A DNA stretch of 64,000 nucleotides, taken from the sequence record MN850595.1; one strand, given 5' to 3'. The notes below the pieces were generated by a model. That model had not been told where the DNA came from. It did not search any database and was given only the letters and a program-made list of their open reading frames with translations. Of this stretch, positions 1 to 64,000 are shown piece by piece. Position 1 is the stretch's first letter, and the number at the start of each line of letters is the position of its first letter. This stretch comes from Escherichia phage naswa. The position numbers were made by a program, and so were the translations under genes.

Positions 1-1
1 T

Positions 2-223
2 TTCTTCATTTATGTCAACGATAAGGCTGGATTCTTCCATGACGACGGAGAGTTGCCGTATGAAATCTATGAACTTGTAGAGGCTTGCCATCGTGGAGAT
101 GCGGAGTTGTTTGGCCTACGGCTGAAAAGCGGTAAATTCTTCTATCAAGATGAGTGCATGAATCTTCATAACTTTGTAGAGGGAACTTGCAACGATGGAG
201 AGATTTTGGCACACTACGATTAA
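2..223 (+). CDS. 3' end of a gene entering from upstream of the window (hypothetical protein, partial)
   Basis: Open frame without stops from window start to TAA at 221-223; followed by terminator hairpin. Confidence 0.4.
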   Translation, partial: FFIYVNDKAGFFHDDGELPYEIYELVEACHRGDAELFGLRLKSGKFFYQDECMNLHNFVEGTCNDGEILAHYD

Positions 224-235
224 TTTCTAAGACCT

Positions 236-262
236 CCCCCGCTTCGGCGGGGATTTTCTATT
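236..262 (+). terminator. Rho-independent terminator
   Basis: GC hairpin CCCCGC-ttcg-GCGGGG followed by T-rich run. Confidence 0.55.
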
Positions 263-272
263 TGGAGTCATT

Positions 273-773
273 GTGAAAATTAAGATCTTTGCTATTATTT
301 TGAGCGCACTTTTATCGCTGCCTGTTGTTGCAGCACCAAAACAAAAAGTATATCATACTTGCAAGCCCTCAGATACTAAGGAAAACATTCTGGCATGCAA
401 TATCTACAGGGAGGCTAGAGGGGATGGCACGATGGGTATGCTGGCATCAGGGTTTGCCACACTAAACAGGAAATCTCACCCCAAATACCCAGACACTATA
501 AGAAAGATTGTCTACCAACCTAACCAGTTTTCGTGGACAAACCACGGCAAAACTTTTAAGGTGACAGAAAAAGATTCATGGGATCACGCTAAAAGTCTTG
601 CAAAGATGCTTCTAAAGGTCTATAATAACAACCATGTTGCATACATGGCTATGGACATAACAGGTGGAGCAACACACTACCATACAACCAAAGTACGACC
701 GAAATGGGCAAAAAAGATGCAGAGGACAGCTCAATTCGGGAGTCATATCTACTACAAGGAGCGCAATAAATGA
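273..773 (+). CDS. Secreted cell wall hydrolase, SleB-like (Hydrolase_2 domain)
   Basis: N-terminal signal peptide; motif CNIYREARGDG...LNRKSHPKYPDTIRKIVYQPNQFSW typical of SleB-type hydrolases; GTG start with GGAG RBS. Confidence 0.7.
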   Translation: MKIKIFAIILSALLSLPVVAAPKQKVYHTCKPSDTKENILACNIYREARGDGTMGMLASGFATLNRKSHPKYPDTIRKIVYQPNQFSWTNHGKTFKVTEKDSWDHAKSLAKMLLKVYNNNHVAYMAMDITGGATHYHTTKVRPKWAKKMQRTAQFGSHIYYKERNK

Positions 774-2752
774 TTGTAAACAGTAATGAAACTAAAGCAG
801 TACTAACCGGAAATATGGAGGTCACCAGGGGCTCAATTTCTCTGAACAAAGAGACTTTTGGGCTAATCATTAAAGGGATTTACGAAGATAAGGTGCTGGC
901 AAGCTGCCGTGAACCAATCTTCAATGCTGTGGACTCCCATGTTGAGTCTGGACGGGGTGATGTACCGATCATCATTCACTCTCCTACAGACCTTGAACCA
1001 TACTTCTTTGTGCAGGACGTTGGATTGGGCATGTCGGAAGAGATGGTCCGCAACACTTTCATGAACCTCGGGGAGTCAACCAAGCGCAACAGCAACGCTC
1101 TGGTAGGTAATAAAGGTGTAGGTTCAAAGGCCCCGTTCAGCATGGTGGACACTTTCGATGTGATCAGTGTGCACAACGGTGTTGAAAGCACATATCTGTT
1201 GTTCTTGGATCAGGGTATCCCAAACGTTACCAAGATCCGCGAGCGAAAGACTGAAGAGCACAACGGGGTAAAAGTTCAGTTCCATGTTAAGAAAGAGCAT
1301 GTTCTGAAATATCGCACTGCTATTGCGTCATGCCTACGCTATGCAAAGTTTCCGTTTACCGTTACCGACCCTATGACCAGTAAGATGCTGGAAGGTGACA
1401 AGGTTGAGGCGCAGTATCGCTACGAGAAAGATGGTTGGAAAATGACTATCCTGAAAGGTTATACCAGCTCTGATGAGAGCCGTGTGGTGATGGGACACCA
1501 ACCTTACCGCTCTAAGTTTCTGGAAACATTGACAGACTACCCTGCAATCTGTGTAGAGATCCCTATCGGGGATTGCAATATTAACCCTGGGCGCGAATGG
1601 ACCATAGAGGGGCACGACGATGGTGGATTCCAGGATCGCCTGGAGGCCTTTGTCAAAGAAGGTATACGTCTTCGTGGGGCAGAAGTTGTTGCGGAATTGG
1701 AGACAGCAAAAACATCCTCAGAAGCACGTGAGATGATGAAGAACAGTGGAGTGTTCGGACACATCTTCGGCAAAAACTTTATGTGGAACCGTTGGGAAGA
1801 AACAGGGCTTGGCGACTTAGGCGATTGTGAAATTTTCGCTGGCGGCTTAAATAAAGGCCGCATAGGCTATGCTCGTTACGGAAAGTCGGAGTTCTTACGA
1901 GGTGTATACCTTGTATTTAACGACGGAGACGGCAAATATAACCGAAATAAGTGTAACTACTTAAGCGAGATCACCGGACGCAACGTTTTCTATTGCCGTA
2001 ACACGGATCTGATGGAAGAGTTTAAAGAAGCGGCACACCACCCGTTCTTTGCAGATACGGTCAAATTGTTATCAGAGCTCCCTCGCCGTCCTGTAAAGAA
2101 AGGTGAAACAAAAACTCACTATGAGCCAGGGTATTGGGTTAAAAAACTTGAGAAAGATGGTTACTTCCGTCGTGAGCGTATTACTAAGGCAGAGTTCAAG
2201 AAGATTAAGCACTGCATTCCTTATGAGGGTGATATCCAACGTGGAAGTTGTTGGCTGGGACAGCTAAGTAACATCTACCAGCAAAATTATGACCGTGTGC
2301 GTGCGGCACTCCAGATTCCTGAAGGGGAAGATCTGTACCTGGTATCAGAATCTCGTCTGCTTTGGACTGATCCTGATTGCCAGTATGTTACAGAGAAAAA
2401 TGTGGAACATTTGTTGAAAGAGGACGCCTGGAAATTCTTACTGACTCGCGCAGCAAATGAAACTTCATATGACAGCCTGTATAGACAATTAGGGAAAATT
2501 ATCCCCATGCAAGATTTTGGAAATTATCGGCCACATTTCCACAAGTGGGAAGGTAACACCGCGTGGAAGCACAGTGAGCTAAATCATCGTGCCAAAATCT
2601 TAATCGCCAACCGAGTCAAGTGCGGGAAGGCCTATATTGCAAGATTGGAAAAGAAATATCCACTTTTGAAGCATGTGGGCTTGAAATATTGGGACACTCC
2701 TGCTATGATTGAATACCGTGAACTGATCGACGCAAAGAATAACACCAAATAA
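770..2752 (+). CDS. rIIA: rIIA-like protein (GHKL/HATPase-like N-terminal domain)
   Basis: Motifs VQDVGLGMSEE and GNKGVGSKAPFSMVDTFDVISVHNG align with T4 rIIA N-terminal region; ATGA overlap with upstream gene. Confidence 0.8.
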   Translation: MIVNSNETKAVLTGNMEVTRGSISLNKETFGLIIKGIYEDKVLASCREPIFNAVDSHVESGRGDVPIIIHSPTDLEPYFFVQDVGLGMSEEMVRNTFMNLGESTKRNSNALVGNKGVGSKAPFSMVDTFDVISVHNGVESTYLLFLDQGIPNVTKIRERKTEEHNGVKVQFHVKKEHVLKYRTAIASCLRYAKFPFTVTDPMTSKMLEGDKVEAQYRYEKDGWKMTILKGYTSSDESRVVMGHQPYRSKFLETLTDYPAICVEIPIGDCNINPGREWTIEGHDDGGFQDRLEAFVKEGIRLRGAEVVAELETAKTSSEAREMMKNSGVFGHIFGKNFMWNRWEETGLGDLGDCEIFAGGLNKGRIGYARYGKSEFLRGVYLVFNDGDGKYNRNKCNYLSEITGRNVFYCRNTDLMEEFKEAAHHPFFADTVKLLSELPRRPVKKGETKTHYEPGYWVKKLEKDGYFRRERITKAEFKKIKHCIPYEGDIQRGSCWLGQLSNIYQQNYDRVRAALQIPEGEDLYLVSESRLLWTDPDCQYVTEKNVEHLLKEDAWKFLLTRAANETSYDSLYRQLGKIIPMQDFGNYRPHFHKWEGNTAWKHSELNHRAKILIANRVKCGKAYIARLEKKYPLLKHVGLKYWDTPAMIEYRELIDAKNNTK

Positions 2753-2762
2753 GGAGACAGCT

Positions 2763-3968
2763 ATGATTTTCATCTACGAACATTTCAAAACTCGTAAAGA
2801 AGCACGCGACCGCCGTGCAGAACTTGAGAAGAAGGGTTTCACATGTGCTATTGAGAAAGGTACTACAACATGGACACTGGCAGTAGGTGCCCCAGAGCTG
2901 TTTGATCCTGACCGAGACAGTGTCTGCTATACCCGTGAGGATTTTGAAACCCGCGAAGAGGCCCGTTTATTCCGCTACGGACTGGAAGACAACGGTAAGT
3001 ACGCCATGATCTTAGATTCAGGTGAAGGTTCCGTTAAACGTTGGGGCGTGGTATACCCACTGTGTGTTGTTCACGGTGTGGGGGTCACTGGGGTAGCAAT
3101 CAAGTCAGAAGAACCTTTAGTAGAAGTCAAAGATCCGGTGCTGGAAGTGGTGAGCAGTGTGTCTCAGCAACAGTCTCGAAGCATCGAGCCTTTGGTAGTT
3201 ATTTGCGGGGAACTCCTCCAGATCACCTGCAACGAAGGCATTTTTGAAATTCGCCGCAGCGAAAGTGAGGAAGTTTACCAGAAAGTCTTCGACCATATTT
3301 CTGTTCAGGAATATGATGAGGCAATTGGTGAAATCCTTGTCTGGCTGGAACGCAAGAATGAGTTCACCACACTTGCAGACAACCTGATCATGAAAGATGG
3401 TAAGCTCTACTACTACGGTGTAGAGATGCGATCCACCATTGCAAAGAAAATTGAGGAAGATTATGTAGATGGAACACTGGACGACCGATATGTTAAATTC
3501 CTTGTCCGTCTGCTACGCAACCCGTCTGCAAAATCTGTGAACATGCTCTACGATTTCATGCAGGCTAATGACATCCAGGTTGCAGAAGATGGTCGAATCA
3601 TTTGCTATAAGGGGGTTCAGTTTAACGGGAGCAGGTGGGTGGATTGGCACAGCGGTAAAGTTCCACAATACCAGGGTGCTTTTGTGTCCATGCCTCGTAA
3701 CTTTGTAGAAGATGATCCGGAAGCTGCGTGTTCTTATGGCCTGCACTGCGCCAGCAAAGAGTATGCAGCGGGCTATGGCACTGTAATGATGGTTATGGTT
3801 GACCCTGCGGATGTGGTTAGTGTGCCATACCAACACAACAGTGCTAAGTGCCGTGCATGCCGCTACGAAATAGTAGCAGCACCGGAATCACGCAAAGATG
3901 GCGATCCGATTGAATACGTAGTTGACCGTGATGGTAACATCATCGACATTATCTACGAGGAGGCGTAA
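2763..3968 (+). CDS. rIIB: rIIB-like protein
   Basis: C-terminal region NPSAKSVNMLYDFMQANDIQVAEDG...MPRNFVEDDPEAACSYGLHCASKEY...VDPADVVSVPYQHNSAKCRACRYEIV parallels T4 rIIB; AAGGAGA RBS. Confidence 0.75.
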   Translation: MIFIYEHFKTRKEARDRRAELEKKGFTCAIEKGTTTWTLAVGAPELFDPDRDSVCYTREDFETREEARLFRYGLEDNGKYAMILDSGEGSVKRWGVVYPLCVVHGVGVTGVAIKSEEPLVEVKDPVLEVVSSVSQQQSRSIEPLVVICGELLQITCNEGIFEIRRSESEEVYQKVFDHISVQEYDEAIGEILVWLERKNEFTTLADNLIMKDGKLYYYGVEMRSTIAKKIEEDYVDGTLDDRYVKFLVRLLRNPSAKSVNMLYDFMQANDIQVAEDGRIICYKGVQFNGSRWVDWHSGKVPQYQGAFVSMPRNFVEDDPEAACSYGLHCASKEYAAGYGTVMMVMVDPADVVSVPYQHNSAKCRACRYEIVAAPESRKDGDPIEYVVDRDGNIIDIIYEEA

Positions 3969-5338
3969 TGGAAAAAGGGCAGTATGACGTAGGCACAGAT
4001 GCTGCCCTCATTGCAATCATGAGTGGTGAGAATGTCTTCGTTTCAGGACCTGCAGGTTGTGGGAAGACGTATCTCATCAACATGATCCAGTCAATGTATG
4101 GAGACTCTTGCATAACGGTTGCCCCGACAGGGGTAGCCGCTTTAAACGTTAATGGAGCAACAGCACACCGAACATTCGATCTTGCAGCAGGTGTGAGCAT
4201 GGAGTCGGACTGGACCGCAATAAGGGCAAAAACAGCAAAGCCTTTGAAAAGCAAGGCATTTACCATCCTAATTATCGATGAAATCTCTATGATCCGTGCT
4301 GATAAGTTTATAGAGATGGATAGGAAACTCCGCTTCCTTCGAAAAAATGACAAACCTTTCGGAGGCATACAGGTCATATTGTTTGGCGATTTTTACCAGG
4401 CACCTCCTGTTGTCTCTTCTATGGAGAAGGAAGCCTACTTCAACTTCTACCATACGGACCTGTGTTGCTACACCGAATCTTGGAAAGAGCTTGACCTCCA
4501 CAACATAGCCCTAATAGATCAGTTCCGACAGGAGTCTATTCGATTTGCCACAATGCTTAACTGTGTTCGTGAGGGTCGTCGCATAAAAGAGGTTGTAGCA
4601 GAACTTAATGCTCGCTGTTACAAAGGTGGTGTACCAACAGATGCTCTCACAATTTGCGCCACCAACAAACAAGCAGAGGAAGTAAACAGAAGGTTCTATG
4701 ATGCCATCAACGCCCCAGAGAAGGTATACACTGGTGAAATGAAGGGTAAGTTTCCCTCCACCCTGCCAGTTGAGCAGGAGATGAAGTTGAAAATTGGCAT
4801 GAAAGTTATGATAACCGCCAACGATGTTGACCCGACGCACAAAGTACCTTATTATGTTAACGGAACACGTGCCACAATTGTTAAATTTAAGAACAAGGCG
4901 GTGGTGGTAGAGCTTGAAGATGGAACACAGGTTGACATAGAGCAGAGGTTGTGGGAGAATAACGAGTATAAGCCCTCTCAGAGATACAACATTGCAGAAA
5001 GGAAGATGGAGAAGTTTATAGAGAGGGTAGTGATTGGGTCATACAAGCAACTTCCTCTGAAATCTGGGTACGCCGTAACATCTCATAAAAGTCAAGGACT
5101 TACGCTAGATTGTTACAACCTAGACCTTGGAAAGAACGGAGCTTTCTCTCCTGGGATGACGTATGTCGCTTTGAGTAGAGTTAAGACAATACAAGGAATA
5201 AACTTGTTGCGTCCCCTAAGAGAAGTTGACATTATTGTTGACCCGCGAGTAGTAGAGTTTTACAATACAACATTCCCTGACTTAGACAAAATTGTCAGGA
5301 AAGATTTTGAAACCAGAGCAGAAGAGGGGGACGTATGA
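3968..5338 (+). CDS. Dda-like SF1B DNA helicase (RecD/Pif1-like)
   Basis: Walker A VSGPAGCGKT, Walker B IIDEISMI, C-terminal SHKSQGLTLD motif. Confidence 0.75.
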   Translation: MEKGQYDVGTDAALIAIMSGENVFVSGPAGCGKTYLINMIQSMYGDSCITVAPTGVAALNVNGATAHRTFDLAAGVSMESDWTAIRAKTAKPLKSKAFTILIIDEISMIRADKFIEMDRKLRFLRKNDKPFGGIQVILFGDFYQAPPVVSSMEKEAYFNFYHTDLCCYTESWKELDLHNIALIDQFRQESIRFATMLNCVREGRRIKEVVAELNARCYKGGVPTDALTICATNKQAEEVNRRFYDAINAPEKVYTGEMKGKFPSTLPVEQEMKLKIGMKVMITANDVDPTHKVPYYVNGTRATIVKFKNKAVVVELEDGTQVDIEQRLWENNEYKPSQRYNIAERKMEKFIERVVIGSYKQLPLKSGYAVTSHKSQGLTLDCYNLDLGKNGAFSPGMTYVALSRVKTIQGINLLRPLREVDIIVDPRVVEFYNTTFPDLDKIVRKDFETRAEEGDV

Positions 5339-5676
5339 GTTTGTGGAGAAATATCGTTAACTACGTGTGTGGCAATCCGACTCCTGAAGAGAAGGATGTT
5401 GTGATTCACGATTTTACTAAAAGATCTCGTGAAAAAGATCTACTGCTAACAAAGGTGACTGATAAAGATCCTGCAGTAGGGGACTGGGCAGGTTTTGCGT
5501 TTACATCGGACAAATACACCTTTAACAAAGGTGACTACCTTGTTGTGGATTTTAACGAAGACATTGAGGGTGCTGAACCTTACTATCAAACCCTTATTGT
5601 TGCAGGGTGTGTTAATCTCTCTGCAGGTATGCACAGTTTGATTCTTTTTGAGCTTGACTCTGAAGACCTTGAGTAG
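5335..5676 (+). CDS. Hypothetical protein
   Basis: 113 aa ORF overlapping helicase stop; no recognisable motif. Confidence 0.5.
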   Translation: MSLWRNIVNYVCGNPTPEEKDVVIHDFTKRSREKDLLLTKVTDKDPAVGDWAGFAFTSDKYTFNKGDYLVVDFNEDIEGAEPYYQTLIVAGCVNLSAGMHSLILFELDSEDLE

Positions 5677-5737
5677 TAAGATGTGAGTATAAAGGGGAGG
5701 CACTCCTCCCCACAAAAACTAAGGAGAGCACCAAACG

Positions 5738-7063
5738 ATGAGTAAAACCAAATTAGAACTAACCTGGATAGGTAAAAACGAGCGCAAAAAGTTAGAGCCG
5801 CACATTTTGTTAGAAGATTCTAGCAAGTCTTACCACAGCCAGAAAGTGACCGAAAACGATATTTTTGATAATAAACTGATTTTTGGAGATAACTTATTAG
5901 CATTGAAGGCGCTAGAGCAAGAGTATGCAGGCAAAGTGAAGTGTGTTTACATAGACCCGCCATTCAATACCGGGAGGGCTTTTGAGCACTACGATGATAG
6001 CCTGGAGCATTCCATTTGGCTGGGCTTAATGAGGGATAGGTTAGAAATAATTCGTAATCTTCTAAGTGATGATGGGGTAATATTCGTTCACTTAGATGAT
6101 TGCGAAATGGCGTATTTAAAAGTTTTGATGGACGAGATTTTTGGTCGTGCAAATCAGTTAAATACCATATCGATGACCACAAATTCCCCTTCGGGATTTA
6201 AGGCAACAGGAGCCACAGTTTTCTCCACAGCAAACTTTTTGCTTGTATATGCAAAAGATCGCACCCAGAAACCGCTTAATAAAATCTATATACCTAAAGG
6301 GTACGATACAGGATATAACAAATACCTATTAAACCCGGATGACCATTATAAAAATTGGACGTGGTGCAGTATTGCCGATGCGTTTGCAAAGGCCAATGGC
6401 TATAAGGATGCAAAAGAAGCCAAGAAAAAACTGCCTGACACATTCGATGATGAATTAGCACAATTCGCAATTGATAATGCAGAACGTGTATTTCAATCTG
6501 TTGCAATTGGTGGTGGTGCTAAAATAAAGAGAAAAGAAACTATCGAGAAGTCAAAGAAAGATAGGGATAAGGTTTATGTACATCCAAATGAGGATGTTGA
6601 AGGATTTTATATCGCAAATGGTAGGCAAATGGTCTTTTACTCCAATAGGCTTTTGGAAATTGACGGTGAGATGCAACCTGCGGAACTAATAACTGATGTT
6701 TGGACAGACATTAGTTGGAATGGAATAGCAAATGAAGGCGGCGTTAGTTTCAAAAATGGGAAAAAACCAGAAGCGCTTTTGAAGCGGATTTTCGAAATGT
6801 GTACGCGAGAAGGCGATTTGGTATTGGATTCATTCGGTGGTTCGGGAACTACTGCTGCTGTAGCTCACAAGATGAAAAGACGTTGGATCTCAATCGAGCT
6901 AGGTGATCATTGTCATACCCATATTATTCCGCGCTTGGAAAAAGTGATCGATGGCGAAGATCAAGGTGGTATTTCTAAGTCTGTAAGCTGGCAAGGTGGT
7001 GGTGGCTTCCGTTATTACAAACTCACCCCGGCCTTAGTTGCGAAAGATAAGTCTGATCAATAA
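5738..7063 (+). CDS. DNA methyltransferase, beta-class N6-adenine/N4-cytosine type (Mod-like, orphan)
   Basis: Motif IV DPPFNTG precedes motif I FGGSGTT; HSIWLGLMRDRL region typical of PF01555-type MTases; 5' hairpin plus CA-rich leader and AAGGAGA RBS. Confidence 0.75.
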   Translation: MSKTKLELTWIGKNERKKLEPHILLEDSSKSYHSQKVTENDIFDNKLIFGDNLLALKALEQEYAGKVKCVYIDPPFNTGRAFEHYDDSLEHSIWLGLMRDRLEIIRNLLSDDGVIFVHLDDCEMAYLKVLMDEIFGRANQLNTISMTTNSPSGFKATGATVFSTANFLLVYAKDRTQKPLNKIYIPKGYDTGYNKYLLNPDDHYKNWTWCSIADAFAKANGYKDAKEAKKKLPDTFDDELAQFAIDNAERVFQSVAIGGGAKIKRKETIEKSKKDRDKVYVHPNEDVEGFYIANGRQMVFYSNRLLEIDGEMQPAELITDVWTDISWNGIANEGGVSFKNGKKPEALLKRIFEMCTREGDLVLDSFGGSGTTAAVAHKMKRRWISIELGDHCHTHIIPRLEKVIDGEDQGGISKSVSWQGGGGFRYYKLTPALVAKDKSDQ

Positions 7064-7076
7064 AGAGTACAATCAA

Positions 7077-7382
7077 ATGATGAAACGTTATAAACCATAC
7101 ACTTTTGAAATCGATTTCGAACTTGACGATATGTTCACTGTGGAAGCTCAGGCAGTTGTCCAGTTGCCAGACCCAGAGTGTCGTGATTCTGATGTTGACT
7201 ATTATGGATTTAGACAGATCACTGATGTGCATGTTTACCACAACGGTGAAGAGGTGGACTTCCACCAATTGCCAAACGATATGCGCCACTCAATTTACAA
7301 ACGTGCAGCCCGTGAACTAGAGTCCTATCTGGATGCAGCGACGACAGCAGCTGCATTTGCTGAAGAAGTGGGAGGTTTCTGA
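7077..7382 (+). CDS. Hypothetical protein
   Basis: ORF; start moved to first ATG after MTase stop. Confidence 0.45.
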   Translation: MMKRYKPYTFEIDFELDDMFTVEAQAVVQLPDPECRDSDVDYYGFRQITDVHVYHNGEEVDFHQLPNDMRHSIYKRAARELESYLDAATTAAAFAEEVGGF

Positions 7383-7777
7383 TGATTACAGGTGTGAAGA
7401 TTATCCAATACCACTTAACCAAATTGGAAGATGCTGAAAAAGAGCTTGCAGAAGTTCTAAATAGTGGATATACTTTGCTATCATGCGCCTGCTCAGACAC
7501 CTACGCTGTGTGGACACTTATCCGGAAGGAGGAGCCTGCAGGGATCTTGGTGCCAAACCCTAAGATTATCAGTGAAGTGGATGACTGCTCTCAGGACGGC
7601 CTGTCAGAAGACTGGGAAGCATGGGAAGGTGGTGAAAACCCTGCACCAGGTAAGTGGGTAAAATACAAACTACGTAGCGGTGCACAGCACGCTGGATACT
7701 CTGATAACCTGGACTGGAGTCATTCTTCACCGGAATCATTGGTAAGTGCATATGATATCGTTGCTTTTCAGGAATAA
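7382..7777 (+). CDS. Hypothetical protein
   Basis: 131 aa ORF, start overlaps upstream stop. Confidence 0.5.
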   Translation: MITGVKIIQYHLTKLEDAEKELAEVLNSGYTLLSCACSDTYAVWTLIRKEEPAGILVPNPKIISEVDDCSQDGLSEDWEAWEGGENPAPGKWVKYKLRSGAQHAGYSDNLDWSHSSPESLVSAYDIVAFQE

Positions 7778-7789
7778 GGAGAGAGTGTT

Positions 7790-8272
7790 ATGTCAGATTT
7801 TATGTGGAAAGTAGGTTATGCCTCTCCTGAAATGTGCGAGGCTTGCTTTGTAAAAATAGGCCGCGAGGATATTGACAAAGTGATCTTTAAGTTTCGTGAT
7901 GTATCTGTGATCGGCAACCGAGTGCTTAAGCACTTAAAGAATCTGAAGCTCACCAAAAAGAAGTTCTTCGGACTTTTCGAAGAGAAAGTTGATGCTTGGA
8001 CCCATTGCATTCAGGAAGCTAAATCTCACTACAGTGCTATCGTTACCCCAGAACGGGTAGCCAAGATGGAAGGATTCATCAACAGCACAGAGTTTGAGTG
8101 CCTAAAGGCTGCCCTTAATAGTTATCCAAAGTGCCTCAAACACCTTGACAAGTATGTAGAAAAGGATGGGGAAATGTATCTCACCCTGGACGCATATTAT
8201 GAGATGCAAGAAATTTTAAATTTAGATTTGACATTGGTATCCACCGAGTATACAATAGGTATCCGGGTTTAA
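7790..8272 (+). CDS. Hypothetical protein
   Basis: 160 aa ORF with AAGGAGAGAG RBS. Confidence 0.55.
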   Translation: MSDFMWKVGYASPEMCEACFVKIGREDIDKVIFKFRDVSVIGNRVLKHLKNLKLTKKKFFGLFEEKVDAWTHCIQEAKSHYSAIVTPERVAKMEGFINSTEFECLKAALNSYPKCLKHLDKYVEKDGEMYLTLDAYYEMQEILNLDLTLVSTEYTIGIRV

Positions 8273-8277
8273 CACTA

Positions 8278-8305
8278 GGCCCTGCCCGAAAGGGTGGGGC
8301 TTTTT
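8278..8305 (+). terminator. Rho-independent terminator (hairpin GCCCTGCCC-gaaa-GGGTGGGGC + T5)
   Basis: Perfect GC hairpin followed by TTTTT; same 22-bp hairpin recurs at 18424. Confidence 0.65.
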
Positions 8306-8323
8306 GCATTAGGAGACAGCAAA

Positions 8324-9088
8324 TTGAAATTTATCTACAAAGAACACTACCACAAAGGTGTTGTGTGGAGTCTATTTGACGGGTCTGGTGGTGCAGTCAT
8401 TGACTGGGCAAAAGCTGGGTACCTGTGCCTGTGCTTTAATGCAGAAGGCGCTGATCACGGCAGTTATGCAGAGGTTATAACCGATCATCCCAACATTCAC
8501 TATGTGGATTATTGGATTGACCCATGGTTCCCTCAGGAAACTTTTTGCATGTACCCAGCTCCAGACTTTATTCTTGCATTTCCTCCGTGCACGCATTTAG
8601 CGGTATCAGGTGCTGCACATTTTAAGAAAAAGCTGGCTAAGGACCCTCTGATCCAAATTAATGCCGTAAAGGATGCTCGGGTTGCGGAAGAGCTGGGAGA
8701 GATTTACGATTGCCCGTGGCATGTAGAGAATCCTGTGGGTGTTATGTCCACACTGTGGCGCAAACCTGATTACCGTTTTCATCCTTCTGACTATGGTGGG
8801 TATTTACCGGAGGATGATGTAAACCCTTGGTTTCCTGAATTTATAGCTCCACGTGATGCCTATCCAAAAATAACTTGCGGCTGGATAGGTAATGGATTTA
8901 TAATCCCGCCCACAAAACCTGTCCCGCAAATAGTTGACGCGGTTAGCGGGTATTCTATGCAACACGCCAAGCTGGGTGGAAAGAGTGCAAGAACGAAGAT
9001 GATTCGAAGTCTCACACCACGTGGCTGGGCAAAAGCCGTATTCTTAGCAAACGAGCCTGTAGTAAGGAGCAGAATTAATGGGAAGTAA
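8324..9088 (+). CDS. Putative DNA (cytosine-5)-methyltransferase-like protein, short form
   Basis: Motifs in C5-MTase order: LFDGSGG (I), FPPCTHLAVSG (IV-like PC), HVENPVGV (VI ENV-like); start set to TTG after AGGAGA because track start lies inside terminator. Confidence 0.45.
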   Translation: MKFIYKEHYHKGVVWSLFDGSGGAVIDWAKAGYLCLCFNAEGADHGSYAEVITDHPNIHYVDYWIDPWFPQETFCMYPAPDFILAFPPCTHLAVSGAAHFKKKLAKDPLIQINAVKDARVAEELGEIYDCPWHVENPVGVMSTLWRKPDYRFHPSDYGGYLPEDDVNPWFPEFIAPRDAYPKITCGWIGNGFIIPPTKPVPQIVDAVSGYSMQHAKLGGKSARTKMIRSLTPRGWAKAVFLANEPVVRSRINGK

Positions 9089-11156
9089 ATTTATGGCATC
9101 TGCATACAACCGTTTCGGTGAGCCAAACCCGAAAGCAACTAAGTATAAAAGTGGGGGGAGTGTGAAACGAGACTATCGTGATGAAAAAGAAGTTGAAACT
9201 GTAGAGACTGTTTTAGAAAATACTAAAATTGTCCCTGTCCCACAACAAAATATCGGTCTGATGGCTGCACAATATTTTGGTGTGCGATCAGCATTGTCCC
9301 AAGAAGACGGTGTGACAGTCACTGCAACATATTTCCCATATTACGACCGCTACGGAAATCTGTCTGGTTTCAAAAAGCGTGACTGGACTATTCCTAAAGA
9401 GCAAAGGGGCCATTTCTCCGTTGTTGGCATCGTAAAGGCCAACTCCCAGATGTTTGGTCAAAAGCTGTGTGCATCTTCCAACAACCGTAAGCAGATTAAC
9501 GTTTGTGAGGGAGAAGGTGATGTTATTGCAGCATGGCAGGCTGCATATCAGATACAAGTAAAAGGGATTCTCACCAACGCTAAAGCCCCGGCAAAGGTGA
9601 AGCAGTGGGCTAAAGAGGTCCAGGACGGGATCGACGCAGTTATCAACGGTGGTGATCTGGCAGGAAAACCCTGCCTGCCTTTTGTTGGAATTAACTGTGG
9701 ATGTGCAAACGCAGTAGATACTTTTGCAAACAATGAGAAGTTTATCCGTAGCTATGGAACAGTTGTGCTGGCAATGGATAACGATGCAGCTAACGAGGTA
9801 GAGAAGCAAAAACACGTCATTAAAGGTGTTGAGGCCACGCACAATATCGCAGCATTTTTGATGTCTGATAACGTTTACCACGTAGAATACCCCGGTGAAG
9901 TAAATGACCCTGACGGTGTAAAAGATATCCGAGACATGCTGAAGGCTAAAAAGCTGGAAGATATTGTCAACATGTTCCGGCACCCTGTTAAATATGTGCC
10001 TGATGCTGTGTCGGATTTAGAAGACTTCTCTATCGAGTCTTTGCGGAAAAAGACTTCCAACGGGGTAGATATCAGTGCAGAGTTCCCAAAACTGCAAAAA
10101 ATGCTAAAAGGCTTGCACAAAGGGACACTTGTAATGCTTACAGGTCCATCAGGCGGCGGTAAAACAACCGTGGCTAAAAAACTGGAACACTGTATTGCAA
10201 GATACCTAATGGACCCGACATGCCCGAAGGCCGATGACTATGAAGAGGATGATCGTCTATGCATGATCCATCTTGAGGAGGATCCAGAGGAAGCAATTAA
10301 CTCCTTGTATGCAAACCAGTTAGGGTTTGATGTTAAAGAGTTTGTTGAAGATCCTAGCCAGTTTTTAACTGATCAAGAACACGCAGAGATTCACCAATCA
10401 TGGGCAAAAGCTGGAAAAATCAAAGTGTTCAAACATTTCGGGTCTATTCCGGTGGACGAGTTGATTACCAAGCTTAAGCAAATGGTTTGCCTGTACCATT
10501 GTCGTTATATTGTGCTGGATCACCTGTCCATGGTAATTTCAGGGCTTAATGTTAAGGATGAGCGAAAAGAACTGGACATGGCTATGACCCAACTGGCTGC
10601 GTTTTGTAAGCAGTTTAACGTGTTTATCTTGGTGATCGCTCACCTCAAACGTACAGAGATTGTGCCCCCTAAGGACAAGGATGGTAACCCATTACCTTTC
10701 TGGTATCCTGTGCGAAAAGAGAATTTGCGAGGATCGGCTGGGCTTGAACAGTTGAGTTGGGTAGTCATAGGTGTCGAGGCCGAAGAAATGGTGGATCGTT
10801 CTCGTGGACGTGTCCGTCTGGTAGGTCTTAAAAACCGTCCAGCAAAAACTTTAGGTATTGCTGACACTTTAGTTATGGATCCGCATACAGGTAAGTTCCA
10901 TGATGCCAGTAATTGGTACTGGGACAAAGAAATGCAGATGTTCACAGACGGAGAAGGTGGGGAGGTTGTTTGGAGACCTCAGGCTATGTTTGAGGATCAG
11001 GAGCATGCAGTTGTAGAAACACCTATGGGCAAGGTTGTGGCTGATAAGGTTGTAACACCCACTGTCAAGCCTATTGACACGCAGGAAGACCTCCAATACG
11101 ATGATCCATCCTCTGATCCGGTCCCTGGTTTTGAGGATGATGAAACACCTTTTTAA
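9078..11156 (+). CDS. Primase-helicase (TOPRIM primase domain fused to DnaB-like helicase)
   Basis: TOPRIM-like CEGEGD and MDNDAANE; Walker A LTGPSGGGKTT; DnaB-family helicase motifs; acidic C-terminal tail ending DDETPF. Confidence 0.8.
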   Translation: MGSKFMASAYNRFGEPNPKATKYKSGGSVKRDYRDEKEVETVETVLENTKIVPVPQQNIGLMAAQYFGVRSALSQEDGVTVTATYFPYYDRYGNLSGFKKRDWTIPKEQRGHFSVVGIVKANSQMFGQKLCASSNNRKQINVCEGEGDVIAAWQAAYQIQVKGILTNAKAPAKVKQWAKEVQDGIDAVINGGDLAGKPCLPFVGINCGCANAVDTFANNEKFIRSYGTVVLAMDNDAANEVEKQKHVIKGVEATHNIAAFLMSDNVYHVEYPGEVNDPDGVKDIRDMLKAKKLEDIVNMFRHPVKYVPDAVSDLEDFSIESLRKKTSNGVDISAEFPKLQKMLKGLHKGTLVMLTGPSGGGKTTVAKKLEHCIARYLMDPTCPKADDYEEDDRLCMIHLEEDPEEAINSLYANQLGFDVKEFVEDPSQFLTDQEHAEIHQSWAKAGKIKVFKHFGSIPVDELITKLKQMVCLYHCRYIVLDHLSMVISGLNVKDERKELDMAMTQLAAFCKQFNVFILVIAHLKRTEIVPPKDKDGNPLPFWYPVRKENLRGSAGLEQLSWVVIGVEAEEMVDRSRGRVRLVGLKNRPAKTLGIADTLVMDPHTGKFHDASNWYWDKEMQMFTDGEGGEVVWRPQAMFEDQEHAVVETPMGKVVADKVVTPTVKPIDTQEDLQYDDPSSDPVPGFEDDETPF

Positions 11157-11214
11157 TGTTTAACAAAGAGTGGGAGGGGTAGTACAACCGCCTCCCCTTT
11201 AAGGAGAACTGTAT

Positions 11215-13992
11215 ATGAGCATGTGGTCGTTCGATTTTGAGTCATCCGGTTTGCTGGAAGACCCAGATCTTTATTATCACTGCGGTCTGTTTAAAGAGCT
11301 GAATAAGAACCGTTTTATGCTGTTCCTTCCTCTAAATGACCGCACACACTACTCCGGGGAGGATATAGAAAAGGCTAAGAACTTCATTCTGGCAAAGAAA
11401 ACTCTTTATAAAGATTTTGAAGTTCGCATAGCAGATTTTTCGGAGTTGGAAGGTTGGCTTACAGGCAATTCTGACTGGTCACCAACAGCTTTGAACTGCC
11501 ATAACTGCTACAGTTATGACTTTATGCTGATGGAAAGATTATCCGGTATTCATTTTGATATGTTCCGTGATCCTAAATGCATGGGGACTATCAACGACCA
11601 CCAGGTTAACCTGTTTGATACGTTGGCGATGAGCAGAATCTTGTGGCCTGATCGCCCTTTACCAAAAGGTTGTCCGGACTCTGTATTCAACCCGGTTACT
11701 AAGAAAATGCAGCCTGTTGGTCCTCACGGCCTTATGGCATGGGGCTACGCCCTTGGTAACCAGAAAGTTCAAATTGATGACTGGCGCGATCTTCCGTTGT
11801 GGAAGTATGTGGATCGTGTATTCGAGGACGTTATCATCCAGGAGCTGCTCTGGAAAGAGCTGGTAGCGGAATCAAAAGGCGTATTCTACGGCAAATCTGA
11901 CATGCAGAACTTTATGTACGATCCAGCCAAAGAGAAGCCGAAAGGGTTCAAGAAAATCACCTGGAAGAACGCATTACGCCGAGGCATGCTGCAGCACTTC
12001 CTGATGGAGCTGCAGGCCCGTCAGGGTGTGTATTTCGACATAGATGGGGCTATTGCCTTACGTGACCGTTGCGATGCGTGGATGAAAGAGATCGCTGATC
12101 GTGTTGAACCTCAACTTCCTTTAAAAGAGTTGTCAATGTCTCAGCGGCCCAAGTTCCCTGAAAAGCCGTTTAACCAAGACGGGACAATCTCCAATAATGG
12201 TTGGAAATGGTTAAAAGATAAGCTTGGCTATCCTGTAGACATGAGCGCTTTAGAATTCAAAGCCCCGCCTAAGCGAGCATTTACCTCCACAGGAGATGTC
12301 AGCAAGATGGGGATAAAATGGTGCGAAGAGATGGGCTGCAAAGACCCCGACAAGATGGCTGATTTCTTGAGAGGTTATATTAAGGGCACCTCCACACCAC
12401 AACCTTTACCTAAAGAGCTGATGGATCAGGCAATAAGTGATCTGCAGCAGAAGCGAATGCCTGACTGCAAGATACCTATGAAAATCAGCAATCAGGACGA
12501 CATTAAGCGATACCTGATCAGTGCTGGTTGGCTTCCGACAATGTGGAGAACTAAGGATGTAACTAAGGACAGCAAGAAGAAAGCTCTACCTGATGCAGAT
12601 GTTGATGCACGAGTATATGCATACATGGACGAGCTTTTAGAGTCAGAGTATTGTGACCTAATTATCAACTTCTGGAACAAAACTGATGCTAAGTTTCAGA
12701 CAACAGTGCACAAGTTCCGAAGCTTTCCTAACTCCGAAAGGATTAAAAAGGAAGTGTTCGGGAAAATACGCAGAAAAGCCAGGGCACTTATTACTTCTCC
12801 GCAACTGAAAGATACGTTTGGACACCTATGTCCGAATCTTGAAAAATTGAACGGAGAGATGGCTAAAGATATCGTCTTGTGGTTATCATTGCGAAACCGC
12901 AGATCGGTCCTTGATCCAATCAAGGAGGATAAGGTTGATACTGGTCTTCTTAATCACCCACGTTTGAAGATTGACCATAAGCTTCCTGCTAAAAGCTCTG
13001 GATTAACAAACACTTCCCGACAGAAACACAGTATTTGTGCAAACATGCCTAAACCATCTCCTAAAGTGGTTATGGGTAAAGAGATGCGTAGCTTGTGGGG
13101 TGTTCCTCCTGGATACTTTGAGATCGGTATTGACGGGTCCAACTTAGAGCAGCTTATCGGGGCTTGGGGTGCCTTTGAGTTCGACAACGGCTTGTACTAT
13201 GATGTTGTAAGTAACGGAGACGCACACCAAAACAATGCTGAAGCATATACAAAAGTAGCAGGCAGAGAGGTGTCTCGTAACGACGGTAAACCTATCACGT
13301 ATGGGGTTATGTACGGGGCACAAAAAGATAAAGTTGCAGATATGCTGGATATCTCCCCAGAGTTGGGGCAAAGGGTGATCGATGCACTTTGGGATGCCAA
13401 CCCCGGTCTTAAGGGGCGCAAAGAGGATCTGGAGAAATTCTGGGAAGCAACAGGTAAGAAGTTTATCTACTCTTTTGATGGTCATGCTATCTGGACCCGA
13501 TCTAAACACTCTTTACTTAATGCATACCAACAAAATGGTGGTGCATCGCTGTGTGACTTAGTTGGGATACTCATGCACCACCAAATGGTGAAGCGTGGGT
13601 GGTACGATGAAGGTGTCCGTCGTATTATCTATTACCATGACGAATATCAGCTTCAAGTGCCTGACACACCGAAGTATAAGACTGTGTACACCTTCGACAC
13701 AATTGAAGAACTGGAAGCATTTAAGGCAGAGCAGGAAGCCAAACTTCATGTGTTCGACGGTCATAAGTACAAAAAGGTACGCAAGGATGAGGACGGAAAC
13801 GAAGTGGTTGACAGAGACGGAAACACGGTGTACGATCCTATCCTGAACGATGACGGAAAGCTTGAACTTATCTGGAGCCCTGTGGGTGAAATGGTGGTGC
13901 ATTGCTTCTGGCAAGCTTCTAAAATGATGGGAGTCCCGTTCCAGATCACAGGTGAATACTTGTGTGGTCGTAATTGGGGTGATTGTCACTAA
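11215..13992 (+). CDS. Family A DNA polymerase with 3'-5' exonuclease domain
   Basis: Exo motif FDFESSG near N-terminus; pol A motif B KPITYGVMYGAQ and motif C YYHDEYQ; AAGGAGA RBS. Confidence 0.85.
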   Translation: MSMWSFDFESSGLLEDPDLYYHCGLFKELNKNRFMLFLPLNDRTHYSGEDIEKAKNFILAKKTLYKDFEVRIADFSELEGWLTGNSDWSPTALNCHNCYSYDFMLMERLSGIHFDMFRDPKCMGTINDHQVNLFDTLAMSRILWPDRPLPKGCPDSVFNPVTKKMQPVGPHGLMAWGYALGNQKVQIDDWRDLPLWKYVDRVFEDVIIQELLWKELVAESKGVFYGKSDMQNFMYDPAKEKPKGFKKITWKNALRRGMLQHFLMELQARQGVYFDIDGAIALRDRCDAWMKEIADRVEPQLPLKELSMSQRPKFPEKPFNQDGTISNNGWKWLKDKLGYPVDMSALEFKAPPKRAFTSTGDVSKMGIKWCEEMGCKDPDKMADFLRGYIKGTSTPQPLPKELMDQAISDLQQKRMPDCKIPMKISNQDDIKRYLISAGWLPTMWRTKDVTKDSKKKALPDADVDARVYAYMDELLESEYCDLIINFWNKTDAKFQTTVHKFRSFPNSERIKKEVFGKIRRKARALITSPQLKDTFGHLCPNLEKLNGEMAKDIVLWLSLRNRRSVLDPIKEDKVDTGLLNHPRLKIDHKLPAKSSGLTNTSRQKHSICANMPKPSPKVVMGKEMRSLWGVPPGYFEIGIDGSNLEQLIGAWGAFEFDNGLYYDVVSNGDAHQNNAEAYTKVAGREVSRNDGKPITYGVMYGAQKDKVADMLDISPELGQRVIDALWDANPGLKGRKEDLEKFWEATGKKFIYSFDGHAIWTRSKHSLLNAYQQNGGASLCDLVGILMHHQMVKRGWYDEGVRRIIYYHDEYQLQVPDTPKYKTVYTFDTIEELEAFKAEQEAKLHVFDGHKYKKVRKDEDGNEVVDRDGNTVYDPILNDDGKLELIWSPVGEMVVHCFWQASKMMGVPFQITGEYLCGRNWGDCH

Positions 13993-14041
13993 TGTAAACT
14001 ATCAACACATGGAAGTGTTGTTGAGCAAAGAGGAGACTTTT

Positions 14042-14326
14042 ATGGTAGTAGAACCAACAAAAACATTTACATCCATGACTATTCCTGTTATTATGCAGGT
14101 GGAGTGTGTTCAGGTATCTCAAGTGTGGCCTGGCACCAAAATCCCGACAGGGCCTGATTTCTTTCAGGTTGGCAAAGTGTACAATGTCTGGAAGGCACCA
14201 GATTGTTACCCTTTCATCAAAGATGACCGTGGGATGCTGTGGTATCTTGGAAATGATTTGACACTGCACCTTGGGAATGCTATTATTGCAGTATTCAGAC
14301 TTAACAAGAAGGAGACTGATCAATGA
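14042..14326 (+). CDS. Hypothetical protein
   Basis: ORF; start set to ATG with AGAGGAGA RBS downstream of polymerase stop. Confidence 0.45.
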   Translation: MVVEPTKTFTSMTIPVIMQVECVQVSQVWPGTKIPTGPDFFQVGKVYNVWKAPDCYPFIKDDRGMLWYLGNDLTLHLGNAIIAVFRLNKKETDQ

Positions 14327-14550
14327 CGACTTTGGTTAAAGCTACCTTTGTAGAAGAAAAGATGACAGACCTGTCATTCTTTAAAGAAGGAAAGACCTAC
14401 GAGGTTTATTACGATAAAGCTCGTGCAAATAAAATGATTAAAGACGAGGAAGGGGTTGCCTGGTTTATCTCCCATCTGGCAAACGGTGAGTATCATATCT
14501 ACGGAACCACCCTGCTTGCCAAGTTTGTAGCTGTTGAAGAGGACCTATGA
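14323..14550 (+). CDS. Hypothetical protein
   Basis: 75 aa ORF, ATGA overlap with upstream gene. Confidence 0.5.
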   Translation: MTTLVKATFVEEKMTDLSFFKEGKTYEVYYDKARANKMIKDEEGVAWFISHLANGEYHIYGTTLLAKFVAVEEDL

Positions 14551-14741
14551 AAGTAAAGTATCTGGCTGAGGGTATGAGTAGGTATTTCACCCTTGGTGAA
14601 GAATATTGGCCATTTACAAGCAACGGCGATGTCTACGTGAAAGATAATTTCGGCACGCCATGGTTTTTGCACCCTAACGGGTTAGGGTATTCTATTTATC
14701 GCAGTGCAATGAGCGACACAACCCTTGCAGAGTTTGTATAG
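14547..14741 (+). CDS. Hypothetical protein
   Basis: 64 aa ORF, ATGA overlap. Confidence 0.5.
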   Translation: MKVKYLAEGMSRYFTLGEEYWPFTSNGDVYVKDNFGTPWFLHPNGLGYSIYRSAMSDTTLAEFV

Positions 14742-14751
14742 AGGAGGTAGA

Positions 14752-15123
14752 ATGTTAGTAAAAGGTACTCACACAGTCAAACAACGTATCGAAGTTGAGA
14801 TCGATGACTGCGAGCTGAAGCATATTTTACGGTCATGTTCCAACGTTTTGCTCCTTAGTATTCTCCAGGAGCGAGCGGAGAACGAGTTCTTAAATGCACT
14901 GGCAGGCCGCCCTGGTGATTTCTGTGTGCGTAAGCGTGGTGACAACAAGTCATGGCTGTGGGAGATAGACGCAGAATGGGATTACCATAAAAATGAGGGT
15001 ATAGATGAACCTATTCGTGAATTGACGGACAACGAGGTTCAGATGTACAATGAAGTTTGTCAGTGGGCAAAAAGTCAACAAACTTATCTTGATCCTTGGT
15101 GGATGATCGAAAATAGTCGTTGA
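14752..15123 (+). CDS. Hypothetical protein
   Basis: ATG preceded by GAGGAGG RBS; stop lies inside -35 of next promoter. Confidence 0.5.
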   Translation: MLVKGTHTVKQRIEVEIDDCELKHILRSCSNVLLLSILQERAENEFLNALAGRPGDFCVRKRGDNKSWLWEIDAEWDYHKNEGIDEPIRELTDNEVQMYNEVCQWAKSQQTYLDPWWMIENSR

Positions 15124-15199
15124 CAGGAAGTAAGATTAGATATAAGATGCTTCACACAAACAGAGCGTTGATTGTTTAACACTTAAGGAGACCGCTAAG

Positions 15200-15454
15200 A
15201 TGAAAATTACTCTGAAGCCAGAATGCGTTGAAAATGACCGAGCTTTTAAAGATTGCACAATCGGTGCAATTTATGAAGCAGAGTTTTGTGAGAACCCTTT
15301 GGTAAAAGCCCTTCTGGAAGAAGGAGCTCCTCTATCACAGGAAGAGCTTGATGAGTTGGAAAACTCAGCACAGTGCCTTACCTTTAAAGATGATGAAGGA
15401 GACTCTGTCTGGTGCACTGTTAATGAAGTAGTTTTTGTAAAACCTGAACATTAA
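15200..15454 (+). CDS. Hypothetical protein (paralog of 15518-15790)
   Basis: AAGGAGA RBS; shares KPxxxExDxAFxDCT and KDDxGD motifs with next gene. Confidence 0.55.
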   Translation: MKITLKPECVENDRAFKDCTIGAIYEAEFCENPLVKALLEEGAPLSQEELDELENSAQCLTFKDDEGDSVWCTVNEVVFVKPEH

Positions 15455-15457
15455 TGC

Positions 15458-15486
15458 TTGACAACAGTCATAGGGCCTACTATAAT
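15458..15486 (+). promoter_or_regulatory. Sigma70-like promoter (TTGACA-17-TATAAT)
   Basis: Perfect consensus hexamers with 17 nt spacer; -10 sits inside inverted repeat TAGGGCC/GGCCCTA. Confidence 0.6.
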
Positions 15487-15517
15487 GGCCCTATCAAAAC
15501 GAAAGGGGACCACAGCA

Positions 15518-15790
15518 ATGACCAAACAATATCAACGAATTAAAGCCAAGGTTAAGCCAGACTATCTGGAGAAGGACTCTGCTTTTCGGGACTGCACAGC
15601 TGACAAAGTTTACACAGGGGCCGTCCTGTTGAACGATGAACTTGAAGTAGATATTCTGGGTAAAGAGGCCACTATTAAGGACGACCAAGGCGATTATGTT
15701 TGCTGCACCACACGTGAGCTAGAAATCTTAGAATACTTCGGTGAAATCTTCACCTCTCTTGATGATTACTTAGATGATGAGGAAGCGTGA
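15518..15790 (+). CDS. Hypothetical protein (paralog of 15200-15454)
   Basis: Start moved to ATG downstream of promoter; RBS AAAGGGGA. Confidence 0.55.
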   Translation: MTKQYQRIKAKVKPDYLEKDSAFRDCTADKVYTGAVLLNDELEVDILGKEATIKDDQGDYVCCTTRELEILEYFGEIFTSLDDYLDDEEA

Positions 15791-16179
15791 TGAAAAATAT
15801 TTGGGATATCGATATCTTTGAAGCCTCTAAGCTTGATGGTGCTGATGGAGTGATTATGGTGTCTGATGGCAAAGCAACACTAACTTCCGGAGATATCATC
15901 TATGCCTTGGACGAGCTGGCGCTTCTGAAATCTACCGGTAACACTTTAGAGGAGCGTCTTCAAGGCTTCGCCTTCAAAGAAGGCACAAATACCGCCATGA
16001 TGTGCACCACACGGACAGTTCAAGTTGGTAACGGTGTCTATATGATCATTGCTGTGTGTCCTAAATTCAGCAACGTCAACAAAGATGATGCTGACGCTGT
16101 CAACGATGTGGTTGTTCTCTTCGTGGGTGACGCTATGGCAGATCTGATGAATGCAGGAGAAGCAGCAAATGAAGACTGA
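15787..16179 (+). CDS. Hypothetical protein
   Basis: 130 aa ORF, overlapping start/stop. Confidence 0.5.
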   Translation: MMKNIWDIDIFEASKLDGADGVIMVSDGKATLTSGDIIYALDELALLKSTGNTLEERLQGFAFKEGTNTAMMCTTRTVQVGNGVYMIIAVCPKFSNVNKDDADAVNDVVVLFVGDAMADLMNAGEAANED

Positions 16180-16471
16180 AAACATCACCCCCGCAGGGTT
16201 CTTAAAAGTATACCGTGAACTGCTATATACTACAGAGGACAGTGTTCTAGAGTATCCAGAATATCTTTTGCTGTATAAGTATCTGCAGGAGGCTGGTGAA
16301 AATCTGCCAGTTAGTGCAGAAGGTGGTCCGAACTGGATATACAGCGCATGGAGAAAGGTTGACATTCTCCCAGATCCAGGTAAAGATATGGTAGTTTGGC
16401 AGCTTATCAACAACATTGGGATTCCAATCTTTGATGAAGCTGTTAAAATCTATTTTGAACTTGACGATTAA
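16169..16471 (+). CDS. Hypothetical protein
   Basis: Start set to ATG after GCAGGAGA RBS. Confidence 0.45.
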   Translation: MKTENITPAGFLKVYRELLYTTEDSVLEYPEYLLLYKYLQEAGENLPVSAEGGPNWIYSAWRKVDILPDPGKDMVVWQLINNIGIPIFDEAVKIYFELDD

Positions 16472-16488
16472 TATCAGGAGACCTTAAG

Positions 16489-16734
16489 ATGACTGAAGTA
16501 GTTGCTCGCGCAGGACAGAAAGTACGTTGTGTTGAAGTAGGTTTTGGTGGCAAAGGGTGTCAAAACTTGACTCAAGGTAAGGAATACGCTGTTATTTCTG
16601 GTGGTGGCGACGAAAGTATTGTGTTCGAGGGCCACATCCTGGATGCTGAAAACTTTGAAATCTTTGACGACGATGGGGATCCGATCACCTGCCTGCTGGA
16701 CGGGAATTGGGGAACTTTCGAAGTGATTGGCTAA
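16489..16734 (+). CDS. Hypothetical protein
   Basis: 81 aa ORF with AGGAGA RBS. Confidence 0.5.
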   Translation: MTEVVARAGQKVRCVEVGFGGKGCQNLTQGKEYAVISGGGDESIVFEGHILDAENFEIFDDDGDPITCLLDGNWGTFEVIG

Positions 16735-16817
16735 CAAATACCTATTGTAATTTGCAGAAGGGGATGCTAAAATAGTGTCTCCTTCTATGTTGTTCAAATA
16801 AAATCGGAGATTCCATA

Positions 16818-17183
16818 ATGGAACAAATGAACGATCAAGCGTCGGTTGCGATGAACGAGCAAGAACAACCTCAAGAATTTTTCTTAGGGTTAAGTAAAGA
16901 TCAAGTGTCTCTTCTGCTAGTGCTTTCTTCTTTCATGGGAAGACTTCAGGAGCTCACACAACAACCAGAGGCTGAACAATTATTTCAAGCTCTGCGTGAA
17001 GAAGAAAAATATCGTCGTTTGGACTATGCCTTAGGTTGGGTAGCTCAACAACGAGATATGCTGATGGCCCTCTCTGGGACCACAAGTTTTGCAATGGGGC
17101 TGTTGGCTCAAGTTCAGGACAAATTAATTCAAGCAGGGTTTGCACACACGGCAAACACTAACGAAGAACAAGGAGACAAATAA
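16818..17183 (+). CDS. Hypothetical protein
   Basis: 121 aa ORF with GGAGA RBS. Confidence 0.5.
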   Translation: MEQMNDQASVAMNEQEQPQEFFLGLSKDQVSLLLVLSSFMGRLQELTQQPEAEQLFQALREEEKYRRLDYALGWVAQQRDMLMALSGTTSFAMGLLAQVQDKLIQAGFAHTANTNEEQGDK

Positions 17184-18409
17184 TGAGCGTTATTCAACAA
17201 TTCGCTAACCCGATGAATCCGCGTGAAACTGTTTTACTGGCTCACGGCATGATTAAACGTGTCAGCATCAAGCCTATCAAAGGTGCTGATCCTACAACAG
17301 GTATTAAAACCACTGTGTGGCAAGGTAAGAAAATTGAATCCAGCCACACCATCTCTTTACTGATTTCTGAACTGGATTCCTCTGATAACCTGCTTCAAGG
17401 TGGTGAAGAAGTTTGGATCAGCATGGGTGATAAGCTGCTTAAACCTGGTCATCAAGACTCTGTCTCTGTTAAAATTGATGACAAGTGGGAAACCGTAACG
17501 CCGGGATGGATCGTAAATATCCCTTTGAAGGCAAACGAGCATAACGGTAAGACCTATTACAAAGGCTCACTGGCTAAGATGGTCAAGCTGGGTGCAGGAG
17601 AGGCTCCAGCAGCGACTCAGCAGCAAAAACAGCAACAAGGTGCACAATCACAAGGCCAGAAGCAGAAACCTCAGCAGAATGCCAATCAGGACGTTTTACG
17701 CATCTATGGCGATGTGACTCAGATTGTTGGCAACGTGGTTACTGTTAATGACCACAAGATTGGCGAAGGTGCTATGGTTGTAACTGATGAGCAGCTTAAA
17801 GACCTGGTGGTAGGTGGTCGTGTTGCAGCCATTGTTGACAAAGACACCGGAAACATTATCAGTGGTTTCAAAGCCTACCCCCCTAAGGCAGAGAACGGCA
17901 CTCAAGGCTCCGGTGGCAAGCGTAAATCCTCTTACGACCCTATCGGTGTGGAAACGGGGCATAGCATCAATGCGTTGCAGATCATCCTGGATCGCGGGTT
18001 TAAGGTAGACGACCCACTGGGCGTGGCTAAAACACTGCACGTAGTCACCATTGAGCTTAAGAAAGAGTATGCTCAAGCCACCAACCGAACTGAAGATGAA
18101 GTAGGTGCCAGTGTCGGTAATGCGGTGTTGAACGCTTGTCGCCGTATTGACAAGAAAACGAAAGTTGATGATTTTGCAGCGGCAATTACTGCAGAAGCAA
18201 AAGATGTCTTGACTAATCTGGCTGAACCGTTGTACGATTGGATCAAGAACGGTGCTGGGTCAACTGACTATCAAGAACCCCAGGCTGCCAAACAGGAAGC
18301 AGCTCCACAGCAAAACACTGTAGACGCTCCTCCTGTAAATGATGAGGAAGATGACCCAATGGATCAGAATCCAGCACAGTATACCTTTGATGATGACATC
18401 CCTTTTTAA
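17183..18409 (+). CDS. SSB-like protein with Q-rich linker and acidic C-terminal tail (putative single-stranded DNA-binding protein)
   Basis: C-terminus DDDIPF matches the conserved SSB tail; Q/G-rich flexible linker; location in replication module; N-terminal fold not recognisable by eye. Confidence 0.45.
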   Translation: MSVIQQFANPMNPRETVLLAHGMIKRVSIKPIKGADPTTGIKTTVWQGKKIESSHTISLLISELDSSDNLLQGGEEVWISMGDKLLKPGHQDSVSVKIDDKWETVTPGWIVNIPLKANEHNGKTYYKGSLAKMVKLGAGEAPAATQQQKQQQGAQSQGQKQKPQQNANQDVLRIYGDVTQIVGNVVTVNDHKIGEGAMVVTDEQLKDLVVGGRVAAIVDKDTGNIISGFKAYPPKAENGTQGSGGKRKSSYDPIGVETGHSINALQIILDRGFKVDDPLGVAKTLHVVTIELKKEYAQATNRTEDEVGASVGNAVLNACRRIDKKTKVDDFAAAITAEAKDVLTNLAEPLYDWIKNGAGSTDYQEPQAAKQEAAPQQNTVDAPPVNDEEDDPMDQNPAQYTFDDDIPF

Positions 18410-18423
18410 CATCTAGTTAACAT

Positions 18424-18453
18424 AGCCCTGCCCGAAAGGGTGGGGCATTTTTG
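18424..18453 (+). terminator. Rho-independent terminator (same hairpin as 8278)
   Basis: GCCCTGCCC-gaaa-GGGTGGGGC followed by ATTTTT. Confidence 0.65.
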
Positions 18454-18471
18454 TATAAGGAGATCTGAAAA

Positions 18472-18888
18472 ATGACATTAGAAGATATCATTGTTAAGCC
18501 TGAGAACTATGACCAATACAACCTGTCAACTCAATCTGTAGACCTTGGATGCGCCACGGTCAGTGCGTGGCTGGTTAACGGAAAAGAGCTGGATAAATGC
18601 TTAGAAGCTCACATGTCTATTAACAAGTTTCTGGATGAAAATACTCACTGGCTTGAGGGTGCAGGCGTATATGCTTCATGGTTGGATAGTATGGGATTCG
18701 ACTACCAATCTGAAGAGGGGTGGTGGAGCTATTTAGCTATCTGTCCAGAGACGCTACAATGCTTCATGAAATATTCTGAAGATTTGGAGTACCGGGCGGT
18801 GGTTGATAGTGCTATTGCCCGTTATAGCCGTAAACCTTTTTCCCACGACATTAAAACTGTGGAAGAATTTGTTGAAGTTTTCTGTTGA
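18472..18888 (+). CDS. Hypothetical protein
   Basis: 138 aa ORF with AAGGAGA RBS. Confidence 0.5.
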   Translation: MTLEDIIVKPENYDQYNLSTQSVDLGCATVSAWLVNGKELDKCLEAHMSINKFLDENTHWLEGAGVYASWLDSMGFDYQSEEGWWSYLAICPETLQCFMKYSEDLEYRAVVDSAIARYSRKPFSHDIKTVEEFVEVFC

Positions 18889-18984
18889 CACAGATTGAAA
18901 GGTGTGCAATTATAACTTCATAGAACGGGAGGACGTGATGAACGAAGAAAACTGGGATGTATAACTAACAGGAGGCCACTGCCC

Positions 18985-19182
18985 ATGATTTATCGAATCC
19001 GTGTAAGAGAAGATGCACCAGGCTGTTACTTTGACTGGCGTGGGTGGTGGTTTATCCACCCAATGGATGGACTCACAGATAGAATGCTGGATGCTGCCCT
19101 TTACACAGATACCGACATAGAATATAATCTCTATCTGAAGGACGGTATAGATAACGGCCTGTTTGAAGCAATTCCTGTGTAA
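18985..19182 (+). CDS. Hypothetical protein
   Basis: 65 aa ORF with AGGAGG RBS; short uORF upstream. Confidence 0.45.
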   Translation: MIYRIRVREDAPGCYFDWRGWWFIHPMDGLTDRMLDAALYTDTDIEYNLYLKDGIDNGLFEAIPV

Positions 19183-19250
19183 GAGACTGTGATAGCTATG
19201 TTTTATGATCTTCCTGTAGCGCCACCACCTGTTGAACCAGGAGAACTAAG

Positions 19251-19676
19251 ATGATCTATGAAATGCCAAAACTGATTCGTGACGATGCCCAAAACGCTCA
19301 CACCATTATTATGGGCAAACGCATGGATATTATTTGTCATAAAGATTTCTGGGAAGGAAGTTACTTCACAGAGTATTTTGGTAAACTGGACAATGGTCTG
19401 CTGATCCAGTTCTACACCGATGCGGAAAACAACATTCCCTGGGAGTTCGAAACTGAAGATGTCCATAAACTTTTCACCTTCCTCGGTATTAAGGTTAAGG
19501 CCAAGTTTGAAGAAGGTGAGTGCGACGATTGTGGATTTTATGAGGTAACAGATTTCTACCTTCCTAGCGGTAAGAACCTTTACTATGAAAGCCACTTCGG
19601 TAACTCCAATATGCCACAGTGCTGGACTGAGTTTTTTGAAATTGCGGAAGAGGAGCTGGCTTACCGTGATTATTGA
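19251..19676 (+). CDS. Hypothetical protein
   Basis: 141 aa ORF with GGAGAA RBS. Confidence 0.5.
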   Translation: MIYEMPKLIRDDAQNAHTIIMGKRMDIICHKDFWEGSYFTEYFGKLDNGLLIQFYTDAENNIPWEFETEDVHKLFTFLGIKVKAKFEEGECDDCGFYEVTDFYLPSGKNLYYESHFGNSNMPQCWTEFFEIAEEELAYRDY

Positions 19677-20124
19677 TACTGTAGAGGGAGATTTAATCTC
19701 CCTTTTTAAGAGCGGTGCTGGTCACCTGATCCACGGTTGTAACTGCTTCCACACAATGGGCAAGGGTATAGCAAAACAGATTGCCCGTGAGTTTCCTCAA
19801 GCACTGTCAGCCGACAAAGAGACTAGATACGGTTGCCTAAGTAAACTGGGTGCGTTCTCCCGATGGGAGCACTTATCTCCGATAGGTATTGTCTACGGAA
19901 TCAATCTATATACCCAGTTCTACCCAGGACCTAATGCTGAGTATTTCTCAATCCTGAAAGGCTTTGAGCTAGTCAATGAAGTATTCAGCGGATCGACTTT
20001 ACCATTCTACATCCCTAAGATCGGGTGCGGCATAGGCGGTTTGAAGTGGGAACACGTAGAGGACGTTATTAACCTTGCCACTTTCGACATAGATATTGTC
20101 GTGGTGGAGTACAAAAAGTGTTGA
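19666..20124 (+). CDS. Macrodomain protein, TARG1/OARD1-like (putative ADP-ribose/O-acyl-ADP-ribose hydrolase)
   Basis: HGCNCFHTMGKGIAKQI and IPKIGCGIGGLKWEHV resemble TARG1 motifs HCISEDCRMGAGIAV and MPRIGCGLDRLQWENV; GTG start after GGAAGAGGAG RBS. Confidence 0.7.
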   Translation: MIIDTVEGDLISLFKSGAGHLIHGCNCFHTMGKGIAKQIAREFPQALSADKETRYGCLSKLGAFSRWEHLSPIGIVYGINLYTQFYPGPNAEYFSILKGFELVNEVFSGSTLPFYIPKIGCGIGGLKWEHVEDVINLATFDIDIVVVEYKKC

Positions 20125-20375
20125 CGACCATCTTCTGAGGTGATATAGTTTCCACGACAACTAAGAGAGGAGAGCACTGTGGAGACTAAAATCTTAATTC
20201 TTGCTGTGGTAGATACAACCGAAGGAGCTATATTCGAATCTGCAGGAGGGTATTTCTACCTACCATACGGAAAAAGAACTTCCGAGCCAAGTAAAGATTC
20301 AATCCTCAAAGTGTTCCCGTGTGCTTTCTGGCTGGAGATTTTGGTATAAGATTGCAGAGGATTTGGGAGAGAATT

Positions 20376-20570
20376 ATGAGAAACAAGAAAGAACTTTACT
20401 CCGGTGAGTGGATCAACGATCAACAGGTGGGAGAGGTAACCTGCTTCCGATGTTTTACCAGGTACAATCTTAAAACTGCACCAAAAAGTGTTCCAAAGAC
20501 TGACGGTTACTACATAAAAGAACCTCATTGCCCAAAATGTAAATGCCGATTGTACTGGAGCAATCTGTAA
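20376..20570 (+). CDS. Small zinc-ribbon protein
   Basis: CxxC...CxxC pattern (CFRCF...HCPKCKC); ATG with GGGAGAGA RBS. Confidence 0.45.
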   Translation: MRNKKELYSGEWINDQQVGEVTCFRCFTRYNLKTAPKSVPKTDGYYIKEPHCPKCKCRLYWSNL

Positions 20571-20574
20571 GAGG

Positions 20575-20602
20575 TTGACATCTGAAAACTGCAGTGTATA
20601 AT
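20575..20602 (+). promoter_or_regulatory. Sigma70-like promoter (TTGACA-16-TATAAT)
   Basis: Consensus hexamers upstream of 20634 ORF. Confidence 0.55.
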
Positions 20603-20633
20603 ATACGCATAAACTAACAGAGGGTGATGTATT

Positions 20634-20825
20634 ATGGTAATTTTTAACCGGGATGGTATCATAGTTAGACAGCACCCGTTCCTTGAATACTATCAAATTG
20701 AGCAATGGTGCTACGGGGATTGCAGTCACTCCTATGGGCAAAGTTGGGGATATCGTACAGTTTTTGAATCCACAGACCTTGACAAAGTAAAACAGAAAGT
20801 TTTAGAACTTCTTAACAACAAGTGA
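20634..20825 (+). CDS. Hypothetical protein
   Basis: 63 aa ORF downstream of consensus promoter. Confidence 0.4.
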   Translation: MVIFNRDGIIVRQHPFLEYYQIEQWCYGDCSHSYGQSWGYRTVFESTDLDKVKQKVLELLNNK

Positions 20826-20835
20826 GTATCGTGCC

Positions 20836-21168
20836 ATGGTAACATTGGAAAGACGTAAAGCTATTGCCGCCACACTGGCAGACATCTTTTGGGATTGTAA
20901 TTTAAAATCTACCCGAAATTGTGGTGCATCTGTAGATGTATTATTCCCACGGCCTACTATTGTTGCAATGGGCAACCTGCTCGATGTGGTATATGGAGCA
21001 TGGGACAAGGAAGGTGGATTCTATATCTGGCAACCTGACTACGGGACTTGGAAAGAGGTTAGTGGTTCTTCGGACTTCACTCCTGCAGTGGCTAAAATGG
21101 ATGGCTGGAAAATCTATGTCGGTAACGACATGGAACTGAAAGGCGAAATTGTTTACTGGTTACCTTAA
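20836..21168 (+). CDS. Hypothetical protein
   Basis: 110 aa ORF. Confidence 0.5.
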   Translation: MVTLERRKAIAATLADIFWDCNLKSTRNCGASVDVLFPRPTIVAMGNLLDVVYGAWDKEGGFYIWQPDYGTWKEVSGSSDFTPAVAKMDGWKIYVGNDMELKGEIVYWLP

Positions 21169-21189
21169 GAAAGTCCAGGAGATAAAGTT

Positions 21190-21435
21190 ATGAACAAAGG
21201 GTGGACATTTGTAGACGGCGTTAAAAACATGCCTCTAGGAAAGTATATTGTAGCCATGGCAGATGAGAATGGCAAGGTTGATTTCGGAGTTTGCGAGGTT
21301 GTTCTTGCAGGATCTGGTGACTATGCTCACAAAACTGGGATAATTAACGGTCATTTCTACTTTGATTACAACCCTGTTGTGGCGTATATGGCTATGCCAG
21401 AGTTCGAGCTCCCAAAGGAAGGTGCAGATGTTTAA
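21190..21435 (+). CDS. Hypothetical protein
   Basis: 81 aa ORF with AGGAGA RBS. Confidence 0.5.
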   Translation: MNKGWTFVDGVKNMPLGKYIVAMADENGKVDFGVCEVVLAGSGDYAHKTGIINGHFYFDYNPVVAYMAMPEFELPKEGADV

Positions 21436-21625
21436 GCTTAAATCTGCATGGAACATCGCTGTGGGGGACGAGATCCGTATCCCAGGTGGAAAGACCATTA
21501 TGAAAATATCTCGTATCGAGTACGAAGGTGATCGTGTATTTCATATCTTTGCAGAAGATGGTCGAGAAATTTATATACAGGCAGGCTCTCACATCTATAT
21601 TCGTAAGAAAGGGGAGGACAAATGA
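21428..21625 (+). CDS. Hypothetical protein
   Basis: Start set to ATG after GAAGGTG; overlaps upstream stop. Confidence 0.45.
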   Translation: MFKLKSAWNIAVGDEIRIPGGKTIMKISRIEYEGDRVFHIFAEDGREIYIQAGSHIYIRKKGEDK

Positions 21626-21951
21626 CAGAGATCATCATTTCAACTGCAGGGTATGTATTCCTGACAATCATTGCGCTGGCTATTCTGGTGGCGGTGTATG
21701 GATTTGTTATCCTTCCTATTCTTGAGACATTTAGTTTGTGTCGGTGTTGGAGAAAAGCTTACGGTCCACAACCATGGAAGGACTGGCCCCACCTGGTGCG
21801 CTTAGCGTTCTCTTATGCTTACGATCACTCCAGTAGTGCATGCATAACCGGATACCACGCCCACAACTGGAGCTGGGAAGGGTTGAGGAAATGGAATGTT
21901 ACAAAGACCATACCTCTGCGCATGTACAAACCTAAAAACAAAGACAACTGA
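21622..21951 (+). CDS. Hypothetical membrane protein
   Basis: N-terminal hydrophobic helix; ATGA overlap. Confidence 0.5.
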   Translation: MTEIIISTAGYVFLTIIALAILVAVYGFVILPILETFSLCRCWRKAYGPQPWKDWPHLVRLAFSYAYDHSSSACITGYHAHNWSWEGLRKWNVTKTIPLRMYKPKNKDN

Positions 21952-21984
21952 TACTTGAAAATTCCTGGCATATCAAGTATAAGG

Positions 21985-22450
21985 GGGATTTCTAAAATGG
22001 ATTTCCTCCTTTTGATATTTCACCGGGCTGGATATTTTAAAATTCTTAGAAAATCAGAAAATGGATCGAAAACTAAAATGGATTTTTCAGAGTAGGCGCG
22101 ACAAGCTGAATAGCTCATCCTATCGTTTGCACCATATTCCAGACCACCATTATAGATTTCCCACACATGCTAACCTCCCTCTACTAGAACTTCCTCCACT
22201 TACCCTTGACCTTCTATGGTAACAATCTAACCACTATCTTGAAGTTGCGGTGCAGCTTTCCAGGTACTCGATCTACTTTTCATTTCAGGGCTTGGATTTT
22301 CTGAAAATTTTTCTCGATAAATTTCTCAGTACTCGATCTGTTTTTCGTTTTCTGAATCGGATTTTCTGGAAATCGTTCCGGATCTCGACCTGAAATTTTT
22401 GGGGACGAAATCTATTTTTCGTTTTCAGAAATGGATTTTTAAAATTTCTA
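21985..22450. repeat. Iteron-like direct repeats (AAAATGGATTT units) plus ~55-bp tandem repeats
   Basis: At least four AAAATGGAT(T/C) units and two to three copies of a GTACTCGATCT...GGATTTTCTG unit. Confidence 0.6.
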
Positions 22451-22916
22451 TATGGGAATATTTTATGGGGCACTGTTTTATAGGAAATTGTTACGGAGGG
22501 TAATTAGCATGCTAATTAAATTTATTAAATGCGAGGGATTCTTATTTAGAATTTTGAATGATAATTATTCTCGTTTGCAGAATAACGGGCAGGCCCGGTG
22601 ATTGTCTCCCGGCCCCTGCTGCCCCGGCTTGTTATTATAGTATCACACAGGACAAAGAAGGCAAGGATTTTTTGCATAAATTTTTAAATGATAATGATAA
22701 CCGTTCTCATTTTATGAAGCGCCCATCCCCGGTGGTTGTCTCCCCCGTCACCGGTGCCTGCCGTCCTTTCGATAGGTATATTATGCCGCCTGGCGGGGCC
22801 GCTGTCAACACTTTTCAAAAAATTTTTCTAACCTGATGCGCTAACCGTTGCAACCTGGCGGGGCCAGCCTGGCAGGTCCGCACTATAAAGTAAACAGCTA
22901 CAGAAGAGGTACAAAA

Positions 22917-23075
22917 ATGAAAGGTAATGCTACTCGCCTGGGAAATGTAGTGATTAATGATACGGAAGCTATCGCCCTGGTTGAAAAGGTTATGGCGGGA
23001 GCGTTGGAACATAAAGAAGAGTACGAAAAAATGGTGGTTAACCTGGCGGGGGGCGGCAGGTGGATTCTATCATAA
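22917..23075 (+). CDS. Small hypothetical protein
   Basis: ATG with AGAAGAGG RBS downstream of TATAAAGTAAAC-type promoter element. Confidence 0.4.
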   Translation: MKGNATRLGNVVINDTEAIALVEKVMAGALEHKEEYEKMVVNLAGGGRWILS

Positions 23076-23094
23076 AAATAATTTAAAATAGTCG

Positions 23095-23123
23095 TTGACA
23101 ACAAGGTTAATCATGGTATTATT
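23095..23123 (+). promoter_or_regulatory. Sigma70-like promoter (TTGACA-17-ATTATT)
   Basis: Consensus -35, reasonable -10; track ORF start coincides with -35 so true start taken downstream. Confidence 0.45.
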
Positions 23124-23172
23124 ACCCTACAAGGTGAACAACACCGCACTAACCAGTAAAGAGGATAAATTT

Positions 23173-23370
23173 ATGAACGCATACGGGATCAAAGTACGTC
23201 GCAACACTCGCCAGGTGGTCACCAATCAAGTGATTTGCCGGGTGGATGTAACCATCAACAACGGGCAAGGCCTTTATAAATTTCGTCGCGGTCATAGCTA
23301 TACCCTGCAACAGCTTAATCGTTGCGCCCTGACAAAAGGTCAGATCAACCACTGGTTTAATAAAAAATAA
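23173..23370 (+). CDS. Small hypothetical protein
   Basis: ATG with AAAGAGGA RBS. Confidence 0.45.
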   Translation: MNAYGIKVRRNTRQVVTNQVICRVDVTINNGQGLYKFRRGHSYTLQQLNRCALTKGQINHWFNKK

Positions 23371-23373
23371 GTA

Positions 23374-23402
23374 TTGACATACAGTCCGACACCAAATACA
23401 CT
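23374..23402 (+). promoter_or_regulatory. Sigma70-like promoter (TTGACA-17-TACACT)
   Basis: Consensus -35 and spacing; followed by CA-rich leader. Confidence 0.5.
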
Positions 23403-23434
23403 AAAAGCACAAAAGACACTAAGAGGATAAAATC

Positions 23435-23833
23435 ATGAAAACCACTACCTTTAATTTTGATAATGCAGACTTTTCTTTTTCTGATGTCAAGAACTGCCGC
23501 CGTGATCGTGGATTTTACAAGGCTTATAATCTGGTGGGCCTGGACGATGACAATAATTTGCACGAAGTAGCTGAGATCCGGTATTATGCCGCCGCCAGCG
23601 GGAACACTCACTACTGCGTGTTTTGGATTCACGACAACAAGAACAATAAGTACGGTTATACTGGCGGCAAGGCGAGCGGTCACGGTTACGATAAAGCTAA
23701 CGCAGCACTTGAGAGCGCATTAAATGCTATGGGGATCACTGCCGACGGCTGGATCTACGAAGAAGAGTTTTTGTCGGCACTTGCTGACCACCTGGGCTAT
23801 AAAAAACACATTGTAACATGCGCCCACGAATAA
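23435..23833 (+). CDS. Hypothetical protein
   Basis: 132 aa ORF with AAGAGGA RBS and own promoter. Confidence 0.55.
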   Translation: MKTTTFNFDNADFSFSDVKNCRRDRGFYKAYNLVGLDDDNNLHEVAEIRYYAAASGNTHYCVFWIHDNKNNKYGYTGGKASGHGYDKANAALESALNAMGITADGWIYEEEFLSALADHLGYKKHIVTCAHE

Positions 23834-23915
23834 AAATCATTGACACGCTGCAAAATTTAAGTAAACTAGACACAAAAGGCGGGAATGTTTCCCGCCAGCA
23901 CAAAGGAAAAAGATC

Positions 23916-24311
23916 ATGAATAAGAACGTACGCCGCATCATGAACGAACTGGCAAACGATGAAAAAATTATTGATATGCATTTGGTCAACATTTGCCGCC
24001 GTTGTGTAACATATAACAACCGCGCCGCAAAAGCGCGTGAGATGAACGCAAAAGGCACCTTAAAGCCCTTTCAGGTGGTTGTAAAATCTATAACTAGCGC
24101 AGCAGGCCAGGCGCAGGACCACAACAACGAGAGCGCTAATATTGATCCGTCTTACGTAATGAAACGGATCCGGACTTGCAAGAATAAAGAGCAGGTATAT
24201 AACGTCATAGATTGGCTGGACTCCCTGGGCGATGTGGTTTACAATAGGTTTTCTGCAGCTATCGAGATCCAGCTTGACAGATTGGACGGGAAAGTACTAA
24301 AAACTTATTGA
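23916..24311 (+). CDS. Hypothetical protein
   Basis: 131 aa ORF; leader hairpin GGCGGGAA-TGT-TTCCCGCC then CA-rich tract and RBS. Confidence 0.55.
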   Translation: MNKNVRRIMNELANDEKIIDMHLVNICRRCVTYNNRAAKAREMNAKGTLKPFQVVVKSITSAAGQAQDHNNESANIDPSYVMKRIRTCKNKEQVYNVIDWLDSLGDVVYNRFSAAIEIQLDRLDGKVLKTY

Positions 24312-24315
24312 GTTT

Positions 24316-24358
24316 ATTTTTAGATGGCCTTGACACCAGGGCCATCAATAAAGTAAAC
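24316..24358 (+). promoter_or_regulatory. Conserved ~45-bp promoter module, copy 1
   Basis: TTATTTTTAGATGGCCTTGACACCAGGGCCATCAATAAAGTAAAC; -35 TTGACA inside 7-bp inverted repeat GATGGCC/GGCCATC. Confidence 0.55.
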
Positions 24359-24391
24359 TAACCACAGTTGAGCGGAAAAGGGGGCTTAAAG

Positions 24392-24511
24392 ATGAGCACT
24401 ACACGCCAGCACACAAAGGTAACCATCATCGTTTGCATCATTGGGTACATCCTGGCGCAAATGTTGATGGGTAGCGCCAACGGTGTCGCAAAATTTTTCT
24501 TAAACTTTTAA
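24392..24511 (+). CDS. Small membrane peptide (39 aa), not in ORF track
   Basis: ATG after GGGGG RBS downstream of module promoter; hydrophobic core VTIIVCIIGYILAQMLMG. Confidence 0.35.
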   Translation: MSTTRQHTKVTIIVCIIGYILAQMLMGSANGVAKFFLNF

Positions 24512-24512
24512 T

Positions 24513-24540
24513 TGACAAGCTAACTTAAATCGATATAATA
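24513..24540 (+). promoter_or_regulatory. Sigma70-like promoter (TTGACA-16-TATAAT)
   Basis: Consensus hexamers upstream of 24591 gene. Confidence 0.55.
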
Positions 24541-24590
24541 AGCACATAAACGGGAAAACTTCCCAGAACACACAAAAGGAGAAAAACACC

Positions 24591-24932
24591 ATGACTACTA
24601 TGACCGCCTCAGAAAAAGCTATGCAGATCGCTGAACTGAAAAAACAGATCGCAGACCTTGAGAATAAGATCGATAACTTTGAAATCGACGAGGACAAGTA
24701 CGACGAAAACTATGATGAATGGTTAGACGAGATCTACGGCGAAATTATGATCGGAAACATTTCTTTTCTTCCGTCGCGTATCCTCAAGGAGCTAGATCCT
24801 ATCGCTTACCGCTGCGGATTTAGCGACTACATCGACAGCCTGGATATTGAGGACGATGAAGAATACCAGGAATTACAGACAGAGTTAGAAGAAGCAAAAG
24901 AAGAGCTTGCGGAGCTGGAAGAAAACGAGTAA
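24591..24932 (+). CDS. Highly acidic small protein (possible DNA mimic)
   Basis: 113 aa, Asp/Glu-rich throughout; own promoter and AAGGAGA RBS. Confidence 0.55.
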   Translation: MTTMTASEKAMQIAELKKQIADLENKIDNFEIDEDKYDENYDEWLDEIYGEIMIGNISFLPSRILKELDPIAYRCGFSDYIDSLDIEDDEEYQELQTELEEAKEELAELEENE

Positions 24933-24933
24933 G

Positions 24934-24976
24934 CTTATTTTTAGATGGCCTTGACACCAGGGCCATCAATAAAGTA
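24934..24976 (+). promoter_or_regulatory. Conserved ~45-bp promoter module, copy 2
   Basis: Near-identical to 24316-24358. Confidence 0.55.
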
Positions 24977-25021
24977 AACTTTATACTGTTAACACTGAAC
25001 TAATGCATAGGAGTTAAAACC

Positions 25022-25267
25022 ATGGCAGCACTAATCACCAAATATTATGCCCCTACCAACACCAAAAGCGCCCGTATCATGGTAAAAGGCTTCGGACGTA
25101 AAAAGGTGTACACCTGGGATTATGCCTTAGACACGGAAGACAACTACACCAACGCAATGACCGATTTTATTAATGAACTAAATAAGCAGATCTTGACAAG
25201 TTATAAAGTGACCGATATTGCTTATATAGGTGAAGGCGGGATCTGTTTTGTAGGCATTGTGAAATAG
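25022..25267 (+). CDS. Hypothetical protein
   Basis: 81 aa ORF with AGGAG RBS. Confidence 0.5.
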   Translation: MAALITKYYAPTNTKSARIMVKGFGRKKVYTWDYALDTEDNYTNAMTDFINELNKQILTSYKVTDIAYIGEGGICFVGIVK

Positions 25268-25310
25268 TTATTTTTTCGGTGGTCCTGGTTGCAGGGCCAT
25301 CTATAAAGAT
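25268..25310 (+). promoter_or_regulatory. Promoter module, diverged copy
   Basis: T-run, GGTCCTG/CAGGGCC inverted repeat around TTGCAG, then CTATAAAGATAAT. Confidence 0.4.
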
Positions 25311-25341
25311 AATTTATTAACACCATGAAAGGAGAAAGTAC

Positions 25342-25695
25342 ATGATCAGCGGGGCAAGTTTTATTATTGGCGCTATTGCTACGGCTTTAATTGTAAATAA
25401 GATCCAGGATAAAAAGGAAAGAGGAAGTACCGCCCTTGCAGAATATCCATTTTGGGCATTCAACGATAACGAAGATTATATTATAAAGTATAAAAATAAA
25501 GAAGGTGACCAAGTAACACCGCGACCGATCCCGGCTTACAAAATGCAGGAAACACTATACCGCCTGGAGGCGGGAGGCGCAAAAATTGTAGACTTTTGGG
25601 GATACGACCACACAGATCAGGAAGTTATAAAGCGCCGTATCCGGGCTATTCAGGCCAATATTGAAGTTAGCAAGGGGGGAATATATGAAAATTAA
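25342..25695 (+). CDS. Hypothetical membrane-anchored protein
   Basis: N-terminal TM helix; GGAGA RBS. Confidence 0.5.
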   Translation: MISGASFIIGAIATALIVNKIQDKKERGSTALAEYPFWAFNDNEDYIIKYKNKEGDQVTPRPIPAYKMQETLYRLEAGGAKIVDFWGYDHTDQEVIKRRIRAIQANIEVSKGGIYEN

Positions 25696-25882
25696 TTTCG
25701 AGAAAATTGTAAAGCGCCCTCATGATTCCGAAGAGCTGCCAGAACGCCGCCAGCGTAACAATAAACTGAATAAGCCAAAAAGGTTTGGGAAGATCTGGCG
25801 TAATCATTATGATCGTAAATTGCCCGGCCTACTTTTGGAACGTGAACGACAGGCAGAACGATACCGCCATAAAGACAAATAA
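25685..25882 (+). CDS. Small basic protein
   Basis: Lys/Arg-rich 65 aa; GGGGGA RBS; followed by terminator. Confidence 0.4.
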   Translation: MKINFEKIVKRPHDSEELPERRQRNNKLNKPKRFGKIWRNHYDRKLPGLLLERERQAERYRHKDK

Positions 25883-25890
25883 CAACCAAC

Positions 25891-25918
25891 GCCCCGCCAT
25901 TGTGCGGGGCTTTTTATT
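25891..25918 (+). terminator. Rho-independent terminator
   Basis: GCCCCGC-cattgt-GCGGGGC followed by TTTTTATTT. Confidence 0.65.
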
Positions 25919-26063
25919 TCTATCCTACGAATAGCGCCCCTGGTTGGCCCCACAAACGCCACAAAAGCCCCTACCTATGCAATCCCCTTTCTTGACCTGA
26001 AAACAACGTCTAGGGCCGTTTTATGGCGTTAAAAATATTATTGACAGTGATTTTATTCAAAGC

Positions 26064-26092
26064 TTGACACCTTGGAATAGTCCGGATATACT
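26064..26092 (+). promoter_or_regulatory. Sigma70-like promoter (TTGACA-17-TATACT)
   Basis: Consensus hexamers; second TTGACA lies 20 bp upstream. Confidence 0.5.
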
Positions 26093-26123
26093 AACCACAT
26101 CAAAGCAAGAAGGAGTAAACGCC

Positions 26124-26384
26124 ATGCGTAAATTAAAAAATTTTGATAAAGTAGATGTTGTCCTGAATAATTTTTACTACTGCAATAATAAAGCCGTTTG
26201 GTGGCGTGATAGTTCCACCGATAAAGTTAAAGCGCGCTTTCTCCAGGGGCACTGGCAAGGCCGCCCAGTGATTAAAATCTTAGGGCAATTGGTAGCGTTT
26301 AAAAATTGCCACCGTGTTGACGACGTTGAAGATATTTTGAACATTTTACGCCACAATAATTTAAAAAATAGTGTTGACAAGTAA
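26124..26384 (+). CDS. Hypothetical protein
   Basis: ATG after AAGGAG RBS. Confidence 0.5.
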   Translation: MRKLKNFDKVDVVLNNFYYCNNKAVWWRDSSTDKVKARFLQGHWQGRPVIKILGQLVAFKNCHRVDDVEDILNILRHNNLKNSVDK

Positions 26385-26401
26385 GCCTCAATAAGTATAC
26401 T
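26374..26401 (+). promoter_or_regulatory. Sigma70-like promoter (TTGACA-16-TATACT)
   Basis: Consensus hexamers overlapping end of upstream gene. Confidence 0.5.
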
Positions 26402-26458
26402 TAAACACACAGGCGGGAAAACTTCCCGCCACTAACAAAGAAAATAGGAGAAAATATC

Positions 26459-27082
26459 ATGACCACCGTTAACATTACTACAGGTTACAATTTATCTTTC
26501 GACGTGCTGACCGACGAACAAAAAGAAAAAGCCGTTGAAATGGTCCGCGAAAGAGAAGAACACAGCGGGGATAATTTTTTTGCAGAAAGTGTAATTGAAT
26601 ACTATAAAGAATATGTTTTTCCAGAGTATGGCCTTGAAGATACCGAAGTACATTGGTCAGGCTTTTGGTGCCAGGGTGACGGCGCGTCAATCAGTGCGGA
26701 AAACGTGGATTTAGAAAAATTCTTGCGTAAAGTAAAGGCCCTGACCAAGTTCCGATCAATTCGTCACTTGTTCGGCACAATGCACGATGGCGAGCTATCC
26801 GCAAGTGTTGAGCGTGATCCATATAGCCGCTATAGTCACGAAAACACTGTAAGCGGGTACATCGATACTACATGGCTAGACCTGACCGCCAAACAAGAAA
26901 ATAAAGTGGAAGATCTGGAAGAGCTGATCACCGAGACGGTACGGGAGCTATCCCGCAAGGTTTACGTAGACCTGGAGGAGGCCTATCTTGAGCAATTTAC
27001 CGCCGAAAACTTGATCGGCCTTATCGAGGCAAATGATTGGCGGTTTGATGTGGATGAGCATGGCGAGATGAGTTTTTCATAA
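26459..27082 (+). CDS. Hypothetical protein (largest of the early small-gene array, 207 aa)
   Basis: Leader hairpin GGCGGGAA-AAC-TTCCCGCC then CA-rich tract and AGGAGA RBS; no recognisable motif. Confidence 0.55.
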   Translation: MTTVNITTGYNLSFDVLTDEQKEKAVEMVREREEHSGDNFFAESVIEYYKEYVFPEYGLEDTEVHWSGFWCQGDGASISAENVDLEKFLRKVKALTKFRSIRHLFGTMHDGELSASVERDPYSRYSHENTVSGYIDTTWLDLTAKQENKVEDLEELITETVRELSRKVYVDLEEAYLEQFTAENLIGLIEANDWRFDVDEHGEMSFS

Positions 27083-27171
27083 ATAAAGTGTTGCAATAAT
27101 CTAAAAACCTGCTATATTAAAACTCAAGGGGCAAGACGTTTGCCCCCACACAAAACAAAGAGGAAAACATC

Positions 27172-27552
27172 ATGAAAAACACTACTAAAGCTATTGACAC
27201 CGTCATGTTTAACCTGGTTACATTCCGTGAAGATATGAAAGATCTTCCTCGTGAAACAGTGTGCGACCATATCGAAAACTATCGCAAACTAATCAAAGAG
27301 TTGCCTTTAAAACGTGATCAATATGCGGCTAACGCCATGCTTAATGCCATGATCAAAAAGATGATCCAGTGTGATTTAACCCTGGCCTATGATTATGCAG
27401 GCGGTCGTTTTGCAGTATACAATCAGCCCGTGCCCGGTATGAGCACCACCGAAGAATTGCACGCGCTCAATCTAAAACAAGACGTGTGGGATAGTATGCC
27501 TCGCGTGGTGGTATGGGTAGAAAGCGGAAAGATTTACGGCGATAATTTTTAA
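27172..27552 (+). CDS. Hypothetical protein
   Basis: 126 aa ORF with own promoter, leader hairpin and AAGAGGA RBS. Confidence 0.55.
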   Translation: MKNTTKAIDTVMFNLVTFREDMKDLPRETVCDHIENYRKLIKELPLKRDQYAANAMLNAMIKKMIQCDLTLAYDYAGGRFAVYNQPVPGMSTTEELHALNLKQDVWDSMPRVVVWVESGKIYGDNF

Positions 27553-27616
27553 TCAGGTAGCAGGCGGCATATTTGCCGCCTTATTGTTAATCAGAACTGT
27601 AAAAGAGGTACATAGA

Positions 27617-27988
27617 ATGGAATTTATTATTTTGGCTGTATTTGTTGCCTTGTTCAACGCCTGGATCGCTGGCAAGATGGGTAGATCCGCCTTTTTATGG
27701 TTTATTATATCTATTTTCCTGGGGGTGGTTGCAACTATTGTACTTGTTATCCTTGCAATTGTTGACAAGGGGAATAATAGAAAGGGTAAAGTATTTTCAG
27801 ACCTGTACGACGCTCAAACGTTTGTCAACGCCTATTATAGTGATCTTCCAGTCTCCCTACGCTGCAGCCTGGCACAACAAGTTTTCGATGAGGCTAAAAC
27901 CAGAGATCAAGCCCATGAGATATGTTTAACTGAGGCGGATCGCCTATTTGAGAGGAATAGAAAATATGTGGGCCAACCGTTTAAATAA
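27617..27988 (+). CDS. Hypothetical membrane protein
   Basis: Two predicted TM helices; ATG after AAGAGG RBS. Confidence 0.5.
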   Translation: MEFIILAVFVALFNAWIAGKMGRSAFLWFIISIFLGVVATIVLVILAIVDKGNNRKGKVFSDLYDAQTFVNAYYSDLPVSLRCSLAQQVFDEAKTRDQAHEICLTEADRLFERNRKYVGQPFK

Positions 27989-28187
27989 TGCCACATTAAT
28001 TAATCCCTTTAGTGAAGATTTGAAGCCAGCCGCCTGGCGTGATGGATTCAATAACGAACGCTTTATTTTCAAGCCTGATCTTGAGGAATTTTATAACAAT
28101 GGATCGAACAACGACAGAGATAATTTTTCTTGTGGTGTGCGTAGTGATGGTACTCCTGGGGGCCATTGTAAACCACGTCACTACTAA
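27966..28187 (+). CDS. Hypothetical protein
   Basis: ATG after GAGAGGAA; overlaps upstream gene end. Confidence 0.4.
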   Translation: MWANRLNNATLINPFSEDLKPAAWRDGFNNERFIFKPDLEEFYNNGSNNDRDNFSCGVRSDGTPGGHCKPRHY

Positions 28188-28207
28188 CAGGGGGAAAGGG
28201 GGAGACG

Positions 28208-28327
28208 ATGACACCCAAGGATAAGCCCCGCACCGATAAGGCGCGCCGTGTTATGGTATGGCTTGAGATCATCGCCCTTGAAATATTGTTAGGGGTAGGG
28301 ATGTACTTTATCGCTGTAAGTAACTAA
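28208..28327 (+). CDS. Small membrane peptide (39 aa), not in ORF track
   Basis: ATG after GGGGGAG RBS; hydrophobic C-terminal half; followed by terminator. Confidence 0.35.
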   Translation: MTPKDKPRTDKARRVMVWLEIIALEILLGVGMYFIAVSN

Positions 28328-28330
28328 GAA

Positions 28331-28360
28331 CGGCCCCCCGATCATGGGGGCCTATCTTTT
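28331..28360 (+). terminator. Rho-independent terminator
   Basis: GGCCCCC-cgatcat-GGGGGCC followed by T-rich tract. Confidence 0.6.
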
Positions 28361-28464
28361 AAAAAAATTCTTCCGGGGTGTTGCAATCCGGTCCGGAATG
28401 TGGATAATAACAATCAACGGGGAGCTAATCCCCACCACCACAAAAACCAGAAAGGAGAAACAAA

Positions 28465-28665
28465 ATGAGCAACAATATCCGCGTTATTAACTTCAAAAAA
28501 GAAGAAAAAATTGCCGTGCTGATTGACGGTCAAGAAATCTTCAAGGGCGACTATGAAGATCATCAAACGGCGATTAGTATCACTCGCGTGATTGGTTACC
28601 ATAATTTTTACCCCCAAGGCGCTGAGGCAGCGGTTAAACGAATCAAAGAGATTGTAGGCCTGTAA
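28465..28665 (+). CDS. Hypothetical protein
   Basis: 66 aa ORF; leader hairpin, CA-rich tract, AAGGAGA RBS. Confidence 0.5.
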   Translation: MSNNIRVINFKKEEKIAVLIDGQEIFKGDYEDHQTAISITRVIGYHNFYPQGAEAAVKRIKEIVGL

Positions 28666-28667
28666 AA

Positions 28668-28710
28668 TTTATTTTTAGATGGCCTTGACTCCAGGGCCAT
28701 CAATAAAGTA
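28668..28710 (+). promoter_or_regulatory. Conserved ~45-bp promoter module, copy 3
   Basis: TTATTTTTAGATGGCCTTGACTCCAGGGCCATCAATAAAGTAAAT, one mismatch in -35. Confidence 0.5.
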
Positions 28711-28759
28711 AATTTAAACCCTGTTAAAAATACCACGCAGTTAACAAGGAGTGATAGAC

Positions 28760-29059
28760 ATGTTTATCCAGGCTAATAATCTTTATTTCTTTGATGGTCA
28801 GATCGTAGACGGCGTGGAGGTGGAAATCACCGGGTGCCCTGGCGGTCAGGTTATGACTTTTCGGAATAATGCCTTTGATGATTCTCATATCGTTATGAGA
28901 ATGGAAGTTAGTAAGCTGGATGACAAGAAAACACTTATCGACTATTCCGTCAAAGATCATCCAGACTACCACATGATCTATGGTGATTTGTGCATTGTTG
29001 ACCGTGACAAGGTTGGCGGCATTGTGATCGCTATTGTGAACGATGTTTTCTCAAACTAA
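28760..29059 (+). CDS. Hypothetical protein
   Basis: ATG after AAGGAG RBS. Confidence 0.5.
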   Translation: MFIQANNLYFFDGQIVDGVEVEITGCPGGQVMTFRNNAFDDSHIVMRMEVSKLDDKKTLIDYSVKDHPDYHMIYGDLCIVDRDKVGGIVIAIVNDVFSN

Positions 29060-29076
29060 TTTCAGCAGGTAATTTT

Positions 29077-29427
29077 ATGAAAGTAAAACTATATTACCTT
29101 AATGAGCTTAACCCCCTTGCCCAGGTCCGCGCCCTGGCTAATACCTTGATTTGTGAGAAATCTGTATATTGTGTTGAGCTTAACGCCATGCGTGAACGTC
29201 TCAAAGGTGGTTACTTTGACATCCATGCTGCAATCAACGGCCTGAATATAGAATTTATCCGCTTACGTAACAGCCGCCAGAATCTGGCAAGAATGGAACA
29301 AGATCCGGCCCACCTTCGTAAGCTGGTTATTGAAAATCATCTGATGTTTAATGCCGATGGTGATTATTACCATTTTCACCGTAAACGCTGGTACCGTAGC
29401 GGCAATATAGGAAAGAATGCAAAATAA
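29077..29427 (+). CDS. Hypothetical protein
   Basis: 116 aa ORF. Confidence 0.5.
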   Translation: MKVKLYYLNELNPLAQVRALANTLICEKSVYCVELNAMRERLKGGYFDIHAAINGLNIEFIRLRNSRQNLARMEQDPAHLRKLVIENHLMFNADGDYYHFHRKRWYRSGNIGKNAK

Positions 29428-29462
29428 GGCCCCTGGCAGGGCCTGCAGCGATATAATCACAT

Positions 29463-29496
29463 AAAGGCTATGCGGTTGCATAGCCTTTATTATTTT
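29463..29496 (+). terminator. Rho-independent terminator
   Basis: 11-bp stem AAAGGCTATGC-ggtt-GCATAGCCTTT followed by ATTATTTT. Confidence 0.65.
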
Positions 29497-29633
29497 GGCG
29501 TTACAGCGGCCCCCAAGGCGCTTAAAAAATTTTTAAAGAAGTACTTGCATCAAGTCCTACAATATGGATAATAAAGGGTGTCGGGGGGCGGTGAGGCCTC
29601 CAATCATTAACCGGATAGATAGGAGTTAAAACC

Positions 29634-29918
29634 ATGGCTATTGTTACCGTTGGCGATGTAGTGGAAATGGAAGCAAAATACTTAAAAGCGGGTATGCATA
29701 TCCTACGCAACGATCTTGAACTAGTCCTGACAATGGTTGACTATAACCCAGGGCAAGATTATCCAAGCATCGACTACTTTTTTGAGTATGTTGATGAAGA
29801 GTTGAAAGAGGATGAGGCCTATTGCGGTGAGTTCTGCAATTTCTTTTGTCCTGATGAGGTTGTAAAGGTTATCTATCAACCTGGCGTACCTTTCCCGCTG
29901 CACGCTATCAATAAATAA
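29634..29918 (+). CDS. Hypothetical protein
   Basis: 94 aa ORF with AGGAG RBS and upstream promoter-like TTGCAT/GATAAT. Confidence 0.5.
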   Translation: MAIVTVGDVVEMEAKYLKAGMHILRNDLELVLTMVDYNPGQDYPSIDYFFEYVDEELKEDEAYCGEFCNFFCPDEVVKVIYQPGVPFPLHAINK

Positions 29919-29981
29919 ACCTGGTGGGGCCGAAAAGGCCCCCTCCTGAAACTATGAAAAAATAAAGAGAGGTAAATCATC

Positions 29982-30215
29982 ATGATGGAACAAATTAAAC
30001 GCGCTGAGTCTATTAATGGCAATGTGATCTATTTTGTCAGCAAAAACGAAAAAGGCGTACCATATGCGGCGGTAATAGTACAACCTGACGGCGATTATTG
30101 GTTTACTGTATACGGATCTTATTCTTTCGGGCGTCCGGTTCATGATAGAATTTTGAAAGTAGCAAATCCGACCGGGAAAAATATCACAGCAGAAAAATTT
30201 TTTGAAAATAGTTGA
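29982..30215 (+). CDS. Hypothetical protein
   Basis: 77 aa ORF with AGAGAGG RBS. Confidence 0.5.
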   Translation: MMEQIKRAESINGNVIYFVSKNEKGVPYAAVIVQPDGDYWFTVYGSYSFGRPVHDRILKVANPTGKNITAEKFFENS

Positions 30216-30239
30216 CATGACCATATAAGACTGTAATAT
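30212..30239 (+). promoter_or_regulatory. Sigma70-like promoter (TTGACA-16-TAATAT)
   Basis: Consensus -35 overlapping upstream stop codon. Confidence 0.5.
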
Positions 30240-30291
30240 ATAAATCAAAGGGGGGCAACAAGCCCCACCAACCACAAAGAGGATAAAAATC

Positions 30292-30471
30292 ATGGCTATT
30301 ATTGCAAAGACTGAGATCGTAGGCTTAGATTCTATTCTCCTCGCATATGAGGAAGCTATAGAAATGTATGTGGTTTCCTATGGTGAGTATATTCGTGAAT
30401 ATAAATCTATTGATCTGGCTTTTGAATGTTATATTCGCCAGGTAAATAAAGCATATGATGATTATCGTTAA
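30292..30471 (+). CDS. Small hypothetical protein (59 aa), not in ORF track
   Basis: ATG after AAAGAGGA RBS, leader hairpin GGGGGC-aaca-GCCCC. Confidence 0.45.
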   Translation: MAIIAKTEIVGLDSILLAYEEAIEMYVVSYGEYIREYKSIDLAFECYIRQVNKAYDDYR

Positions 30472-30477
30472 AATAGT

Positions 30478-30505
30478 TTGACAACAATTACAAATCGGGT
30501 AGAAT
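30478..30505 (+). promoter_or_regulatory. Sigma70-like promoter (TTGACA-16-TAGAAT), paralogous module 1 of 3
   Basis: Consensus hexamers; downstream leader GTATTTCGTAGGGCGG shared with the 30970 module. Confidence 0.5.
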
Positions 30506-30556
30506 GTATTTCGTAGGGCGGCAATGATGCCGCTCACAACTAAAAGAGAGATCATC

Positions 30557-30751
30557 ATGGCGCTTAAAAAACTAACAAGCAATACTCGTTGGGATGAAAT
30601 CGACGGGGAAGTTTACATTTTTGCCCGTAAACCAGGGGATCAAAAATGGTCAAAGGCTTTTACTTGCCATCCTGCAACAATAGATCTGATAAAAAGTCAA
30701 GGACTACGTGAAGCAGTAGCAAGAAGTTTACTGATCCCTTGTAAAAATTAG
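30557..30751 (+). CDS. Small hypothetical protein
   Basis: ATG after AAAGAGAG RBS. Confidence 0.45.
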   Translation: MALKKLTSNTRWDEIDGEVYIFARKPGDQKWSKAFTCHPATIDLIKSQGLREAVARSLLIPCKN

Positions 30752-30752
30752 T

Positions 30753-30780
30753 TTGACAACAGTCAACAATCTGGTAAAGT
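30753..30780 (+). promoter_or_regulatory. Sigma70-like promoter (TTGACA-16-TAAAGT), paralogous module 2 of 3
   Basis: AGTTTGACAACA shared with module 1. Confidence 0.5.
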
Positions 30781-30828
30781 GTACTACATAGCGCGGGAAT
30801 ACTTCCCGCCATTAATGAGGGTAATTTA

Positions 30829-30966
30829 ATGAAAACTTTCAACGCAACAGCCTCGACAATTGGTTATATTATTACAGTACAAGCCGTGGATCTGGTAGCA
30901 GCAGCAAACAAGATTAAAAAGATGATTCCGCCAGGTAGTGAATTTTCCGTTTGGGAAGTAAAATAA
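30829..30966 (+). CDS. Small hypothetical protein (45 aa), not in ORF track
   Basis: ATG after TAATGAGGGTA RBS context shared with next gene. Confidence 0.4.
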   Translation: MKTFNATASTIGYIITVQAVDLVAAANKIKKMIPPGSEFSVWEVK

Positions 30967-30969
30967 ATC

Positions 30970-30997
30970 TTGACAATAGTTTATTACTTGATAGACT
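30970..30997 (+). promoter_or_regulatory. Sigma70-like promoter (TTGACA-16-TAGACT), paralogous module 3 of 3
   Basis: Consensus -35; leader duplicates that of module 1. Confidence 0.5.
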
Positions 30998-31049
30998 GTA
31001 TTTCGTAGGGCGGGGCAATAAGGCAACGCCCATTAATGAGGGTAGAATC

Positions 31050-31154
31050 ATGTTAGAGAAAATTTTCACGGTTGTAGTAGTTGGCCTGGCATTATCGGTT
31101 GGAGTGGTTGCAACTATGGCTAACATGATCCTATCTTCCCACGGTATCGGTTAA
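31050..31154 (+). CDS. Small membrane peptide (34 aa)
   Basis: ATG after AATGAGGGTAGAA RBS; single hydrophobic helix. Confidence 0.35.
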   Translation: MLEKIFTVVVVGLALSVGVVATMANMILSSHGIG

Positions 31155-31164
31155 GGTGAATCAA

Positions 31165-31380
31165 ATGATCACGAATAAGACAGGTAAAACAGAATTTTTA
31201 CGCGGCTTGCAAATAGGTAAGCCTGAGATCTGGCATTGCACTAAAACACCACGTGACGAAATGAAAGACTTCACCGCCACGCTGCAACGGGTAAAGATAT
31301 CCATCACGCAGAAAAAGGCCTTGATAGTGGTGGAAGGTGAGATCCCTCAAACCGTTGTTATAGTTGAGCGTACAGCATAG
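31165..31380 (+). CDS. Hypothetical protein
   Basis: ATG after AAGGTG RBS. Confidence 0.45.
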   Translation: MITNKTGKTEFLRGLQIGKPEIWHCTKTPRDEMKDFTATLQRVKISITQKKALIVVEGEIPQTVVIVERTA

Positions 31381-31471
31381 TTTAATTTATAGCGATACCT
31401 GAAAATTAACCAATAAATCATAAACAGGCGGTTACCGCCGCCTTAAACGTAGCAGAAAGAGGCTAGACACA

Positions 31472-31756
31472 ATGAAAAAGATGATCGCAGTAGTTGCCCT
31501 GGTTGTTGGACTTAATGCGCCTGTAATGGCTAAAGAGCTGGCAAAAGAGGTTAATCTAACGGATATCCATGCCGTCAATAAAATCGGGGTTACTTATCGC
31601 TTATGCCTTGCCGCTAAAACTTTTAATGACGGCACAACAGAGTACTACGGATTCGAGGGTATCCGGTGCGGTGAGCTTGCTCGCGACCTTAAGGAAGATC
31701 CAGACCTGGAAGATCTGCCCATCACCGTAAACGGTAAAGCTTACGTAAACCGTTAA
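31472..31756 (+). CDS. Small secreted protein (signal peptide)
   Basis: N-terminal MKKMIAVVALVVGLNAPVMA signal peptide; AGAGG RBS; leader hairpin GGCGG-tta-CCGCC. Confidence 0.55.
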   Translation: MKKMIAVVALVVGLNAPVMAKELAKEVNLTDIHAVNKIGVTYRLCLAAKTFNDGTTEYYGFEGIRCGELARDLKEDPDLEDLPITVNGKAYVNR

Positions 31757-31905
31757 CCGTGAAAAAGATAATCATTACCTTGGGGATTGTGGCGGGATCG
31801 CTGGCGCTCTTTCCCCTTATGGTTAGATATGTGCTGATCAGTATTGTCCTGGTGGTCAGTGATCTACTAGAAACGGTTGGCACCTTGTTTTAAAGAGCGA
31901 TAAAA

Positions 31906-32097
31906 ATGAATGTTGAACAAGTTAGAAAGGTATTGGCGGTACTGCGTTATCATAATCATAGAAAGGTCATAGACGATCCTGATTATGTTGATTCAAGTCT
32001 GGAAGAGGATACACTACAAGCCATAAGTAACATGCAAGAATTGCTAAAGCGCATGACAGAGAAAAACCGACCGGACTACATAGGCGAAAAAATATAA
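31906..32097 (+). CDS. Hypothetical protein
   Basis: 63 aa ORF, weak RBS. Confidence 0.4.
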   Translation: MNVEQVRKVLAVLRYHNHRKVIDDPDYVDSSLEEDTLQAISNMQELLKRMTEKNRPDYIGEKI

Positions 32098-32225
32098 TCC
32101 TTATTAACTAGAAAACAGGGCTTGCAATGGTCCTGTTTTTTGTTATACTTATTACACGGCAGGCACCTGGCGACGGGGGGAGACAATCACCGGGCCTGCC
32201 TGTCATATAAGAACTATAAAAACCG

Positions 32226-32254
32226 TTGACATCTGCCAGGTGGTGGGGTAACAT
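32226..32254 (+). promoter_or_regulatory. Sigma70-like promoter (TTGACA-17-TAACAT)
   Basis: Consensus -35 and spacing. Confidence 0.45.
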
Positions 32255-32308
32255 TTATCTTGAAGGGGCAAAAGTGCCCACACAACAACCAGAAGAGAGG
32301 AAAACATT

Positions 32309-32581
32309 ATGTCAAGCTGGATTAATCAAGAAGTCGAATCACGTTTTAATGCTATTTGGGATCTCATCGAAAAAGAGGACGGAACATCAAGCCCTTATCT
32401 CAATAATCTTGAATTCCATTTCGTGGAAGCGATGAACGCAGAACATGATCACGAAGGTGGTGCGGATGAGTTCGCTAAAGGGTATGGCTTCAACAATGCC
32501 AACGAAATGATCGAGGCGGTTGTACTCCAGGCTGAGGAAGATTATCAATTAAAAACGCTTGAATTCTGCCGCCGTAAGTAA
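32309..32581 (+). CDS. Hypothetical acidic protein
   Basis: 90 aa ORF; leader hairpin GGGGCA-aaag-TGCCC, CA-rich tract, AGAGAGGAAAA RBS. Confidence 0.5.
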   Translation: MSSWINQEVESRFNAIWDLIEKEDGTSSPYLNNLEFHFVEAMNAEHDHEGGADEFAKGYGFNNANEMIEAVVLQAEEDYQLKTLEFCRRK

Positions 32582-32641
32582 TAAGATAATGACACGGGCC
32601 AAAAGGCCCACTAATCAGAACCACACAAAGAGAGAAAGAAA

Positions 32642-32860
32642 ATGACAACCCGTAAAATTAAAGTTGTTTGCATTGAATCGACTGGGGGCGCTTTTGTAGT
32701 TGGTCAGGAATATAATGCGGTTTTAATGGGTACGGATTGGAAGGTTAAAGGCCTTAATGGTTACGAGTACGGCACTACTTGCGGCTTGCGTGGTCGAATC
32801 GGATACGTGAGTTTAGACAATAAAGAAAAATTTGTTTTCGACACCGTTGTGAGTAAATAG
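32642..32860 (+). CDS. Hypothetical protein
   Basis: 72 aa ORF; leader hairpin GGGCC-aaaa-GGCCC then CA-rich tract. Confidence 0.5.
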   Translation: MTTRKIKVVCIESTGGAFVVGQEYNAVLMGTDWKVKGLNGYEYGTTCGLRGRIGYVSLDNKEKFVFDTVVSK

Positions 32861-32938
32861 CATGAATTGCTAAAGACTGATCTGCGAACTGCTGTATTAT
32901 CAACTAATCAAAACGAACCGCATAAAGAGGAAAACATC

Positions 32939-33202
32939 ATGAAACGTCTGGATCAGCTTAAATTAGTTCAGTACATGGCCTACAGAATTCTTGAAGTCCA
33001 AAAAGGTAGCAAAAAAGAGGTTTGCGAGAAAGCTTATAAGATCTTTACTCGCAAAAAAGATGACTGGATGCTACGCCAGACCAAAAAATCCGATATCCTG
33101 GGGTACCTGGAAGAAGAGATCCGGCTTGAAGAACAAGAAGAGATCCGCCGCAGTGAGGCAGATTATCAGGCAGCTTGGGAAAACTGGATGAGCAACAAAT
33201 AA
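32939..33202 (+). CDS. Hypothetical protein
   Basis: ATG after AAAGAGGAAAA RBS. Confidence 0.5.
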   Translation: MKRLDQLKLVQYMAYRILEVQKGSKKEVCEKAYKIFTRKKDDWMLRQTKKSDILGYLEEEIRLEEQEEIRRSEADYQAAWENWMSNK

Positions 33203-33268
33203 TACAACAAGTTACGGTCAGGGGGGTAATAAAGCCCCTTGATCACATAAAAATTATGCTATCCCTGG

Positions 33269-33297
33269 TTGACAGGGATCGGCAGTTTTGCTATATT
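33269..33297 (+). promoter_or_regulatory. Sigma70-like promoter (TTGACA-17-TATATT)
   Basis: -35 embedded in inverted repeat ATCCCTG/CAGGGAT. Confidence 0.5.
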
Positions 33298-33346
33298 CTT
33301 TTTTGAAGGGGAGTTGTAAGAAAATTAACTAAGAGGTAAAAACACC

Positions 33347-33766
33347 ATGAACATTAAATCTAATAATCCGGCATATAGCTTTGATAACGCTTTTTGTCAC
33401 GGTCCGGCGGCGAAAGGATTCGAAATCGATGGTAAACTAATTATTGTCAATGTTGACGGGGAAGAGGTTGCAGTATATCCGGTGGCAGACGTTAAAAGCC
33501 GTCTACAATGCCGCATGGATGTTACCGCCTATCAGCTTGATCCGGTCCGCATAGTTGCCCTGGTCCTGGAAGAAGAAATTAAAGCCATGCACCATAGCAA
33601 CAGATTTATTGGTGACGCGCAGGATAATATGAAAGTATGCCGCCATAAAGTTAATGAAGTGCTTAAAGAGTACGGCTATAAAGATCTTATGATCAAACGC
33701 GAGGAAAAATTCCGCTACCGTAACGACCTGGCAAATCGGATTTTTGAAATATACGAATCATTATAA
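33347..33766 (+). CDS. Hypothetical protein
   Basis: 139 aa ORF with AAGAGG RBS; last gene of plus-strand block. Confidence 0.55.
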   Translation: MNIKSNNPAYSFDNAFCHGPAAKGFEIDGKLIIVNVDGEEVAVYPVADVKSRLQCRMDVTAYQLDPVRIVALVLEEEIKAMHHSNRFIGDAQDNMKVCRHKVNEVLKEYGYKDLMIKREEKFRYRNDLANRIFEIYESL

Positions 33767-33783
33767 TTTTTTAACTGAATTAT

Positions 33784-33810
33784 CAAGGGGCTTAGGCCCC
33801 TTTCTTTTTG
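33784..33810 (+). terminator. Rho-independent terminator
   Basis: AAGGGGC-tta-GCCCCTT followed by TCTTTTTG. Confidence 0.6.
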
Positions 33811-34429
33811 TCTGCTCTTCCCCCCCTACCATAAACGGCCCTACCTGGCAAGTGGAATAATTGACGAGCCATCAATCCCACACACTGTACAAATATACAT
33901 GGAAAATAACTATTGCATAATTTTTCATTGTGTGGTAGCAAGGCCATTTTTACCCGTTTTACCTTCCAAAATTGCACGTAATGCCGCTATTGCACAAATT
34001 TTAACCTGATGCACATCTCCAATATCTTGTCAACAACTAAAAATCTTTATAAGTCATGCACTTACATAACCACAAAAGCGTGTTCTACGTGAAAAATCGA
34101 GTATAACTATAGCCGCCAGATCTCAGAATTTACGTACGCTCACCAGTCTATAGCCTGCTAAGTATTTATTCCAACCATAGAATAACGGAATAGTCAATAC
34201 CTGCATAAAATAATTATTCGTGTAAACTGCATAACATAAATCGGCTAGGATGTCAACATTTTTCGTAAACAGCTCGAAATTATAACGGTGAGTTATAATA
34301 AACAGAGAAATCTTTAGTCGTCTAATGTTTACTGTACATTACTATACTGACTGGAATCATTAGATGACTAAGAGAAAGATAAGAAATCATTAACAATGCA
34401 ATTGTTTTATTCGTAACAATAAGGCAACT

Positions 34430-34680
34430 ATGCAAACGAATGGCATGGCGCGACGGAGTCGCGACATAATATAAAAGCAGTAACCATCACCCCCGTGATA
34501 GTTTGTCTGCAAACTATTAATCAGATCATAGTTGCCTTGTATTTAGTTAATCATGACATAACAAGCAGGGCAACTATAGATCTGCTAATAGTTGCCCTGC
34601 TTTTATATTATGTCATGCTAATTATAATCAGTGCGATTATTGTCATGTATAATTATTGTCATGCAAACGAATGGCATGGC
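34430..34680. repeat. 20-bp direct repeat ATGCAAACGAATGGCATGGC (34430-34449 and 34661-34680) flanking a nested ~64-bp palindrome (34553-34616)
   Basis: Exact 20-bp repeat 231 bp apart; ATGACATAA...GCAGGGCAACTAT-10 nt-ATAGTTGCCCTGC...TTATGTCAT; ATTATTGTCATG also repeated. Confidence 0.6.
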
Positions 34681-34692
34681 TGATTATCGGTG

Positions 34693-34788
34693 TGTAAACA
34701 GTCAATCATGTAAATGGTTAGCATGTGAACAATCAGGAATGTAAACAATCCAGTGTGTAAACTAATAGGTGTGTAAAAGTGTCATGTT
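34693..34788. repeat. Six tandem iterons with 16-bp periodicity (core TGTAAAC)
   Basis: TGTAAAC/TGTAAAT/TGTGAAC units starting at 34693, 34709, 34724, 34740, 34756, 34772. Confidence 0.65.
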
Positions 34789-36265
34789 GTGTCAGTTAGG
34801 TCACATTATGTCAGACAAGTTTTTCTCCTCTTTGTCAAGTGCTGCATGAAAAATTTACAAGCTTGTATGGTAGCATTTTTGCGGCCCTGTTTACATTCAG
34901 GAGTGTATGTATAATCCTTGGTGTGTGGGCGTTTAGACGTCTAGACGGTTGGAAGTATGCAGGTCAATATCTAATCTATTGGCTGCTAACTATATCCCAC
35001 ACAAATGATAAGAAATATAATTGTTATATGCGTAAACTGTAACTCATGTTATCAATCCCTGTATGTATCGCCAGTGGTGCGCATAATGGGTATTATGTTA
35101 AATTGCCCGTAATGATAACTATTCTCACAATGATAGGTATTCTCATTCACCCCCACAAGATAGGTTGCAAATGTTGTGCCACTGTGTGAACGGCCTAGCC
35201 TATTAATTTGCCTCACTGCCTTGATATTTGAGAATTGTTATAAGAATGAGAAGTATTCCCATTTCGTCCGCCTGGCAGCACTCCAGTCGCTACCGGCTCC
35301 TGACAGGGCAGCTCTCCTGTAGGTCAGGTCAAAATCGTGGTAGAATTGGGCCTATTCAGATATTTCTGGCTGACTCTTCAGGTCTGTGTGAGAAAAGCCA
35401 ACCTTTCCGGCGGCGGGGAGGGGTCAATTAAAAAATTTACGTGGTGTATGAAGCGCTCTTCAGGTAAGGCAGGTATTATGTGATGAAACCCTCTTCAGGC
35501 AATGATATTTGTGGGTGTGATATTTGCTGGAAAGCCAGATATGACGGGACTCCCGGCGGGGCAGGGGTAGTACAGACAGGGAAAATATGGGGGATGTAGT
35601 TGGGGAAATTGATCAGGCAGGTAGAGTATGGAATATGTTACAAGTATGTTAAATATGGAGGTTGAATATCTGCAGGATTTGTGTGTAAAATCAAAGACTT
35701 AAGTGGTGTTGTGGTATTTTCTATAAATAATTCAAGTTTAATAGGTAATATTTGTCTCTATCCACTTTGTGTGGTAAACAGATTCAGATGAAATTGGTTT
35801 ACAAGTGTATACATAATATACAAATTAAAGATACAAGAAACCCCCCTCCCCCTTCGGCTACCATTCACCTTTTCCTCTGACTGGTACTTAAACACTTATT
35901 CAGACTCTTCAGGTTATCACCCATATATCATATGGCAGTGACTGGTGTCCTCCGGCCCCTCTTTCGTCACCCGTCCGCTTCGCCATGCTAATGCCATAGC
36001 CAATGGTTCGGTTGTTCACCCTGTTCACTCAGGTGTATCTCCATACCCCTTCAAACCGAAGAGAACAGAAAACCCGAATTACTCGGTAAAAGAAAAGAGA
36101 AGAACTTAATTTTATCAGGATAGGCAAGAATGTCAAGGCATGACTGCTCACTAAACAAGCAAACAGTCATGTGTGGTAGGTAAGTGATTGTGGTGGTAGG
36201 AAATTTAGTTGAAAGATGTGTTATAGGTGCGCTTCCAGCACTTTAGCCGGGCAGCTAATTGTGTG

Positions 36266-36481
36266 TCAGTCTAGCGGTTCATCCTCTACTTCACTGAAAT
36301 CAATGTTCATGGTCTCTTCCCAACCATCGATCTCAGCACAAGAGTGGAGTTCTTTAGGGTTTACTCCCAAAGCCTCAGCAACAGAGTCTATATTTAACAC
36401 CTCTGGCAGGTATGATTCATCGAATTCAAGGTAAATCAGGCCACGAGTGTTGTCAGCTCCACCAAATATCTCTATCTTCAT
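36266..36481 (-). CDS. Small acidic protein
   Basis: 71 aa Asp/Glu-rich ORF; last gene of minus-strand block. Confidence 0.45.
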   Translation of the reverse strand: MKIEIFGGADNTRGLIYLEFDESYLPEVLNIDSVAEALGVNPKELHSCAEIDGWEETMNIDFSEVEDEPLD

Positions 36482-36602
36482 AAAATCTCCTCTGGGAATG
36501 AGAGTGTGAACAGGGTTTTATACGTTCCAATGCACAAGAATTATACACGTTTGCCTCTTCAGGCCATGCTTTAGCATGAGGAACCTGTGTGGGCTCGGTG
36601 CT

Positions 36603-36815
36603 TCATAGTCTACCACCTCTGAACTCTTCGTGCTCAGGCATAATAGAGAACCAGATATCTACGATGTCCTCCCACGTCAGGTCATCAGCCTCAGGATCTG
36701 TCTGGGACGAAGATGAAGAGTCCTCAGAATCTAAGTTTCCCTCTTTAACTGGCTCATCCAAGGGACATATGGTCACTCCTTCGGATGTCTCTTCAGATGC
36801 ATGTGTGTTGATCAT
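36603..36815 (-). CDS. Small acidic Ser/Asp/Glu-rich protein
   Basis: 70 aa ORF, ATGA overlap with upstream small ORF. Confidence 0.45.
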   Translation of the reverse strand: MINTHASEETSEGVTICPLDEPVKEGNLDSEDSSSSSQTDPEADDLTWEDIVDIWFSIMPEHEEFRGGRL

Positions 36816-36913
36816 GTTCCACCCGTGAGTATTCCGGCAACAGCCGCTATGGAAGTAATGATCATCAGGATCACCACTAAAACTTCAGACAATGTTCTCA
36901 TTGTGTATTCCAT
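36812..36913 (-). CDS. Small membrane peptide (33 aa), not in ORF track
   Basis: ATG after GGAGAA RBS and CA-rich leader downstream of consensus promoter; hydrophobic LVVILMIITSIAAVAGIL. Confidence 0.4.
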   Translation of the reverse strand: MEYTMRTLSEVLVVILMIITSIAAVAGILTGGT

Positions 36914-36933
36914 ATTCTCCAAACTGTGTGTGG

Positions 36934-36962
36934 ATACTATCACGGGAGCGGTAATGTGTCAA
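36934..36962 (-). promoter_or_regulatory. Sigma70-like promoter on minus strand (TTGACA-17-TAGTAT)
   Basis: Reverse-complement consensus hexamers upstream of small ORF at 36913. Confidence 0.5.
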
Positions 36963-37119
36963 CAGCAACGCCGCGAGGGTTTGGTTAAAATCCGAGCGTA
37001 TGGTGATTTGGGTCAAAACGGACGTGCGTTCTCGCTACGCTCGAAAGAGAGACTTGTTTGTAGAAAGCTCTTAAACGCTCTGTAACGAGATTATCTGTCC
37101 AAGGTATGCAATCGTGCAC

Positions 37120-37150
37120 CAAATAAAGAAAAGGACGCCACAGAGCGTCC
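37120..37150 (-). terminator. Rho-independent terminator (minus strand)
   Basis: GGACGC-loop-GCGTCC hairpin followed on minus strand by TTTTCTTTATTT. Confidence 0.55.
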
Positions 37151-37175
37151 TAGGTGTCTTAAATTTGATATTTTG

Positions 37176-37487
37176 CTATACCCATGAGGGCTTATCAAGG
37201 TTGGAGTAGCTGAAAGGTGTCAAAAGGTGACTGTCAAAATCCCTCAAACTATCCAAATCTTTTTCCTCGTCCTGACACCATCTGTGCCTACATTTATTGT
37301 TGTAGTGCATAGAATGCATAGCGTTCTGCAACTTAACAGGTACAAGTGATTCAGGAGTAGATAGTATTGTTGGGTATGCCAGAACCACCTCAAACAGTGG
37401 AAACACATCGAAACTAAAGTCTACCTCTGCAGAGGTTGATGGCATGTAGGAGTATTTAGCCGCCTTTGTAGACATAATCCACCTCAC
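37176..37487 (-). CDS. Hypothetical protein
   Basis: 103 aa ORF. Confidence 0.5.
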   Translation of the reverse strand: MRWIMSTKAAKYSYMPSTSAEVDFSFDVFPLFEVVLAYPTILSTPESLVPVKLQNAMHSMHYNNKCRHRWCQDEEKDLDSLRDFDSHLLTPFSYSNLDKPSWV

Positions 37488-37810
37488 ACAGGTTTGATAA
37501 TACCTTTACCGAATAACTCTTCGTATCTAATCTTATCCGGATCCCACTCCTGGATAATTTCGAAGACAATATCCAACCCAGGGATAATCACTTCTCCAGT
37601 GTCAAGTTTGGCAAGAACAAAACCAGAAGGTTGAATGGTTTCCCAGTTACGACGATTGGAATAGAAGACCTCAAAAATATCACCGACCTTGATCTGTTGA
37701 TCAAGATGTTCAAGATTCTCTTTCATATAGACGCAGCGGATTTTTCGTGCAGGCCATAGACCGCCTGCATCACGCTCATTCAATTCTTTTACAGTGATTG
37801 GTATACCCAT
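37484..37810 (-). CDS. Hypothetical protein
   Basis: 108 aa ORF with GAAGGAGA RBS. Confidence 0.5.
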   Translation of the reverse strand: MGIPITVKELNERDAGGLWPARKIRCVYMKENLEHLDQQIKVGDIFEVFYSNRRNWETIQPSGFVLAKLDTGEVIIPGLDIVFEIIQEWDPDKIRYEELFGKGIIKPV

Positions 37811-37830
37811 CTCAAATCTCCTTCATAGAT

Positions 37831-37857
37831 AGTAAAAAGAGGGGCCCAAGCCCCTCT
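37831..37857 (-). terminator. Rho-independent terminator (minus strand)
   Basis: AGAGGGGC-ttgg-GCCCCTCT hairpin followed on minus strand by TTTTACT. Confidence 0.55.
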
Positions 37858-37865
37858 CTTTGTCA

Positions 37866-38171
37866 TTATTCTACAGAGCGTTTGAACAGAATGTCTGCCT
37901 CAGACATGTGCTCAACCTCTTCTTCGATTTTAGCGCGACGTTTTTCAGCCTCATAGCGAATATCGAACTCGGTAGCCACCAGAGATTTGATGAATTTAGG
38001 AGAATACAGGTGATCCTGCTTCTCAACGAGAATGATATCCTTAATGGCATCTTTCAGATCTTTAATCTGAAGTTGGAGTTCTACCAGTTCTTCGATTGTT
38101 TTGCGAAGGCGATCACGCTCTGCAGTGTCAGAAGGAAGAGAGGTGAACAGTTCAACTTTAGATTTAGCCAT
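37866..38171 (-). CDS. Hypothetical coiled-coil protein
   Basis: 101 aa, heptad-like charged repeats; AAGGAGA RBS. Confidence 0.5.
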   Translation of the reverse strand: MAKSKVELFTSLPSDTAERDRLRKTIEELVELQLQIKDLKDAIKDIILVEKQDHLYSPKFIKSLVATEFDIRYEAEKRRAKIEEEVEHMSEADILFKRSVE

Positions 38172-38199
38172 CGTAAGAGTCTCCTTATGTTGTTTTAAA

Positions 38200-38451
38200 T
38201 TAACGTTCTACAAAAATACCGTTCAGTTCAATAACCAGGAATTTCTGGTCTTCACTATCGTCTCGTGCCAGCACCTCACAGACGTATCGGTCATCCCCAT
38301 CATCATCGCAGTCAAATACAAGACTGAGGACTTTATCATGGTAAACCTTCGCCACTACCGCCTCGTAAGTATTGCCGATTGTGAATCCAAGATAATCTCC
38401 GATGCATTTGACAACAACATGGTCTCCAGCATTTAAGTCAATCTTCGTCAT
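38200..38451 (-). CDS. Hypothetical protein
   Basis: Start set to ATG (MTKIDL) after AAGGAG RBS. Confidence 0.5.
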   Translation of the reverse strand: MTKIDLNAGDHVVVKCIGDYLGFTIGNTYEAVVAKVYHDKVLSLVFDCDDDGDDRYVCEVLARDDSEDQKFLVIELNGIFVER

Positions 38452-38578
38452 TACTGCGCTCCTTGGGTAATAATACTGTATGTAAAACTTTAACCAGAGA
38501 TGTGAATAACGCCCCAAAACACACCGATAGCGCTAAAACAGACAAGGCCATCATTAAAGCTTCAGTAAAATCAGTCAT
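38438..38578 (-). CDS. Small membrane peptide (46 aa), not in ORF track
   Basis: ATG after AGAGGTGAGG; TM-like ALMMALSVLALSVCFGALF; overlaps next gene start. Confidence 0.3.
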   Translation of the reverse strand: MTDFTEALMMALSVLALSVCFGALFTSLVKVLHTVLLPKERSNDED

Positions 38579-38606
38579 TCCTCACCTCTTGTTAGTCACT
38601 ATACTA

Positions 38607-38870
38607 TCATTTATCCTTGTCGTCAAGAACTTTTTTAAATCTTTCAGGGATATCTCCCGTTCTTAGATAGTTCATGACCTCGCAAGGTTCCCACTTGAAT
38701 TTCTTACAGAGCAGGGCGGCTGAGATTGTTTCATTGCGAAAAGAAAGGATATTAATATCCCATTCTGAGAACCCCAACTTCCGAAGGGTAGCTACAGAAA
38801 TCCTCACCGCAACCCAGCAGCAAAAACATGCAACAAACGCCACTGCTATAACCCACATCAGGATGTTCAT
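38607..38870 (-). CDS. Hypothetical membrane protein
   Basis: N-terminal TM helix; GAGGTG RBS. Confidence 0.5.
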   Translation of the reverse strand: MNILMWVIAVAFVACFCCWVAVRISVATLRKLGFSEWDINILSFRNETISAALLCKKFKWEPCEVMNYLRTGDIPERFKKVLDDKDK

Positions 38871-38959
38871 ACAAGCACCTCACTGAAATACAAGACACAG
38901 TGTTAAGGTTACTGACCAGCAAATAATTAGCAGGACCATTGCAACCTTGGCAAGATTTA

Positions 38960-39247
38960 TCATAGTGCCTCTAAGATTTCATATCCTTCAGGTCGAAATA
39001 CAAGCCACTCCGTGGCTCCGTTTGGTCGATACGCTTTATACAGAACAACCTGATCTCGGCACATGCACATGGCTACATAGTTTTCATCCACACCTGCAGC
39101 CTGCATTGCAGCTTCTTCTCCGGCAACTGCTTTGCTTACAACCTCCTTAGTAGGCAGGTGTGCGATCAGCTCGTCACCATCATTAATTCCAAAATGGCTG
39201 AGTTCTCCATTGGTATCTTTAATCTTAATCTTAACCAGATCTTTCAT
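38960..39247 (-). CDS. Hypothetical protein (possible divergent member of paralog family A)
   Basis: 95 aa; C-terminal EGYEILEAL resembles family A C-termini. Confidence 0.5.
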   Translation of the reverse strand: MKDLVKIKIKDTNGELSHFGINDGDELIAHLPTKEVVSKAVAGEEAAMQAAGVDENYVAMCMCRDQVVLYKAYRPNGATEWLVFRPEGYEILEAL

Positions 39248-39576
39248 TAGTCTTCCTCCAGGTTCAAAGGCCCTAAGATTTCATATGCCAGATTAGAAGT
39301 TACCAGAGGGTCTTCTGCATCTTTAGTATTATACCACCCGTGAATAACCAGAGTCCCACTCTGTTTCATATCTAACTGGAACTGTTCTGCAGTTTCCTCA
39401 TCCATCTCTAAGATCTCCATAAGGTACTTGATGTTAGGAAGGTATGCAGCTGTTACAGTTCCCTCCACCAAACCTTCGGGCCAACCTACATCCGGATGAC
39501 AAGTAGGAACCAGATTAGTCAGCTTAATAGTGTACGCTTTTTCTGCACGAGCCTTCAGTAACGGGTCAATCTTCAT
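39247..39576 (-). CDS. Hypothetical protein (possible family A member)
   Basis: 109 aa; MKI N-terminus, VIHG core, AYEILG C-terminal motif. Confidence 0.5.
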   Translation of the reverse strand: MKIDPLLKARAEKAYTIKLTNLVPTCHPDVGWPEGLVEGTVTAAYLPNIKYLMEILEMDEETAEQFQLDMKQSGTLVIHGWYNTKDAEDPLVTSNLAYEILGPLNLEED

Positions 39577-39926
39577 TATTCGTCCTCCTCTTCGGTGCCT
39601 GCTTCCAGTAATAAGTTAAGAATATCTTCTGCACAAGGTTCATAGAACTCTTGGCCTTCATTATCGATGATTTTGTAGTCATCTCCACGAATAATCAGGG
39701 GATCACTCTCAAAATTATCGAGACCTTTAACAACGACAACACGATCGATTGCCATCATTGTAAGAACTTTATCGACATCTTCCTCTGCTACACCATACTG
39801 CAGCAGAATGTCTTTGGTAGGAGGAACAGCATCCACCACAACGCCGTTACCAAAACCTTCTGGAAGTTTAGCTAAAATATCTTCCGGAACCACATTCACA
39901 TCAAAACCGGTAATTTCTACTTTCAT
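39576..39926 (-). CDS. Paralog family A small protein
   Basis: MKVEITG N-terminus, VVVVKGLD core, acidic C-terminus. Confidence 0.5.
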   Translation of the reverse strand: MKVEITGFDVNVVPEDILAKLPEGFGNGVVVDAVPPTKDILLQYGVAEEDVDKVLTMMAIDRVVVVKGLDNFESDPLIIRGDDYKIIDNEGQEFYEPCAEDILNLLLEAGTEEEDE

Positions 39927-40187
39927 TTACAGCACCTCTTCGTCAACTACTTCATAAAAATGGCCTGGGATTGCAATAGCGTTCTCACCTTCACCTACAA
40001 ACACAGTTCCGTCAAGAATCAACATCATAAGAATTTCTGTAATATCCTCTTCCGGAACGTTGCCAAAACCTTTAATCAGCTCGTAGGTTGGAATATTTAC
40101 CTCTAAGATGTCACCATCTTTAGAACGGAAATCAACACCGTCCTGAATCTCTGCCGTTTCAAGGTTTTTCAACTTAATCTTCATCAA
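39927..40187 (-). CDS. Paralog family A small protein
   Basis: MMKIKL N-terminus; C-terminal FYEVVDEEV. Confidence 0.5.
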   Translation of the reverse strand: MMKIKLKNLETAEIQDGVDFRSKDGDILEVNIPTYELIKGFGNVPEEDITEILMMLILDGTVFVGEGENAIAIPGHFYEVVDEEVL

Positions 40188-40263
40188 TCGGTCTCCTGTC
40201 TTGTTAAGATGAAGGTATTATTTCACACAGGGTTGGCGTTGTCAACACCTGTGTGCAAGAAAA

Positions 40264-40659
40264 TTACTGAAACAGTGCGGATAAATTACCTTCTGGTGGG
40301 AACTTATCTGCCAAAAACGGTGTTAGCACAGTAGCCTTCTGAAGATCTGGGGTCCACTCGTTGTTCAGAACATCCCAGTAGTACGCAATGTTGCTGTGTG
40401 GGTGCCGCATTACGAACTTTTTCCCTTCGTAGTCATCTGAAACCTCTACAGAAGAAATAACAACAGAATCTTCAAGGGTTTCTTCATAGAAAGATCCGCC
40501 TTCAAATTTCCAACGAGATGCAAGAGCCCCTGCCTTGAACGCTGCAGATAACGGACTGTCGGCAAGAACATACATTTCTTGCACTCTGTCGCTGCGATCT
40601 TTGCTTCTTACGTTGTATACAGTATCTGAGCTATACTCAACACGGTATAGGCTTACCAT
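40264..40659 (-). CDS. Paralog family B protein
   Basis: Shares FVMRHPHSNIAYYWDVLNNEWTP with 42471-42869 (FVIVHPDSRVKHYWNARTKTWTP). Confidence 0.55.
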   Translation of the reverse strand: MVSLYRVEYSSDTVYNVRSKDRSDRVQEMYVLADSPLSAAFKAGALASRWKFEGGSFYEETLEDSVVISSVEVSDDYEGKKFVMRHPHSNIAYYWDVLNNEWTPDLQKATVLTPFLADKFPPEGNLSALFQ

Positions 40660-40991
40660 TACCGCACCTCCTCAATAACTTCCACATCTGAACCCACCAC
40701 AAATGCAAAAGGACAGGTTTCATGAAAGACATCCGGATCTCCGCCAAGCTTGCTAACAATTTCTCCACCACTAATAAACACAAGCTCACCGATATTCATC
40801 AGATTGCTGAAATAGTACCCATAATGATTAAAGAATGCAGCAGGGTCAGGTAGACTAGTAGCCTCAAGCACTACATCGGTTGAGGTTACTTTCTTATCAT
40901 AACCTCTCGCCTTTTGAGATGCAAGATCTGCAGAATCCTCAGGAGACCGGAGATGCACAGGAATTGTTTCACCAATAAAGCGTACTTTCAT
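40659..40991 (-). CDS. Paralog family A small protein
   Basis: Start taken at MKVRFIGE; core LVFISGGE; C-terminal DVEVIEEVR. Confidence 0.5.
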   Translation of the reverse strand: MKVRFIGETIPVHLRSPEDSADLASQKARGYDKKVTSTDVVLEATSLPDPAAFFNHYGYYFSNLMNIGELVFISGGEIVSKLGGDPDVFHETCPFAFVVGSDVEVIEEVR

Positions 40992-40995
40992 ATTA

Positions 40996-41259
40996 TCACC
41001 CAACAACCATAGCTTCAAAAGGAGTCATGAACGAATAAACGGCATCATCATCTGCTTCAGGGAATGCTCCCAAAGACTTCATGTCTGAGCCCTTGACAAA
41101 TACAAGGTTTTGATCAAAAGCTTCTTGGGGGTCAATCCGATACATATTTCGTAGAATATTACTTACCTCCTCATCAAGAGGTGAGTATGCTGTGCACGTT
41201 TTTCCGATCAAGCTTTGAGAATCAGGGTATCCACCTGAAGTTTTAAAATAAACAATCAT
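40996..41259 (-). CDS. Paralog family A small protein
   Basis: Core LVFVKGSDMKSLGA matches family motif. Confidence 0.5.
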   Translation of the reverse strand: MIVYFKTSGGYPDSQSLIGKTCTAYSPLDEEVSNILRNMYRIDPQEAFDQNLVFVKGSDMKSLGAFPEADDDAVYSFMTPFEAMVVG

Positions 41260-41350
41260 ATAATATCACCTCTGGTAAGAGATTGGGATTCCTTTCCCAC
41301 AAATAATTACAAATCTTACTTAGCGAGGAAGTATGCTAATCCAAGCAGGA

Positions 41351-41620
41351 TTATTCCTCTACAATCTCATACACATCAGGAGTTACAATCAACTCTTCTC
41401 CATTACCAGGTGCAACAAACACCACCAAACCCTCAGGTGTGTGCTTTTTAGCCATCTCGATAACATCTTCTCGCAGAGCTGGCTCCATCAGATCAAAACC
41501 TTCACCCAGGGCATCACGAACCACCTTCATATAGTCCACTGGTTGTGCTTCAACAATCATGCCTTCAACCAGACCACAATTTTTGTCTGCCAGCTCAGTT
41601 TTGAATAATTTAATTTTCAT
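41351..41620 (-). CDS. Paralog family A small protein
   Basis: MKIKLF N-terminus; C-terminal DVYEIVEE. Confidence 0.5.
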   Translation of the reverse strand: MKIKLFKTELADKNCGLVEGMIVEAQPVDYMKVVRDALGEGFDLMEPALREDVIEMAKKHTPEGLVVFVAPGNGEELIVTPDVYEIVEE

Positions 41621-41646
41621 TTAGAGGTCTCCTCAATTATTTGATA

Positions 41647-41748
41647 TTAATAGCCGTAACCTAACACATTAACTACAACTGCGATTGCAAACATAATTTC
41701 AAAGCATGCAATCTCTACATTTGGGACTAATTTCTTAATCACACCCAT
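41647..41748 (-). CDS. Small membrane peptide (33 aa), not in ORF track
   Basis: ATG after GAGGTG RBS just downstream of hpf; hydrophobic FEIMFAIAVVVNVLGYGY. Confidence 0.35.
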   Translation of the reverse strand: MGVIKKLVPNVEIACFEIMFAIAVVVNVLGYGY

Positions 41749-41757
41749 TGTAGCACC

Positions 41758-42078
41758 TCATTCTCCAAAGTCAATCTTTACTTTGCCTTTCCCCTTACCT
41801 TTCTTTCCACCGCATTTAGCCAGCTGACGTGCTGCAACATCTACCATACGGTCAGTTGCCTCGTAAGCATCACTGCCTTTAGCCTTGGCAATAACTTCTT
41901 TTCCAGAATTGTCAAAAATGAACGCCATAACTTCCTGGTGATCATTTTCAACTTTTACACTCACACGTGCATAGTTAACAGAGGGATGTAAACGCTCCAG
42001 CTTGGACATTTTGCGGGAAATAAAAGATACCATACCTTCTGTGATTTCTACATTGTTGCCAGTGATTTCAATTTGCAT
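41758..42078 (-). CDS. hpf: Ribosome hibernation-promoting factor homolog (HPF/RaiA family)
   Basis: MQIEITGNNVEITEGM...LERLHPSVNYARVSVKVE parallels bacterial HPF N-terminus MQLNITGHNVEIT; AAGGA RBS. Confidence 0.8.
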   Translation of the reverse strand: MQIEITGNNVEITEGMVSFISRKMSKLERLHPSVNYARVSVKVENDHQEVMAFIFDNSGKEVIAKAKGSDAYEATDRMVDVAARQLAKCGGKKGKGKGKVKIDFGE

Positions 42079-42162
42079 AACGTGTTCCTTTTAAGGAAGA
42101 GGGAATAACTATCTCTCTTTGAAAACAATGATACTAAATCTGAAGCGTTGTGTCAACAGTTT

Positions 42163-42453
42163 TTACAGCTTGTTGTCGATAGTTTTTAAAATATCCACAG
42201 CAAGATCTGCCATTTTTCGAACATACTCTGCAAACTCAACAGGATCCTTGATCAAAGAATTCACAGGGTCGTACCCTAGAGCGTTTAAAATGGCTGCAGC
42301 ATCTACAACCTTCTCATCATTTGCGAAGATCTCTCCGTCAAACTTGTAGGTCCATTTTGAGTCAACCTTAGCAGAGCAGGGTTTGTCCATGCTTGTTACA
42401 CCATCGTCTTTAAACTCTCCTGCGTTATCAATATTTAGAATTAAATCCATCAT
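42163..42453 (-). CDS. Hypothetical protein
   Basis: 96 aa ORF. Confidence 0.5.
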   Translation of the reverse strand: MMDLILNIDNAGEFKDDGVTSMDKPCSAKVDSKWTYKFDGEIFANDEKVVDAAAILNALGYDPVNSLIKDPVEFAEYVRKMADLAVDILKTIDNKL

Positions 42454-42470
42454 GGTGACACCTCACTGTT

Positions 42471-42869
42471 TCAGTTTAGCTTTTCTTCAACAACCCCATA
42501 ACTTGGGGCAGAGTCAAGAGCTTTCTGGTTTAAAAGTGGCGTAGCAGAATCTGCAAACGGTGTCCAAGTTTTTGTTCTGGCATTCCAGTAATGCTTCACT
42601 CTGGAATCTGGATGCACTATAACAAAAACTTTTTCACTTGTCAACACATTAATTTCTTCTACACCCTTGCTGATAATTTCTCCGTCATAGCCCCCAGTCT
42701 GGTATCCTTCGTACCAGGTTCTTGCATAGGCATAGCCAGCCTGCCAGCATGCAGCCTCCTCCGAGGTGGAGACTACGTAGAAGTCTTTCTCAAATTCCGG
42801 AATACGCCCTTGCTTTACGCTCCAAGCTCCGCGAATTTTCATTGTTACTTTGAAAAGCTTGTTCTTCAT
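42471..42869 (-). CDS. Paralog family B protein
   Basis: Shares conserved C-terminal block with 40264-40659. Confidence 0.55.
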   Translation of the reverse strand: MKNKLFKVTMKIRGAWSVKQGRIPEFEKDFYVVSTSEEAACWQAGYAYARTWYEGYQTGGYDGEIISKGVEEINVLTSEKVFVIVHPDSRVKHYWNARTKTWTPFADSATPLLNQKALDSAPSYGVVEEKLN

Positions 42870-42870
42870 A

Positions 42871-43125
42871 CTACCGCTCTACAATCTCTACATCTGTTCC
42901 TACACCGAAGGCATAGTAATGTTCTTCCCCAAAGTAATACTTGGGGACACCCGCTTTGATCAGATCTAACCCGCGAATAAATACCACACCGTGTGATACA
43001 GTGGAATGCTTCTGACGCACAGGATCGTTGTCAGGCAACCATTCAAAGTACACCGCAGGTACAACCTTTCCCTTCAGGAAGGATTGTCCCAAGTAGACGT
43101 TAGAATCAAGAATTTTAACCTTCAT
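42871..43125 (-). CDS. Paralog family A small protein
   Basis: MKVKIL N-terminus, VVFIRGLDLIKAG core, DVEIVER C-terminus. Confidence 0.55.
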   Translation of the reverse strand: MKVKILDSNVYLGQSFLKGKVVPAVYFEWLPDNDPVRQKHSTVSHGVVFIRGLDLIKAGVPKYYFGEEHYYAFGVGTDVEIVER

Positions 43126-43342
43126 TCTCGTCCTCCACTATCTCTACATCCTCACCAAGGGCAAAGTTGTAGGTCCACTGGCTGTCAAAGCAGTCCTGAG
43201 ATGCACCAGCGGCAATAAGATCTGCACCTTTTATTTTTAAAAGGTCAGGATAATCTTCGTTAGGGATAGCGGTAAACACTTTCCCCACTAAGGGCTCCTG
43301 ACCAATATAGAAGCTTGAATCTAAAACTTTAACTTTCATCAA
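43115..43342 (-). CDS. Paralog family A small protein
   Basis: MKVKVL N-terminus, LLKIKGADLIAAG core, DVEIVED C-terminus. Confidence 0.55.
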   Translation of the reverse strand: MMKVKVLDSSFYIGQEPLVGKVFTAIPNEDYPDLLKIKGADLIAAGASQDCFDSQWTYNFALGEDVEIVEDENEG

Positions 43343-43626
43343 CGGTCTCCCTCAGGCGGTTGTGGGACGTAAACACTGTTACGAATATCGTCAGCAGTGT
43401 AGTAATAAGTGGTTCCAACCCTATCTCGGGCTGCAATGTACTCTGCTATACCAGCAAGTGCCATTGATTTGGTGGCGTATCTTCCCCACTCGTTAGCTCC
43501 CCAGTAGAATTTAGACCAGTAGGGAATAAGACCGAACAAATATACCTTTTGACGAACTTCCCAGTAAGTGCCTTTTCCGACAAGTTTAAACTCTACTTCA
43601 CTACTGTTAATCTTTTTCATTATCAA
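43339..43626 (-). CDS. Hypothetical protein
   Basis: 95 aa ORF, ATGA overlap. Confidence 0.5.
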   Translation of the reverse strand: MIMKKINSSEVEFKLVGKGTYWEVRQKVYLFGLIPYWSKFYWGANEWGRYATKSMALAGIAEYIAARDRVGTTYYYTADDIRNSVYVPQPPEGDR

Positions 43627-43919
43627 TCTCCCTCTACCGTGGTCGGATTGTCAGTAAGAAATTGAGCATTGGCTGGAGGCACGCCTGACATTTTCCACAC
43701 AACCATAAGTTTATAACCAGGCACTCTATTAAGTGCAGATCGAGTAGAGTTTGTGCACGTATACTTTCGCTTTCCAAACCCGTTCTCCATCATAATCCAG
43801 TACCCAGTATCTTTGTCACCAGGTATCGGTAGACCACCTTCATCAACCCACTGAATTGACCACGGCACGATGGCTACAGCTTTATATTTAAACTTTTTAA
43901 ACCACTCAAAAAGTTTCAT
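43623..43919 (-). CDS. Hypothetical protein
   Basis: 98 aa ORF. Confidence 0.5.
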   Translation of the reverse strand: MKLFEWFKKFKYKAVAIVPWSIQWVDEGGLPIPGDKDTGYWIMMENGFGKRKYTCTNSTRSALNRVPGYKLMVVWKMSGVPPANAQFLTDNPTTVEGD

Positions 43920-44014
43920 AATTCAGCCCCGCATAGACATAATCACTATAAACAGGCAAACAATGAATCCGAATGCCACGCCACCCATAAACGTTAATAT
44001 TGATGCAATCATAG

Positions 44015-44200
44015 TCAATCAGCCTCGCCTGGCAACTCTTCTACCTTAACATGCCGAAAAGTGTTACCGTAATGGTTGATCCATGACATCAGCTCACTTT
44101 CTTGCTCTTCCTCTGGGATGAACTCTCGAATACTGACAAGTTTTAAGAAAACCCAATCACAATCTGCACCCATTCTACCAGACAGACAATAGTGCTTCAT
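44015..44200 (-). CDS. Hypothetical protein
   Basis: Start set to ATG after GGGAGGG RBS. Confidence 0.4.
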   Translation of the reverse strand: MKHYCLSGRMGADCDWVFLKLVSIREFIPEEEQESELMSWINHYGNTFRHVKVEELPGEAD

Positions 44201-44219
44201 AAAAACCCTCCCGCCCGGT

Positions 44220-44414
44220 TTAGAATATTGCTTCTTCCATTGCGCCTGAGAGCAACAAAGAGGTGATCTGGCTAACATTCATCTCAGACTCTACTTCCTC
44301 CCCTTTGAAAGGTTCGCGGCAGAATAGGACTGTTTCAGGACTTTTACTTCGAACAATATAATACAAATCATTCAATGTGTTGTAGTAATAAGTGTTAAAA
44401 CGTAAGTTTTTCAT
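44220..44414 (-). CDS. Hypothetical protein
   Basis: 64 aa ORF. Confidence 0.4.
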   Translation of the reverse strand: MKNLRFNTYYYNTLNDLYYIVRSKSPETVLFCREPFKGEEVESEMNVSQITSLLLSGAMEEAIF

Positions 44415-44698
44415 TTTCTAGTCCTCTTCTTAGATTTTTGGGGAGAAACGCTTTCTGCAATACGAGACAGACGTTCTTCTGAAGCCTTACCTACTCCAGG
44501 TTTTTTGAGTGGATTATCTTTATGACCACAATCCAACTGGATATTGGATACCTCTCCAACTTTGTAAGTCAATTCTAGCAAAAGGTTGTCGTCCTTGTCA
44601 AATGTTTTTACGATAAATTTTTTATCGTTCTCCTGAACTTCATATCTGGTACCTGCAGTATACAGCATGGTGCCATCAGCATAGGATATCCAAATCAT
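44411..44698 (-). CDS. Hypothetical protein
   Basis: 95 aa ORF, ATGA overlap. Confidence 0.5.
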   Translation of the reverse strand: MIWISYADGTMLYTAGTRYEVQENDKKFIVKTFDKDDNLLLELTYKVGEVSNIQLDCGHKDNPLKKPGVGKASEERLSRIAESVSPQKSKKRTRK

Positions 44699-45042
44699 TG
44701 AGCCTCCTTTTGCTGCAACAGCATTAACTCTTTGTTAGAAATCTTTACTGCTGTTTTTATTGTTCCATCTTCACGAAACCACGACCAGAACTCTACAGTG
44801 TCACCACTATCAAGTAAAGCATGCCCATGGTAAAAATCTTTGTCCTTAGACAGTTTCTCATCTATATCTGCATCAACACATTCGTGATCCATAGCATTTT
44901 GCCTGAACGCATCGGTTATGCCAATGCACGCCTTGCTCTCAAGACTGGTATATCCGATATCTTTTAATTCAGTTTCCCAAGTCCAGTACCCTATAAAAGC
45001 TAAAACAGCTACCCACAGTAATAACGTTTTAATCTTTGGCAT
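44695..45042 (-). CDS. Hypothetical exported or membrane-anchored protein
   Basis: N-terminal hydrophobic signal-anchor LLLWVAVLAFIGYW. Confidence 0.5.
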   Translation of the reverse strand: MPKIKTLLLWVAVLAFIGYWTWETELKDIGYTSLESKACIGITDAFRQNAMDHECVDADIDEKLSKDKDFYHGHALLDSGDTVEFWSWFREDGTIKTAVKISNKELMLLQQKEAQ

Positions 45043-45104
45043 TCTCTCTACCTCTTTCTTAGTTTATTTCACTATGGCACATCCTTTGTGCCATATCTCA
45101 ACTA

Positions 45105-45575
45105 CTACTTAAATAGTAGTTCAAAATAGTGCAAAATTAACAGAAGTTGAACTACACCTAGTGCAACGGCGAGTATGTTAATCTTAGAATCGAAAAACTT
45201 CTTAACTTTTACTCTAAAAGGTTCCTTAATGTCCTTTACGATCCTATCTATAGATGACCTCATATCTCTGATTACCATCCTGAACATTAAAGACGGATGC
45301 TCCCCCATCTCTGTAACGGAATCGAAAACATACTCTCTTCGGTCATAAGGGCCGCCAGCTCTGCGTATTAACCTCTCCACAGAGACCTCGAACGTCACAC
45401 CTGTAACGTAATCATCTATAACAAGTCGTGACGGGTCTTTACCTTTACTATCAAGAGGTATCAAAGTTATCTTTCCAGATTTTGTTAAAATTTCCCCTTT
45501 TTCAAGCAAGGTGTACCAATGCTCTCTGCCAAGACTGTTGAGGCACGTTTTTACATATTTAACAAACATCGTCAC
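45105..45575 (-). CDS. Hypothetical protein with C-terminal TM helix
   Basis: 156 aa; hydrophobic C-terminus ILAVALGVVQLLLIL. Confidence 0.5.
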   Translation of the reverse strand: MTMFVKYVKTCLNSLGREHWYTLLEKGEILTKSGKITLIPLDSKGKDPSRLVIDDYVTGVTFEVSVERLIRRAGGPYDRREYVFDSVTEMGEHPSLMFRMVIRDMRSSIDRIVKDIKEPFRVKVKKFFDSKINILAVALGVVQLLLILHYFELLFK

Positions 45576-45757
45576 CCCTCATCGCACGTCTGATATAACC
45601 ACTCTATAAAATCTTGATACCATTCGCCCTCTGAGCGCTCCGTAGGCCAATAATCTTCACCCTCTCGTGCATTAAAATCTGAGTATTCAACTTTCCACTC
45701 CTTTACCAGCTCGTGGAGAAGGTTTTCAGCCTGCTCTAAAGATTTATTTTTTACCAT
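45572..45757 (-). CDS. Hypothetical protein
   Basis: Start set to ATG after AAGGAGA RBS. Confidence 0.45.
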   Translation of the reverse strand: MVKNKSLEQAENLLHELVKEWKVEYSDFNAREGEDYWPTERSEGEWYQDFIEWLYQTCDEG

Positions 45758-45976
45758 TGCTGTCTCCTTTTTCAAGATAGTTATACATCAGAACTGCACC
45801 ACCTAAGATGGCTACCAGTAACAATACCCCAGATAGCATCTCAATAAACATGGCTTGAAACACTGGAAGGCCTCCCTAAATTAACGCACCATTTTAAATA
45901 CATGCTCTTTTCCCATAAAGGTGCCTGGCTAAGATCTGCGTAGAACGCAATCTCTTTAAGAACAGTATAAACAGTT

Positions 45977-46213
45977 TTAGGTGCGGTCTCCATCCCTACC
46001 CTCCTTTTTCTCCTTACGGATATTCTTGTAGTAATCAACCAGGCACATTATCACGATGAAGATAACAACAGGCCAAAAAGGTGCAGCAGTGATGATGGTG
46101 ATAAAATCATCAAACTTCACCCTTCGTCTGGACACGATGCATACACCTGTCAAGAATACCGCTGTTATAACGGACATTACCAGGTAACCTATTAGCACAA
46201 CATTTATACTCAT
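45977..46213 (-). CDS. Hypothetical membrane protein
   Basis: Two TM-like segments; AAGGGAGGA RBS. Confidence 0.5.
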   Translation of the reverse strand: MSINVVLIGYLVMSVITAVFLTGVCIVSRRRVKFDDFITIITAAPFWPVVIFIVIMCLVDYYKNIRKEKKEGRDGDRT

Positions 46214-46243
46214 TGGTCCTCCCTTTGTAGGTTAAATTGTATA

Positions 46244-46777
46244 CTACAAATGGCAACTGAGGGTGTCAAGAAAATTATCCCGTTCTTTCTCAGAGTTTTC
46301 ATGGGTGTAGCTGAAAAACATATCGAGAATAACCTTATTGATATATTCCAGCTCCTCTGTGTTCAGATGCTTAGCAGGATCTACAATGACATCCCAAATA
46401 TCATACAGACCACACTCATGATACCCATAACGCCACTCAATTGTCAAGCTGAGCGGCAAATCTTTACCGTCACAAACAACCTTCCATCTACATATGTTGG
46501 TATCTGGTCGTATCTGTGCACGGTACACCTGTACAAAATCCAATTTGAATTTGAGGTACTCGTCATACAATTTAAGCACAAAGCTCTCGATTTGTGGAGA
46601 CACTTTTGCAGCAAACTGTGCGTATTTGTACTTGCACTGGATGATCTTTCTGCGTTTTGCAGTTAAATTTTTTGCCGCCAGTTGTTCTTCAGTGTATCTC
46701 CACCTACGATCAACAAACGCAACAGGGTCTTTGTCCCCATAGAGGTCTTCCCAGTTAATCAGAAGCATACCTGTCAC
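46244..46777 (-). CDS. Hypothetical protein
   Basis: 177 aa ORF. Confidence 0.55.
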   Translation of the reverse strand: MTGMLLINWEDLYGDKDPVAFVDRRWRYTEEQLAAKNLTAKRRKIIQCKYKYAQFAAKVSPQIESFVLKLYDEYLKFKLDFVQVYRAQIRPDTNICRWKVVCDGKDLPLSLTIEWRYGYHECGLYDIWDVIVDPAKHLNTEELEYINKVILDMFFSYTHENSEKERDNFLDTLSCHL

Positions 46778-47007
46778 TCCTCCACAACTTCAAGGCCTTT
46801 ACCGCCTCGCTCTGGCAGATTACTTAAAGATAGGTAATACATATAATCAGGAGAGATCCTGCCAGACTCTGCACCTGCAGCTAGTAAATCCTTCCCTTTA
46901 ACCAGGACAACATTCTCGTTTGCAGATAGCCGTTTTGCTTCCACAATTTTACCAACACAGTCAACCAAGGAAGGGTACCCTAAATCTGTAAGAAATTTAA
47001 CTTTCAT
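46774..47007 (-). CDS. Paralog family A small protein
   Basis: MKVKFL N-terminus, VVLVKGKDLLAAG core, GLEVVEE C-terminus. Confidence 0.55.
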   Translation of the reverse strand: MKVKFLTDLGYPSLVDCVGKIVEAKRLSANENVVLVKGKDLLAAGAESGRISPDYMYYLSLSNLPERGGKGLEVVEE

Positions 47008-47046
47008 GCTACCTCCTGCTTCTACCGTCCCTGGTAAGATAAATTA

Positions 47047-47448
47047 TTACTGAACAGAGCGCGGGGCTAGGAAGGATAACTCTTCTAAAGAGAAGATTTC
47101 ATTTCCTACCACCCAAGTTGCTGGATCATCTGGGTCAACAGGCTGGATAATCATTACCTCATCCGCCTCGCACACACGTTTCCCACCTATAGTAGCGGAG
47201 TCAGCCACTAGCATACGAGGCTCTTCAGAAATGCACAGGTAACCTCCTCGGCCCACTGTTCCTTCCACAGGATCCTGCCCTTTGACCACAATGAATACCT
47301 TCTCTCCTGTGGCGATATTACTTTGCACACTAACAGTTTGACCAACTTTAGATGTACCGATCTTGGTGGCTTCAAACATTAAATCCCGAATTACTGTTGC
47401 ATAGTTGCCGGACACTTTCTTACCTTCTTTAGTAATCTCAATCTTCAT
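47047..47448 (-). CDS. Hypothetical protein (possible extended family A member)
   Basis: MKIEIT N-terminus and KVFIVVKGQD core. Confidence 0.5.
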   Translation of the reverse strand: MKIEITKEGKKVSGNYATVIRDLMFEATKIGTSKVGQTVSVQSNIATGEKVFIVVKGQDPVEGTVGRGGYLCISEEPRMLVADSATIGGKRVCEADEVMIIQPVDPDDPATWVVGNEIFSLEELSFLAPRSVQ

Positions 47449-47720
47449 AATCTAGGCTCCTTAAATGAATCTATGTAATCAATTAAATCCCAAGCATCGC
47501 GATGGGCTGTCAGAGGGTATACTTCTCCGAGAGGGATCATAGCAATAAGTCTATCAAAAACCCAGTCTGGACGCAACATTTTATGGTGATATTCCCACTC
47601 ACCTTCCACAGATTTTTTCTGAGTGATCAGGATCTCTGTGTAGTGTTTCGACTGTCTTGAGTAGATTGAAAATGACTTGTACATAAATGACCCCCTCTTG
47701 TTGAAAACAACAATACACAA
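47445..47720 (-). CDS. Hypothetical protein
   Basis: 91 aa ORF. Confidence 0.5.
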   Translation of the reverse strand: MCIVVFNKRGSFMYKSFSIYSRQSKHYTEILITQKKSVEGEWEYHHKMLRPDWVFDRLIAMIPLGEVYPLTAHRDAWDLIDYIDSFKEPRL

Positions 47721-48005
47721 CTACCAGGTTACTGTCAAGTAGGCAACCGTATTATTTTTCTCTGGGGAGATGCCAACAACATCTACCTGCAGACCTCCTG
47801 CCCTTAAATCTCCAACAATGTGCGGGAAGTAATCTGAGAGATGCGATGGTAGATTTATCGAAAATCCGCACCCCAGAAAGCCTGCTAACGCTTTATTTTG
47901 TATCTCCCCTACAATCGCATCATAAATAGAGTTAAGCTCGTCAGGAAGCGTTACAGGACGTTTTAGCGCTAACTGGTGTAATTTGTCCTTAGCACTCATT
48001 TTCAT
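47721..48005 (-). CDS. Hypothetical protein
   Basis: Start set to ATG with ATGA overlap on methyltransferase stop. Confidence 0.45.
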   Translation of the reverse strand: MKMSAKDKLHQLALKRPVTLPDELNSIYDAIVGEIQNKALAGFLGCGFSINLPSHLSDYFPHIVGDLRAGGLQVDVVGISPEKNNTVAYLTVTW

Positions 48006-48535
48006 TTCAGGTCTACCTCTGGAGGTGCCAACCACATAAATGGCGGCAAGTCTAAACGGTTTTTCTTATCCCAGACAAAATATGCATATGCTTGCCCGTC
48101 AGTTCTGCCATTTGATTGAAAAGATGGACGCTTAGATATTGTGATCACAGTGGTAGGTGCATTATCAAGCCACCATTCAAATCTGGCTTTGCTTTCCAGA
48201 AAATTAAGACGCAAAAGCATAATAACTACGTCAGCATCTTTCAACGCCTTGTCTACAAACTCACGAGCCAAACTGTATGGTGGGTTGGTGATAATACAGT
48301 CAACATGGTTGTATTCTGTATTCAGATAGTCAACACCTTCTTGGATTTCTCCCCATGCAGATCCTAACGGCATACGTGAGTAGAACACACCTGAGGCACT
48401 ATTCCTGCAAGGCTCTAAATAGGTCCAGTCTTCTGGGAACGGAATAAGGTCATACAGCCCTTCTGCACACCACTCCGGTGTCACATACTCATCGTAAGCG
48501 TTACGTTGTTCATCAGGTTTTCTAGCACAAGTCAT
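48002..48535 (-). CDS. Small DNA N6-adenine methyltransferase-like protein (NPPY motif)
   Basis: Catalytic-type motif IITNPPY; GGAGA RBS; follows ClpP-like terminator. Confidence 0.6.
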   Translation of the reverse strand: MTCARKPDEQRNAYDEYVTPEWCAEGLYDLIPFPEDWTYLEPCRNSASGVFYSRMPLGSAWGEIQEGVDYLNTEYNHVDCIITNPPYSLAREFVDKALKDADVVIMLLRLNFLESKARFEWWLDNAPTTVITISKRPSFQSNGRTDGQAYAYFVWDKKNRLDLPPFMWLAPPEVDLK

Positions 48536-48550
48536 GCAAATCTCCAGATC

Positions 48551-48576
48551 ATAAAAGCCCTCCGAAGAGGGCTTTA
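48551..48576 (-). terminator. Rho-independent terminator (minus strand)
   Basis: AAAGCCCTC-ttcg-GAGGGCTTT hairpin followed by TTTTAT on minus strand. Confidence 0.6.
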
Positions 48577-48586
48577 GAATTAATGT

Positions 48587-49636
48587 TTAAGCTTCTTCGA
48601 CAATTCCTGCACCCAGGATTTTTTCATTGAGCTCTTTTGCTGTTTTAATAATATTGTCCACCAGACGCTTGCGAGTCTTATCTTTTACCTTAACCTCTTC
48701 ACCGCCGTTCAGGGTTGTCTTCAATTGGGACAGAATGTCTTGAAGTTCAACGACAGAGAATCGCTGCAGATCTTCTGAAGTAATCTCACTCAGGGCAATT
48801 CTGACGGTCTCGCCACTTTCCATCTGCAGATTCAGGAACACAGTGTGAACATCACCTTTCGAACCACCCGCTTTTGCAGATTCAACAGCATGAACTAACT
48901 CATCTAAAGATGTGCACTGGTGAATCTCCGGAAGACCTGCTTCACCTAACACGCCTTCTTCATCACCTTTTGCCAGAAGCTTTTTCGGTTTTTGTCCGTT
49001 CTGGATGCGTTGTATGTTGCCTTCATCCAGAATAATAGCTCCAGTGCGTGCTGCCAGCTCTTCTCCGTCCAACCACACTTCGCCACCAGCTGTGATGGAT
49101 GCGATCTCATCTTCTGTCAGCACCCCACCGTAGTATTTTTCGATCAGGCGTTCAAAACGTTTTTTCCAGTAGCTGACCTGAGTATTCATGTTCACACCGT
49201 TACCATAAGTGCCACCTTGATAGTAGTGGAACATAAACTCTGTGTCCGGAGCCACAGTACGTTCTTTACAACCAAGCCATAAGATTGTTCCAGCAGAGCA
49301 GCACATCCCTTCAGCATGTGCAACAACGCTTGCCTGAGACTCTCGGAATGCCTGCAGATAAGCCATTGCAATGTGCACGCAACCCCCAGGGCTATTGATG
49401 ATCACCCGAATGCTTTCTTCCGGCTGAGCCATACGGATCGTCTGCAGACGAGACATATGATCTTGTAAGTCTTCCAAATCGTCGATATAAAGAACGTGGT
49501 CAACAACAGGTGTTGGGTAGCTGTATGTTTCCATGATACCGCCCGGCATACCAAACATTTTATTACTCATAGGTTCGAAACCGTTCTGTTTTTCTTTCAT
49601 GCCGTGTACCATGGTTCTGCGAGGTGTTAAATTCAT
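48587..49636 (-). CDS. ClpP-like serine protease with ~150 aa C-terminal extension
   Basis: INSPGG motif, Ser in GMCCSAG, His in FMFHYY; AAGGA RBS. Confidence 0.7.
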   Translation of the reverse strand: MNLTPRRTMVHGMKEKQNGFEPMSNKMFGMPGGIMETYSYPTPVVDHVLYIDDLEDLQDHMSRLQTIRMAQPEESIRVIINSPGGCVHIAMAYLQAFRESQASVVAHAEGMCCSAGTILWLGCKERTVAPDTEFMFHYYQGGTYGNGVNMNTQVSYWKKRFERLIEKYYGGVLTEDEIASITAGGEVWLDGEELAARTGAIILDEGNIQRIQNGQKPKKLLAKGDEEGVLGEAGLPEIHQCTSLDELVHAVESAKAGGSKGDVHTVFLNLQMESGETVRIALSEITSEDLQRFSVVELQDILSQLKTTLNGGEEVKVKDKTRKRLVDNIIKTAKELNEKILGAGIVEEA

Positions 49637-49696
49637 GAGAAATCCTTAATATTGGAAGTTGAAAGCTATTTATTTAAACCTGATTCACATTTACCT

Positions 49697-50008
49697 TTAT
49701 TTAGCAATCACTATGGAATACTTACGATTGTCAGAAGCATCACAACTCAATGATTGCCAGTCTACCACATACCACGTATCATTGTCAACAATTACTTTAT
49801 CGCCTGTTCTGTAGCAAGTGCTGCTTTCAATAATTCGAGACTCGATAAAGAATCTGTGTCGGCGCTCACGTAGCAACGCTAAGTTAATTATATTACCACC
49901 GCTGTCCTTGGTCCACACATTCTTGGATCCCTTATTTGCCAAAATTGTCTCGCCGTTATAGACAAACAGGCAGTATATTTTATTCAGTTTCTCTTGTATT
50001 GTAGCCAT
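49697..50008 (-). CDS. Hypothetical protein
   Basis: 103 aa ORF downstream of minus-strand consensus promoter. Confidence 0.5.
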   Translation of the reverse strand: MATIQEKLNKIYCLFVYNGETILANKGSKNVWTKDSGGNIINLALLRERRHRFFIESRIIESSTCYRTGDKVIVDNDTWYVVDWQSLSCDASDNRKYSIVIAK

Positions 50009-50036
50009 ACTGTCCTTCTCTCTGTTTTGTCCGATA

Positions 50037-50065
50037 ATAATATCTAAAGCTTACCTATTTGTCAA
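50037..50065 (-). promoter_or_regulatory. Sigma70-like promoter on minus strand (TTGACA-17-TATTAT)
   Basis: Reverse-complement consensus hexamers. Confidence 0.55.
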
Positions 50066-50109
50066 CAACTGTTTTAGATATTTAAGGGTGGAATAACCAC
50101 CCTTCTGTA

Positions 50110-50898
50110 TTACTCGGAAACAGGGGTCCAAATATGATTTGCACGATCCTCAATAAGATTGAGTGCGATTTGACGACCCAACCCGGAACGAACGACATCG
50201 TCTGGACTATCAAAGCTGATCATTCCAACCTCAGGATCTGGATGACGAGTAAAGAAATCCGTCACCCATGCAAGGCCAGATTTACCAGGGATGTCACGTT
50301 GGCTATTATCACCCATAATTACAAGGGTGGCTTGATCAGAGATCCTTGTGATAATTGACAACATTTCTTCAGGGTTAGTTTGCTGTGCCTCGTCAATCAG
50401 GACAAAGCATCGCTCATCGAAACTACGACCACGAATGCTTTCAACTTCACAAATCTCGATACGACTGTTCTGACCGTCTCCCAGCATTGCGGCAAAAGCA
50501 CCTTTGCCAACACGACGACAAATCGTGTCCATCATGCTTCGAAGATAGGGCCACAGTTTCTGCATTGCATTTCCGGGTTTAAATCCTGAAGTCTTTCCTG
50601 TCTGGACGTAAGGACGTGCAACAATGATCTTATCAATCTCGTTCTTACGCAGAAGATCACCTGCATATGCAGATGCCATAAATGTCTTACCGGATCCAAA
50701 CACACCGTTTACAATAATAATCTTACGTGACCCTAGATAATCAAGATACTTTTGCTGCTTCTTATTCATTGGTCGGAGAGCTGGAGCGGTGTGCTCTCTT
50801 TCGTCAGCAAATTTCTCAGCAGCCTTACGCAGGCGATCAGATTTGCGAGCCTCTCTAGCTTCATCACGCATGCGTTTTGTTTCTTTAGCTCGACCCAT
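50110..50898 (-). CDS. phoH: PhoH-like ATPase
   Basis: Walker A GVFGSGKT, VLIDEAQQ, MGDNSQRDIP motifs; AAGGAG RBS. Confidence 0.8.
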   Translation of the reverse strand: MGRAKETKRMRDEAREARKSDRLRKAAEKFADEREHTAPALRPMNKKQQKYLDYLGSRKIIIVNGVFGSGKTFMASAYAGDLLRKNEIDKIIVARPYVQTGKTSGFKPGNAMQKLWPYLRSMMDTICRRVGKGAFAAMLGDGQNSRIEICEVESIRGRSFDERCFVLIDEAQQTNPEEMLSIITRISDQATLVIMGDNSQRDIPGKSGLAWVTDFFTRHPDPEVGMISFDSPDDVVRSGLGRQIALNLIEDRANHIWTPVSE

Positions 50899-50936
50899 GT
50901 TGGGACTCCTTTCAGATTGAGATGTGCCAAGTACTT

Positions 50937-51287
50937 TTACTGCAACAGTTTTTCAATAGCCGCTTCCATGCTGCTTGCAACAGCCTGAACTCGGATATTC
51001 ATCTCTTCTTGGTGGATCAGCTCCTTAAGCTCTTTAATGGTAAATTCTTTAGAGAAACCTTCCACCATAATCTTGTGCAAGGCTTCTTGCGTGTCTACTT
51101 GCAAGAACTTTTCCAGTTTGTTGGCAGAGGCTTCTAAATCAGCCCGAATACGAGGGTCATCTGTGCGATTCAGCATTAGGCGTAAGCCATCAAGATTAGT
51201 AGAAATAGCATCTGCATGTTGAGTAACTAACCGTGGCAAAATGAGATCTACAAACTTATTAGCCAAATCGATACGTTCTTGTGTCAC
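50937..51287 (-). CDS. Hypothetical alpha-helical protein
   Basis: 116 aa ORF, GTG start overlapping upstream small ORF stop. Confidence 0.5.
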   Translation of the reverse strand: MTQERIDLANKFVDLILPRLVTQHADAISTNLDGLRLMLNRTDDPRIRADLEASANKLEKFLQVDTQEALHKIMVEGFSKEFTIKELKELIHQEEMNIRVQAVASSMEAAIEKLLQ

Positions 51288-51397
51288 TGTTGCACCCCCT
51301 CTTCATCTTCATGATGTTTCTTTTCACGCTTGTGTTTTTTCTTAAGCTCAAGCGCAATCTCTTTCTTGTACGCCTTCTTCAAGGCTTTTTTAGCCAT
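51284..51397 (-). CDS. Small lysine-rich basic peptide (37 aa), not in ORF track
   Basis: ATG 5 nt after GAGGAGGTG RBS, downstream of consensus promoter; MAKKALKKAYKKEIALELKKKHKREKKHHEDEEGVQQ. Confidence 0.4.
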   Translation of the reverse strand: MAKKALKKAYKKEIALELKKKHKREKKHHEDEEGVQQ

Positions 51398-51426
51398 TTG
51401 GCACCTCCTCTGCTTTCATTACGACA

Positions 51427-51456
51427 ATTATAACCGACTTAACAAAGCTTTGTCAA
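51427..51456 (-). promoter_or_regulatory. Sigma70-like promoter on minus strand (TTGACA-18-TATAAT)
   Basis: Reverse-complement consensus hexamers just downstream of nrdG. Confidence 0.55.
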
Positions 51457-51459
51457 CGA

Positions 51460-51933
51460 TTAGTCAACCTGAACCCAACCATCTGCTACCTTTTTAAACA
51501 TTCTTTGGTTATCACTGCCTCTAAAGGGTTTTTTGGTGGGGTTATCTTTTTCGTACTTACCGTCCATAATGTAATCAACACTATCTTTAATGTAATCGGG
51601 GACTTCTTCAAACAAATACCCTGTGTACACCCAGATAGTTTTTGTGTTGCCGAAGTGTTCACGGATAGCGCGAATGATCGAGTACATACCATCAATATTG
51701 TAAGGCGCTAAAGGTTCGCCACCGCATAATGTAACGCCAGTAATGTGTTTCGGCTCTATAGAGTGAAGTATACTCTCAATAGTGTCATTTGTTAACGGTT
51801 CCCCTTTAGCTGGTGACCAAACACTTTTGTTTTGGCAACCGACGCAGTGATGTGGGCAACCAGAACAGAACACCGTTGTCCTAATGCCTGGGCCGTCAAC
51901 CATGCTACACTCTATAATATTAACAACATTCAT
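51460..51933 (-). CDS. nrdG: Anaerobic ribonucleotide reductase activating protein (radical SAM)
   Basis: DGPGIRTTVFCSGCPHHCVGCQN motif. Confidence 0.8.
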   Translation of the reverse strand: MNVVNIIECSMVDGPGIRTTVFCSGCPHHCVGCQNKSVWSPAKGEPLTNDTIESILHSIEPKHITGVTLCGGEPLAPYNIDGMYSIIRAIREHFGNTKTIWVYTGYLFEEVPDYIKDSVDYIMDGKYEKDNPTKKPFRGSDNQRMFKKVADGWVQVD

Positions 51934-52166
51934 TCCTTATCCTCTTTTAGGTAAGGATATTCAGGCCCACAATAAGCTCTATCCAAGAAAACAGCTTCTT
52001 CCCCTCTGGAATCAGTAGATCTATAATACCCATCACCATGGTAACTAACGAACCAGTGGCACCCATCATCGCTTTCTACTGTTGTGGCTCTGTCCGAATG
52101 AAAGATAATTTCGTAATCCTTACCGAATGTAAACCATCTGTTAGCTTTTACACAGACACCTATCAT
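51930..52166 (-). CDS. Hypothetical protein
   Basis: 78 aa ORF, ATGA overlap with nrdG. Confidence 0.45.
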   Translation of the reverse strand: MIGVCVKANRWFTFGKDYEIIFHSDRATTVESDDGCHWFVSYHGDGYYRSTDSRGEEAVFLDRAYCGPEYPYLKEDKE

Positions 52167-52317
52167 AAGGAACCTCTCTTCTGTGATGTGCTTCTATTCA
52201 AGATAAACCTATAAAAGTCCATTTGATGAAGCCGTATAACTTTTTATACTTACGCTTCAGTGCTAACAATTTTATCTTGATTTTCTTGATAGATTTCCGC
52301 ATTTCGACCCCTTATGC

Positions 52318-52434
52318 TTATAAGTACTCCGCATCGCATTCAGGGCAATGCCAAATAAAATCGTCCAGTGCCTTGCACCAACGAAGATTGCAACGACAAC
52401 CACACTTGCAAATTTTATAAATACCTGATGACAT
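52318..52434 (-). CDS. Small Cys-rich zinc-ribbon peptide (38 aa), not in ORF track
   Basis: ATG after GGAGG RBS; CKCGCRCN...CPEC pattern. Confidence 0.35.
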   Translation of the reverse strand: MSSGIYKICKCGCRCNLRWCKALDDFIWHCPECDAEYL

Positions 52435-52486
52435 ACTGCACCTCCTTAGTTAATAGCATGTTTAAGATATGCATATCTTTCTACAA

Positions 52487-53419
52487 TCATTTACCACAAA
52501 TCTTCTTGTATACCTCTTCTACCGTGTCAAACACTTCAGGCCTGTAGTAGAAAAACTCAGTGCTACCGTCAAATTTTACAGGAAAGTTTATTTTATACTT
52601 GCTCAAGGCCTTATGCACAGATTTTTCTAAATCTACCATGTTTTGAGTTGATCCGCTCCATGTTTTTACTACGTGAAGAGTGTGGACACCTGCGCCAGAT
52701 TTACGAGCACTGTTAAGCACCTCATTTTTCCTCCTGTGCATTTTAACGCATACACCGATTTTCATAAGTGTTGGCACTTCTAAGTCATCAACCATAATGT
52801 AGAGTTTACCGTACTCATGAGATAAGAATCCATTTTGTGCGCATTTACAGCAGCCACGACCACTTTTTAGGTTATTAGGTTTAGCAGACCACTTATACCT
52901 ACAAATTTTGCACCTACATTGCACTTTTGTGTTATCATTGGCAATTTTCTCTAATATTTCTATGTCTGGGTTGGCTTTGTGGATAATTGCAGCGTGCTCC
53001 TTATGGGTTAACGCTTGACTTTTCCCACGTCTTAAGTCATAGCACTCTGGGCAGCCGTTTCTTTGGTATAAGTGGTTTTCAGGGTATTGTTCAAACACAC
53101 CGTGTTCAGGGCAAACAATTTTTACAGGCGTTCTCATGTTCGCATATTTGACTAATGAGTAATCGTACTTGTCCCCATGAACAGCCATAGCCTCTTTTAT
53201 GAACTCTTCAGTGTTCTTTTTCGCTGACCCACCACACCTTGGACAACCATGATTCTTGAAAGCATGTGCCACAGGGGTTTGCCAGAACTCACCGTGCTCA
53301 GGACAAATTATACACACAGGTGTCTTGTTGTTTTTATACTCCACTTTGAAGTAATCATATTTGTCACCATGTATAGTCTGAGCTTTTTCTATAAACTCTT
53401 CGGTTGTTAGTCTTCTCAT
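52487..53419 (-). CDS. Putative homing endonuclease-like protein (tandem zinc-binding modules + T5orf172-like C-terminal domain)
   Basis: Three repeats of IHGDKYDY...CPEHGxFxQxP..H....GCPxC; C-terminal KIGVCVK...GSTEFF resembles T5orf172 domain; sits between nrdD and nrdG. Confidence 0.5.
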   Translation of the reverse strand: MRRLTTEEFIEKAQTIHGDKYDYFKVEYKNNKTPVCIICPEHGEFWQTPVAHAFKNHGCPRCGGSAKKNTEEFIKEAMAVHGDKYDYSLVKYANMRTPVKIVCPEHGVFEQYPENHLYQRNGCPECYDLRRGKSQALTHKEHAAIIHKANPDIEILEKIANDNTKVQCRCKICRYKWSAKPNNLKSGRGCCKCAQNGFLSHEYGKLYIMVDDLEVPTLMKIGVCVKMHRRKNEVLNSARKSGAGVHTLHVVKTWSGSTQNMVDLEKSVHKALSKYKINFPVKFDGSTEFFYYRPEVFDTVEEVYKKICGK

Positions 53420-53532
53420 TACCAGACCAGACCCTTCCGCTATTCACTTTATATTGCATACTATAGAAAAGAGGAATAGAAGTCAATAAAAACAAAAAAA
53501 AATGAGAGCATCCTTGCTCTCCACCTCTTTCC

Positions 53533-55671
53533 TTATTTACTCAACGGACAACAGTCTACATTCCCAACATGTTTAACACGTTCGATAACCTCTGCTTGTT
53601 TACCTGTGTTATACGGCCTACTGTTCGGGCTGGAGAGATAGCCAGACACTCTTCGGATCACTGAGATATATTGTTCATCGTGGCATCCGCACGCAGGGCA
53701 GCAGAACCCTTTAGCTGTTGCACTGAACTCACCAGAGAAACCACACTTGAGACATTTATCCACAGGTTGGTTAATACCAAAATACATAATGTGTTTATAC
53801 CCGAAGTCAACAAGAGCCTCTAAAGCATCAAGGTTGTTTTTCAGGTTAGGTGTCTCTACGTATCCGATGTTGCCACCGGAGGAGATCATAGCAAAACCTT
53901 CCTCATACTCCCACTTATCAAAAGGAGAGCTATTGATCCATACTGGCTGATGGAAACTGTTGGTGAGATATTCATGCTCGTGCTTTAACACTTCTGGATA
54001 TTCACGATCCAGACAGGTTGCAGCTTTATAGCATAGACTCTCAGAAGGAGTGCCGTACAAGCTAAATGCTAGTCTACTTTCCTTCTTGTATCGCTCACAA
54101 GCATCTCTCATGTGCTGAAGGATTCCAAGAGCTAAAGCCTTGTCACCTTCTCTGCCCAAAATCTGACAGGTTTCATACACACCAATGTACCCAATGCTGA
54201 TGGAAGCGTACCCGTCATAGAAGAGTTTATCAATACTTTCTTCAGGATCCAGGCGAGCAAGAGCGCCTTCACACCACATGATGGGGTTCTGCCCTGCCTT
54301 TGTTCCTTTTAGACGGTTAACCCTTACAAGGTGAGCCTCGTATGCAAGATCCAAGTATTCGTCAAGAACTGCAAAGAAATCAACACCTTCCGTCTTAGCT
54401 TTTGCCGCAATCATTGGCAGGTTAAGGCTAACAACGCCTAAGTTAAATCTGCCAAGGTATTTCTCCTCGCCTGTTTCCAAGTCATTGTATTTGCTAAGAA
54501 AACTCCTGCAACCCATGCTAGTTACTTTGCCATCTGTCGAGCCTGTCACTTTTCTATTTAGTGGTACAGATACGAAGTCAGGATAGATACGTTCTGCACA
54601 GCATTCCAGAGCTAATCGTTTCAAATCATAGTTAGGATCCCCAGGGTTCATGTTGACACCCTCTTCCAGGAAGAACAGCACTTTAGGGAACACAGGTGTG
54701 ATACGTTCTTCACCAAGACCCATTTTGTGGACTTTCAGGTAGTTTTTGGTAATCATTCTACCAAAGACCGAGGTATCCAGTCCTAAACTCAATGTGATGA
54801 ATGGAGTTTGCCCGTTGACAGAAGTTAACGTGTTGATTTGATAGAGCAAAGTCTGCATGCTGTCAAATACGTCTTTATCTGTCATTTGCATTGCAACAGT
54901 TTCAGCATCCGGCAACCAATGTTCCTGGCAAAATTTAAGGTTCTTCTCATAGGTTGCTTCAGCATACTGTGCCAGATAATGATCAATATGGCTCATAGTC
55001 TGACCACCATATTGAGCACTAGCTACCGCACTAGAGATTTGGCTAAGGATTGTTGTTGCAACCCCTATTGACTTCGGCTTACTGACATGGGCGTTACCAA
55101 TGTTGAATCCGTTTTCCAACATATCTGGATAATTTACCAAACAACAGTTTGTTAACGGACTGATCAAGTAGTCAAGATCATGCACATGGATGAATCCTTT
55201 ATTGTGCTCTTCGGAGACACGGTCTGGCAGGATCTGTGTTGATGCAAGGTGTTTGCTAAGAATACCTGCAAGCAGGTCGCGATGAGTGTGTACATGATTA
55301 GTAGGCTTATTTGCGTTTTCTTTTGTAAATTCATCACAAGTTCGATCCAAGAAGCCACTAATATCTGCAAGCAGTTTTCCACCTGCCTCTCTGTTATTAT
55401 CTCTTGTCTGTCTATACTGGATGTATTCTCTGGCTGCACATTTTAAACCCATATCCATAAGAGCATCTTCAACAAGGATATGGATATTTTTTACAGAGAT
55501 CGTGCACTGGTCGGTTGGTAGATTGTTAGCAACAACTTCATTAACCGCGCAGGCGATCCGGTAAGCTTCTTCTTCAGTATGTCCAGACTCAAGTAAGGCG
55601 GACTCTGCCGCCTTGATCACCTTAATTCCGTTATAGAACTCTTCTCTACCGTCCCGTTTTACAACTTTCAC
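53533..55671 (-). CDS. nrdD: Anaerobic ribonucleoside-triphosphate reductase (class III)
   Basis: N-terminal ATP-cone MKVVKRDGREE; C-terminal Cys cluster CLKCG...CCPACGC and glycyl-radical region RRVSGY. Confidence 0.85.
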   Translation of the reverse strand: MKVVKRDGREEFYNGIKVIKAAESALLESGHTEEEAYRIACAVNEVVANNLPTDQCTISVKNIHILVEDALMDMGLKCAAREYIQYRQTRDNNREAGGKLLADISGFLDRTCDEFTKENANKPTNHVHTHRDLLAGILSKHLASTQILPDRVSEEHNKGFIHVHDLDYLISPLTNCCLVNYPDMLENGFNIGNAHVSKPKSIGVATTILSQISSAVASAQYGGQTMSHIDHYLAQYAEATYEKNLKFCQEHWLPDAETVAMQMTDKDVFDSMQTLLYQINTLTSVNGQTPFITLSLGLDTSVFGRMITKNYLKVHKMGLGEERITPVFPKVLFFLEEGVNMNPGDPNYDLKRLALECCAERIYPDFVSVPLNRKVTGSTDGKVTSMGCRSFLSKYNDLETGEEKYLGRFNLGVVSLNLPMIAAKAKTEGVDFFAVLDEYLDLAYEAHLVRVNRLKGTKAGQNPIMWCEGALARLDPEESIDKLFYDGYASISIGYIGVYETCQILGREGDKALALGILQHMRDACERYKKESRLAFSLYGTPSESLCYKAATCLDREYPEVLKHEHEYLTNSFHQPVWINSSPFDKWEYEEGFAMISSGGNIGYVETPNLKNNLDALEALVDFGYKHIMYFGINQPVDKCLKCGFSGEFSATAKGFCCPACGCHDEQYISVIRRVSGYLSSPNSRPYNTGKQAEVIERVKHVGNVDCCPLSK

Positions 55672-55946
55672 TTTTTCTCTCCAAAACCATTCTTAACAAA
55701 AGAGATGAAATCGTCGGCACCGCCTATATGGACACTGTCAAGATCGCTTTCTAAGAAGATCTGCGGCAACGTTCTGGGGACAATTGGACTGCACTTCTCA
55801 ATAAGCTCTTCTTTTGTGTAGCCCTCGCCAAGTGTCTTATATACAAAAGGCAGACCTTTGCTGATTGCAAATTCTTTTGCTCTGACACAATGTGGGCAGT
55901 TATCCTTACCGTAAATGATGATGAAAAAAGATTTTTCGCAGCTCAT
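55668..55946 (-). CDS. Glutaredoxin-like protein
   Basis: CPHC active-site motif in IIIYGKDNCPHCVRAKEF; GGGAG RBS. Confidence 0.7.
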   Translation of the reverse strand: MSCEKSFFIIIYGKDNCPHCVRAKEFAISKGLPFVYKTLGEGYTKEELIEKCSPIVPRTLPQIFLESDLDSVHIGGADDFISFVKNGFGEKK

Positions 55947-55949
55947 ATA

Positions 55950-57038
55950 TTAAAACTCCCAAATTTCTTCTTCAGCGTCGTTAACAGTTGTGTTGACGCG
56001 GTAGTCAGTGTTCGACATTTCTTGGTTCGCCGTCTGTTGTAATGAAGGTTTCATCCACACCTGCATAAACGGTAGCGGGTCCTTTGTTGGCGGCACAAAG
56101 TCTTTGTCGATGTCGTAGTAATCATAAATCGGTGAGCAGTTATAGTCAACCCACTCTTTAAGCAACGGTGAGTTAAGACCTATAATCGCTCTTCCTTCGC
56201 TGAAAATATAGTCACTCCAACCGTACTCTTTGGTTCGTACTTCATCAAGAATCTCTTTTAACTCCCCCTTTATCTCAAGGAAGCTTTTCTCCCATGCGGG
56301 ATCATTAAGCAAGATATCAATGATGGCAAAATCACCTTTCGAATGTAGCATTTCGTCAAGCATGATTTTTTGAACAAGCTGCGCCACCTGAACAAAGATA
56401 CCCTGTTCAGCTACTGCGAAAGTGCATGCAAAACTTGCAATAAACTCAATACTTTCCAGAGCTAAAAGCGCAAAAAGCGCTCTAAGAATGCATTTCCGCA
56501 CAATATCTTCTTCAACACTAGAAGGATCCAGGCGGTATTTTGCACCAATAACCTCAAGCTCTTGCATGTATTTGACAATAACGCCGGATCTGCTCAGAAC
56601 GTTTTGGTTTTCCTGAATCTCTTCTATAATCTCACGGGCATTGGGGAGGCATTGTCTAACAATCTCTGAGTAAGTTAGTGCGTGAAGAACTTCAATCTCT
56701 GACTGTTTCATCAATAGAGTGAAAAGCTCACTATTAGTGATGAATGGTGAAAAGAGGCAGATGATCGATCTTGCCGCAACGCTATCAGCCTCCCATTGCC
56801 ACATCAAGGTCTGCACCATCACGTCATAAGTTGACTTTGAGCATGTTACAAAATCTGAAATAGATTGCGACAAATCCACTTCATCCTCTGCCCAATCTTG
56901 CTCTTTTTGTTTTTTGTATAGTTCAAACAGTTGTGGATATTTTTTGTTGATAGAGTCGTACATACCCATTTGCTGTCCCAGAAACAGCGGATAGTCACCA
57001 GTTTTATGAGCGGTGTTCTCAGCATTAAATACAGCCAT
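55950..57038 (-). CDS. nrdB: Ribonucleotide reductase small (beta) subunit, class I
   Basis: Length and ferritin-like fold signature; start set to ATG after AGAGG RBS downstream of nrdA hairpin. Confidence 0.8.
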   Translation of the reverse strand: MAVFNAENTAHKTGDYPLFLGQQMGMYDSINKKYPQLFELYKKQKEQDWAEDEVDLSQSISDFVTCSKSTYDVMVQTLMWQWEADSVAARSIICLFSPFITNSELFTLLMKQSEIEVLHALTYSEIVRQCLPNAREIIEEIQENQNVLSRSGVIVKYMQELEVIGAKYRLDPSSVEEDIVRKCILRALFALLALESIEFIASFACTFAVAEQGIFVQVAQLVQKIMLDEMLHSKGDFAIIDILLNDPAWEKSFLEIKGELKEILDEVRTKEYGWSDYIFSEGRAIIGLNSPLLKEWVDYNCSPIYDYYDIDKDFVPPTKDPLPFMQVWMKPSLQQTANQEMSNTDYRVNTTVNDAEEEIWEF

Positions 57039-57049
57039 TATTCTACCTC

Positions 57050-57070
57050 TAAAATGGGGCCGAAGCCCCT
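57050..57070 (-). terminator. Intercistronic hairpin or attenuator between nrdA and nrdB (minus strand)
   Basis: GGGGC-ttcg-GCCCC followed by ATTTT on minus strand. Confidence 0.45.
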
Positions 57071-57076
57071 TTAAAA

Positions 57077-59392
57077 TTATAGTGCACAGCTTTCGCAATA
57101 CGGATCTTCAACTGAACTATCTGCAATCAAAGGATAGTTCTTTCTGGTTTCATCTTCAGCCTGTTTCTTGGCATGAAGTTCCTCTGCCAAGGAGTCACCA
57201 GCACCAACCCTAGAGTTTAAATAATACCATGTCTTCATCCCGAATTTAGTGGCACGGATAAGGTACCCTAACTGCTCCTTCATTGAAATTTTACCATCTT
57301 TCAACTTGGTGTAGTCTATGTATAAATCCGCGCTGATTGCCTGACCTGTGAATTTTTGAATCACGGCATACATATCGATCATGTCGTTAGTATCAACGTC
57401 CCAAGCCGAGGTGTAATACTCTTTCAACTCATCATAGTCAGGAACGATAAACAGCACCTGCCCTTGTGGCGACTTTTTAAAGATAATGTGCTCACGGACA
57501 GGATAAACCCCGTTAGTGGTGTTTGTTGCCAGCGAAGAGCTTTCATTAGGCATATATGCTTCAAGAACGCTATTACGTAGCCCACCATTCTCAATGATTT
57601 CTTTACGTAACCCTTCCCAATCCTGTTTAAGAGAAGGATCTTTCACCACGCTATCGACCTCTTTGTTATAGGTGTCGATTGGTAACCAACCTTCTGGATA
57701 TTTTGTTTTATGCATCCACTCGCAGACACCACGCTCTTTTGCCAACCGTAAACTTGCCTTATGCAAGCTGTAGCTGTGAAGTTCTGCAAGATCGTGAACA
57801 AGCTGTTTACTTTCAGGAGACCCGTAAGTAACCTTATGGCTGGCAATAAAATGTGCAACATTGGTAAGGCCAACCCCGATGGATCTGCGTTTTTTAACTG
57901 TGCTTTCCATATTTTCATACGGATATGTCATGATTTCCATAACATTGTCAATCATAAGCACCGTATAGTATGCAACATCCTCATACTCCTCTGGAGTAAC
58001 CCTCCCAGCTACAAGAGATGACAGGAAGCACAATGCAACCTCACCATCATCAACATCGTACTTGAAGATATTACGCATATCTGAATAGCCTTTTGTCGGG
58101 AGGGCTATTTCTGCACACAGGTTGCTTGAATAGATCACATCTTTAAAAGGTGTATGTCTATTCATCTCATCTGTCCAGTATACGTACAGCCTTCCCACCT
58201 CAGTACGCTGCGTGATCAGCTCAACAGCAAGATCTCTAGCCCGGATCCATGTCTTAGGAATACTGTCATCTTTAGCAATACGCTCAACCTCTGCATCGAA
58301 CTCCTCCATAGACATGGTGAAGATACCCTCATGCAGTTGAGGAGCGTGCTTATAAGAAACAAGCATCCAATCTAAATTCTTAGCCACACGGTTGATAAAC
58401 GACCTATTAATACCGATGGAGTAGTCCATGGTGTTGATTCTTTTTGAAGCAACAGTCATAGGGTTTCTCAAACGGATTAGCTCATCAATCTGCGGGTCCA
58501 GTGCAAGGAATGATACTGTTGCAGAACCGCCACGTGATTGTTGTCTGTTCTCCTTAACACCAGCATCAATACCTCGATAATATGGAATCTTACCCATGTG
58601 TTTAATAGTGTTACCGCGAACACCATCACCTGCAGATCTTGATGATAAATAGTAGCCGATACCTGCTTGGTTAACCGTCATTGTGTACGCAACTTCACGT
58701 GCCACACCAATAGATTTTGCTGTATCGTCAGCTTTTATTACACAACAAGATGCATACCCTGTCTTACCTGTGCGCAGCCCGTTTAAGTACGGTGTCGGGG
58801 CATTGATCTTTAAGTCGGACAGATAAGTGTATAATTTTACAACATCGTTGATACGACGTTCTTTCGGCATATTCTTCATGACAGCCATTGCTATCCCCAT
58901 AAACATCATCTGGGGAGATTCAAACAAGGTGTCTTTAAGAGTATCCTTGATCCCGTATTTGTCGCGAAACTGTTTAAGGACTGCATAGCCATAACCGAGA
59001 TCTTTACTGTGGTCAATAACAGCGTCTAAAGTGTTTAGCTCGGTAAAGCTATATCCCATATCCTCCCAATACCCTTTCTCAACCATGTCGTTGTAAAATG
59101 ATGGTAAGGAAGGGATCTTTGTAAACCCTCCAAAAGCCTCTTTATAAATCTGACCAATAAGAACACGACCAGCCATACGGGAATGTGCTTCGTCTTTACG
59201 GCTAACACAGGAGTCTATGATAGCTTGGTTAACTTCTTTGGTTGTACATCCATCATACAGTCGTTTGTATGCATCCAGTGCAATATGTGACCAATTGCCG
59301 TTACCGTCGTCACCGAAAATAGCTGCCTTATTTAAACGTTCTGGATCGAATGCCACTTCACATCCGTTGCTTTTAATTACCTTGGTGATCAA
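57077..59392 (-). CDS. nrdA: Ribonucleotide reductase large (alpha) subunit, class I
   Basis: ATP-cone start ITKVIKSNG; active-site region SSNLCAEIALPT; C-terminal CESCAL; TTG start after GGAGGAAG RBS. Confidence 0.85.
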   Translation of the reverse strand: MITKVIKSNGCEVAFDPERLNKAAIFGDDGNGNWSHIALDAYKRLYDGCTTKEVNQAIIDSCVSRKDEAHSRMAGRVLIGQIYKEAFGGFTKIPSLPSFYNDMVEKGYWEDMGYSFTELNTLDAVIDHSKDLGYGYAVLKQFRDKYGIKDTLKDTLFESPQMMFMGIAMAVMKNMPKERRINDVVKLYTYLSDLKINAPTPYLNGLRTGKTGYASCCVIKADDTAKSIGVAREVAYTMTVNQAGIGYYLSSRSAGDGVRGNTIKHMGKIPYYRGIDAGVKENRQQSRGGSATVSFLALDPQIDELIRLRNPMTVASKRINTMDYSIGINRSFINRVAKNLDWMLVSYKHAPQLHEGIFTMSMEEFDAEVERIAKDDSIPKTWIRARDLAVELITQRTEVGRLYVYWTDEMNRHTPFKDVIYSSNLCAEIALPTKGYSDMRNIFKYDVDDGEVALCFLSSLVAGRVTPEEYEDVAYYTVLMIDNVMEIMTYPYENMESTVKKRRSIGVGLTNVAHFIASHKVTYGSPESKQLVHDLAELHSYSLHKASLRLAKERGVCEWMHKTKYPEGWLPIDTYNKEVDSVVKDPSLKQDWEGLRKEIIENGGLRNSVLEAYMPNESSSLATNTTNGVYPVREHIIFKKSPQGQVLFIVPDYDELKEYYTSAWDVDTNDMIDMYAVIQKFTGQAISADLYIDYTKLKDGKISMKEQLGYLIRATKFGMKTWYYLNSRVGAGDSLAEELHAKKQAEDETRKNYPLIADSSVEDPYCESCAL

Positions 59393-59619
59393 TTTGCTTC
59401 CTCCACTTCATCAACGTATTTATCAAGGCAGGTATCAGTATCTTGCTGGATAAAGGTATCCTCTTCTACAGAGATATTTATAATTTTGCCTGTATACTCG
59501 TCATAATAAACATCATCATACATTTTAATATCGTTTGTCAGGCCGTTGAACCAAAGCCAACCAACATACTCTGACCGACTTGCAAAACCAAGATCCTTCC
59601 ACTTGGAGTTATGACTCAT
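59389..59619 (-). CDS. Hypothetical protein
   Basis: Start set to ATG after AAGGTGGTGA RBS. Confidence 0.45.
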   Translation of the reverse strand: MSHNSKWKDLGFASRSEYVGWLWFNGLTNDIKMYDDVYYDEYTGKIINISVEEDTFIQQDTDTCLDKYVDEVEEAN

Positions 59620-59629
59620 CTTCACCACC

Positions 59630-60130
59630 TTAGCTTTCAATACCGAATAATTTTTCCAGGCGATGCAGATCTTCAAAATTGAAAGGTTCATCAACAATAT
59701 GAATATCTTCAGCCTTTTCAGATTGTTTTGTATACTTTCTTACATTAACACGATCCTCTACAGGAATATCATACGGAAGATCTTGAACAAGCATTGCCTC
59801 ACCAGGTGCTTTATCCACATCTAAAATATCTACACCGTTATACATTTGCGGGTATCTAAAGTCTGCACGCATGACACCAGCAAATACATCTGCCTTTCGA
59901 TAATGTGTTGGCTTATTTTTGCATCGAACGTTTTTTCCACGAAGAACATCAATACTTTTTAAATCAAACCCTACGGCAAAGAGTGCAGCTCGGAGACCGT
60001 TTCGTGTGCGAACGTTAAACCCGGGAACGGTAGATAGGAAATCCAAAGTAACTGAAATAAATGTCTTTTTAGGAATCATAACATTACTCATATCTGTCTC
60101 CATTTCTGGCTCACCAACAAAGTGAGCCAT
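59630..60130 (-). CDS. Hypothetical protein
   Basis: 166 aa ORF. Confidence 0.5.
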   Translation of the reverse strand: MAHFVGEPEMETDMSNVMIPKKTFISVTLDFLSTVPGFNVRTRNGLRAALFAVGFDLKSIDVLRGKNVRCKNKPTHYRKADVFAGVMRADFRYPQMYNGVDILDVDKAPGEAMLVQDLPYDIPVEDRVNVRKYTKQSEKAEDIHIVDEPFNFEDLHRLEKLFGIES

Positions 60131-60189
60131 TATTATAGATTATCTAATACTATTAGTCAACACAAAAGTTACCTATCGCTGTGATAGGA

Positions 60190-61173
60190 TTAACCTTTTA
60201 CGAAGTGGTTATTAAGCAGTTGTCTGTGCTGAACCCACCCACAAAAGTTGGCAGACCAGAATTTACCATCACGGTCTTGATGGGTTACACCTTCCTGCCA
60301 AGTACTGATGTCTTGTGTGATTTCACATGAAGACAGGTAGTAGTTTAAACGTTCCATTGCGTTATCGTGATCCATAGGTGTTGCCTGGTGCTCGTAAGGG
60401 CTTGCATGAATACGATCCCCACCAATCAATTTTTTAGCCACACTGTCTGCCTTTTCAAACGTGCTGTCAATATTTCGATAAGATACTTGTGCACAGCAAC
60501 TAGCACTGATAGACAGAGCTTCTTTAGTATCGAGAATGCAGAGCTTTCCTTCTGTGTCACGTACAGCGTAGTTAAACTCCCCGTCCAAATAAACGTGCTC
60601 TACATATGGAGTGTGCCATTGACCCGGTTTAAGGATTTCAGGAGTGCTATTCACAAGAGCCTCCCACATACAATTAGCTAACATCTGAATCGTAGGATCC
60701 GCATCGTGCCAGCAACGGAGGTGGAAAAAATTATTCCACTCGGTGCTTGTTACAACTGTTTTCATGCGCTGAAAAGGCTCCACTAAGCGGTTACATACTT
60801 GCTTATGGTAACCAGCAAGGGCAAACTTCTCTGCATGCCAAGCGGCGTTTTTTGCAGCTTCTTTCCAAAACTCTTCCGGAGTTAGCTCCATATCAGTGTA
60901 CTCTACACGGATCTTTTGATCGTGTTCCCCACCATCTTCCATTCCTCGCTTATTTACACCGAAGCGAACTGGCATTGCCGGATTCTCCACAATCTGTTGC
61001 AGCATCTTTCCGACAGGCACTGCACGGGAAGACATGGCGTTTCGGCTGAACACTCGGTGCGTCATAAGCTCTGAGTGAATAATTCGAGGATACTCTAGCT
61101 CAAAAGTGGTGATGCGCTTACCTTTCTCGGAAATGCTGTCAGCAATGATCTTTGCAGTGCACAGTTTTAGCAT
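60190..61173 (-). CDS. ThyX-family (flavin-dependent thymidylate synthase-like) protein with C-terminal extension
   Basis: FELEYPRIIHSELMTHRVFSRNAMSSRA aligns with the ThyX RHR...S.R signature (first Arg replaced by Thr); AAGGAGAG RBS. Confidence 0.6.
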   Translation of the reverse strand: MLKLCTAKIIADSISEKGKRITTFELEYPRIIHSELMTHRVFSRNAMSSRAVPVGKMLQQIVENPAMPVRFGVNKRGMEDGGEHDQKIRVEYTDMELTPEEFWKEAAKNAAWHAEKFALAGYHKQVCNRLVEPFQRMKTVVTSTEWNNFFHLRCWHDADPTIQMLANCMWEALVNSTPEILKPGQWHTPYVEHVYLDGEFNYAVRDTEGKLCILDTKEALSISASCCAQVSYRNIDSTFEKADSVAKKLIGGDRIHASPYEHQATPMDHDNAMERLNYYLSSCEITQDISTWQEGVTHQDRDGKFWSANFCGWVQHRQLLNNHFVKG

Positions 61174-61373
61174 TATTTAGCTCTCCTTGTCTTAATTTTG
61201 GAAATTTCGTCTGGGTTTATGTTGGCCTTAAATGCAAGGTATCTGTTGAACATATCGGAGCACATGTCTTGGGTGATCCTGGAGGCATACACCAGCTTAC
61301 CTCCCAGATCATACACCTCTAGCCAGTCACCGTATCTGACTACAGGATCGCCACCTTTAGAACATCTGCCCAT
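61173..61373 (-). CDS. Hypothetical protein
   Basis: 66 aa ORF. Confidence 0.45.
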   Translation of the reverse strand: MGRCSKGGDPVVRYGDWLEVYDLGGKLVYASRITQDMCSDMFNRYLAFKANINPDEISKIKTRRAK

Positions 61374-61374
61374 T

Positions 61375-61968
61375 TCAAATACCTTCTAAAAACTTTCCTA
61401 TTTTATACCAGCTATTAGCGGTATAGTCAACACTGACCTTTAACTCCTCAAATTGCTCATAAGGCGTATCTTTTAGGATTTTAATAACTTCAGGGCGTGA
61501 AGCGAATTGGTTCAGGTATTCATGCCTGTCGTCAATTATAACATCTACAGCCACATTTCCCTTGAAATGCGTGGCGTAGAAGCCGTGACCCTGGGTGTGA
61601 TCGTCCAGATCCATAAAATCACTAGTCCAACGCTTTAAGAACCTTGATTTAGATGCAAGGTGACCTTTCTTGCATACCGAGATAAATGCAAGCTTGTGAC
61701 CACGAGCCACCAAATCTTTCATAACCTCAATAGCCCCATCTTCAGGCTTAAGAAAGTCGTAGAGGAACGGGTCACTCCAGAAATCAAAAGGCCCTATGAT
61801 GTTTTCTTTGGGGCGATCAGGCCAATACTTTGACAGATCGTAATACATTAACCCATTAGAAGGTTTAGTGACTGTCTTACTGGCTGGACCATATAAACGC
61901 TCCAACCACTCCCACCATGCTGTTCCTGAATCTACCAGTGTCAAATCTACATCAATACCGATTAACAT
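61375..61968 (-). CDS. HAD-superfamily hydrolase, putative 5'(3')-deoxyribonucleotidase
   Basis: N-terminal DxDxT motif IGIDVDLTLVD. Confidence 0.45.
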   Translation of the reverse strand: MLIGIDVDLTLVDSGTAWWEWLERLYGPASKTVTKPSNGLMYYDLSKYWPDRPKENIIGPFDFWSDPFLYDFLKPEDGAIEVMKDLVARGHKLAFISVCKKGHLASKSRFLKRWTSDFMDLDDHTQGHGFYATHFKGNVAVDVIIDDRHEYLNQFASRPEVIKILKDTPYEQFEELKVSVDYTANSWYKIGKFLEGI

Positions 61969-62579
61969 TCTTCTTGGGCCTCTTTAGCATCAATATACTT
62001 GCACACAATCTCCGATGCACATTCCCAAGGTGCACCTTCAGGGTTTACAACATCGAACTCAATTCCTTTTATTCCGTTCTTTTCCAGACTTAGATAGGTT
62101 CTGGAATCATTTCCCCAGTCATATCCGACACGGTGAATACGGAACAACAACAGATCTCCACCTGTGCTGTACGCGTACTCGCTAAGGCATGCCAGCTCCT
62201 CTTTGAATCCACCATCGGAGTAAACAACAACCCCTTTACCTTTAGGGAAATCTTTCTTCAAAGATGCGACTGCGGCTTTACCGAAAGCATCTTCACCAAA
62301 GATAGGTTTAATCAGATTTTCACTACAATGGATCATCCATTCTCGCGGAGAAACATGCTTACCGTCTATCATTAAGAAAGGGCAAGGCTCTTCTTTGTAG
62401 TGGCGGTCATAAAGTGCATTCCAGAGTTGAGGAGTTACACCAGCTGCCTTAATTGCCACACTGAAGAGCATCTCCTTAACCTCACGGTGGTGTGAGTTAG
62501 GAATAGCTTCCAACAAGAGATCTGCAATGTGATCCTTACCACTGCTGGGTGGGGCGTTAAGAACAATAATATCCATCAA
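61962..62579 (-). CDS. Deoxynucleoside monophosphate kinase-like protein
   Basis: P-loop-like APPSSGKDHIADLL resembles T4 gene 1 dNMP kinase GVKRSGKDTTADFI. Confidence 0.55.
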   Translation of the reverse strand: MMDIIVLNAPPSSGKDHIADLLLEAIPNSHHREVKEMLFSVAIKAAGVTPQLWNALYDRHYKEEPCPFLMIDGKHVSPREWMIHCSENLIKPIFGEDAFGKAAVASLKKDFPKGKGVVVYSDGGFKEELACLSEYAYSTGGDLLLFRIHRVGYDWGNDSRTYLSLEKNGIKGIEFDVVNPEGAPWECASEIVCKYIDAKEAQEEC

Positions 62580-62779
62580 AAACCTCCGTGGTATTCTTCA
62601 ACTGCATCAATAATACTTTTACACTTATCTACCAGCTCGTTAGCCACTACAGCATCGTCTTCCCAAACAGCTTCCTCGATCTGATCAAGCAATGATCGCA
62701 TCTTACCCATCATTTCTGGGATAAAGTCTTCTGAAAAGCTGTCTGGAATTGTTAACTTTAGTGTCATTGCGTTCTCCAA
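62576..62779 (-). CDS. Hypothetical acidic protein
   Basis: 67 aa ORF, ATGA overlap. Confidence 0.45.
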   Translation of the reverse strand: MENAMTLKLTIPDSFSEDFIPEMMGKMRSLLDQIEEAVWEDDAVVANELVDKCKSIIDAVEEYHGGF

Positions 62780-62794
62780 TCATACTATGCGTTA

Positions 62795-63253
62795 TTAGAA
62801 GTTTGTTTTTACACGTCCCTTTTCATCAACCTCGTTGTTGGCTAGAAGCGTTACAAAGTCTGTGAAACGGACATGAAGAACTCTTTTCTTATCAAGGTAT
62901 CCTAAAGCCACCCCTGAGAAATTTAGCATCAAAGGGGCTAAAGAAGCTCTGGCACTGAAATGCTGTTGTTCTACCCTTCCAACACCCTTAGTGTAGGATG
63001 GGTTAAGATTGTAAGTTCTGAATCCCAGTTTTGTTGGAGCTTTAGAATTAAAAACAACTTTATAGCGTTTCTTACTCAACTTATGCTCCAGGATAAGCAT
63101 TCCCTTATCACCCTTGATAAGTTGAAAATCTGTAAAGTGCTCTTTTAATACGAAAGGTAGTGCCAGTCCCATCGCCTGCCCCCTTTGTACCGCTGTCTCA
63201 CCAAAAGCTTTTGCATCAGTAAGTTCTTTGGTCAAGTCTATGCTTTTGATCAT
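62795..63253 (-). CDS. Hypothetical protein
   Basis: 152 aa ORF overlapping methyltransferase 3' end. Confidence 0.45.
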   Translation of the reverse strand: MIKSIDLTKELTDAKAFGETAVQRGQAMGLALPFVLKEHFTDFQLIKGDKGMLILEHKLSKKRYKVVFNSKAPTKLGFRTYNLNPSYTKGVGRVEQQHFSARASLAPLMLNFSGVALGYLDKKRVLHVRFTDFVTLLANNEVDEKGRVKTNF

Positions 63254-64000
63254 ACCTAGTCTCCAAAATGTATTGTAGTTCTTTCTTACCTATACTCTTC
63301 ATTCCGGCAGTCTTACCTGCTTCTTCTTGAAAAGAAGAATAGCATTCAGCAAACACTCTGTCAACACCGTCAACTAAAGATTTTATGAAATATGTTGATT
63401 CTTCAGATTTTGGGTCATCCTCCCCCAATACTTTTCCAGCATTATACCCAACACGTCTTACACAGAAGTCGTAGTCATCTGGAGTGCTAAAAGAAAATAA
63501 CTTATTCTCCCCAATCTCTACAGGATCCCTGTTGCACGCCTTTTTCTCCCAAATTTGGAAAACACACGGCACGTCATAAGGTTTGCCATTAAGTAGAAAC
63601 GAGTTCTTAGGGCACCTTTCACTGTAGACAAGGTGCATAGACATGTCCAGTTTGTTTGCAAAAAATATTTTTTCAAATGTCCGTGGCAAGATGAAGGCTA
63701 TAGCCCCTCCAAGCTCTAGCAATGATGCACAATGGTTAAAGAATTTGCAAGCTAAAGATGAATTCTTGCCAAATGGTGGGTTACCTATGAAGACATCTGC
63801 CTTGGGATGCACCTCCAAGAAGTTTGCCTGAATGCACGGTGTTGGTCCTTCAAATTCAGGATCTGGTACCAGATCGTAAGACAATATCTCTGAAAATAGT
63901 TTTGAAAAAGAACCCCTTCCAGCAGAAGGCTCAACGTATGCACAATTTCCATACTTATCTTTTACTTTACCAACAAGATATTCTGCATACTCAGGGTTTG
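63216..64000 (-). CDS. DNA N6-adenine methyltransferase (gamma-class), 5' end beyond window
   Basis: Open frame continues without stop to window edge; motif I EPSAGRGSF lies upstream of track start and precedes motif IV NPPF. Confidence 0.6.
   Translation of the reverse strand, partial: NPEYAEYLVGKVKDKYGNCAYVEPSAGRGSFSKLFSEILSYDLVPDPEFEGPTPCIQANFLEVHPKADVFIGNPPFGKNSSLACKFFNHCASLLELGGAIAFILPRTFEKIFFANKLDMSMHLVYSERCPKNSFLLNGKPYDVPCVFQIWEKKACNRDPVEIGENKLFSFSTPDDYDFCVRRVGYNAGKVLGEDDPKSEESTYFIKSLVDGVDRVFAECYSSFQEEAGKTAGMKSIGKKELQYILETRYDQKHRLDQRTY

Follow-up and report, generated by a model that had tools for sequence, protein, structure and literature searches.

Introduction

Type III modification (Mod) subunits act on asymmetric sites of 5–6 bp, at which they methylate N6 of adenine on a single DNA strand. 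In EcoP15I, the Mod2 dimer methylates on its own without the restriction subunit Res; dimerisation is through the N-terminal domain (NTD) and the MTase domain, and the C-terminal domain (CTD, residues 539–644) touches Res (PMC4490356). The short C5-cytosine enzyme K42 Dcm was found by LC-MS to produce 5-methylcytosine, and the substitutions C82A/E128A/K175A/K176A abolished its activity. Phage methyltransferases of these families also trigger retron defence and thus carry a cost. Phages of the Vequintavirinae have been described in published work as exceptionally susceptible to the restriction-modification (R-M) systems tested.

The present analysis concerns a stretch of 64,000 nucleotides of Escherichia phage naswa (MN850595.1), hereafter the window. 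It is Vequintavirus (rV5-like) DNA, 100% identical to that of Escherichia phage magaca over positions 5000–10000. Two genes on its plus strand were studied, ORF1 (5738..7063, 441 aa) and ORF2 (8324..9088, 254 aa). GenBank product names already in use are 'putative N6 adenine methyltransferase', 'type III restriction-modification system methylation subunit' and 'Dcm-like C5 cytosine methyltransferase'. That both genes encode methyltransferases is already known, and the ORF2 family has been characterised experimentally; the truncated-Mod detail of ORF1 appears to be the only new part.

Results

Organisation of the locus

Both genes lie within the replication module, as originally predicted, flanked by a PIF1/Dda-like helicase (3968–5338), a DnaB-type primase/helicase (9078–11156) and DNA polymerase (11215–13992); ORF2 overlaps the start of the primase/helicase gene by 11 nt. 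Exactly three small ORFs separate ORF1 from ORF2, the number given in that prediction, and all are on the plus strand: 7077..7382 (101 aa, phrog_4240), 7382..7777 (131 aa, phrog_11995) and 7790..8272 (160 aa, phrog_12900). They are uncharacterised; none matched Pfam or PADLOC, and the first had no NCBIfam match either. The neighbours as a whole gave no nuclease or restriction match in Pfam, NCBIfam or PADLOC, and a Res gene was not found in the neighbourhood of ORF1 in the window. The claim that no restriction endonuclease is encoded nearby agrees with this purely negative evidence. ORF1 and ORF2 are both solitary methyltransferases.

Just upstream of ORF2, a consensus scan of the plus strand (8228..8302) revealed a putative sigma-70-like promoter (TTGACA-17-TACAAT, 8228–8256) followed by a terminator-like hairpin (8277–8302). 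The ORF2 start given in the ORF list, GTG at 8294, falls inside this hairpin, whereas the TTG at 8324 has an AGGAG 8 nt upstream and is also the start used in GenBank. The gene was therefore taken as 8324–9088.

ORF1 is related to Type III Mod subunits

The predicted assignment of ORF1 to the beta-class N6A/N4C enzymes was borne out. Its catalytic motif IV, DPPF (5954..5965, aa 73–76), aligned with the DPPY of EcoP15I and Helicobacter pylori Mod, and its SAM-binding motif I, FGGSGTT (6833..6853, aa 366–372), aligned with the FAGSGTT of Type III Mods. Since motif IV precedes motif I, the enzyme is of the beta class. The Pfam family PF01555 (N6_N4_Mtase) was matched with an E value of 3.8e-42 (145.2 bits, cutoff 26.7), and PF01555, PADLOC and PDB matches together indicate an N6-adenine methyltransferase.

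The best PDB sequence matches were Type III Mods, 6k0w (1.3e-28) and EcoP15I 4zcf (2.2e-24). The PADLOC profile MTase_III (PDLC03636) matched ORF1 with an E value of 2e-204 over profile positions 2–444 of 575, whereas positions 1–572 were covered in the Escherichia coli homologue. The alignment of ORF1 with EcoP15I Mod stops at residue 522, ahead of the EcoP15I CTD (539–644), and cellular homologues are 560–600 aa long. The full NTD-MTase-TRD-CTD architecture of a Type III Mod is not present in ORF1, which lacks the Res-contacting CTD. What ORF1 encodes, by sequence comparison, is a Type III Mod subunit minus its C-terminal Res-docking domain.

Host origin and truncation of ORF1

Over its 441 residues ORF1 shows 96% amino-acid and ~95% nucleotide identity to a full-length E. 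coli Mod. This Mod, WP_024226319.1, belongs to a Mod-Res pair in the selC island of E. coli 2014C-3011, where a Type III Res (REase_III 9e-191, PF04851) directly follows the Mod homologue. Three of the 20 amino-acid differences from the E. coli Mod lie inside ~aa 180–330, the presumed target recognition domain (TRD). Of 5426 E. coli genomes, 24 carry a gene at ~95% nucleotide identity to ORF1, so that the cognate Type III system is found in only 0.4% of complete genomes of this species.

DNA and protein comparison with the E. coli gene placed the truncation junction at 7050..7079 on the plus strand. A net deletion of 11 nt at 7053 shifts the frame and leads to a TAA stop at 7061–7063. Beyond the stop, an out-of-frame remnant, 'LINKEYNQMM', corresponds to 'VINKEYNPEML' of the host protein. 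The small ORF at 7077–7382 stands in place of the lost CTD and is not homologous to it. A split gene, with a downstream ORF of 114 aa as the lost C-terminus of Mod, was considered and rejected: likeness to the host protein is confined to the first ~12 residues and is out of frame. CTD-less homologues of ORF1 also occur in metagenomes, where their neighbours are an SNF2 fragment and a TnsA-like protein; these homologues are not clearly phage-borne, and loss of the CTD is thus not a trait of phages only.

An end at a frameshifting deletion, with ~125 C-terminal residues missing that nearly all cellular homologues possess, might be expected of a captured Mod gene decaying as an inactive pseudogene. 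We regard this as very improbable. All catalytic motifs of ORF1 are intact, and its dN/dS, 0.10 in the comparison with E. coli and 0.054 in that with Bas51, low within the phage lineage too, indicates that the gene is still under selection. In 86 phage records the 441-aa form is conserved, with protein identity of >=93.5%. Moreover, the lost domain is outside the Mod dimer interface, and the EcoP15I Mod2 dimer is active without Res (PMC4490356). A functional, truncated Mod is thus the preferred reading.

ORF2 is a short C5-cytosine methyltransferase

ORF2 belongs to phrog_757, a phage 'Dcm-like' family present in ~3% of sequenced phages. The motifs anticipated for a C5-cytosine-like enzyme (FxGxGG, PPC and ENP) were present in that order: motif I, FDGSGG (8375..8392, aa 18–23); motif IV, FPPCT (8579..8593, aa 86–90); and motif VI, ENPVG (8726..8740, aa 135–139), all on the plus strand. 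The FxGxG, Pro-Cys and ENV-type Glu succession is that of C5 methyltransferases. The catalytic Cys89 corresponds to C82 of K42 Dcm and aligned with the PPCQ of M.HaeIII and the PC of DNMT3B, and Glu135 corresponds to E128 of K42 Dcm. The C, E and N-P of motifs IV and VI are invariant in 23 homologues, and the FDGSG, PPC and ENP stretches likewise show no variation. The catalytic residues were thus recovered by alignment in both enzymes.

Profile classification succeeded for ORF1 (above the PF01555 cutoff) but not for ORF2. No match to ORF2 was obtained in Pfam, NCBIfam or PADLOC, and PF00145 did not match when the limit was relaxed to E<=5; the homologue from KarlJaspers is likewise under the PF00145 cutoff (11.1 bits vs 22). 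Searches of PDB sequences with ORF2, single-sequence and profile, were sub-significant (E 0.27–1.4). The profile matches, weak as they were (E ~0.3), were C5 methyltransferases in 13 cases out of 13, and motifs I and IV lined up with those of ORF2. What settled the class was fold comparison, in which ORF2 showed the catalytic-domain fold of C5 methyltransferases, together with the characterised homologue. ORF2 is 54% identical to the KarlJaspers Dcm-like protein, of which K42 Dcm is the orthologue; the C, the E and the first K are conserved, but ORF2 has Ile in place of the second Lys of the KK pair. These features describe a DNMT3-like C5-cytosine DNA methyltransferase, the product of which would be 5-methylcytosine, possibly at CCWGG, the site reported for this homologue.

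Transfer of a group other than methyl, such as carboxymethyl from Cx-SAM as by the phage enzyme CmoX, is extremely improbable for ORF2. The K42 enzyme shares its 'TPRGFA' segment and gave 5mC by LC-MS, and a cmoA or cmoY-like gene was not seen within the window. DNMT3 enzymes, which have an Arg at the equivalent position ('GRSWSVPV'), use SAM, and this too counts against such a transfer. Methyl transfer by ORF2 is therefore retained.

Further methyltransferases and adenine methylation in the genus

Two further methyltransferase genes on the minus strand bring the total in the window to the predicted four. The third (48002..48535) encodes a small NPPY Dam-like N6A enzyme of 177 aa (phrog_799, 8e-67). 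The fourth (63216..64000), which runs off the window, encodes a small Type II gamma-like enzyme with EPSAGRGSF followed by NPPF (PADLOC MTase_II, 1.3e-33). The third gene is the orthologue of the GATC methyltransferase of phage Bas51, and the published substitutions D69G, D79G and T83P fall on its D69, D79 and T83. The Bas51 retron trigger was also considered as the orthologue of ORF1 and rejected; the three residues are absent at these positions in ORF1 and exact in the 177-aa ORF. The trigger and the Bas51 orthologue of ORF1 are easily confused because both carry the product name 'N6 adenine methyltransferase', and this deserves to be flagged to anyone reusing the retron data.

Bas51, a sister phage, is 97.4% identical to the window across the ORF1-ORF2 locus. 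Nanopore sequencing of its DNA placed 1405 m6A calls in GATC and 509 in GTAC, with another 576 outside these two motifs (PMC12548924, S4 table); calls in the 'other' class range from 349 to 576. The GTAC mark (509–511 calls) survives inactivation of the small Dam-like enzyme (PMC12548924), and hence is written by another phage adenine methylase. ORF1, as the best-supported adenine methyltransferase of the genome, could be that writer, a Type II-like palindrome methylase protecting against enzymes of the RsaI/Csp6I type; the mild under-representation of GTAC in the window (observed/expected 0.70) is in keeping with this. We nevertheless consider it unlikely. About 510 calls amount to near-complete methylation of both strands at all GTAC sites (135 per 64 kb), whereas Type III Mods would be expected to act on one strand of an asymmetric site. 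The fourth gene, which encodes a complete Type II-like methylase, offers an obvious alternative. GATC methylation has been ascribed to the small Dam-like enzyme, and a palindrome such as GTAC is more in keeping with the fourth gene than with a Type III Mod; the product of ORF1 can accordingly be hidden only in the 'other' class of Bas51.

Literature searches for methylome or restriction-digest data on rV5-like phages gave only the 6mA data of Bas51, and none on 5mC were found for any Vequintavirus. Literature on ARMADA II and MADS was uninformative for the ORF1-ORF2 locus. The suggestion that the four enzymes provide broad self-methylation against host restriction holds in part. Self-methylation is real in the genus, as seen from the m6A of Bas51, but its breadth is unsupported: the Vequintavirinae are exceptionally sensitive to the R-M systems tested, and the m6A of Bas51 is mainly at GATC and GTAC. 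Several narrow, site-specific methylations fit the evidence instead, and the methyltransferases probably guard against a few specific restriction systems.

Discussion

We consider it probable that the two solitary methyltransferases, a captured CTD-less Type III Mod and a minimal C5 enzyme, serve narrow anti-restriction. ORF1 derives from a recent capture of the Mod gene of an enterobacterial Mod-Res system, and its dimerisation helices at the N-terminus, its catalytic domain and its TRD have been retained. The CTD, the Res dock in EcoP15I, was lost through the 11-nt deletion and a subsequent replacement of the 3′ end. The product is expected to act as a stand-alone Mod dimer forming N6-methyladenine at the site of the donor system, probably a short and asymmetric one. 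Such a mark would render the phage immune to the donor system, and no restriction complex could be assembled on the phage protein. We infer that both enzymes are active in the phage at target sites of their own and confer an anti-restriction benefit. For ORF1 this advantage may be slight, or of another kind, since the Vequintavirinae are highly R-M-sensitive in the laboratory and the cognate system is rare. EcoCFT_II, the Type III system of BASEL, was considered as the cognate; no CFT073 record appeared among the matches listed, 60 of 100 E. coli matches sampled evenly down the ranking and taking in part of the 24 close ones. With EcoCFT_II unconfirmed in this role, BASEL data are probably no test of ORF1.

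Phage-internal functions, such as timing of replication or packaging, distinction of phage from host DNA or gene regulation, would agree with the position of both genes in the replication module, with the overlap of ORF2 and the primase/helicase start, with continued sensitivity of the phages to R-M systems, and with maintenance of the family in spite of retron-mediated abortive infection. No regulatory target is known, however, and ORF1 is near-identical, TRD included, to the Mod of a working-looking host Mod-Res pair, which points to mimicry of the host mark. Such functions in place of anti-restriction are decidedly unlikely. For anti-restriction by ORF1, a second and improbable route is that it forms mixed dimers with the host Mod of the 95%-identical system, a dominant-negative 'subunit poisoning'. 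As the dimerisation surfaces are kept and the Res-docking domain is gone, mixed dimers would be unable to recruit or activate Res. If true, this would be faster than methylating the incoming DNA.

ORF1 represents a clear, datable case in which a lytic phage has acquired a host R-M methylase (~95% nucleotide identity) and shed exactly the domain that couples it to the nuclease. Strains carrying the cognate system exist, 2014C-3011 and APEC E16002 among them, and a ready-made test of immunity by mimicry of the host mark is therefore at hand.

Compared with the Type III Mods of EcoP15I (4zcf) and H. pylori (6k0w), ORF1 has in common the beta-class motif order, the NTD, the catalytic domain and the inserted TRD, and differs in the loss of the ~125-aa C-terminal Res-docking domain. 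Unlike Type III Mod-Res systems, it has no Res gene beside it and resides in the replication module of a lytic phage. The small Dam-like GATC enzyme of Bas51 (WalterGehring), trigger of retrons Asa1 and Squ1, is also solitary and from the same genus, but it is of a different class (NPPY, 177 aa) and is neither ORF1 nor ORF2. ORF2 shares with the KarlJaspers/K42 Dcm, the trigger of retron Ec86, the length class (225–260 aa), the motifs, the DNMT3-like fold and a minimal TRD, while the DNA-binding KK pair becomes KI. Among its phrog_757 kin it forms a branch of its own, with 79–81% identity to the nearest relatives outside Vequintavirus and ~55–60% to the rest. In the fold of the catalytic core, and in motifs I, IV and VI, ORF2 agrees with the PF00145 enzymes M.HhaI, M.HaeIII and E. 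coli Dcm; in contrast to these canonical bacterial C5 methyltransferases, ORF2 is ~70–220 residues shorter, has no large TRD and scores below the Pfam threshold. DNMT3B is a closer structural match to ORF2 than any bacterial enzyme.

Organization of the methyltransferase locus

Over positions 5000-10000 the window matches Escherichia phage magaca (MN850612, Vequintavirus) with 100% identity, and some 100 other rV5-like phages with 97-99%. Magaca is collinear with the whole window, bar a few indels and greater divergence in the second half. At 24360-24931, 30522-30991 and 51572-54811 the two differ by short insertions or replacements and by one segment that is only 92% identical, where magaca has the region of its anaerobic ribonucleotide reductase and HNH homing endonuclease. 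Dozens of 'Campylobacter phage' records with C. jejuni as host (MG065635, MG065659, MG065662 and others) share 98% identity with E. coli Vequintaviruses at the methyltransferase locus and are probably mislabelled or contaminant assemblies.

The plus-strand gene order is rIIA, rIIB, a PIF1/Dda-like helicase (3968-5338), a 113-aa ORF, ORF1 (5738-7063, 441 aa), three small ORFs, ORF2 (8324-9088, 254 aa), a DnaB-type primase/helicase (9078-11156) and DNA polymerase. ORF1 and ORF2 are already known: many records call both methyltransferases, some explicitly Type III Mod or Dcm-like. The four methyltransferase genes of the original prediction were all found: ORF1, ORF2 and two on the minus strand, at 48002-48535 and from 63216 to beyond 64000. 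Both motifs that it described in ORF1 are present (DPPF, aa 73-76; FGGSGTT, aa 366-372), and the HMM classification that it proposed gave a match to PF01555 (E 3.8e-42).

ORF1 resembles a Type III Mod without its Res-docking domain

Among solved proteins, Type III Mod subunits come nearest to ORF1 in sequence (H. pylori Mod 6k0w, 1.3e-28; EcoP15I Mod 4zcf, 2.2e-24). The PADLOC Type III methyltransferase profile PDLC03636 matches ORF1 at E 2e-204, yet only profile positions 2-444 of 575 are covered, and nearly all cellular homologues (60-96% identical) are 560-600 aa long. An E. coli protein of 567/568 aa shares 96% identity with ORF1, and the two genes are ~95% identical in DNA. On DNA comparison, the E. 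coli gene reads AAGATAAGT-TTGGCTTGGAAG-TGATCAATAAAGAGTACAA at the junction and the phage gene AAGATAAGT-C-TGATCAATAAAGAGTACAA; the phage gene has a net loss of 11 nt at 7053, which puts TAA 7061-7063 in frame. Past this stop a few host codons remain out of frame as 'LINKEYNQMM', and beyond them homology stops. The deletion junction, the out-of-frame remnant and the end of homology show ORF1 to be a captured Mod gene minus its final ~125 codons.

[quoted passage not shown] Because the alignment of ORF1 to EcoP15I Mod runs as far as residue 522, the Res-docking domain is missing from ORF1, with little else lost. The near-identity to the Mod of a host Mod-Res pair, the exact junction and the loss of just this domain were not found described in the literature and are a modest addition.

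Purifying selection acts on the gene: comparison with its E. coli counterpart gives 48 synonymous and 21 non-synonymous differences (dN/dS 0.10), and comparison with that of Bas51, a sister Vequintavirus, gives 14 and 3 (dN/dS 0.054). The 441-aa form is kept in 86 phage records at a protein identity of at least 93.5%. In the presumed TRD (roughly aa 180-330) ORF1 differs from the E. coli Mod at only 3 residues, and the target site is therefore expected to be the same. ORF1 would act as a stand-alone Mod dimer, putting the mark of the donor system on phage DNA. That the CTD-less protein also poisons the host Type III complex through mixed dimers is a possible but improbable further role.

Of 5426 complete E. 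coli genomes, 24 (0.4%) carry the donor-type Mod gene. In strain 2014C-3011 it lies inside an island adjoining tRNA-Sec (selC island; locus L005, 4115-13464). A gene for a Type III Res of 912 aa (PADLOC REase_III 8.9e-191, PF04851) follows 21 nt downstream, and genes for a MAD1-type HTH protein (NCBIfam MAD1), a DrmD-like SNF2 helicase and AbiD precede the Mod gene. The order HTH-SNF2-Abi-Mod-Res is seen again at a 75%-identical Mod homologue on a marine metagenome contig (TARA, L012 1-10469), where an AIPR gene replaces a hypothetical gene. The conserved cassette looks like a composite defence system, not plain Type III R-M. Relatives of ORF1 that likewise lack the CTD (~440 aa, 65% identity) are also found in contigs that do not look like phage DNA (L009 3985-9112, L010, L011), with a short SNF2 fragment on one side and, on the other, a 560-628-aa protein whose N-terminus is weakly TnsA-like and which may be an alternative nuclease partner of the same methylase core.

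Minus-strand methyltransferases and methylation marks

The third methyltransferase (48002-48535, 177 aa, NPPY) is the orthologue of the GATC methylase of the Bas51 study, since the published retron-escape mutations D69G, D79G and T83P of the Bas51 'N6 adenine methyltransferase' map exactly to its D69, D79 and T83. These mutations do not fit ORF1, which was rejected as the orthologue of the retron trigger. The Bas51 orthologue of ORF1 (bas51_0070) bears the product name under which the trigger was published, so a mix-up is easy. The fourth, Type II gamma-like enzyme carries EPSAGRGSF followed by NPPF, matches a complete Type II methyltransferase profile (PADLOC, 1.3e-33) and is 272 aa in magaca. 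It overlaps by 38 nt a 152-aa minus-strand ORF (62795-63253, phrog_9938) that has no match in Pfam, PADLOC or NCBIfam despite its GenBank label 'N6-adenine methyltransferase', and which may be a specificity partner or mis-annotated.

In wild type Bas51, m6A calls number 1405 at GATC, 509 at GTAC and 576 at other sites, and in the T83P mutant 35, 511 and 349 (PMC12548924, supplementary table). The 64-kb window holds 338 GATC and 135 GTAC sites; scaled to ~140 kb and two strands, these match the calls and mean that both sites are near-completely methylated. The Dam-like enzyme is not needed for GTAC methylation, and E. coli K-12 is not known to make this mark. A palindromic 4-bp site is less expected of a Type III Mod than of the fourth, Type II-like gene. 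The product of ORF1, if any, would fall in the 'other' class, the size of which is about as expected for a 5-bp asymmetric site. CTAG is strongly depleted in the whole window, with 58 sites where 125 are expected (ratio 0.46); GTAC ranks next lowest among palindromic tetramers (0.70), and GATC is not avoided (1.05).

Restriction protection is likely to be narrow

In the BASEL study, Vequintavirinae were 'exceptionally susceptible' to R-M and apparently without 'any effective protection'; the systems used there were EcoKI, EcoCFT_I, EcoRI, EcoRV, EcoP1_I and EcoCFT_II. Methylation of GATC, GTAC or CCWGG covers the site of none of these six. EcoCFT_II is probably not the cognate system of ORF1, because CFT073 is absent among the E. 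coli matches listed for the ORF1-like Mod. The data therefore do not support the proposal that the phage methylates itself broadly against host restriction; they fit several narrow, site-specific protections, and that of ORF1 would be directed at one uncommon Type III system. Two of these methyltransferase families are also a cost to the phage, because they trigger retron abortive infection.

ORF2 belongs to a family with a characterised C5 methyltransferase

ORF2 starts at TTG 8324, the GenBank start, with AGGAG 8 nt upstream. Mechanical ORF calling placed the start at GTG 8294; this was rejected, the codon falling within a hairpin (8277-8302). A near-consensus sigma-70 promoter (TTGACA-17-TACAAT, 11/12) is predicted in the 8228-8323 region, within the 3' end of the ORF before ORF2. 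The hairpin, 11 bp and GC-rich with a T-run, lies ~20 nt past it, ahead of the RBS and TTG, and could be the terminator of the upstream gene or a leader/attenuator of ORF2 and the primase.

No match to ORF2 was obtained in Pfam, NCBIfam or PADLOC; PHROG 757, 'DNA methyltransferase', matches at 6e-87. The family is large, with 3548 proteins in the database, roughly 225-260 aa long, and 1503 of 50,697 phage records encode a member, those of Drexlerviridae, Dhillonvirus, Klebsiella siphoviruses and Vequintavirinae among them. Catalytic residues, the possible lack of which had been raised, are retained: FDGSG, PPC and ENP, with a C-terminal 'IRSLTPRG.A.AV', are invariant or nearly so in 23 aligned members. 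A profile search of PDB sequences gave 13 weak matches (E 0.27-1.4), every one a C5 methyltransferase with motifs I and IV in register. The 711-bp gene bas06_0055 of phage KarlJaspers encodes a protein 54% identical to ORF2 over its full length (E 2e-87). The 'C5-like' call was therefore right. No 5mC data for the Vequintavirus genus were found in the literature.

One member of the family has been characterised by experiment: the phage K42 orthologue of bas06_0055 places 5mC on the msDNA of retron Ec86 as detected by LC-MS, loses this activity on C82A/E128A/K175A/K176A substitution and has a structure also compared to DNMT3A (bioRxiv 10.1101/2023.08.16.553469). K42 C82, E128 and K175 correspond to C89, E135 and K182 of ORF2, whereas the fourth residue, K176, is Ile in ORF2.

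Follow-up and report, generated by a model that had tools for sequence, protein, structure and literature searches.

The gene at positions 19666..20124 of the window, a 64,000-nucleotide stretch of DNA from Escherichia phage naswa (MN850595.1), encodes a macrodomain protein of the TARG1/ALC1-like class that, judged by its sequence, is a member of the T4 Tk.4 / AdfM(T4) family (PHROG 335). We consider it probable that this protein is a stand-alone ADP-ribosyl glycohydrolase, most likely an early one, that removes ADP-ribose added by the toxin DarT2 to thymidines in single-stranded phage DNA. What our analysis itself establishes is the fold, the class, the homology with Tk.4 and the fact that the ADP-ribose pocket is conserved.

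The gene and its surroundings

The source phage is an rV5-like E. coli phage (Vequintavirus). The following features of the window are relevant:

18425..18446, + strand: intrinsic-terminator-like hairpin ending the preceding transcription unit (scan; annotated as a terminator in HdK5)
19100..19128, + strand: sigma-70-like candidate promoter, TTTACA-17-TATAAT, 11/12 (consensus scan)
19251..19676, + strand: upstream gene, 141 aa, PHROG 8157 without assigned function (ORF list and sequence)
19546..20145, no strand: island of sequence divergence coinciding with the macrodomain gene (comparison with phage JeffSchatz)
19650..19655, + strand: Shine-Dalgarno-like GAGGAG, 10 nt 5' of the GTG start (read from the sequence)
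19666..20124, + strand: macrodomain gene, 152 aa, GTG start, TGA stop (ORF list and sequence)
19732..19782, + strand: motif block 1, HGCNCFHTMGKGIAKQI, aa 23-39, with N26 and the first ADP-ribose-binding glycine loop
19903..19917, + strand: motif NLYTQ, aa 80-84, with Gln84 at the position of the catalytic Lys
20011..20070, + strand: motif block 2, IPKIGCGIGGLKWEHVEDVI, aa 116-135, the second glycine-rich ADP-ribose loop

The macrodomain reading frame is present and in frame in the ORF list and its translation, where the program-made ORF opens at ATG 19585 and yields a 179-aa version. We rejected this start: it would create a 92-nt overlap with the upstream gene, it is not accompanied by a ribosome-binding site, and homologues begin at the GTG equivalent. 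GTG 19666 is the better start because it is preceded by GAGGAG, because the stop codon of the preceding gene overlaps it (GTGATTATTGA) and because the N-termini of homologues match (MIVKYIKGD in T4 Tk.4, MIIDTVKGD in phage GEC-3S). GenBank coding sequences with the same extent (19666..20124) are HdK5_00038 ('macro domain protein'), APECc02 gp029 ('phosphatase') and bas48_0091; in rV5-like Vequintavirus phages the gene goes by either "macro domain protein" or "phosphatase". An intact copy is found in at least 116 related phage genomes, and with a dN/dS of 0.10-0.14 the gene evolves under purifying selection.

The gene is part of a long rightward array of small genes that lies downstream of helicase, primase and DNA polymerase genes and behind sigma-70-like promoters, in agreement with the early/replication region named in the first-pass annotation. 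A scan for the sigma-70 consensus returned 20 sites versus 12.2 +/- 3.4 in shuffled sequences. The site at 19100..19128 is the nearest strong candidate promoter for a two-gene unit made up of the 141-aa gene and the macrodomain gene, which overlap at stop and start and are probably co-transcribed and translationally coupled. A functional link between the two is unsupported because they do not adjoin in T4 or GEC-3S, and the 141-aa protein has no match in Pfam. When the ten flanking ORFs were compared with Pfam and PHROGs, no transferase, NADAR or NAD-metabolism gene was found, the sole annotated match being a phage zinc-binding domain in the protein encoded at 20376..20570. Genes of these three kinds are likewise absent from the Bas48 annotation of the whole window, and the non-coding region at 33.3-35.8 kb contains no tRNA and no Rfam family. 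No darT or other toxin gene is adjacent; the neighbours are small phage genes without family match to a transferase.

Comparison with JeffSchatz in 60-nt windows gave 65-88% identity inside the divergence island and 92-100%, mostly 97-100%, in the flanks. Within the macrodomain gene dS reaches about 1.1, suggesting that the island arose through allele replacement by recombination.

Fold class and active site

The protein matches the Pfam family Macro (PF01661) with 28 bits (gathering score 22) and PHROG 335 with an E-value of 2e-59. DarG was the sole match in PADLOC and the best match in NCBIfam. Structure prediction with AlphaFold2, a check proposed along with the first-pass annotation, returned a macrodomain fold (pLDDT 97, pTM 0.91), and a Foldseek search of the PDB with this model gave 166 matches at E<=0.001, the best 50 of which are all macrodomains or designs built on the macrodomain fold. 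Human TARG1 comes first (TMq 0.78, TMt 0.84, E 2.5e-10), followed by Poa1p, the DarG macrodomains from Thermus aquaticus and M. tuberculosis, BT1257 and SCO6735, and the top 19 matches all belong to the TARG1/ALC1-like class. In BFVD the model matched 'tk.4' of Acinetobacter phage 133 (TMq 0.89). The family profile recovered M. tuberculosis DarG, BT1257, TARG1 and SCO6735 with E-values of 2e-17 to 1e-15 and members of the class altogether with 2e-17 to 4e-10, compared to E>=0.02 for the nsp3 and PARP14 macrodomains. The class takes in TARG1, DarG, SCO6735/BT1257, Poa1p and ALC1, and the nearest solved structures and sequences belong to it rather than to the MacroD, PARG or viral nsp3 types. 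The similarity to macrodomains is well above chance level and the window protein is a macrodomain of the TARG1/ALC1-like class, so that its earlier description as TARG1/DarG-type is correct at class level.

A finer placement in any of the characterized subfamilies was tried and rejected, as profile comparison and all-against-all BLASTP put the family at about equal distances (20-28% identity, 50-67 bits) from DarG, TARG1, SCO6735/BT1257, Poa1p and PhiKZ gp104. The finest assignment that these distances justify is a subfamily of its own, shared with T4 Tk.4. This family occurs in 2771/50,697 phage records, i.e. about 5% of sequenced phage genomes, and Tk.4-type proteins are the commonest phage macrodomains. 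In the three longest relatives examined (378-570 aa) the same type of macrodomain is fused to a NADAR domain. Fusions of the two domains are seen in some metagenomic proteins.

Both motif blocks pointed out previously are present in the translation. In block 1, N26, G34 and A36 are invariant in an alignment of 65 sequences, and H23, C27 and M31 are nearly so. N26 aligns with N22 of DarG; in a set of 240 sequences, consisting of 236 family proteins, the window protein and three solved references, departures at this position occur only in fragments and references. An active-site Asn has been described at N22 in T. aquaticus DarG and at N23 in PhiKZ AdfM (PMC13309987). In block 2, P117 and G120 are invariant and G122 and G125 nearly so.

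While the Asn of DarG is kept, HMM and MAFFT alignments agree that the TARG1 dyad Lys84/Asp125 is absent from the window protein and replaced by Gln84/Gly124. The Gln84 codon (CAG, 19915-19917) aligns with catalytic Lys80 of DarG and Lys84 of TARG1, and the DarG motif FPTK, which carries Lys80, is replaced by LYTQ. Gln84 is placed by these two sequence alignments, which are independent of each other, together with the conserved T-[K/Q] context, rather than by structural superposition. Gln is found at this position in every full-length member among the 236 family proteins, T4 Tk.4 included; the departures are four fragments, three with gaps and a truncated protein with Arg. Gly124 occupies the position of TARG1 Asp125; family members carry either G or A in this column, whereas TARG1 carries D. 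The first-pass annotation had regarded a loss of catalytic residues as speaking against its proposal. For the TARG1 residues this loss is real, yet it does not refute the function because Gln is also present in the genetically validated T4 Tk.4 and because the equivalent Gln85 of SCO6735, which together with the Gln of BT1257 aligns with Gln84, is essential for hydrolysis of ADP-ribosyl-thymidine DNA, the Q85A variant having lost DNA de-ADP-ribosylation (PMC9411070). We infer that Gln84 may place the distal ribose and the catalytic water, as proposed for SCO6735 Gln85, instead of following the Lys-based chemistry of TARG1 and DarG. As the catalytic Lys and an SCO6735-type lysine loop are both absent, chemistry and preference for DNA are put forward here as proposals.

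T4 Tk.4 and other characterized systems

The closest functional reference is Tk.4 from phage T4 (NP_049723), to which the window protein aligns by BLASTP over its full length (39% identity, 153 aligned columns, E 3e-41). The motifs HGCNCFHTMG, NLYTQF and P(K/R)IG(C/A)GIG are common to both, and the family profile scores Tk.4 with 164 bits compared to 50-66 bits for other subfamilies. Both are stand-alone macrodomains of about 150 aa with Gln at the Lys position. In Krischvirus GEC-3S the tk.4 position, which lies between vs and tk, is occupied by a gene whose product is 69.5% identical to the window protein. T4 differs in belonging to the Straboviridae, not the Vequintavirinae, and in the neighbours of its gene, vs and tk.3. 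According to a preprint, in which the gene is named adfM, tk.4 was the one significant hit among T4 genes required specifically when the host carries DarTG2, and a clean knockout rendered the phage sensitive to this system (HIDEN-SEQ; bioRxiv 10.1101/2025.11.20.689424). This evidence is genetic (transposon screen and clean knockout), hydrolysis not being part of it, and it exists for the T4 protein only; we found no published enzymology for either Tk.4 or the window protein.

The name AdfM has also been given to PhiKZ gp104, which strips DarT2-derived ADP-ribose from DNA and protects the phage against DarTG2 (Cell Rep 2026, PMC13309987). Like the window protein, it is encoded by a phage, stands alone as a macrodomain and belongs to this structural class. 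It differs in being of the DarG2 type, with FPTK motif, catalytic K78 and a match to M. tuberculosis DarG at E 9e-25, and in its import into the phage nucleus. Identity between the two is only about 20% (26 bits). At the sequence level, the two published AdfM proteins thus represent different subfamilies, PhiKZ gp104 being Lys-type and DarG-like and T4 Tk.4 Gln-type. DarG2 itself (M. tuberculosis, 5M3I; T. aquaticus, 5M31/5M3E) is the best profile match in the PDB (E 2e-17) and shares the active-site Asn, whereas its catalytic Lys80 is replaced by Gln. The NCBIfam model for DarG2 (NF048014) is matched with 46.8 bits at an equivalog cut-off of 250 and only over positions 3-141 of 338. With 152 aa the window protein is macrodomain only and lacks the C-terminal DarT-binding domain of the DarG2 type, in line with its previous description as a stand-alone copy. 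Human TARG1/OARD1 is the best structural match (TMt 0.84-0.85) with the same length and topology and with conservation of the His of the H-x-C motif and of the IGCG loop; apart from the dyad, the difference lies in an identity of 22-26%.

SCO6735 from Streptomyces coelicolor and BT1257 from Bacteroides resemble the window protein in that Gln replaces the catalytic Lys. SCO6735, which is active in hydrolysing ADP-ribosyl-thymidine DNA and confers protection from DarT (PMC9411070), is the only characterized precedent for a Gln-type active site. SCO6735 and BT1257 share 56% identity with each other but only 23-26% (39-43 bits) with the window protein, and they have NMIGQ instead of NLYTQ. SCO6735 uses a long, lysine-bearing mobile loop for DNA binding; the loop of the window protein is 5-6 residues shorter and does not include the mobile Lys89/Lys93 stretch. 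Unlike the phage protein, SCO6735 and BT1257 are cellular and associated with DNA damage. The AdfN enzymes of T4 (30.3), Bas32 and Bas60 are likewise orphan, antitoxin-like phage hydrolases that erase DarT marks, and AdfN is carried by some Vequintavirinae (Bas60-62) (PMC11825919). Their NADAR fold is unrelated, however, and they are specific for the guanine-linked ADP-ribose of DarT1 and do not act against DarTG2 (PMC11825919).

Proposed function and its alternatives

In the mechanism that we propose, DarT2 of a host DarTG2 system, which is present in E. coli strains (PMC7003065), would attach ADP-ribose to thymidines in single-stranded phage DNA; the macrodomain protein, made early in infection, would remove it by hydrolysis and so allow replication to proceed. 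We infer that the Vequintavirus protein acts as T4 Tk.4 does, and by hydrolysis. An early enzyme removing ADP-ribose from thymidine is the best explanation because of the homology to Tk.4 and the need for tk.4 on a DarTG2 host, and the counter to DarT-like defence considered plausible beforehand gains support from the same full-length homology. Class membership may be counted in favor as well, as the profile and fold matches in the PDB are all TARG1/ALC1-like; ADP-ribosyl-thymidine is hydrolysed by DarG, TARG1 and SCO6735 (PMC9411070) and by the fly proteins Targ1 and Targ3 (PMC12879935). The presence of N26 and Gln84 in all full-length relatives sampled would also fit, as would fusion to NADAR, a domain that removes guanine-linked ADP-ribose added by DarT1 (PMC11825919). 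The low dN/dS and the location in the replication/early region count for this role, too. Against it stand the NF048014 score far below cut-off, the roughly equal distance from DarG, TARG1 and SCO6735/BT1257, and the missing Lys and SCO6735-type loop. A literature search turned up no experiment that pitted Vequintavirinae against DarTG2, and screening of the Bas54 transposon library did not include this system.

Macrodomains are often promiscuous and accept protein-linked ADP-ribose, Appr-1''-p or O-acetyl-ADP-ribose. A main substrate other than DarT2-modified DNA, be it protein or RNA ADP-ribosylation, O-acetyl-ADP-ribose or ADP-ribose-1''-phosphate, is rather unlikely in our view; protein ADP-ribosylation could here be the work of host or phage transferases. 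GenBank and PHROG call the family 'phosphatase' after the A1pp motif, but this name is a legacy motif transfer (ADP-ribose-1''-phosphate) and not derived from an assay, and we rejected it as functional evidence. The yeast Appr-1''-p phosphatase Poa1p ranks with the best matches in both fold and sequence and has H-x-C-N-C in common with the window protein, though it is the weakest match among class members (53 bits versus 60-67), and neither a KptA/Tpt1-type source of Appr-1''-p nor an ADP-ribosyltransferase is annotated within the window. TARG1 and SCO6735 also remove protein-linked ADP-ribose (PMC9411070), and a comparative survey made the case that soluble derivatives of ADP-ribose may be what phage Macro domains prefer (PMC9503650). 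The family is, moreover, more broadly distributed than might be expected for countering one defence system. Nevertheless, the sole functional evidence for any family member is specific to DarTG2.

In a wider reading, which we regard as distinctly unlikely, Tk.4-type macrodomains would make up a separate Lys-independent branch with wider or different substrates (other bases, RNA, protein), and the divergence island would reflect an arms race with host ADP-ribosyltransferases, possibly including toxin binding. We give little credence to a mainly non-catalytic protection, in which the protein blocks DarT2 by binding or sequesters a molecule derived from ADP-ribose. Catalytically dead SCO6735 Q85A still inhibits DarT in vitro (PMC9411070), the C-terminal domain of DarG binds and blocks DarT, the ICP1 factor AdfB neutralises DarT through direct binding, and a sharply bounded divergence island, in Vequintaviruses that are nearly identical elsewhere, is expected of a surface co-evolving with a partner protein. 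However, what is conserved is the pocket (N26, Q84 and the two glycine loops), pointing to selection on ADP-ribose chemistry; the 152-aa protein has no counterpart of DarG's DarT-binding domain, and the fusions to NADAR, which is itself a hydrolase, speak for a role in catalysis. A decayed, non-functional remnant or a chance motif resemblance, raised solely over the missing TARG1 Lys and Asp and otherwise without any support found, is refuted by E-values of 1e-15 to 1e-59, the pLDDT of the model, a dN/dS of about 0.1, the intact copies in related genomes and the conservation of Gln in all full-length relatives sampled.

Escape from DarTG2 by means of a macrodomain has already been reported for other phages and the idea is not new; with the basic biology already described, our finding is mainly one of sound annotation. 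If the thymidine-ADP-ribose-removing function holds true, macrodomain-based escape from DarTG2, described for T4 and for nucleus-forming jumbo phages, would extend to the rV5-like Vequintaviruses, which are used in phage-therapy and biocontrol cocktails. Two points seem under-appreciated: the origin of the proteins named AdfM from two subfamilies and the unusual active-site Gln, which the family has in common with SCO6735 and not with DarG or TARG1. With this abundant Gln-type family, enzymologists have a concrete case in which to test de-ADP-ribosylation of DNA that does not depend on Lys.

The macrodomain gene and its class

The open reading frame under study comprises 179 codons and spans 19585 to 20124, and the gene within it is read as follows.

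19666..20124 (+), macrodomain gene, GTG start

This start is preferred because GAGGAG is found 10 nt upstream, the GTG shares bases with the stop codon of the gene before it (GTGATTATTGA), the N-termini of homologues match it (T4 Tk.4 MIVKYIKGD; Krischvirus GEC-3S MIIDTVKGD), and exactly 19666..20124 is used in three independent GenBank annotations, as 'macro domain protein', 'phosphatase' and 'hypothetical protein'. The two motif blocks quoted in the first-pass annotation reside at aa 23-39 and 116-135 of the product; the observation is confirmed, and the domain call is already contained in public records. With dN/dS values of 0.10-0.14 across three pairs of sequences, the gene evolves under purifying selection.

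The protein exceeds the threshold for Pfam Macro and matches PHROG 335 (2e-59). DarG is its best NCBIfam model and its sole PADLOC model, but the NCBIfam score is 46.8 bits compared with an equivalog cut-off of 250. We gathered 94 homologues, aligned 65 full-length ones and ran the family profile against solved structures. DarG from M. tuberculosis (E 2e-17), BT1257 (2e-16), TARG1 (3e-16), SCO6735 (1e-15), DarG from T. aquaticus (2e-15) and Poa1p (4e-13) were matched, and coronavirus, alphavirus and PARP macrodomains gave E-values of at least 0.02. With AlphaFold2 the protein is modelled at very high confidence (pLDDT 97, pTM 0.91); the PDB structures closest to the model are TARG1 (TMt 0.84-0.85), Poa1p, both DarG macrodomains, BT1257 and SCO6735. 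The proposed TARG1/DarG type therefore holds as far as the TARG1/ALC1-like class is concerned.

A glutamine-type active site shared with T4 Tk.4

Absence of the catalytic residues from an alignment had been set beforehand as refuting a role in reversing ADP-ribosylation. In both HMM and MAFFT alignments, Gln84 in the motif N-L-Y-T-Q corresponds to TARG1 Lys84 and DarG Lys80, and Gly124 corresponds to TARG1 Asp125; the TARG1 dyad is therefore absent. The glutamine, Asn26 (aligned with the DarG active-site residue Asn22) and the two glycine-rich ADP-ribose loops are conserved in the family. An exhaustive profile search yielded 10,454 cluster representatives at E<=1e-10, of which 1351 reached E<=1e-30; among 236 family proteins examined, all full-length ones carry Gln at the Lys position, the exceptions being four fragments. 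To judge from these sequences, Gln84 is no sign of decay. A characterized precedent with Gln at this catalytic position is SCO6735 from Streptomyces coelicolor, in which Gln85 is the Lys equivalent; the enzyme cleaves ADP-ribose from thymidines in DNA by hydrolysis and protects against DarT, its Q85A variant is inactive, and a water-mediated mechanism has been proposed by its authors (PMC9411070). However, SCO6735 and BT1257 are only 23-26% identical to the window protein, which lacks their extended lysine-bearing loop, and we place it outside their subfamily.

T4 Tk.4 (NP_049723) and the window protein share 39% identity across 153 aligned columns (E 3e-41); GenBank labels Tk.4 'phosphatase; contains A1pp phosphatase motif'. 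Its motifs read HGCNCFHTMG, NLYTQF and PRIGAGIG, so the glutamine is present in Tk.4, too. The family profile scores Tk.4 with 164 bits versus 50-66 bits for every other subfamily, and the gene in the tk.4 position of Krischvirus GEC-3S encodes a protein with 69.5% identity to ours. Of 50,697 phage records put through a translated search, 2771 contain homologues, and these are mainly large myoviruses of Escherichia, Klebsiella, Salmonella, Pseudomonas, Vibrio, Acinetobacter and Aeromonas; where the phage is T4-like, the homologue adjoins vs under the name tk.4. Among the viral structures of BFVD, 'tk.4' of Acinetobacter phage 133 ranks second (TMq 0.89). The best match there is A0A481YV05 from Marseillevirus LCMAC103 (302 aa, TMq 0.93, 39% identity), a protein of a giant virus with the label 'SNF2 subfamily protein'; Tk.4-type macrodomains therefore also occur in eukaryotic giant viruses.

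Genomic setting and divergence

Over the 2 kb surrounding the gene, identity is 99.8-100% with Escherichia phages magaca, APECc02, HdK5, pangalan and CarlMeissner (Bas48), rV5-like myoviruses of the genus Vequintavirus, and 90-99% with about 100 further relatives; Bas48 58497-122496 is collinear with the window. Small genes follow those for helicase, primase and DNA polymerase in a long rightward block, and the macrodomain gene is one of them. Features of this region and of a distant gap are listed here.

17183-18409 (+), gene for a 408-aa protein, PHROG 4477 (function unknown)
18425-18446, predicted terminator upstream of the macrodomain gene
18885-18913, sigma-70-like promoter upstream of the macrodomain gene, consensus match only
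19100-19128, sigma-70-like promoter upstream of the macrodomain gene, consensus match only
20376-20570 (+), gene for a 64-aa protein, Pfam PF23903 (phage zinc-binding domain, E 8e-23)
20575-20602 (+), perfect 12/12 sigma-70 consensus TTGACA-16-TATAAT, just 5' of the 63-aa gene 20634..20825
33300-35785, non-coding gap of about 2.5 kb between rightward and leftward gene blocks
34414-34680, cluster of direct and inverted repeats based on GGCAACTAT / ATAGTTGCC

With this promoter and terminator layout, host RNA polymerase could transcribe the gene early. The neighbors of the macrodomain gene yielded no functional clue, the PF23903 protein being the only one with any family annotation. The 408-aa protein has no Pfam match; it contains a linker rich in Gln and Pro, and its last residues are FDDDIPF. 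E. coli SSB recruits partner proteins through a C-terminal DDDIPF tail, and the 408-aa protein may be a single-strand-binding protein of the phage or an SSB-tail mimic. The gap is AT-rich (GC down to 0.34-0.37), has neither tRNA nor Rfam matches, and its repeat cluster includes a perfect 20-nt direct repeat with copies 231 nt apart. The equivalent intergenic region of about 2 kb in Bas54 tolerated zero transposon insertions (HIDEN-SEQ preprint, bioRxiv 10.1101/2025.11.20.689424); the gap may hold an origin of replication or some other cis element that is essential.

Compared with JeffSchatz (Bas55; L007 1381-1980), window positions 19546-20145 are only 65-88% identical at the DNA level, whereas the flanks reach 92-100%, mostly 97-100%. 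This island covers the macrodomain gene plus the final 120 nt of the upstream gene (dS about 1.1) and suggests that the allele was replaced by recombination among Vequintaviruses, with a donor that is less closely related. Sharp local divergence islands are common for genes in host-phage conflict.

Probable role against DarTG2

A T4 transposon library on a DarTG2 host gave tk.4 as the single significant hit; clean knockout rendered T4 sensitive, and the gene was named adfM (HIDEN-SEQ, bioRxiv 10.1101/2025.11.20.689424). The same name was assigned independently by a second group to PhiKZ gp104, for which removal of DarT2-derived ADP-ribose from DNA was shown biochemically (2026 Cell Reports, PMC13309987). 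Translated from the construct printed there, gp104 matches M. tuberculosis DarG (E 9e-25), contains FPTK and reads as a genuine DarG2-type, Lys-type protein. Its identity is only about 20% to the window protein and roughly 20-30% to T4 Tk.4, in short local matches only (21 bits). With gp104 Lys-type and Tk.4 Gln-type, the two AdfMs represent separate subfamilies within one class.

This analysis establishes the fold, the class, the conserved pocket and the Tk.4 homology, and we infer that the Vequintavirus copy shares the anti-DarTG2 role of Tk.4, with hydrolysis as its mode and Gln84 acting as in SCO6735. Activity on other or additional substrates, for instance ADP-ribosylated protein or RNA, O-acetyl-ADP-ribose or Appr-1''-p, would suit the similarity to Poa1p, the promiscuity for which macrodomains are known and the very wide distribution of the family, but is unlikely given a T4 phenotype specific to DarTG2. 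Protection mainly by binding, as for ICP1 AdfB and conceivable because catalytically dead SCO6735 still inhibits DarT (PMC9411070), is highly improbable for a protein with conserved pocket residues.

Macro domains are common in myoviruses (PMC9503650), this gene was already annotated as such, and two reports (2025 preprint, 2026 paper) describe phage macrodomains acting against DarTG2; in the literature we found no published test of a Vequintavirus copy. As far as we could find, the Gln-type rather than Lys-type nature of the whole Tk.4 family and the divergence island are new.

In the three longest relatives examined (378-570 aa), the Tk.4-type macrodomain is fused to NADAR: metagenomic P0120 (472 aa, additionally with DUF4326), P0180 (378 aa) and P0191 (570 aa). 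A further metagenomic relative, P0231 (302 aa), combines it with DUF4326, an uncharacterized domain, without NADAR; all four retain the Gln motif. NADAR is the domain of DarG1 and of phage AdfN proteins, among them those of the Vequintavirinae Bas60-62, which erase the guanine-linked ADP-ribose of DarT1 (PMC11825919). The fusions are in keeping with a function common to both domains, the removal of ADP-ribose from DNA, and would unite erasers of its thymidine- and guanine-linked forms in one protein. The window protein itself probably removes ADP-ribose installed by DarT2 on thymidines of single-stranded phage DNA, which would allow phage replication to continue.

Follow-up and report, generated by a model that had tools for sequence, protein, structure and literature searches.

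The window analysed here is a stretch of 64,000 nucleotides of Escherichia phage naswa (sequence record MN850595.1), a Vequintavirus, and is 100% identical to phages magaca and EmilHeitz. In this rV5-like E. coli phage, positions 21952–22916 form a gene-free gap of ~0.95 kb, which ends in the leader of the first early gene (22848–22916, plus strand). The leader carries TTGCAA, two copies of CCTGGC(G/A)GG, TATAAA (22884–22889) and a ribosome-binding site ahead of the ATG at 22917; its hexamers are separated in this lineage by a non-canonical 30 nt, and lineages differ by a 48-bp indel. The part from 22263 to 22870 was nearly invariant across eight Vequintavirus genomes, whereas the flanking coding DNA varied more. 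The gap is syntenic and modular in eight Vequintavirinae lineages plus Phapecoctavirus, with a length of 0.8–1.3 kb and the module order kept in CR3, KaOmega, PcCB7V, KPP-1, AV124, SSE121, ChuuTotoro, W70, and dw-ec. The near-invariance within the genus and the modular layout in seven other lineages support functional cis-acting non-coding DNA, in line with an earlier note, which considered that this could be a second origin-like or regulatory region. The gap is best read as a conserved non-coding cis-regulatory module, consisting neither of genes nor of structured RNAs.

The same note had found no convincing open reading frame (ORF) in the gap, and this was borne out, as the annotated ORFs lack codon-position bias and the annotations disagree between records. 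For the three ORFs annotated in GenBank relatives, the variable columns at codon positions 1, 2, and 3 numbered 9/8/8, 11/11/11, and 7/5/8, compared to 4/4/12 in the terminal part of the genuine gene upstream. The 92-aa ORF in the gap is frameshifted at its C-terminus between genomes. Phrog_14993 and the other annotated gap ORFs were rejected as genes, since they exhibited no codon-position bias and their reading frame is not conserved; the PHROG match of a gap ORF arises because conserved DNA has been repeatedly auto-annotated. A 48-aa ORF on the minus strand, which has a GGGAGG ribosome-binding site, was also rejected, since neither the site nor the frame is conserved in rV5 and the substitutions show no codon bias. 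Many "hypothetical proteins" in GenBank, along with one PHROG family, appear to be artefacts of annotating regulatory DNA. The ORFs adjoining the gap in the window yielded no Pfam domain, and the 260–282-aa proteins encoded upstream in other genera have no homologue in the 64-kb window. An initiator or repressor gene beside the gap was rejected, as the neighbours lack a known function and show no relationship from one genus to another.

The first module consists of AT-rich short repeats (21990–22095, plus strand), with AAAATGGAT(T/C) at 21994, 22058, and 22075 and GATATTT at 22014 and 22031. At least four (T/C) repeat units had been reported; three have this form, and GAAATGGAT occurs in addition at 22428. 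The three copies are the only ones on the plus strand of the 64-kb window, where a Markov simulation expects 0.013. The repeats described in the earlier note do exist and exceed chance by far. The stretch 22040–22095 was invariant in eight Vequintavirus genomes, and analogous runs of GATATTTG or GAAATnGnTTT follow the upstream stop codon in other genera.

The short repeats are followed by a variable spacer (22096–22262, plus strand), which is C-rich and G-poor and is the least conserved part of the gap. Its GC skew of −0.42 falls within the lowest 0.5% of windows of equal length, and the spacer may be a Rho-utilisation-like or R-loop-prone stretch. The skew was also observed in ChuuTotoro, W70, and dw-ec, and not in KPP-1, CR3, and SSE121; a universal C-rich Rho-utilisation or R-loop stretch was rejected, since it was seen in just four of eight lineages.

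Next to the spacer lie three iterons, at 22263–22301, 22328–22366, and 22402–22440 on the plus strand. The "~55-bp tandem repeat" of the earlier note corresponds to these units: the repetition is real, whereas the unit is a 39-bp core spaced by 65 and 74 bp, and Tandem Repeats Finder did not call the iterons as an array. Iteron 1, GGTACTCGATCTACTTTTCATTTCAGGGCTTGGATTTTC, was aligned with 16 units from other genera and scores 37.3 bits with a position weight matrix (PWM) of the iterons; iteron 2 scores 44.3 bits, and iteron 3, which has a degenerate 5′ end, terminates in GAAATGGATTTTT and was left out of the matrix, scores 26.8 bits. The PWM has only these three matches in 64 kb, the next best reaching 5.3 bits. 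Three iterons with a core of 36–39 bp are the general pattern, and the core differs between lineages. In W70 and dw-ec, the iteron core is changed while the Fur-type boxes described below are unchanged, as would be expected of iterons recognised by a phage protein and boxes recognised by one of the host. Promoters of the sigma-E type (GTACTC-16-TCTGA) within the iterons, judged by eye, were rejected, since the critical −35 AAC is not conserved and a matching −10 occurs in only about one third of the units.

Such an array raises the question of a replication origin, in which the iterons would bind a phage initiator, the AT-rich array would unwind, and leftward promoters would activate or prime replication. 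At least three direct repeats beside an AT-rich stretch, as expected of an iteron origin, are present, and the repeats occur nowhere else in the 64 kb and have a lineage-specific core. In addition, the G+C content at 22300–22600 (0.325–0.335) is the lowest of the neighbourhood, the conserved promoters would fire into the array, the transcript would be G-rich across 22262–22096 in four lineages, and the gap has small-gene arrays on both sides and is located downstream of the primase/helicase block. The T7 primary origin and T4 oriF/oriG are transcription-activated, and lambda ori is an iteron origin. The gap resembles these origins in that promoters are predicted to fire into an AT-rich, repeat-bearing stretch, in the lineage specificity of its direct repeats, and in a position at ~8–15% of the genome near DNA-metabolism genes. 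It differs from them in the iteron spacing of 65–74 bp, which is out of helical phase, in having host sigma-70 type promoters, and in having no overlapping or adjoining initiator gene, which an iteron origin would be expected to possess; the neighbouring proteins contain no recognisable initiator or DNA-binding domain and are not common to the genera. Conserved DnaA boxes or IHF sites also argue against an origin by their absence: TTATCCACA, with one mismatch allowed, and WATCAANNNNTTR were not found in the gap of the window, and the other lineages have scattered, non-homologous single matches, so a DnaA- or IHF-based origin was rejected. GATC is not enriched in the window (4 observed versus 3.7 expected), which disposes of GATC/SeqA clustering, and the cumulative skew dips only locally. 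The skew analysis by the rV5 authors likewise shows no change at ~117 kb, the position of the gap (PMC3606486). Taken together, we regard an origin as rather unlikely, though still a live rival. It overlaps with the Fur-based reading developed below, and the two are not mutually exclusive.

A perfect 18-bp palindrome, TAATTAGCATGCTAATTA (22501–22518), follows the iterons; it is genus-specific and kept in the eight genomes, in some with single-base variants. Beyond it lie palindromes of the Fur type (AATGAGAATCATTCTCATT), which are present in 1–4 copies in every lineage, with successive copies mostly exactly 29 bp apart. The earlier note mentions neither the palindromes and leftward promoters nor where the gap lies with respect to the genome ends. 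In the window, the weak box A (AAATGCGAGGGATTCTTATTT, 22527–22547) scores 17.6 bits with a phage PWM and lies 29 bp from box B (GAATGATAATTATTCTCGTTT, 22556–22576), a spacing also seen in the box arrays of other genera. Box B scores 30.4 bits with the PWM, to which it contributed, and agrees with the classical Fur consensus at 14/19 positions; it forms the core of the sole segment detected by blastn in distant genera. Box C (TAATGATAACCGTTCTCATTT, 22692–22712) scores 27.9 bits and matches GATAATGATAATCATTATC at 16/19, equal to the ryhB and fepD-entS sites. A CpxR-like GTAAA-N5-GTAAA motif is present in other genera and absent from the window.

The 21-nt matrix, built from 18 phage boxes only, was applied to 150 kb of E. 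coli K-12 DNA. Two of these boxes came from the window, and their own scores are therefore circular. In the E. coli scan, ryhB ranked 1st, fhuA 3rd, fepA-fes 4th, fepB-entC 5th and 7th, fepD-entS 9th, and feoA 15th. Six of the nine top matches fell within six Fur-regulated intergenic regions, which make up ~1.3% of the scanned DNA. Against the textbook 19-bp consensus, the boxes of the window score 14–16/19, compared to 16 for ryhB and 14 for fhuA, with fepD-entS and entC in the same range. These results indicate that the gap boxes match the Fur site model, either as the 19-bp GATAATGATAATCATTATC or as the 7-1-7 TGATAATnATTATCA pattern; on this resemblance, Fur may bind them. No Fur homologue is encoded in any Vequintavirinae record, so a phage-encoded Fur was rejected and any Fur-type reader would be that of the host. 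Capture of a host promoter was also rejected, since blastn against E. coli gave no match and the box-plus-flank pattern was absent from the 185,579 bacterial genomes scanned, except for two MAG contigs.

The likeness to the E. coli Fur promoters (ryhB, fhuA, fepA-fes, and entC-fepB) extends to the 7-1-7 palindrome, to a comparable match quality to the 19-bp consensus, and to the clustering of sites. One gap box lies between a −35 and a −10 element, as at ryhB, and 16 consecutive bases of the fhuA site (ATAATCATTCTCGTTT) are common to most other Vequintavirus genomes, with one base different in the window. In contrast to the E. coli promoters, the boxes lie on the genome of a virulent phage beside non-coding DNA and not next to iron genes, have a 29-bp spacing instead of a 6-bp overlap, are predicted to lie ~60–70 nt downstream of the best promoters, and have further copies in the terminal repeat.

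An alternative reader would be a protein encoded by the phage whose specificity is merely Fur-like, such as an early repressor, a terminase-associated factor or one that binds the genome ends. The palindromes carry a symmetric G/C at position 4 of the heptamer (TGAGAAT, not TGATAAT), and this symmetric T-to-G change is kept across genera. Copies of the box also lie in the 459-bp direct terminal repeat (34814–35272), which was mapped from the annotated repeat_region of phage Gotham; the copies, at 35110–35264 and outside the gap, score 26.7, 18.4, and 14.9 bits at 35244, 35128, and 35110, respectively, with a matrix for which they were not used. Box copies lie 9–29 nt from the physical left end and others elsewhere in the terminal repeat. 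The symmetric change together with the copies at the edge of the repeat suggests that a phage protein, such as a terminase or an end-binding factor, could be the true reader. Sites in host Fur clusters typically overlap by 6 bp (PMC2189734), as opposed to the exact 29-bp array spacing, which also favours a phage protein. Against it, the matrix derived from phage boxes retrieves host Fur sites as its top matches, and no candidate phage protein was identified. The motif is also constant while the iterons and neighbouring proteins diverge between lineages, which fits a conserved host reader. We therefore consider a phage-encoded reader of the palindromes unlikely and favour host Fur.

The best sigma-70 promoter matches of the gap point leftward, opposite to all neighbouring genes. 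In the GC-rich part, they were found on the minus strand in all eight lineages, with TTG and the −10 A2/T6 kept, spacings of 16–18 nt, and unrelated spacer sequences. The leftward promoter P(−)B (TTGACA-17-CATAAT, 22780–22808, minus strand) matches at 11/12 positions and has a counterpart in all eight lineages. It is the strongest of just two minus-strand matches (≥10/12) between 14 and 34 kb, where all genes are on the plus strand. Its spacer is 94% G+C, and an A/T tract at 22812–22829 lies in the position expected of its UP element. The second leftward promoter, P(−)A (TTGCCT-16-TACTAT, 22637–22664, minus strand), is weak in the window (8/12); it aligns with the other promoter-element units and has minus-strand homologues in CR3 (2111), KPP-1 (2146), SSE121 (2113), and ChuuTotoro (2133), with TTG and the −10 A2/T6 kept and differing spacers. 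The minus-strand promoters may be active and may start at the predicted sites; it counts against the leftward reading that no terminator for such transcripts was found. The Fur-type boxes lie at ~+61 to +71 from the predicted starts of the well-conserved leftward promoters, and the centre of the proximal box lies at +61 to +66 from that of P(−)A in five lineages, as computed from coordinates. A position 60–70 nt downstream of the start is atypical and counts against repression by Fur.

On the plus strand, a candidate rightward promoter P1 (TTGAAT-18-CAGAAT, 22554–22583) encloses box B. P1 would supply the overlap of operator and −35/−10 that is classical for Fur repression. However, the prediction is weak, with an 8/12 match and incomplete conservation: six of nine lineages retain the hexamers, W70 and dw-ec lack the −35, and KPP-1 and L026 lack −11A. 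As P1 encloses a box, it would face P(−)A. Coliphage 186 pR/pL is a face-to-face promoter switch. Likewise, the weak rightward promoter (predicted start ~22590) and the leftward one (~22632) converge over ~40 bp, and one of the two carries an operator, although the gap has no repressor gene, the leftward unit encodes nothing, and both starts are predicted.

Each leftward promoter is associated with a GC-rich element. Element A (22586–22632, minus strand) contains CCGGTGATTGTCTCCC (22595–22610), and a transcript from P(−)A would read GGGAGACAAUCACCGG; element B (22716–22772, minus strand) contains CCGGTGGTTGTCTCCC (22729–22744). The two CCGGTG(A/G) repeats of the earlier note were recovered as CCGGTG(A/G)TTGTCTCCC at 22595 and 22729. 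Of its three copies of CCTGGCGGGG, those at 22789, in the spacer of P(−)B, and at 22854 lie in the gap, whereas the third, at 23042, lies beyond the end that it had assigned to the region, within the first early gene. A third promoter-element unit lies inverted outside the gap (32122–32200, plus strand), where TTGCAA-16-TATACT precedes GGGAGACAATCACCGGGCCTGCC; phage Gotham also carries this unit, whose promoter-to-element orientation is that of the gap units. GGGAGACAATCACCGGGCCTGCC is a 23-nt perfect inverted repeat of 22588–22610, with its mate at 32178–32200. An anti-Shine-Dalgarno seed in GGTGATTGTCTCC was rejected, since the sole perfect complement (32179) belongs to another copy of the element, not to a ribosome-binding site.

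The description of these elements as GC-rich hairpins did not hold. Their minimum free energies gave z-scores of −0.23 to +0.38 against dinucleotide shuffles on either strand (−0.23 for element B), RNAalifold found no structure common to 12 lineage variants, and a hand-specified 4-bp stem was equalled by 42 of 500 shuffles, with no significant covariation. The iteron cores also gave no consensus structure. An Rfam search of the window and eight related loci returned nothing better than E = 4.7. These results indicate that the GC-rich elements are sequence motifs, not structures. They also bear on a rival proposal, in which the elements would be terminator hairpins or small structured RNAs such as Fur-regulated sRNAs. 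This proposal would account for three copies placed directly downstream of a promoter, for the 23-nt perfect complementarity between plus-strand transcripts at 22588 and 32178, and for the compensatory changes (CCCC:GGGG versus CCAA:TTGG) in a neighbouring ~110-nt element of other genera. However, with the fold scores around zero on both strands, the missing consensus, covariation and Rfam match, and no terminator-like site in the elements, we consider it very unlikely.

The earlier note had also placed the gap beside a replication-gene block, at the boundary of two expression programmes. Neither claim was supported: the identifiable replication genes already end near 14 kb, and strong plus-strand sigma-70 matches are similarly dense on the two sides, at 1.13 per kb upstream (14.0–21.95 kb) versus 1.38 per kb downstream. 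The gap as a genome terminus or pac site was also rejected, since the terminal repeat maps ~12 kb away. In genomes with defined termini, the gap lies 11–12 kb, or 8.0–8.7%, from the left end.

This position recalls phage T5, and the gap might end a first-transferred segment as an injection-stop or two-step-entry signal. The T5 signal lies at 7.9%, and repeat region 3 of T5 (Davison, bioRxiv 10.1101/866236) is similar in that ~1 kb of conserved non-coding repeats and palindromes lies ~8% from the left end, in that the repeat and palindrome order is kept across relatives with diverged coding regions, and in having a partner inverted repeat several kb closer to the end. Vequintaviruses also share the daunorubicin sensitivity of T5-like phages (PMC13250531), which is very indirect support. 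In contrast to T5, the gap has no DnaA boxes, which are the core of the proposed T5 signal, and lies outside a long terminal repeat, the repeat being 459 bp, not 10 kb. The paired DnaA boxes in large inverted repeats of the T5 type were absent, the sole long-range inverted repeat being that of 23 bp (22588–22610/32178–32200), and a T5-like DnaA signal was rejected. The genes on either side are of one class, small and with sigma-70 promoters, and two-step injection is a feature of T5 that is not known for rV5-like phages. Thus, we consider an injection-stop signal highly improbable.

Overall, the arrangement of motifs is best read as a non-coding control module that is gated by Fur and transcribed leftward, to which we assign a probability of roughly 0.5. 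In the Fur-gated module, P(−)B at 22808 and P(−)A at 22664 would fire leftward, against the neighbouring genes, under sigma-70. Each predicted start would be followed by a conserved G-rich leader (GGGAGACAAYCACCGG) and then, ~60–70 nt from that start, by a Fur-type palindrome, while the weak rightward P1 would surround one box. Iron-loaded host Fur would occupy the boxes, repress P1 and obstruct the leftward transcripts, by a roadblock or repression logic. Under iron scarcity, or with Fur titrated away, non-coding transcription from the leftward promoters would extend into the AT-rich array of three iterons, which are probably bound by a phage-encoded protein. Iteron occupancy may in turn activate an origin or insulate the early block.

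A more specific version of the Fur-gated module is that, in rV5-like and related phages, genuine host-Fur site arrays along the inner border of the early block, as well as in each terminal repeat, serve as an iron sensor and as a Fur decoy, which we regard as distinctly unlikely. As a sensor, the sites would gate leftward non-coding transcription into the iterons, so that the origin would be licensed or the early block insulated. As a decoy, the sites at hundreds of genome copies would titrate Fur, and host iron uptake would be de-repressed for the benefit of the phage, which would amount to a Fur titration assay occurring in nature. Fur bound close to the DNA ends might, in addition, protect these ends during entry.

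Vequintaviruses and related phages have broad host ranges and are found repeatedly in collections for therapy and biocontrol, and to our knowledge almost nothing is known of their regulation; no literature report of binding or transcript data was found for the rV5-like group. The three iterons and the leftward promoters provide defined cis targets for origin mapping and safe genome engineering, and the Fur proposal can be checked by standard Fur assays. Should the conserved Fur-type operators prove real, infection outcome would depend on the iron status of the host, and this status is markedly different in laboratory broth from that in the gut or bloodstream. The motifs of the gap thus suggest a previously undescribed link between host iron status and the early programme of a virulent phage.

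The stretch at 21952-22916 separates the last ORF before it (end 21951) from the first gene after it (start 22917), both on the plus strand, which carries every gene from about 270 to 33766. Replication genes that could be identified (helicase, primase/helicase and a 925-aa protein) extend to about 14 kb, and 14-21.95 kb holds small genes of unknown function. The earlier note had suggested that a boundary of two expression programmes could lie here, which is not supported: the density of strong plus-strand promoters is similar on the two sides, 1.13/kb upstream versus 1.38/kb downstream. The absence of a convincing ORF was, in contrast, borne out by codon-position counts. In the differing ORFs that GenBank records annotate in the gap, substitutions among eight genomes are spread evenly over codon positions (9/8/8, 11/11/11 and 7/5/8), versus 4/4/12 in the terminal part of the genuine upstream gene, and a 92-aa ORF frameshifts at its C-terminus between genomes. 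The gap is non-coding. The ORF at 22558-22836, which matches phrog_14993 (92 aa, function unknown), overlies Fur boxes and promoters and lacks a coding signature; this family is probably an artefact of annotation.

The window comes from a Vequintavirus. Its region 21900-22950 shows 100% identity with Escherichia phages magaca and EmilHeitz, and at least 80% of it is covered in 114 further rV5-like records. In addition, 16 or 17 'Campylobacter phage' records (MG0656xx, host C. jejuni) show 92-97% identity to the coliphage gap region; those listed carry no annotation, and they appear to be rV5-like coliphages that were mislabelled or arose as contaminants. Within the genus, hardly any variation occurs in 22040-22095 and 22263-22870, which are more conserved than the adjoining coding DNA, whereas 22096-22262 varies freely. 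Sensitive blastn matched one 60-110-nt piece of the gap (about 22516-22612) in other genera, in unannotated intergenic DNA of Certrevirus, Seunavirus, Mydovirus, Phapecoctavirus and Serratia, Enterobacter and Pectobacterium phages. The related loci have a gene-free gap of 0.8-1.3 kb in the same syntenic place and share one module order with the window: AT-rich short repeats immediately after the upstream stop codon, a variable spacer, three or four direct repeats, one to four palindromes, and GC-rich blocks with promoter-like hexamers.

The palindromes (consensus GAATGAGAATCATTCTCATTT; boxes A, B and C at 22527, 22556 and 22692) were found in every lineage, and in multi-copy lineages adjacent copies are mostly exactly 29 bp apart. 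In a scan of 150 kb of E. coli K-12, taken as three pieces of 50 kb, with a 21-nt matrix derived from 18 of the phage boxes, the ryhB promoter ranked first, with fhuA at rank 3, fepA-fes at 4, fepB-entC at 5 and 7, fepD-entS at 9 and feoA at 15. Six of the nine top hits lay in six Fur-regulated intergenic regions comprising about 1.3% of the scanned DNA, a placement with a binomial chance of order 1e-10 by rough estimate. Against the classical 19-bp Fur consensus, the boxes of the window agree at 14-16 positions, compared with 16 for ryhB and 14 for fhuA. As judged by sequence, the palindromes are Fur-box sequences. No Fur homologue is encoded in the Vequintavirinae records, among 185,579 bacterial genomes the box-plus-flank pattern turned up in just two MAG contigs, and our literature search did not reveal any mention of Fur sites in rV5-like phages.

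The second-ranked E. coli hit, AATTGAGAATCATTCTGAATT (19.2 bits; position 44581 of the E. coli piece L020), lies between map and tff/rpsB; we know of no Fur target in the map-rpsB intergenic region. Sixteen consecutive bases, ATAATCATTCTCGTTT, are common to most other Vequintavirus genomes and the fhuA Fur site (L020 22430-22450), with window 22560-22577 one base off, and the 12-mer TTGTCTCGCGAT is common to SSE121 and the ryhB promoter/start region. Both could be chance sharing between constrained sites.

The short motifs of the gap are real and far above chance. Three copies of AAAATGGAT(T/C) and one GAAATGGAT were found where at least four of the former had been counted; the three are all the plus-strand copies in the 64-kb window, versus 0.013 expected. 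The two reported copies of CCGGTG(A/G)TTGTCTCCC are present, and two of the three reported for CCTGGCGGGG lie within 21955-22900, the third being beyond it at 23042. The repeat described as ~55 bp does recur, three times, but its unit is a 39-bp core, GGTnCTCGATCGnnTTTTCnnTTTCnAAAnCGTATT, with conserved ends and no indels between them. The cores at 22263, 22328 and 22402 score 37, 44 and 27 bits with a matrix of 14 units, mostly from other genera, whose best non-iteron score in 64 kb is at most 5.3 bits. Arrays with different cores occupy the same position in W70 and Phapecoctavirus dw-ec. Between iteron 3 and the first Fur-like box is a perfect 18-bp palindrome, TAATTAGCATGCTAATTA (22501-22518), which is kept within the genus and missing in other genera. 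With the Fur boxes invariant and the neighbouring repeats specific to each lineage, the pattern fits a host protein reading the boxes and a phage protein reading the repeats; that a phage protein instead of Fur reads the palindromes seems unlikely.

In a sigma-70 consensus scan of the gap in eight lineages, the best matches in the GC-rich part lay on the minus strand. P(-)B (22808-22780, TTGACA-17-CATAAT), whose spacer is the CCTGGCGGGG motif, is present in every lineage, and P(-)A (22664) exceeds the threshold in four. Both hexamers and their 16-18-nt distance are preserved between lineages whose G+C-rich spacers share no sequence similarity, a pattern that marks a genuine promoter. Only two minus-strand matches in 14-34 kb reach at least 10/12, that at 22808 being the strongest. 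The coordinates place the proximal Fur box some 61-71 nt beyond the predicted leftward starts, in the direction of transcription. Box B is enclosed by a weak rightward promoter, TTGAAT-18-CAGAAT, which points toward P(-)A and is not kept in every lineage. Several other genera carry a small minus-strand gene just upstream of P(-)B (L005 2327-2518, L010 2274-2540, L008 2292-2501 and L004 2318-2584 in the comparison loci), which has no counterpart in the window. These genes are of at least three unrelated types (DUF7170/phrog_4653; phrog_19316 in W70 and dw-ec; a third in ChuuTotoro). Given their presence, leftward transcription of the region appears to be general.

A third promoter with a G-rich element copy occurs inverted at 32122-32200, with the promoter-to-element orientation kept, and this unit is also found in phage Gotham. 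In the surrounding intergenic DNA (32109-32260), a terminator-like hairpin overlaps a promoter, TTGCAA-16-TATACT, followed by the inverted GC-rich copy, of which 23 bp are identical to the reverse complement of 22588-22610; a second promoter, TTGACA-17-TAACAT, precedes the gene at 32309.

Iterons, low G+C and promoters firing into the array would also fit an origin of replication, but DnaA and IHF sites are missing, no initiator is adjacent and the skew does not change; we regard an origin as a less likely but serious alternative.

The GC-rich elements, earlier described as hairpins, are no more stably folded than their dinucleotide shuffles, whichever strand is taken (z -0.23 to +0.38). RNAalifold gave no common structure for 12 lineage variants of them or for 17 iteron cores, a hand-specified stem was equalled by 42 of 500 shuffles (not significant), and Rfam had no match in the window or eight related loci; an explanation by structured RNAs is improbable. 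In other genera, P(-)A and P(-)B flank a strongly conserved element of ~110 nt, CTACCGGCGATCCACCTTCC...GTTAGCCCCGCCTTTTCGCCGTGGGGTGGCG (about 2138-2232 in the CR3 locus, L003; also L004-L006, L008-L011 and L023-L034), with apparent compensatory changes (CCCC:GGGG versus CCAA:TTGG; ACCAGG:CCTGGT versus other pairs). It has no Rfam match and is possibly an undescribed phage RNA; the window has a second Fur-box unit in its place. A CpxR-like sequence, TCTTTACAnTTCTTTACAAA, is seen at L003 2117-2136 and at the corresponding positions of L004-L006, L009 and L011; its other strand reads GTAAA-N5-GTAAA, the CpxR box consensus. It is missing in the window.

Vequintaviruses have direct terminal repeats of 458-459 bp (PMC6658697, PMC6563267, PMC7471380). 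Mapped from Gotham's annotated repeat, the repeat lies at 34814-35272, which puts the gap 11-12 kb (8.0-8.7%) from the left end, toward which the early array is transcribed. This position and the general look resemble a T5-like injection-stop signal, but the gap has no DnaA boxes and the genes on its two sides are alike, so that we consider such a role very improbable. The terminal repeat contains Fur-like boxes at 35244, 35128 and 35110 (26.7, 18.4 and 14.9 bits), none used for the matrix, and one lies 9-29 nt from the physical end. The repeat is part of a second, larger gene-free region between convergent gene blocks (33770-36200), probably the unexplained grey 'non-coding' box on the rV5 paper's map. 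This region also has a unit resembling the gap's Fur box plus ACGGGCA in opposite orientation. Near the repeat, TGATATTTG occurs three times on the plus strand (35222, 35503 and 35518, two being 15 bp apart), and tandem GATATTTG copies open the gap counterpart in other genera, so motifs are common to both non-coding regions.

Fur operators, iterons and convergent promoters have all been described before. In the literature searched, we found no description of the three combined and conserved in a subfamily of virulent phages with additional copies at the genome termini. We favour, at a probability of about 0.5, the reading that the gap is a Fur-gated, leftward-transcribed non-coding control module, in which Fur would bind the boxes, the promoters would be active and the iteron array would be affected.
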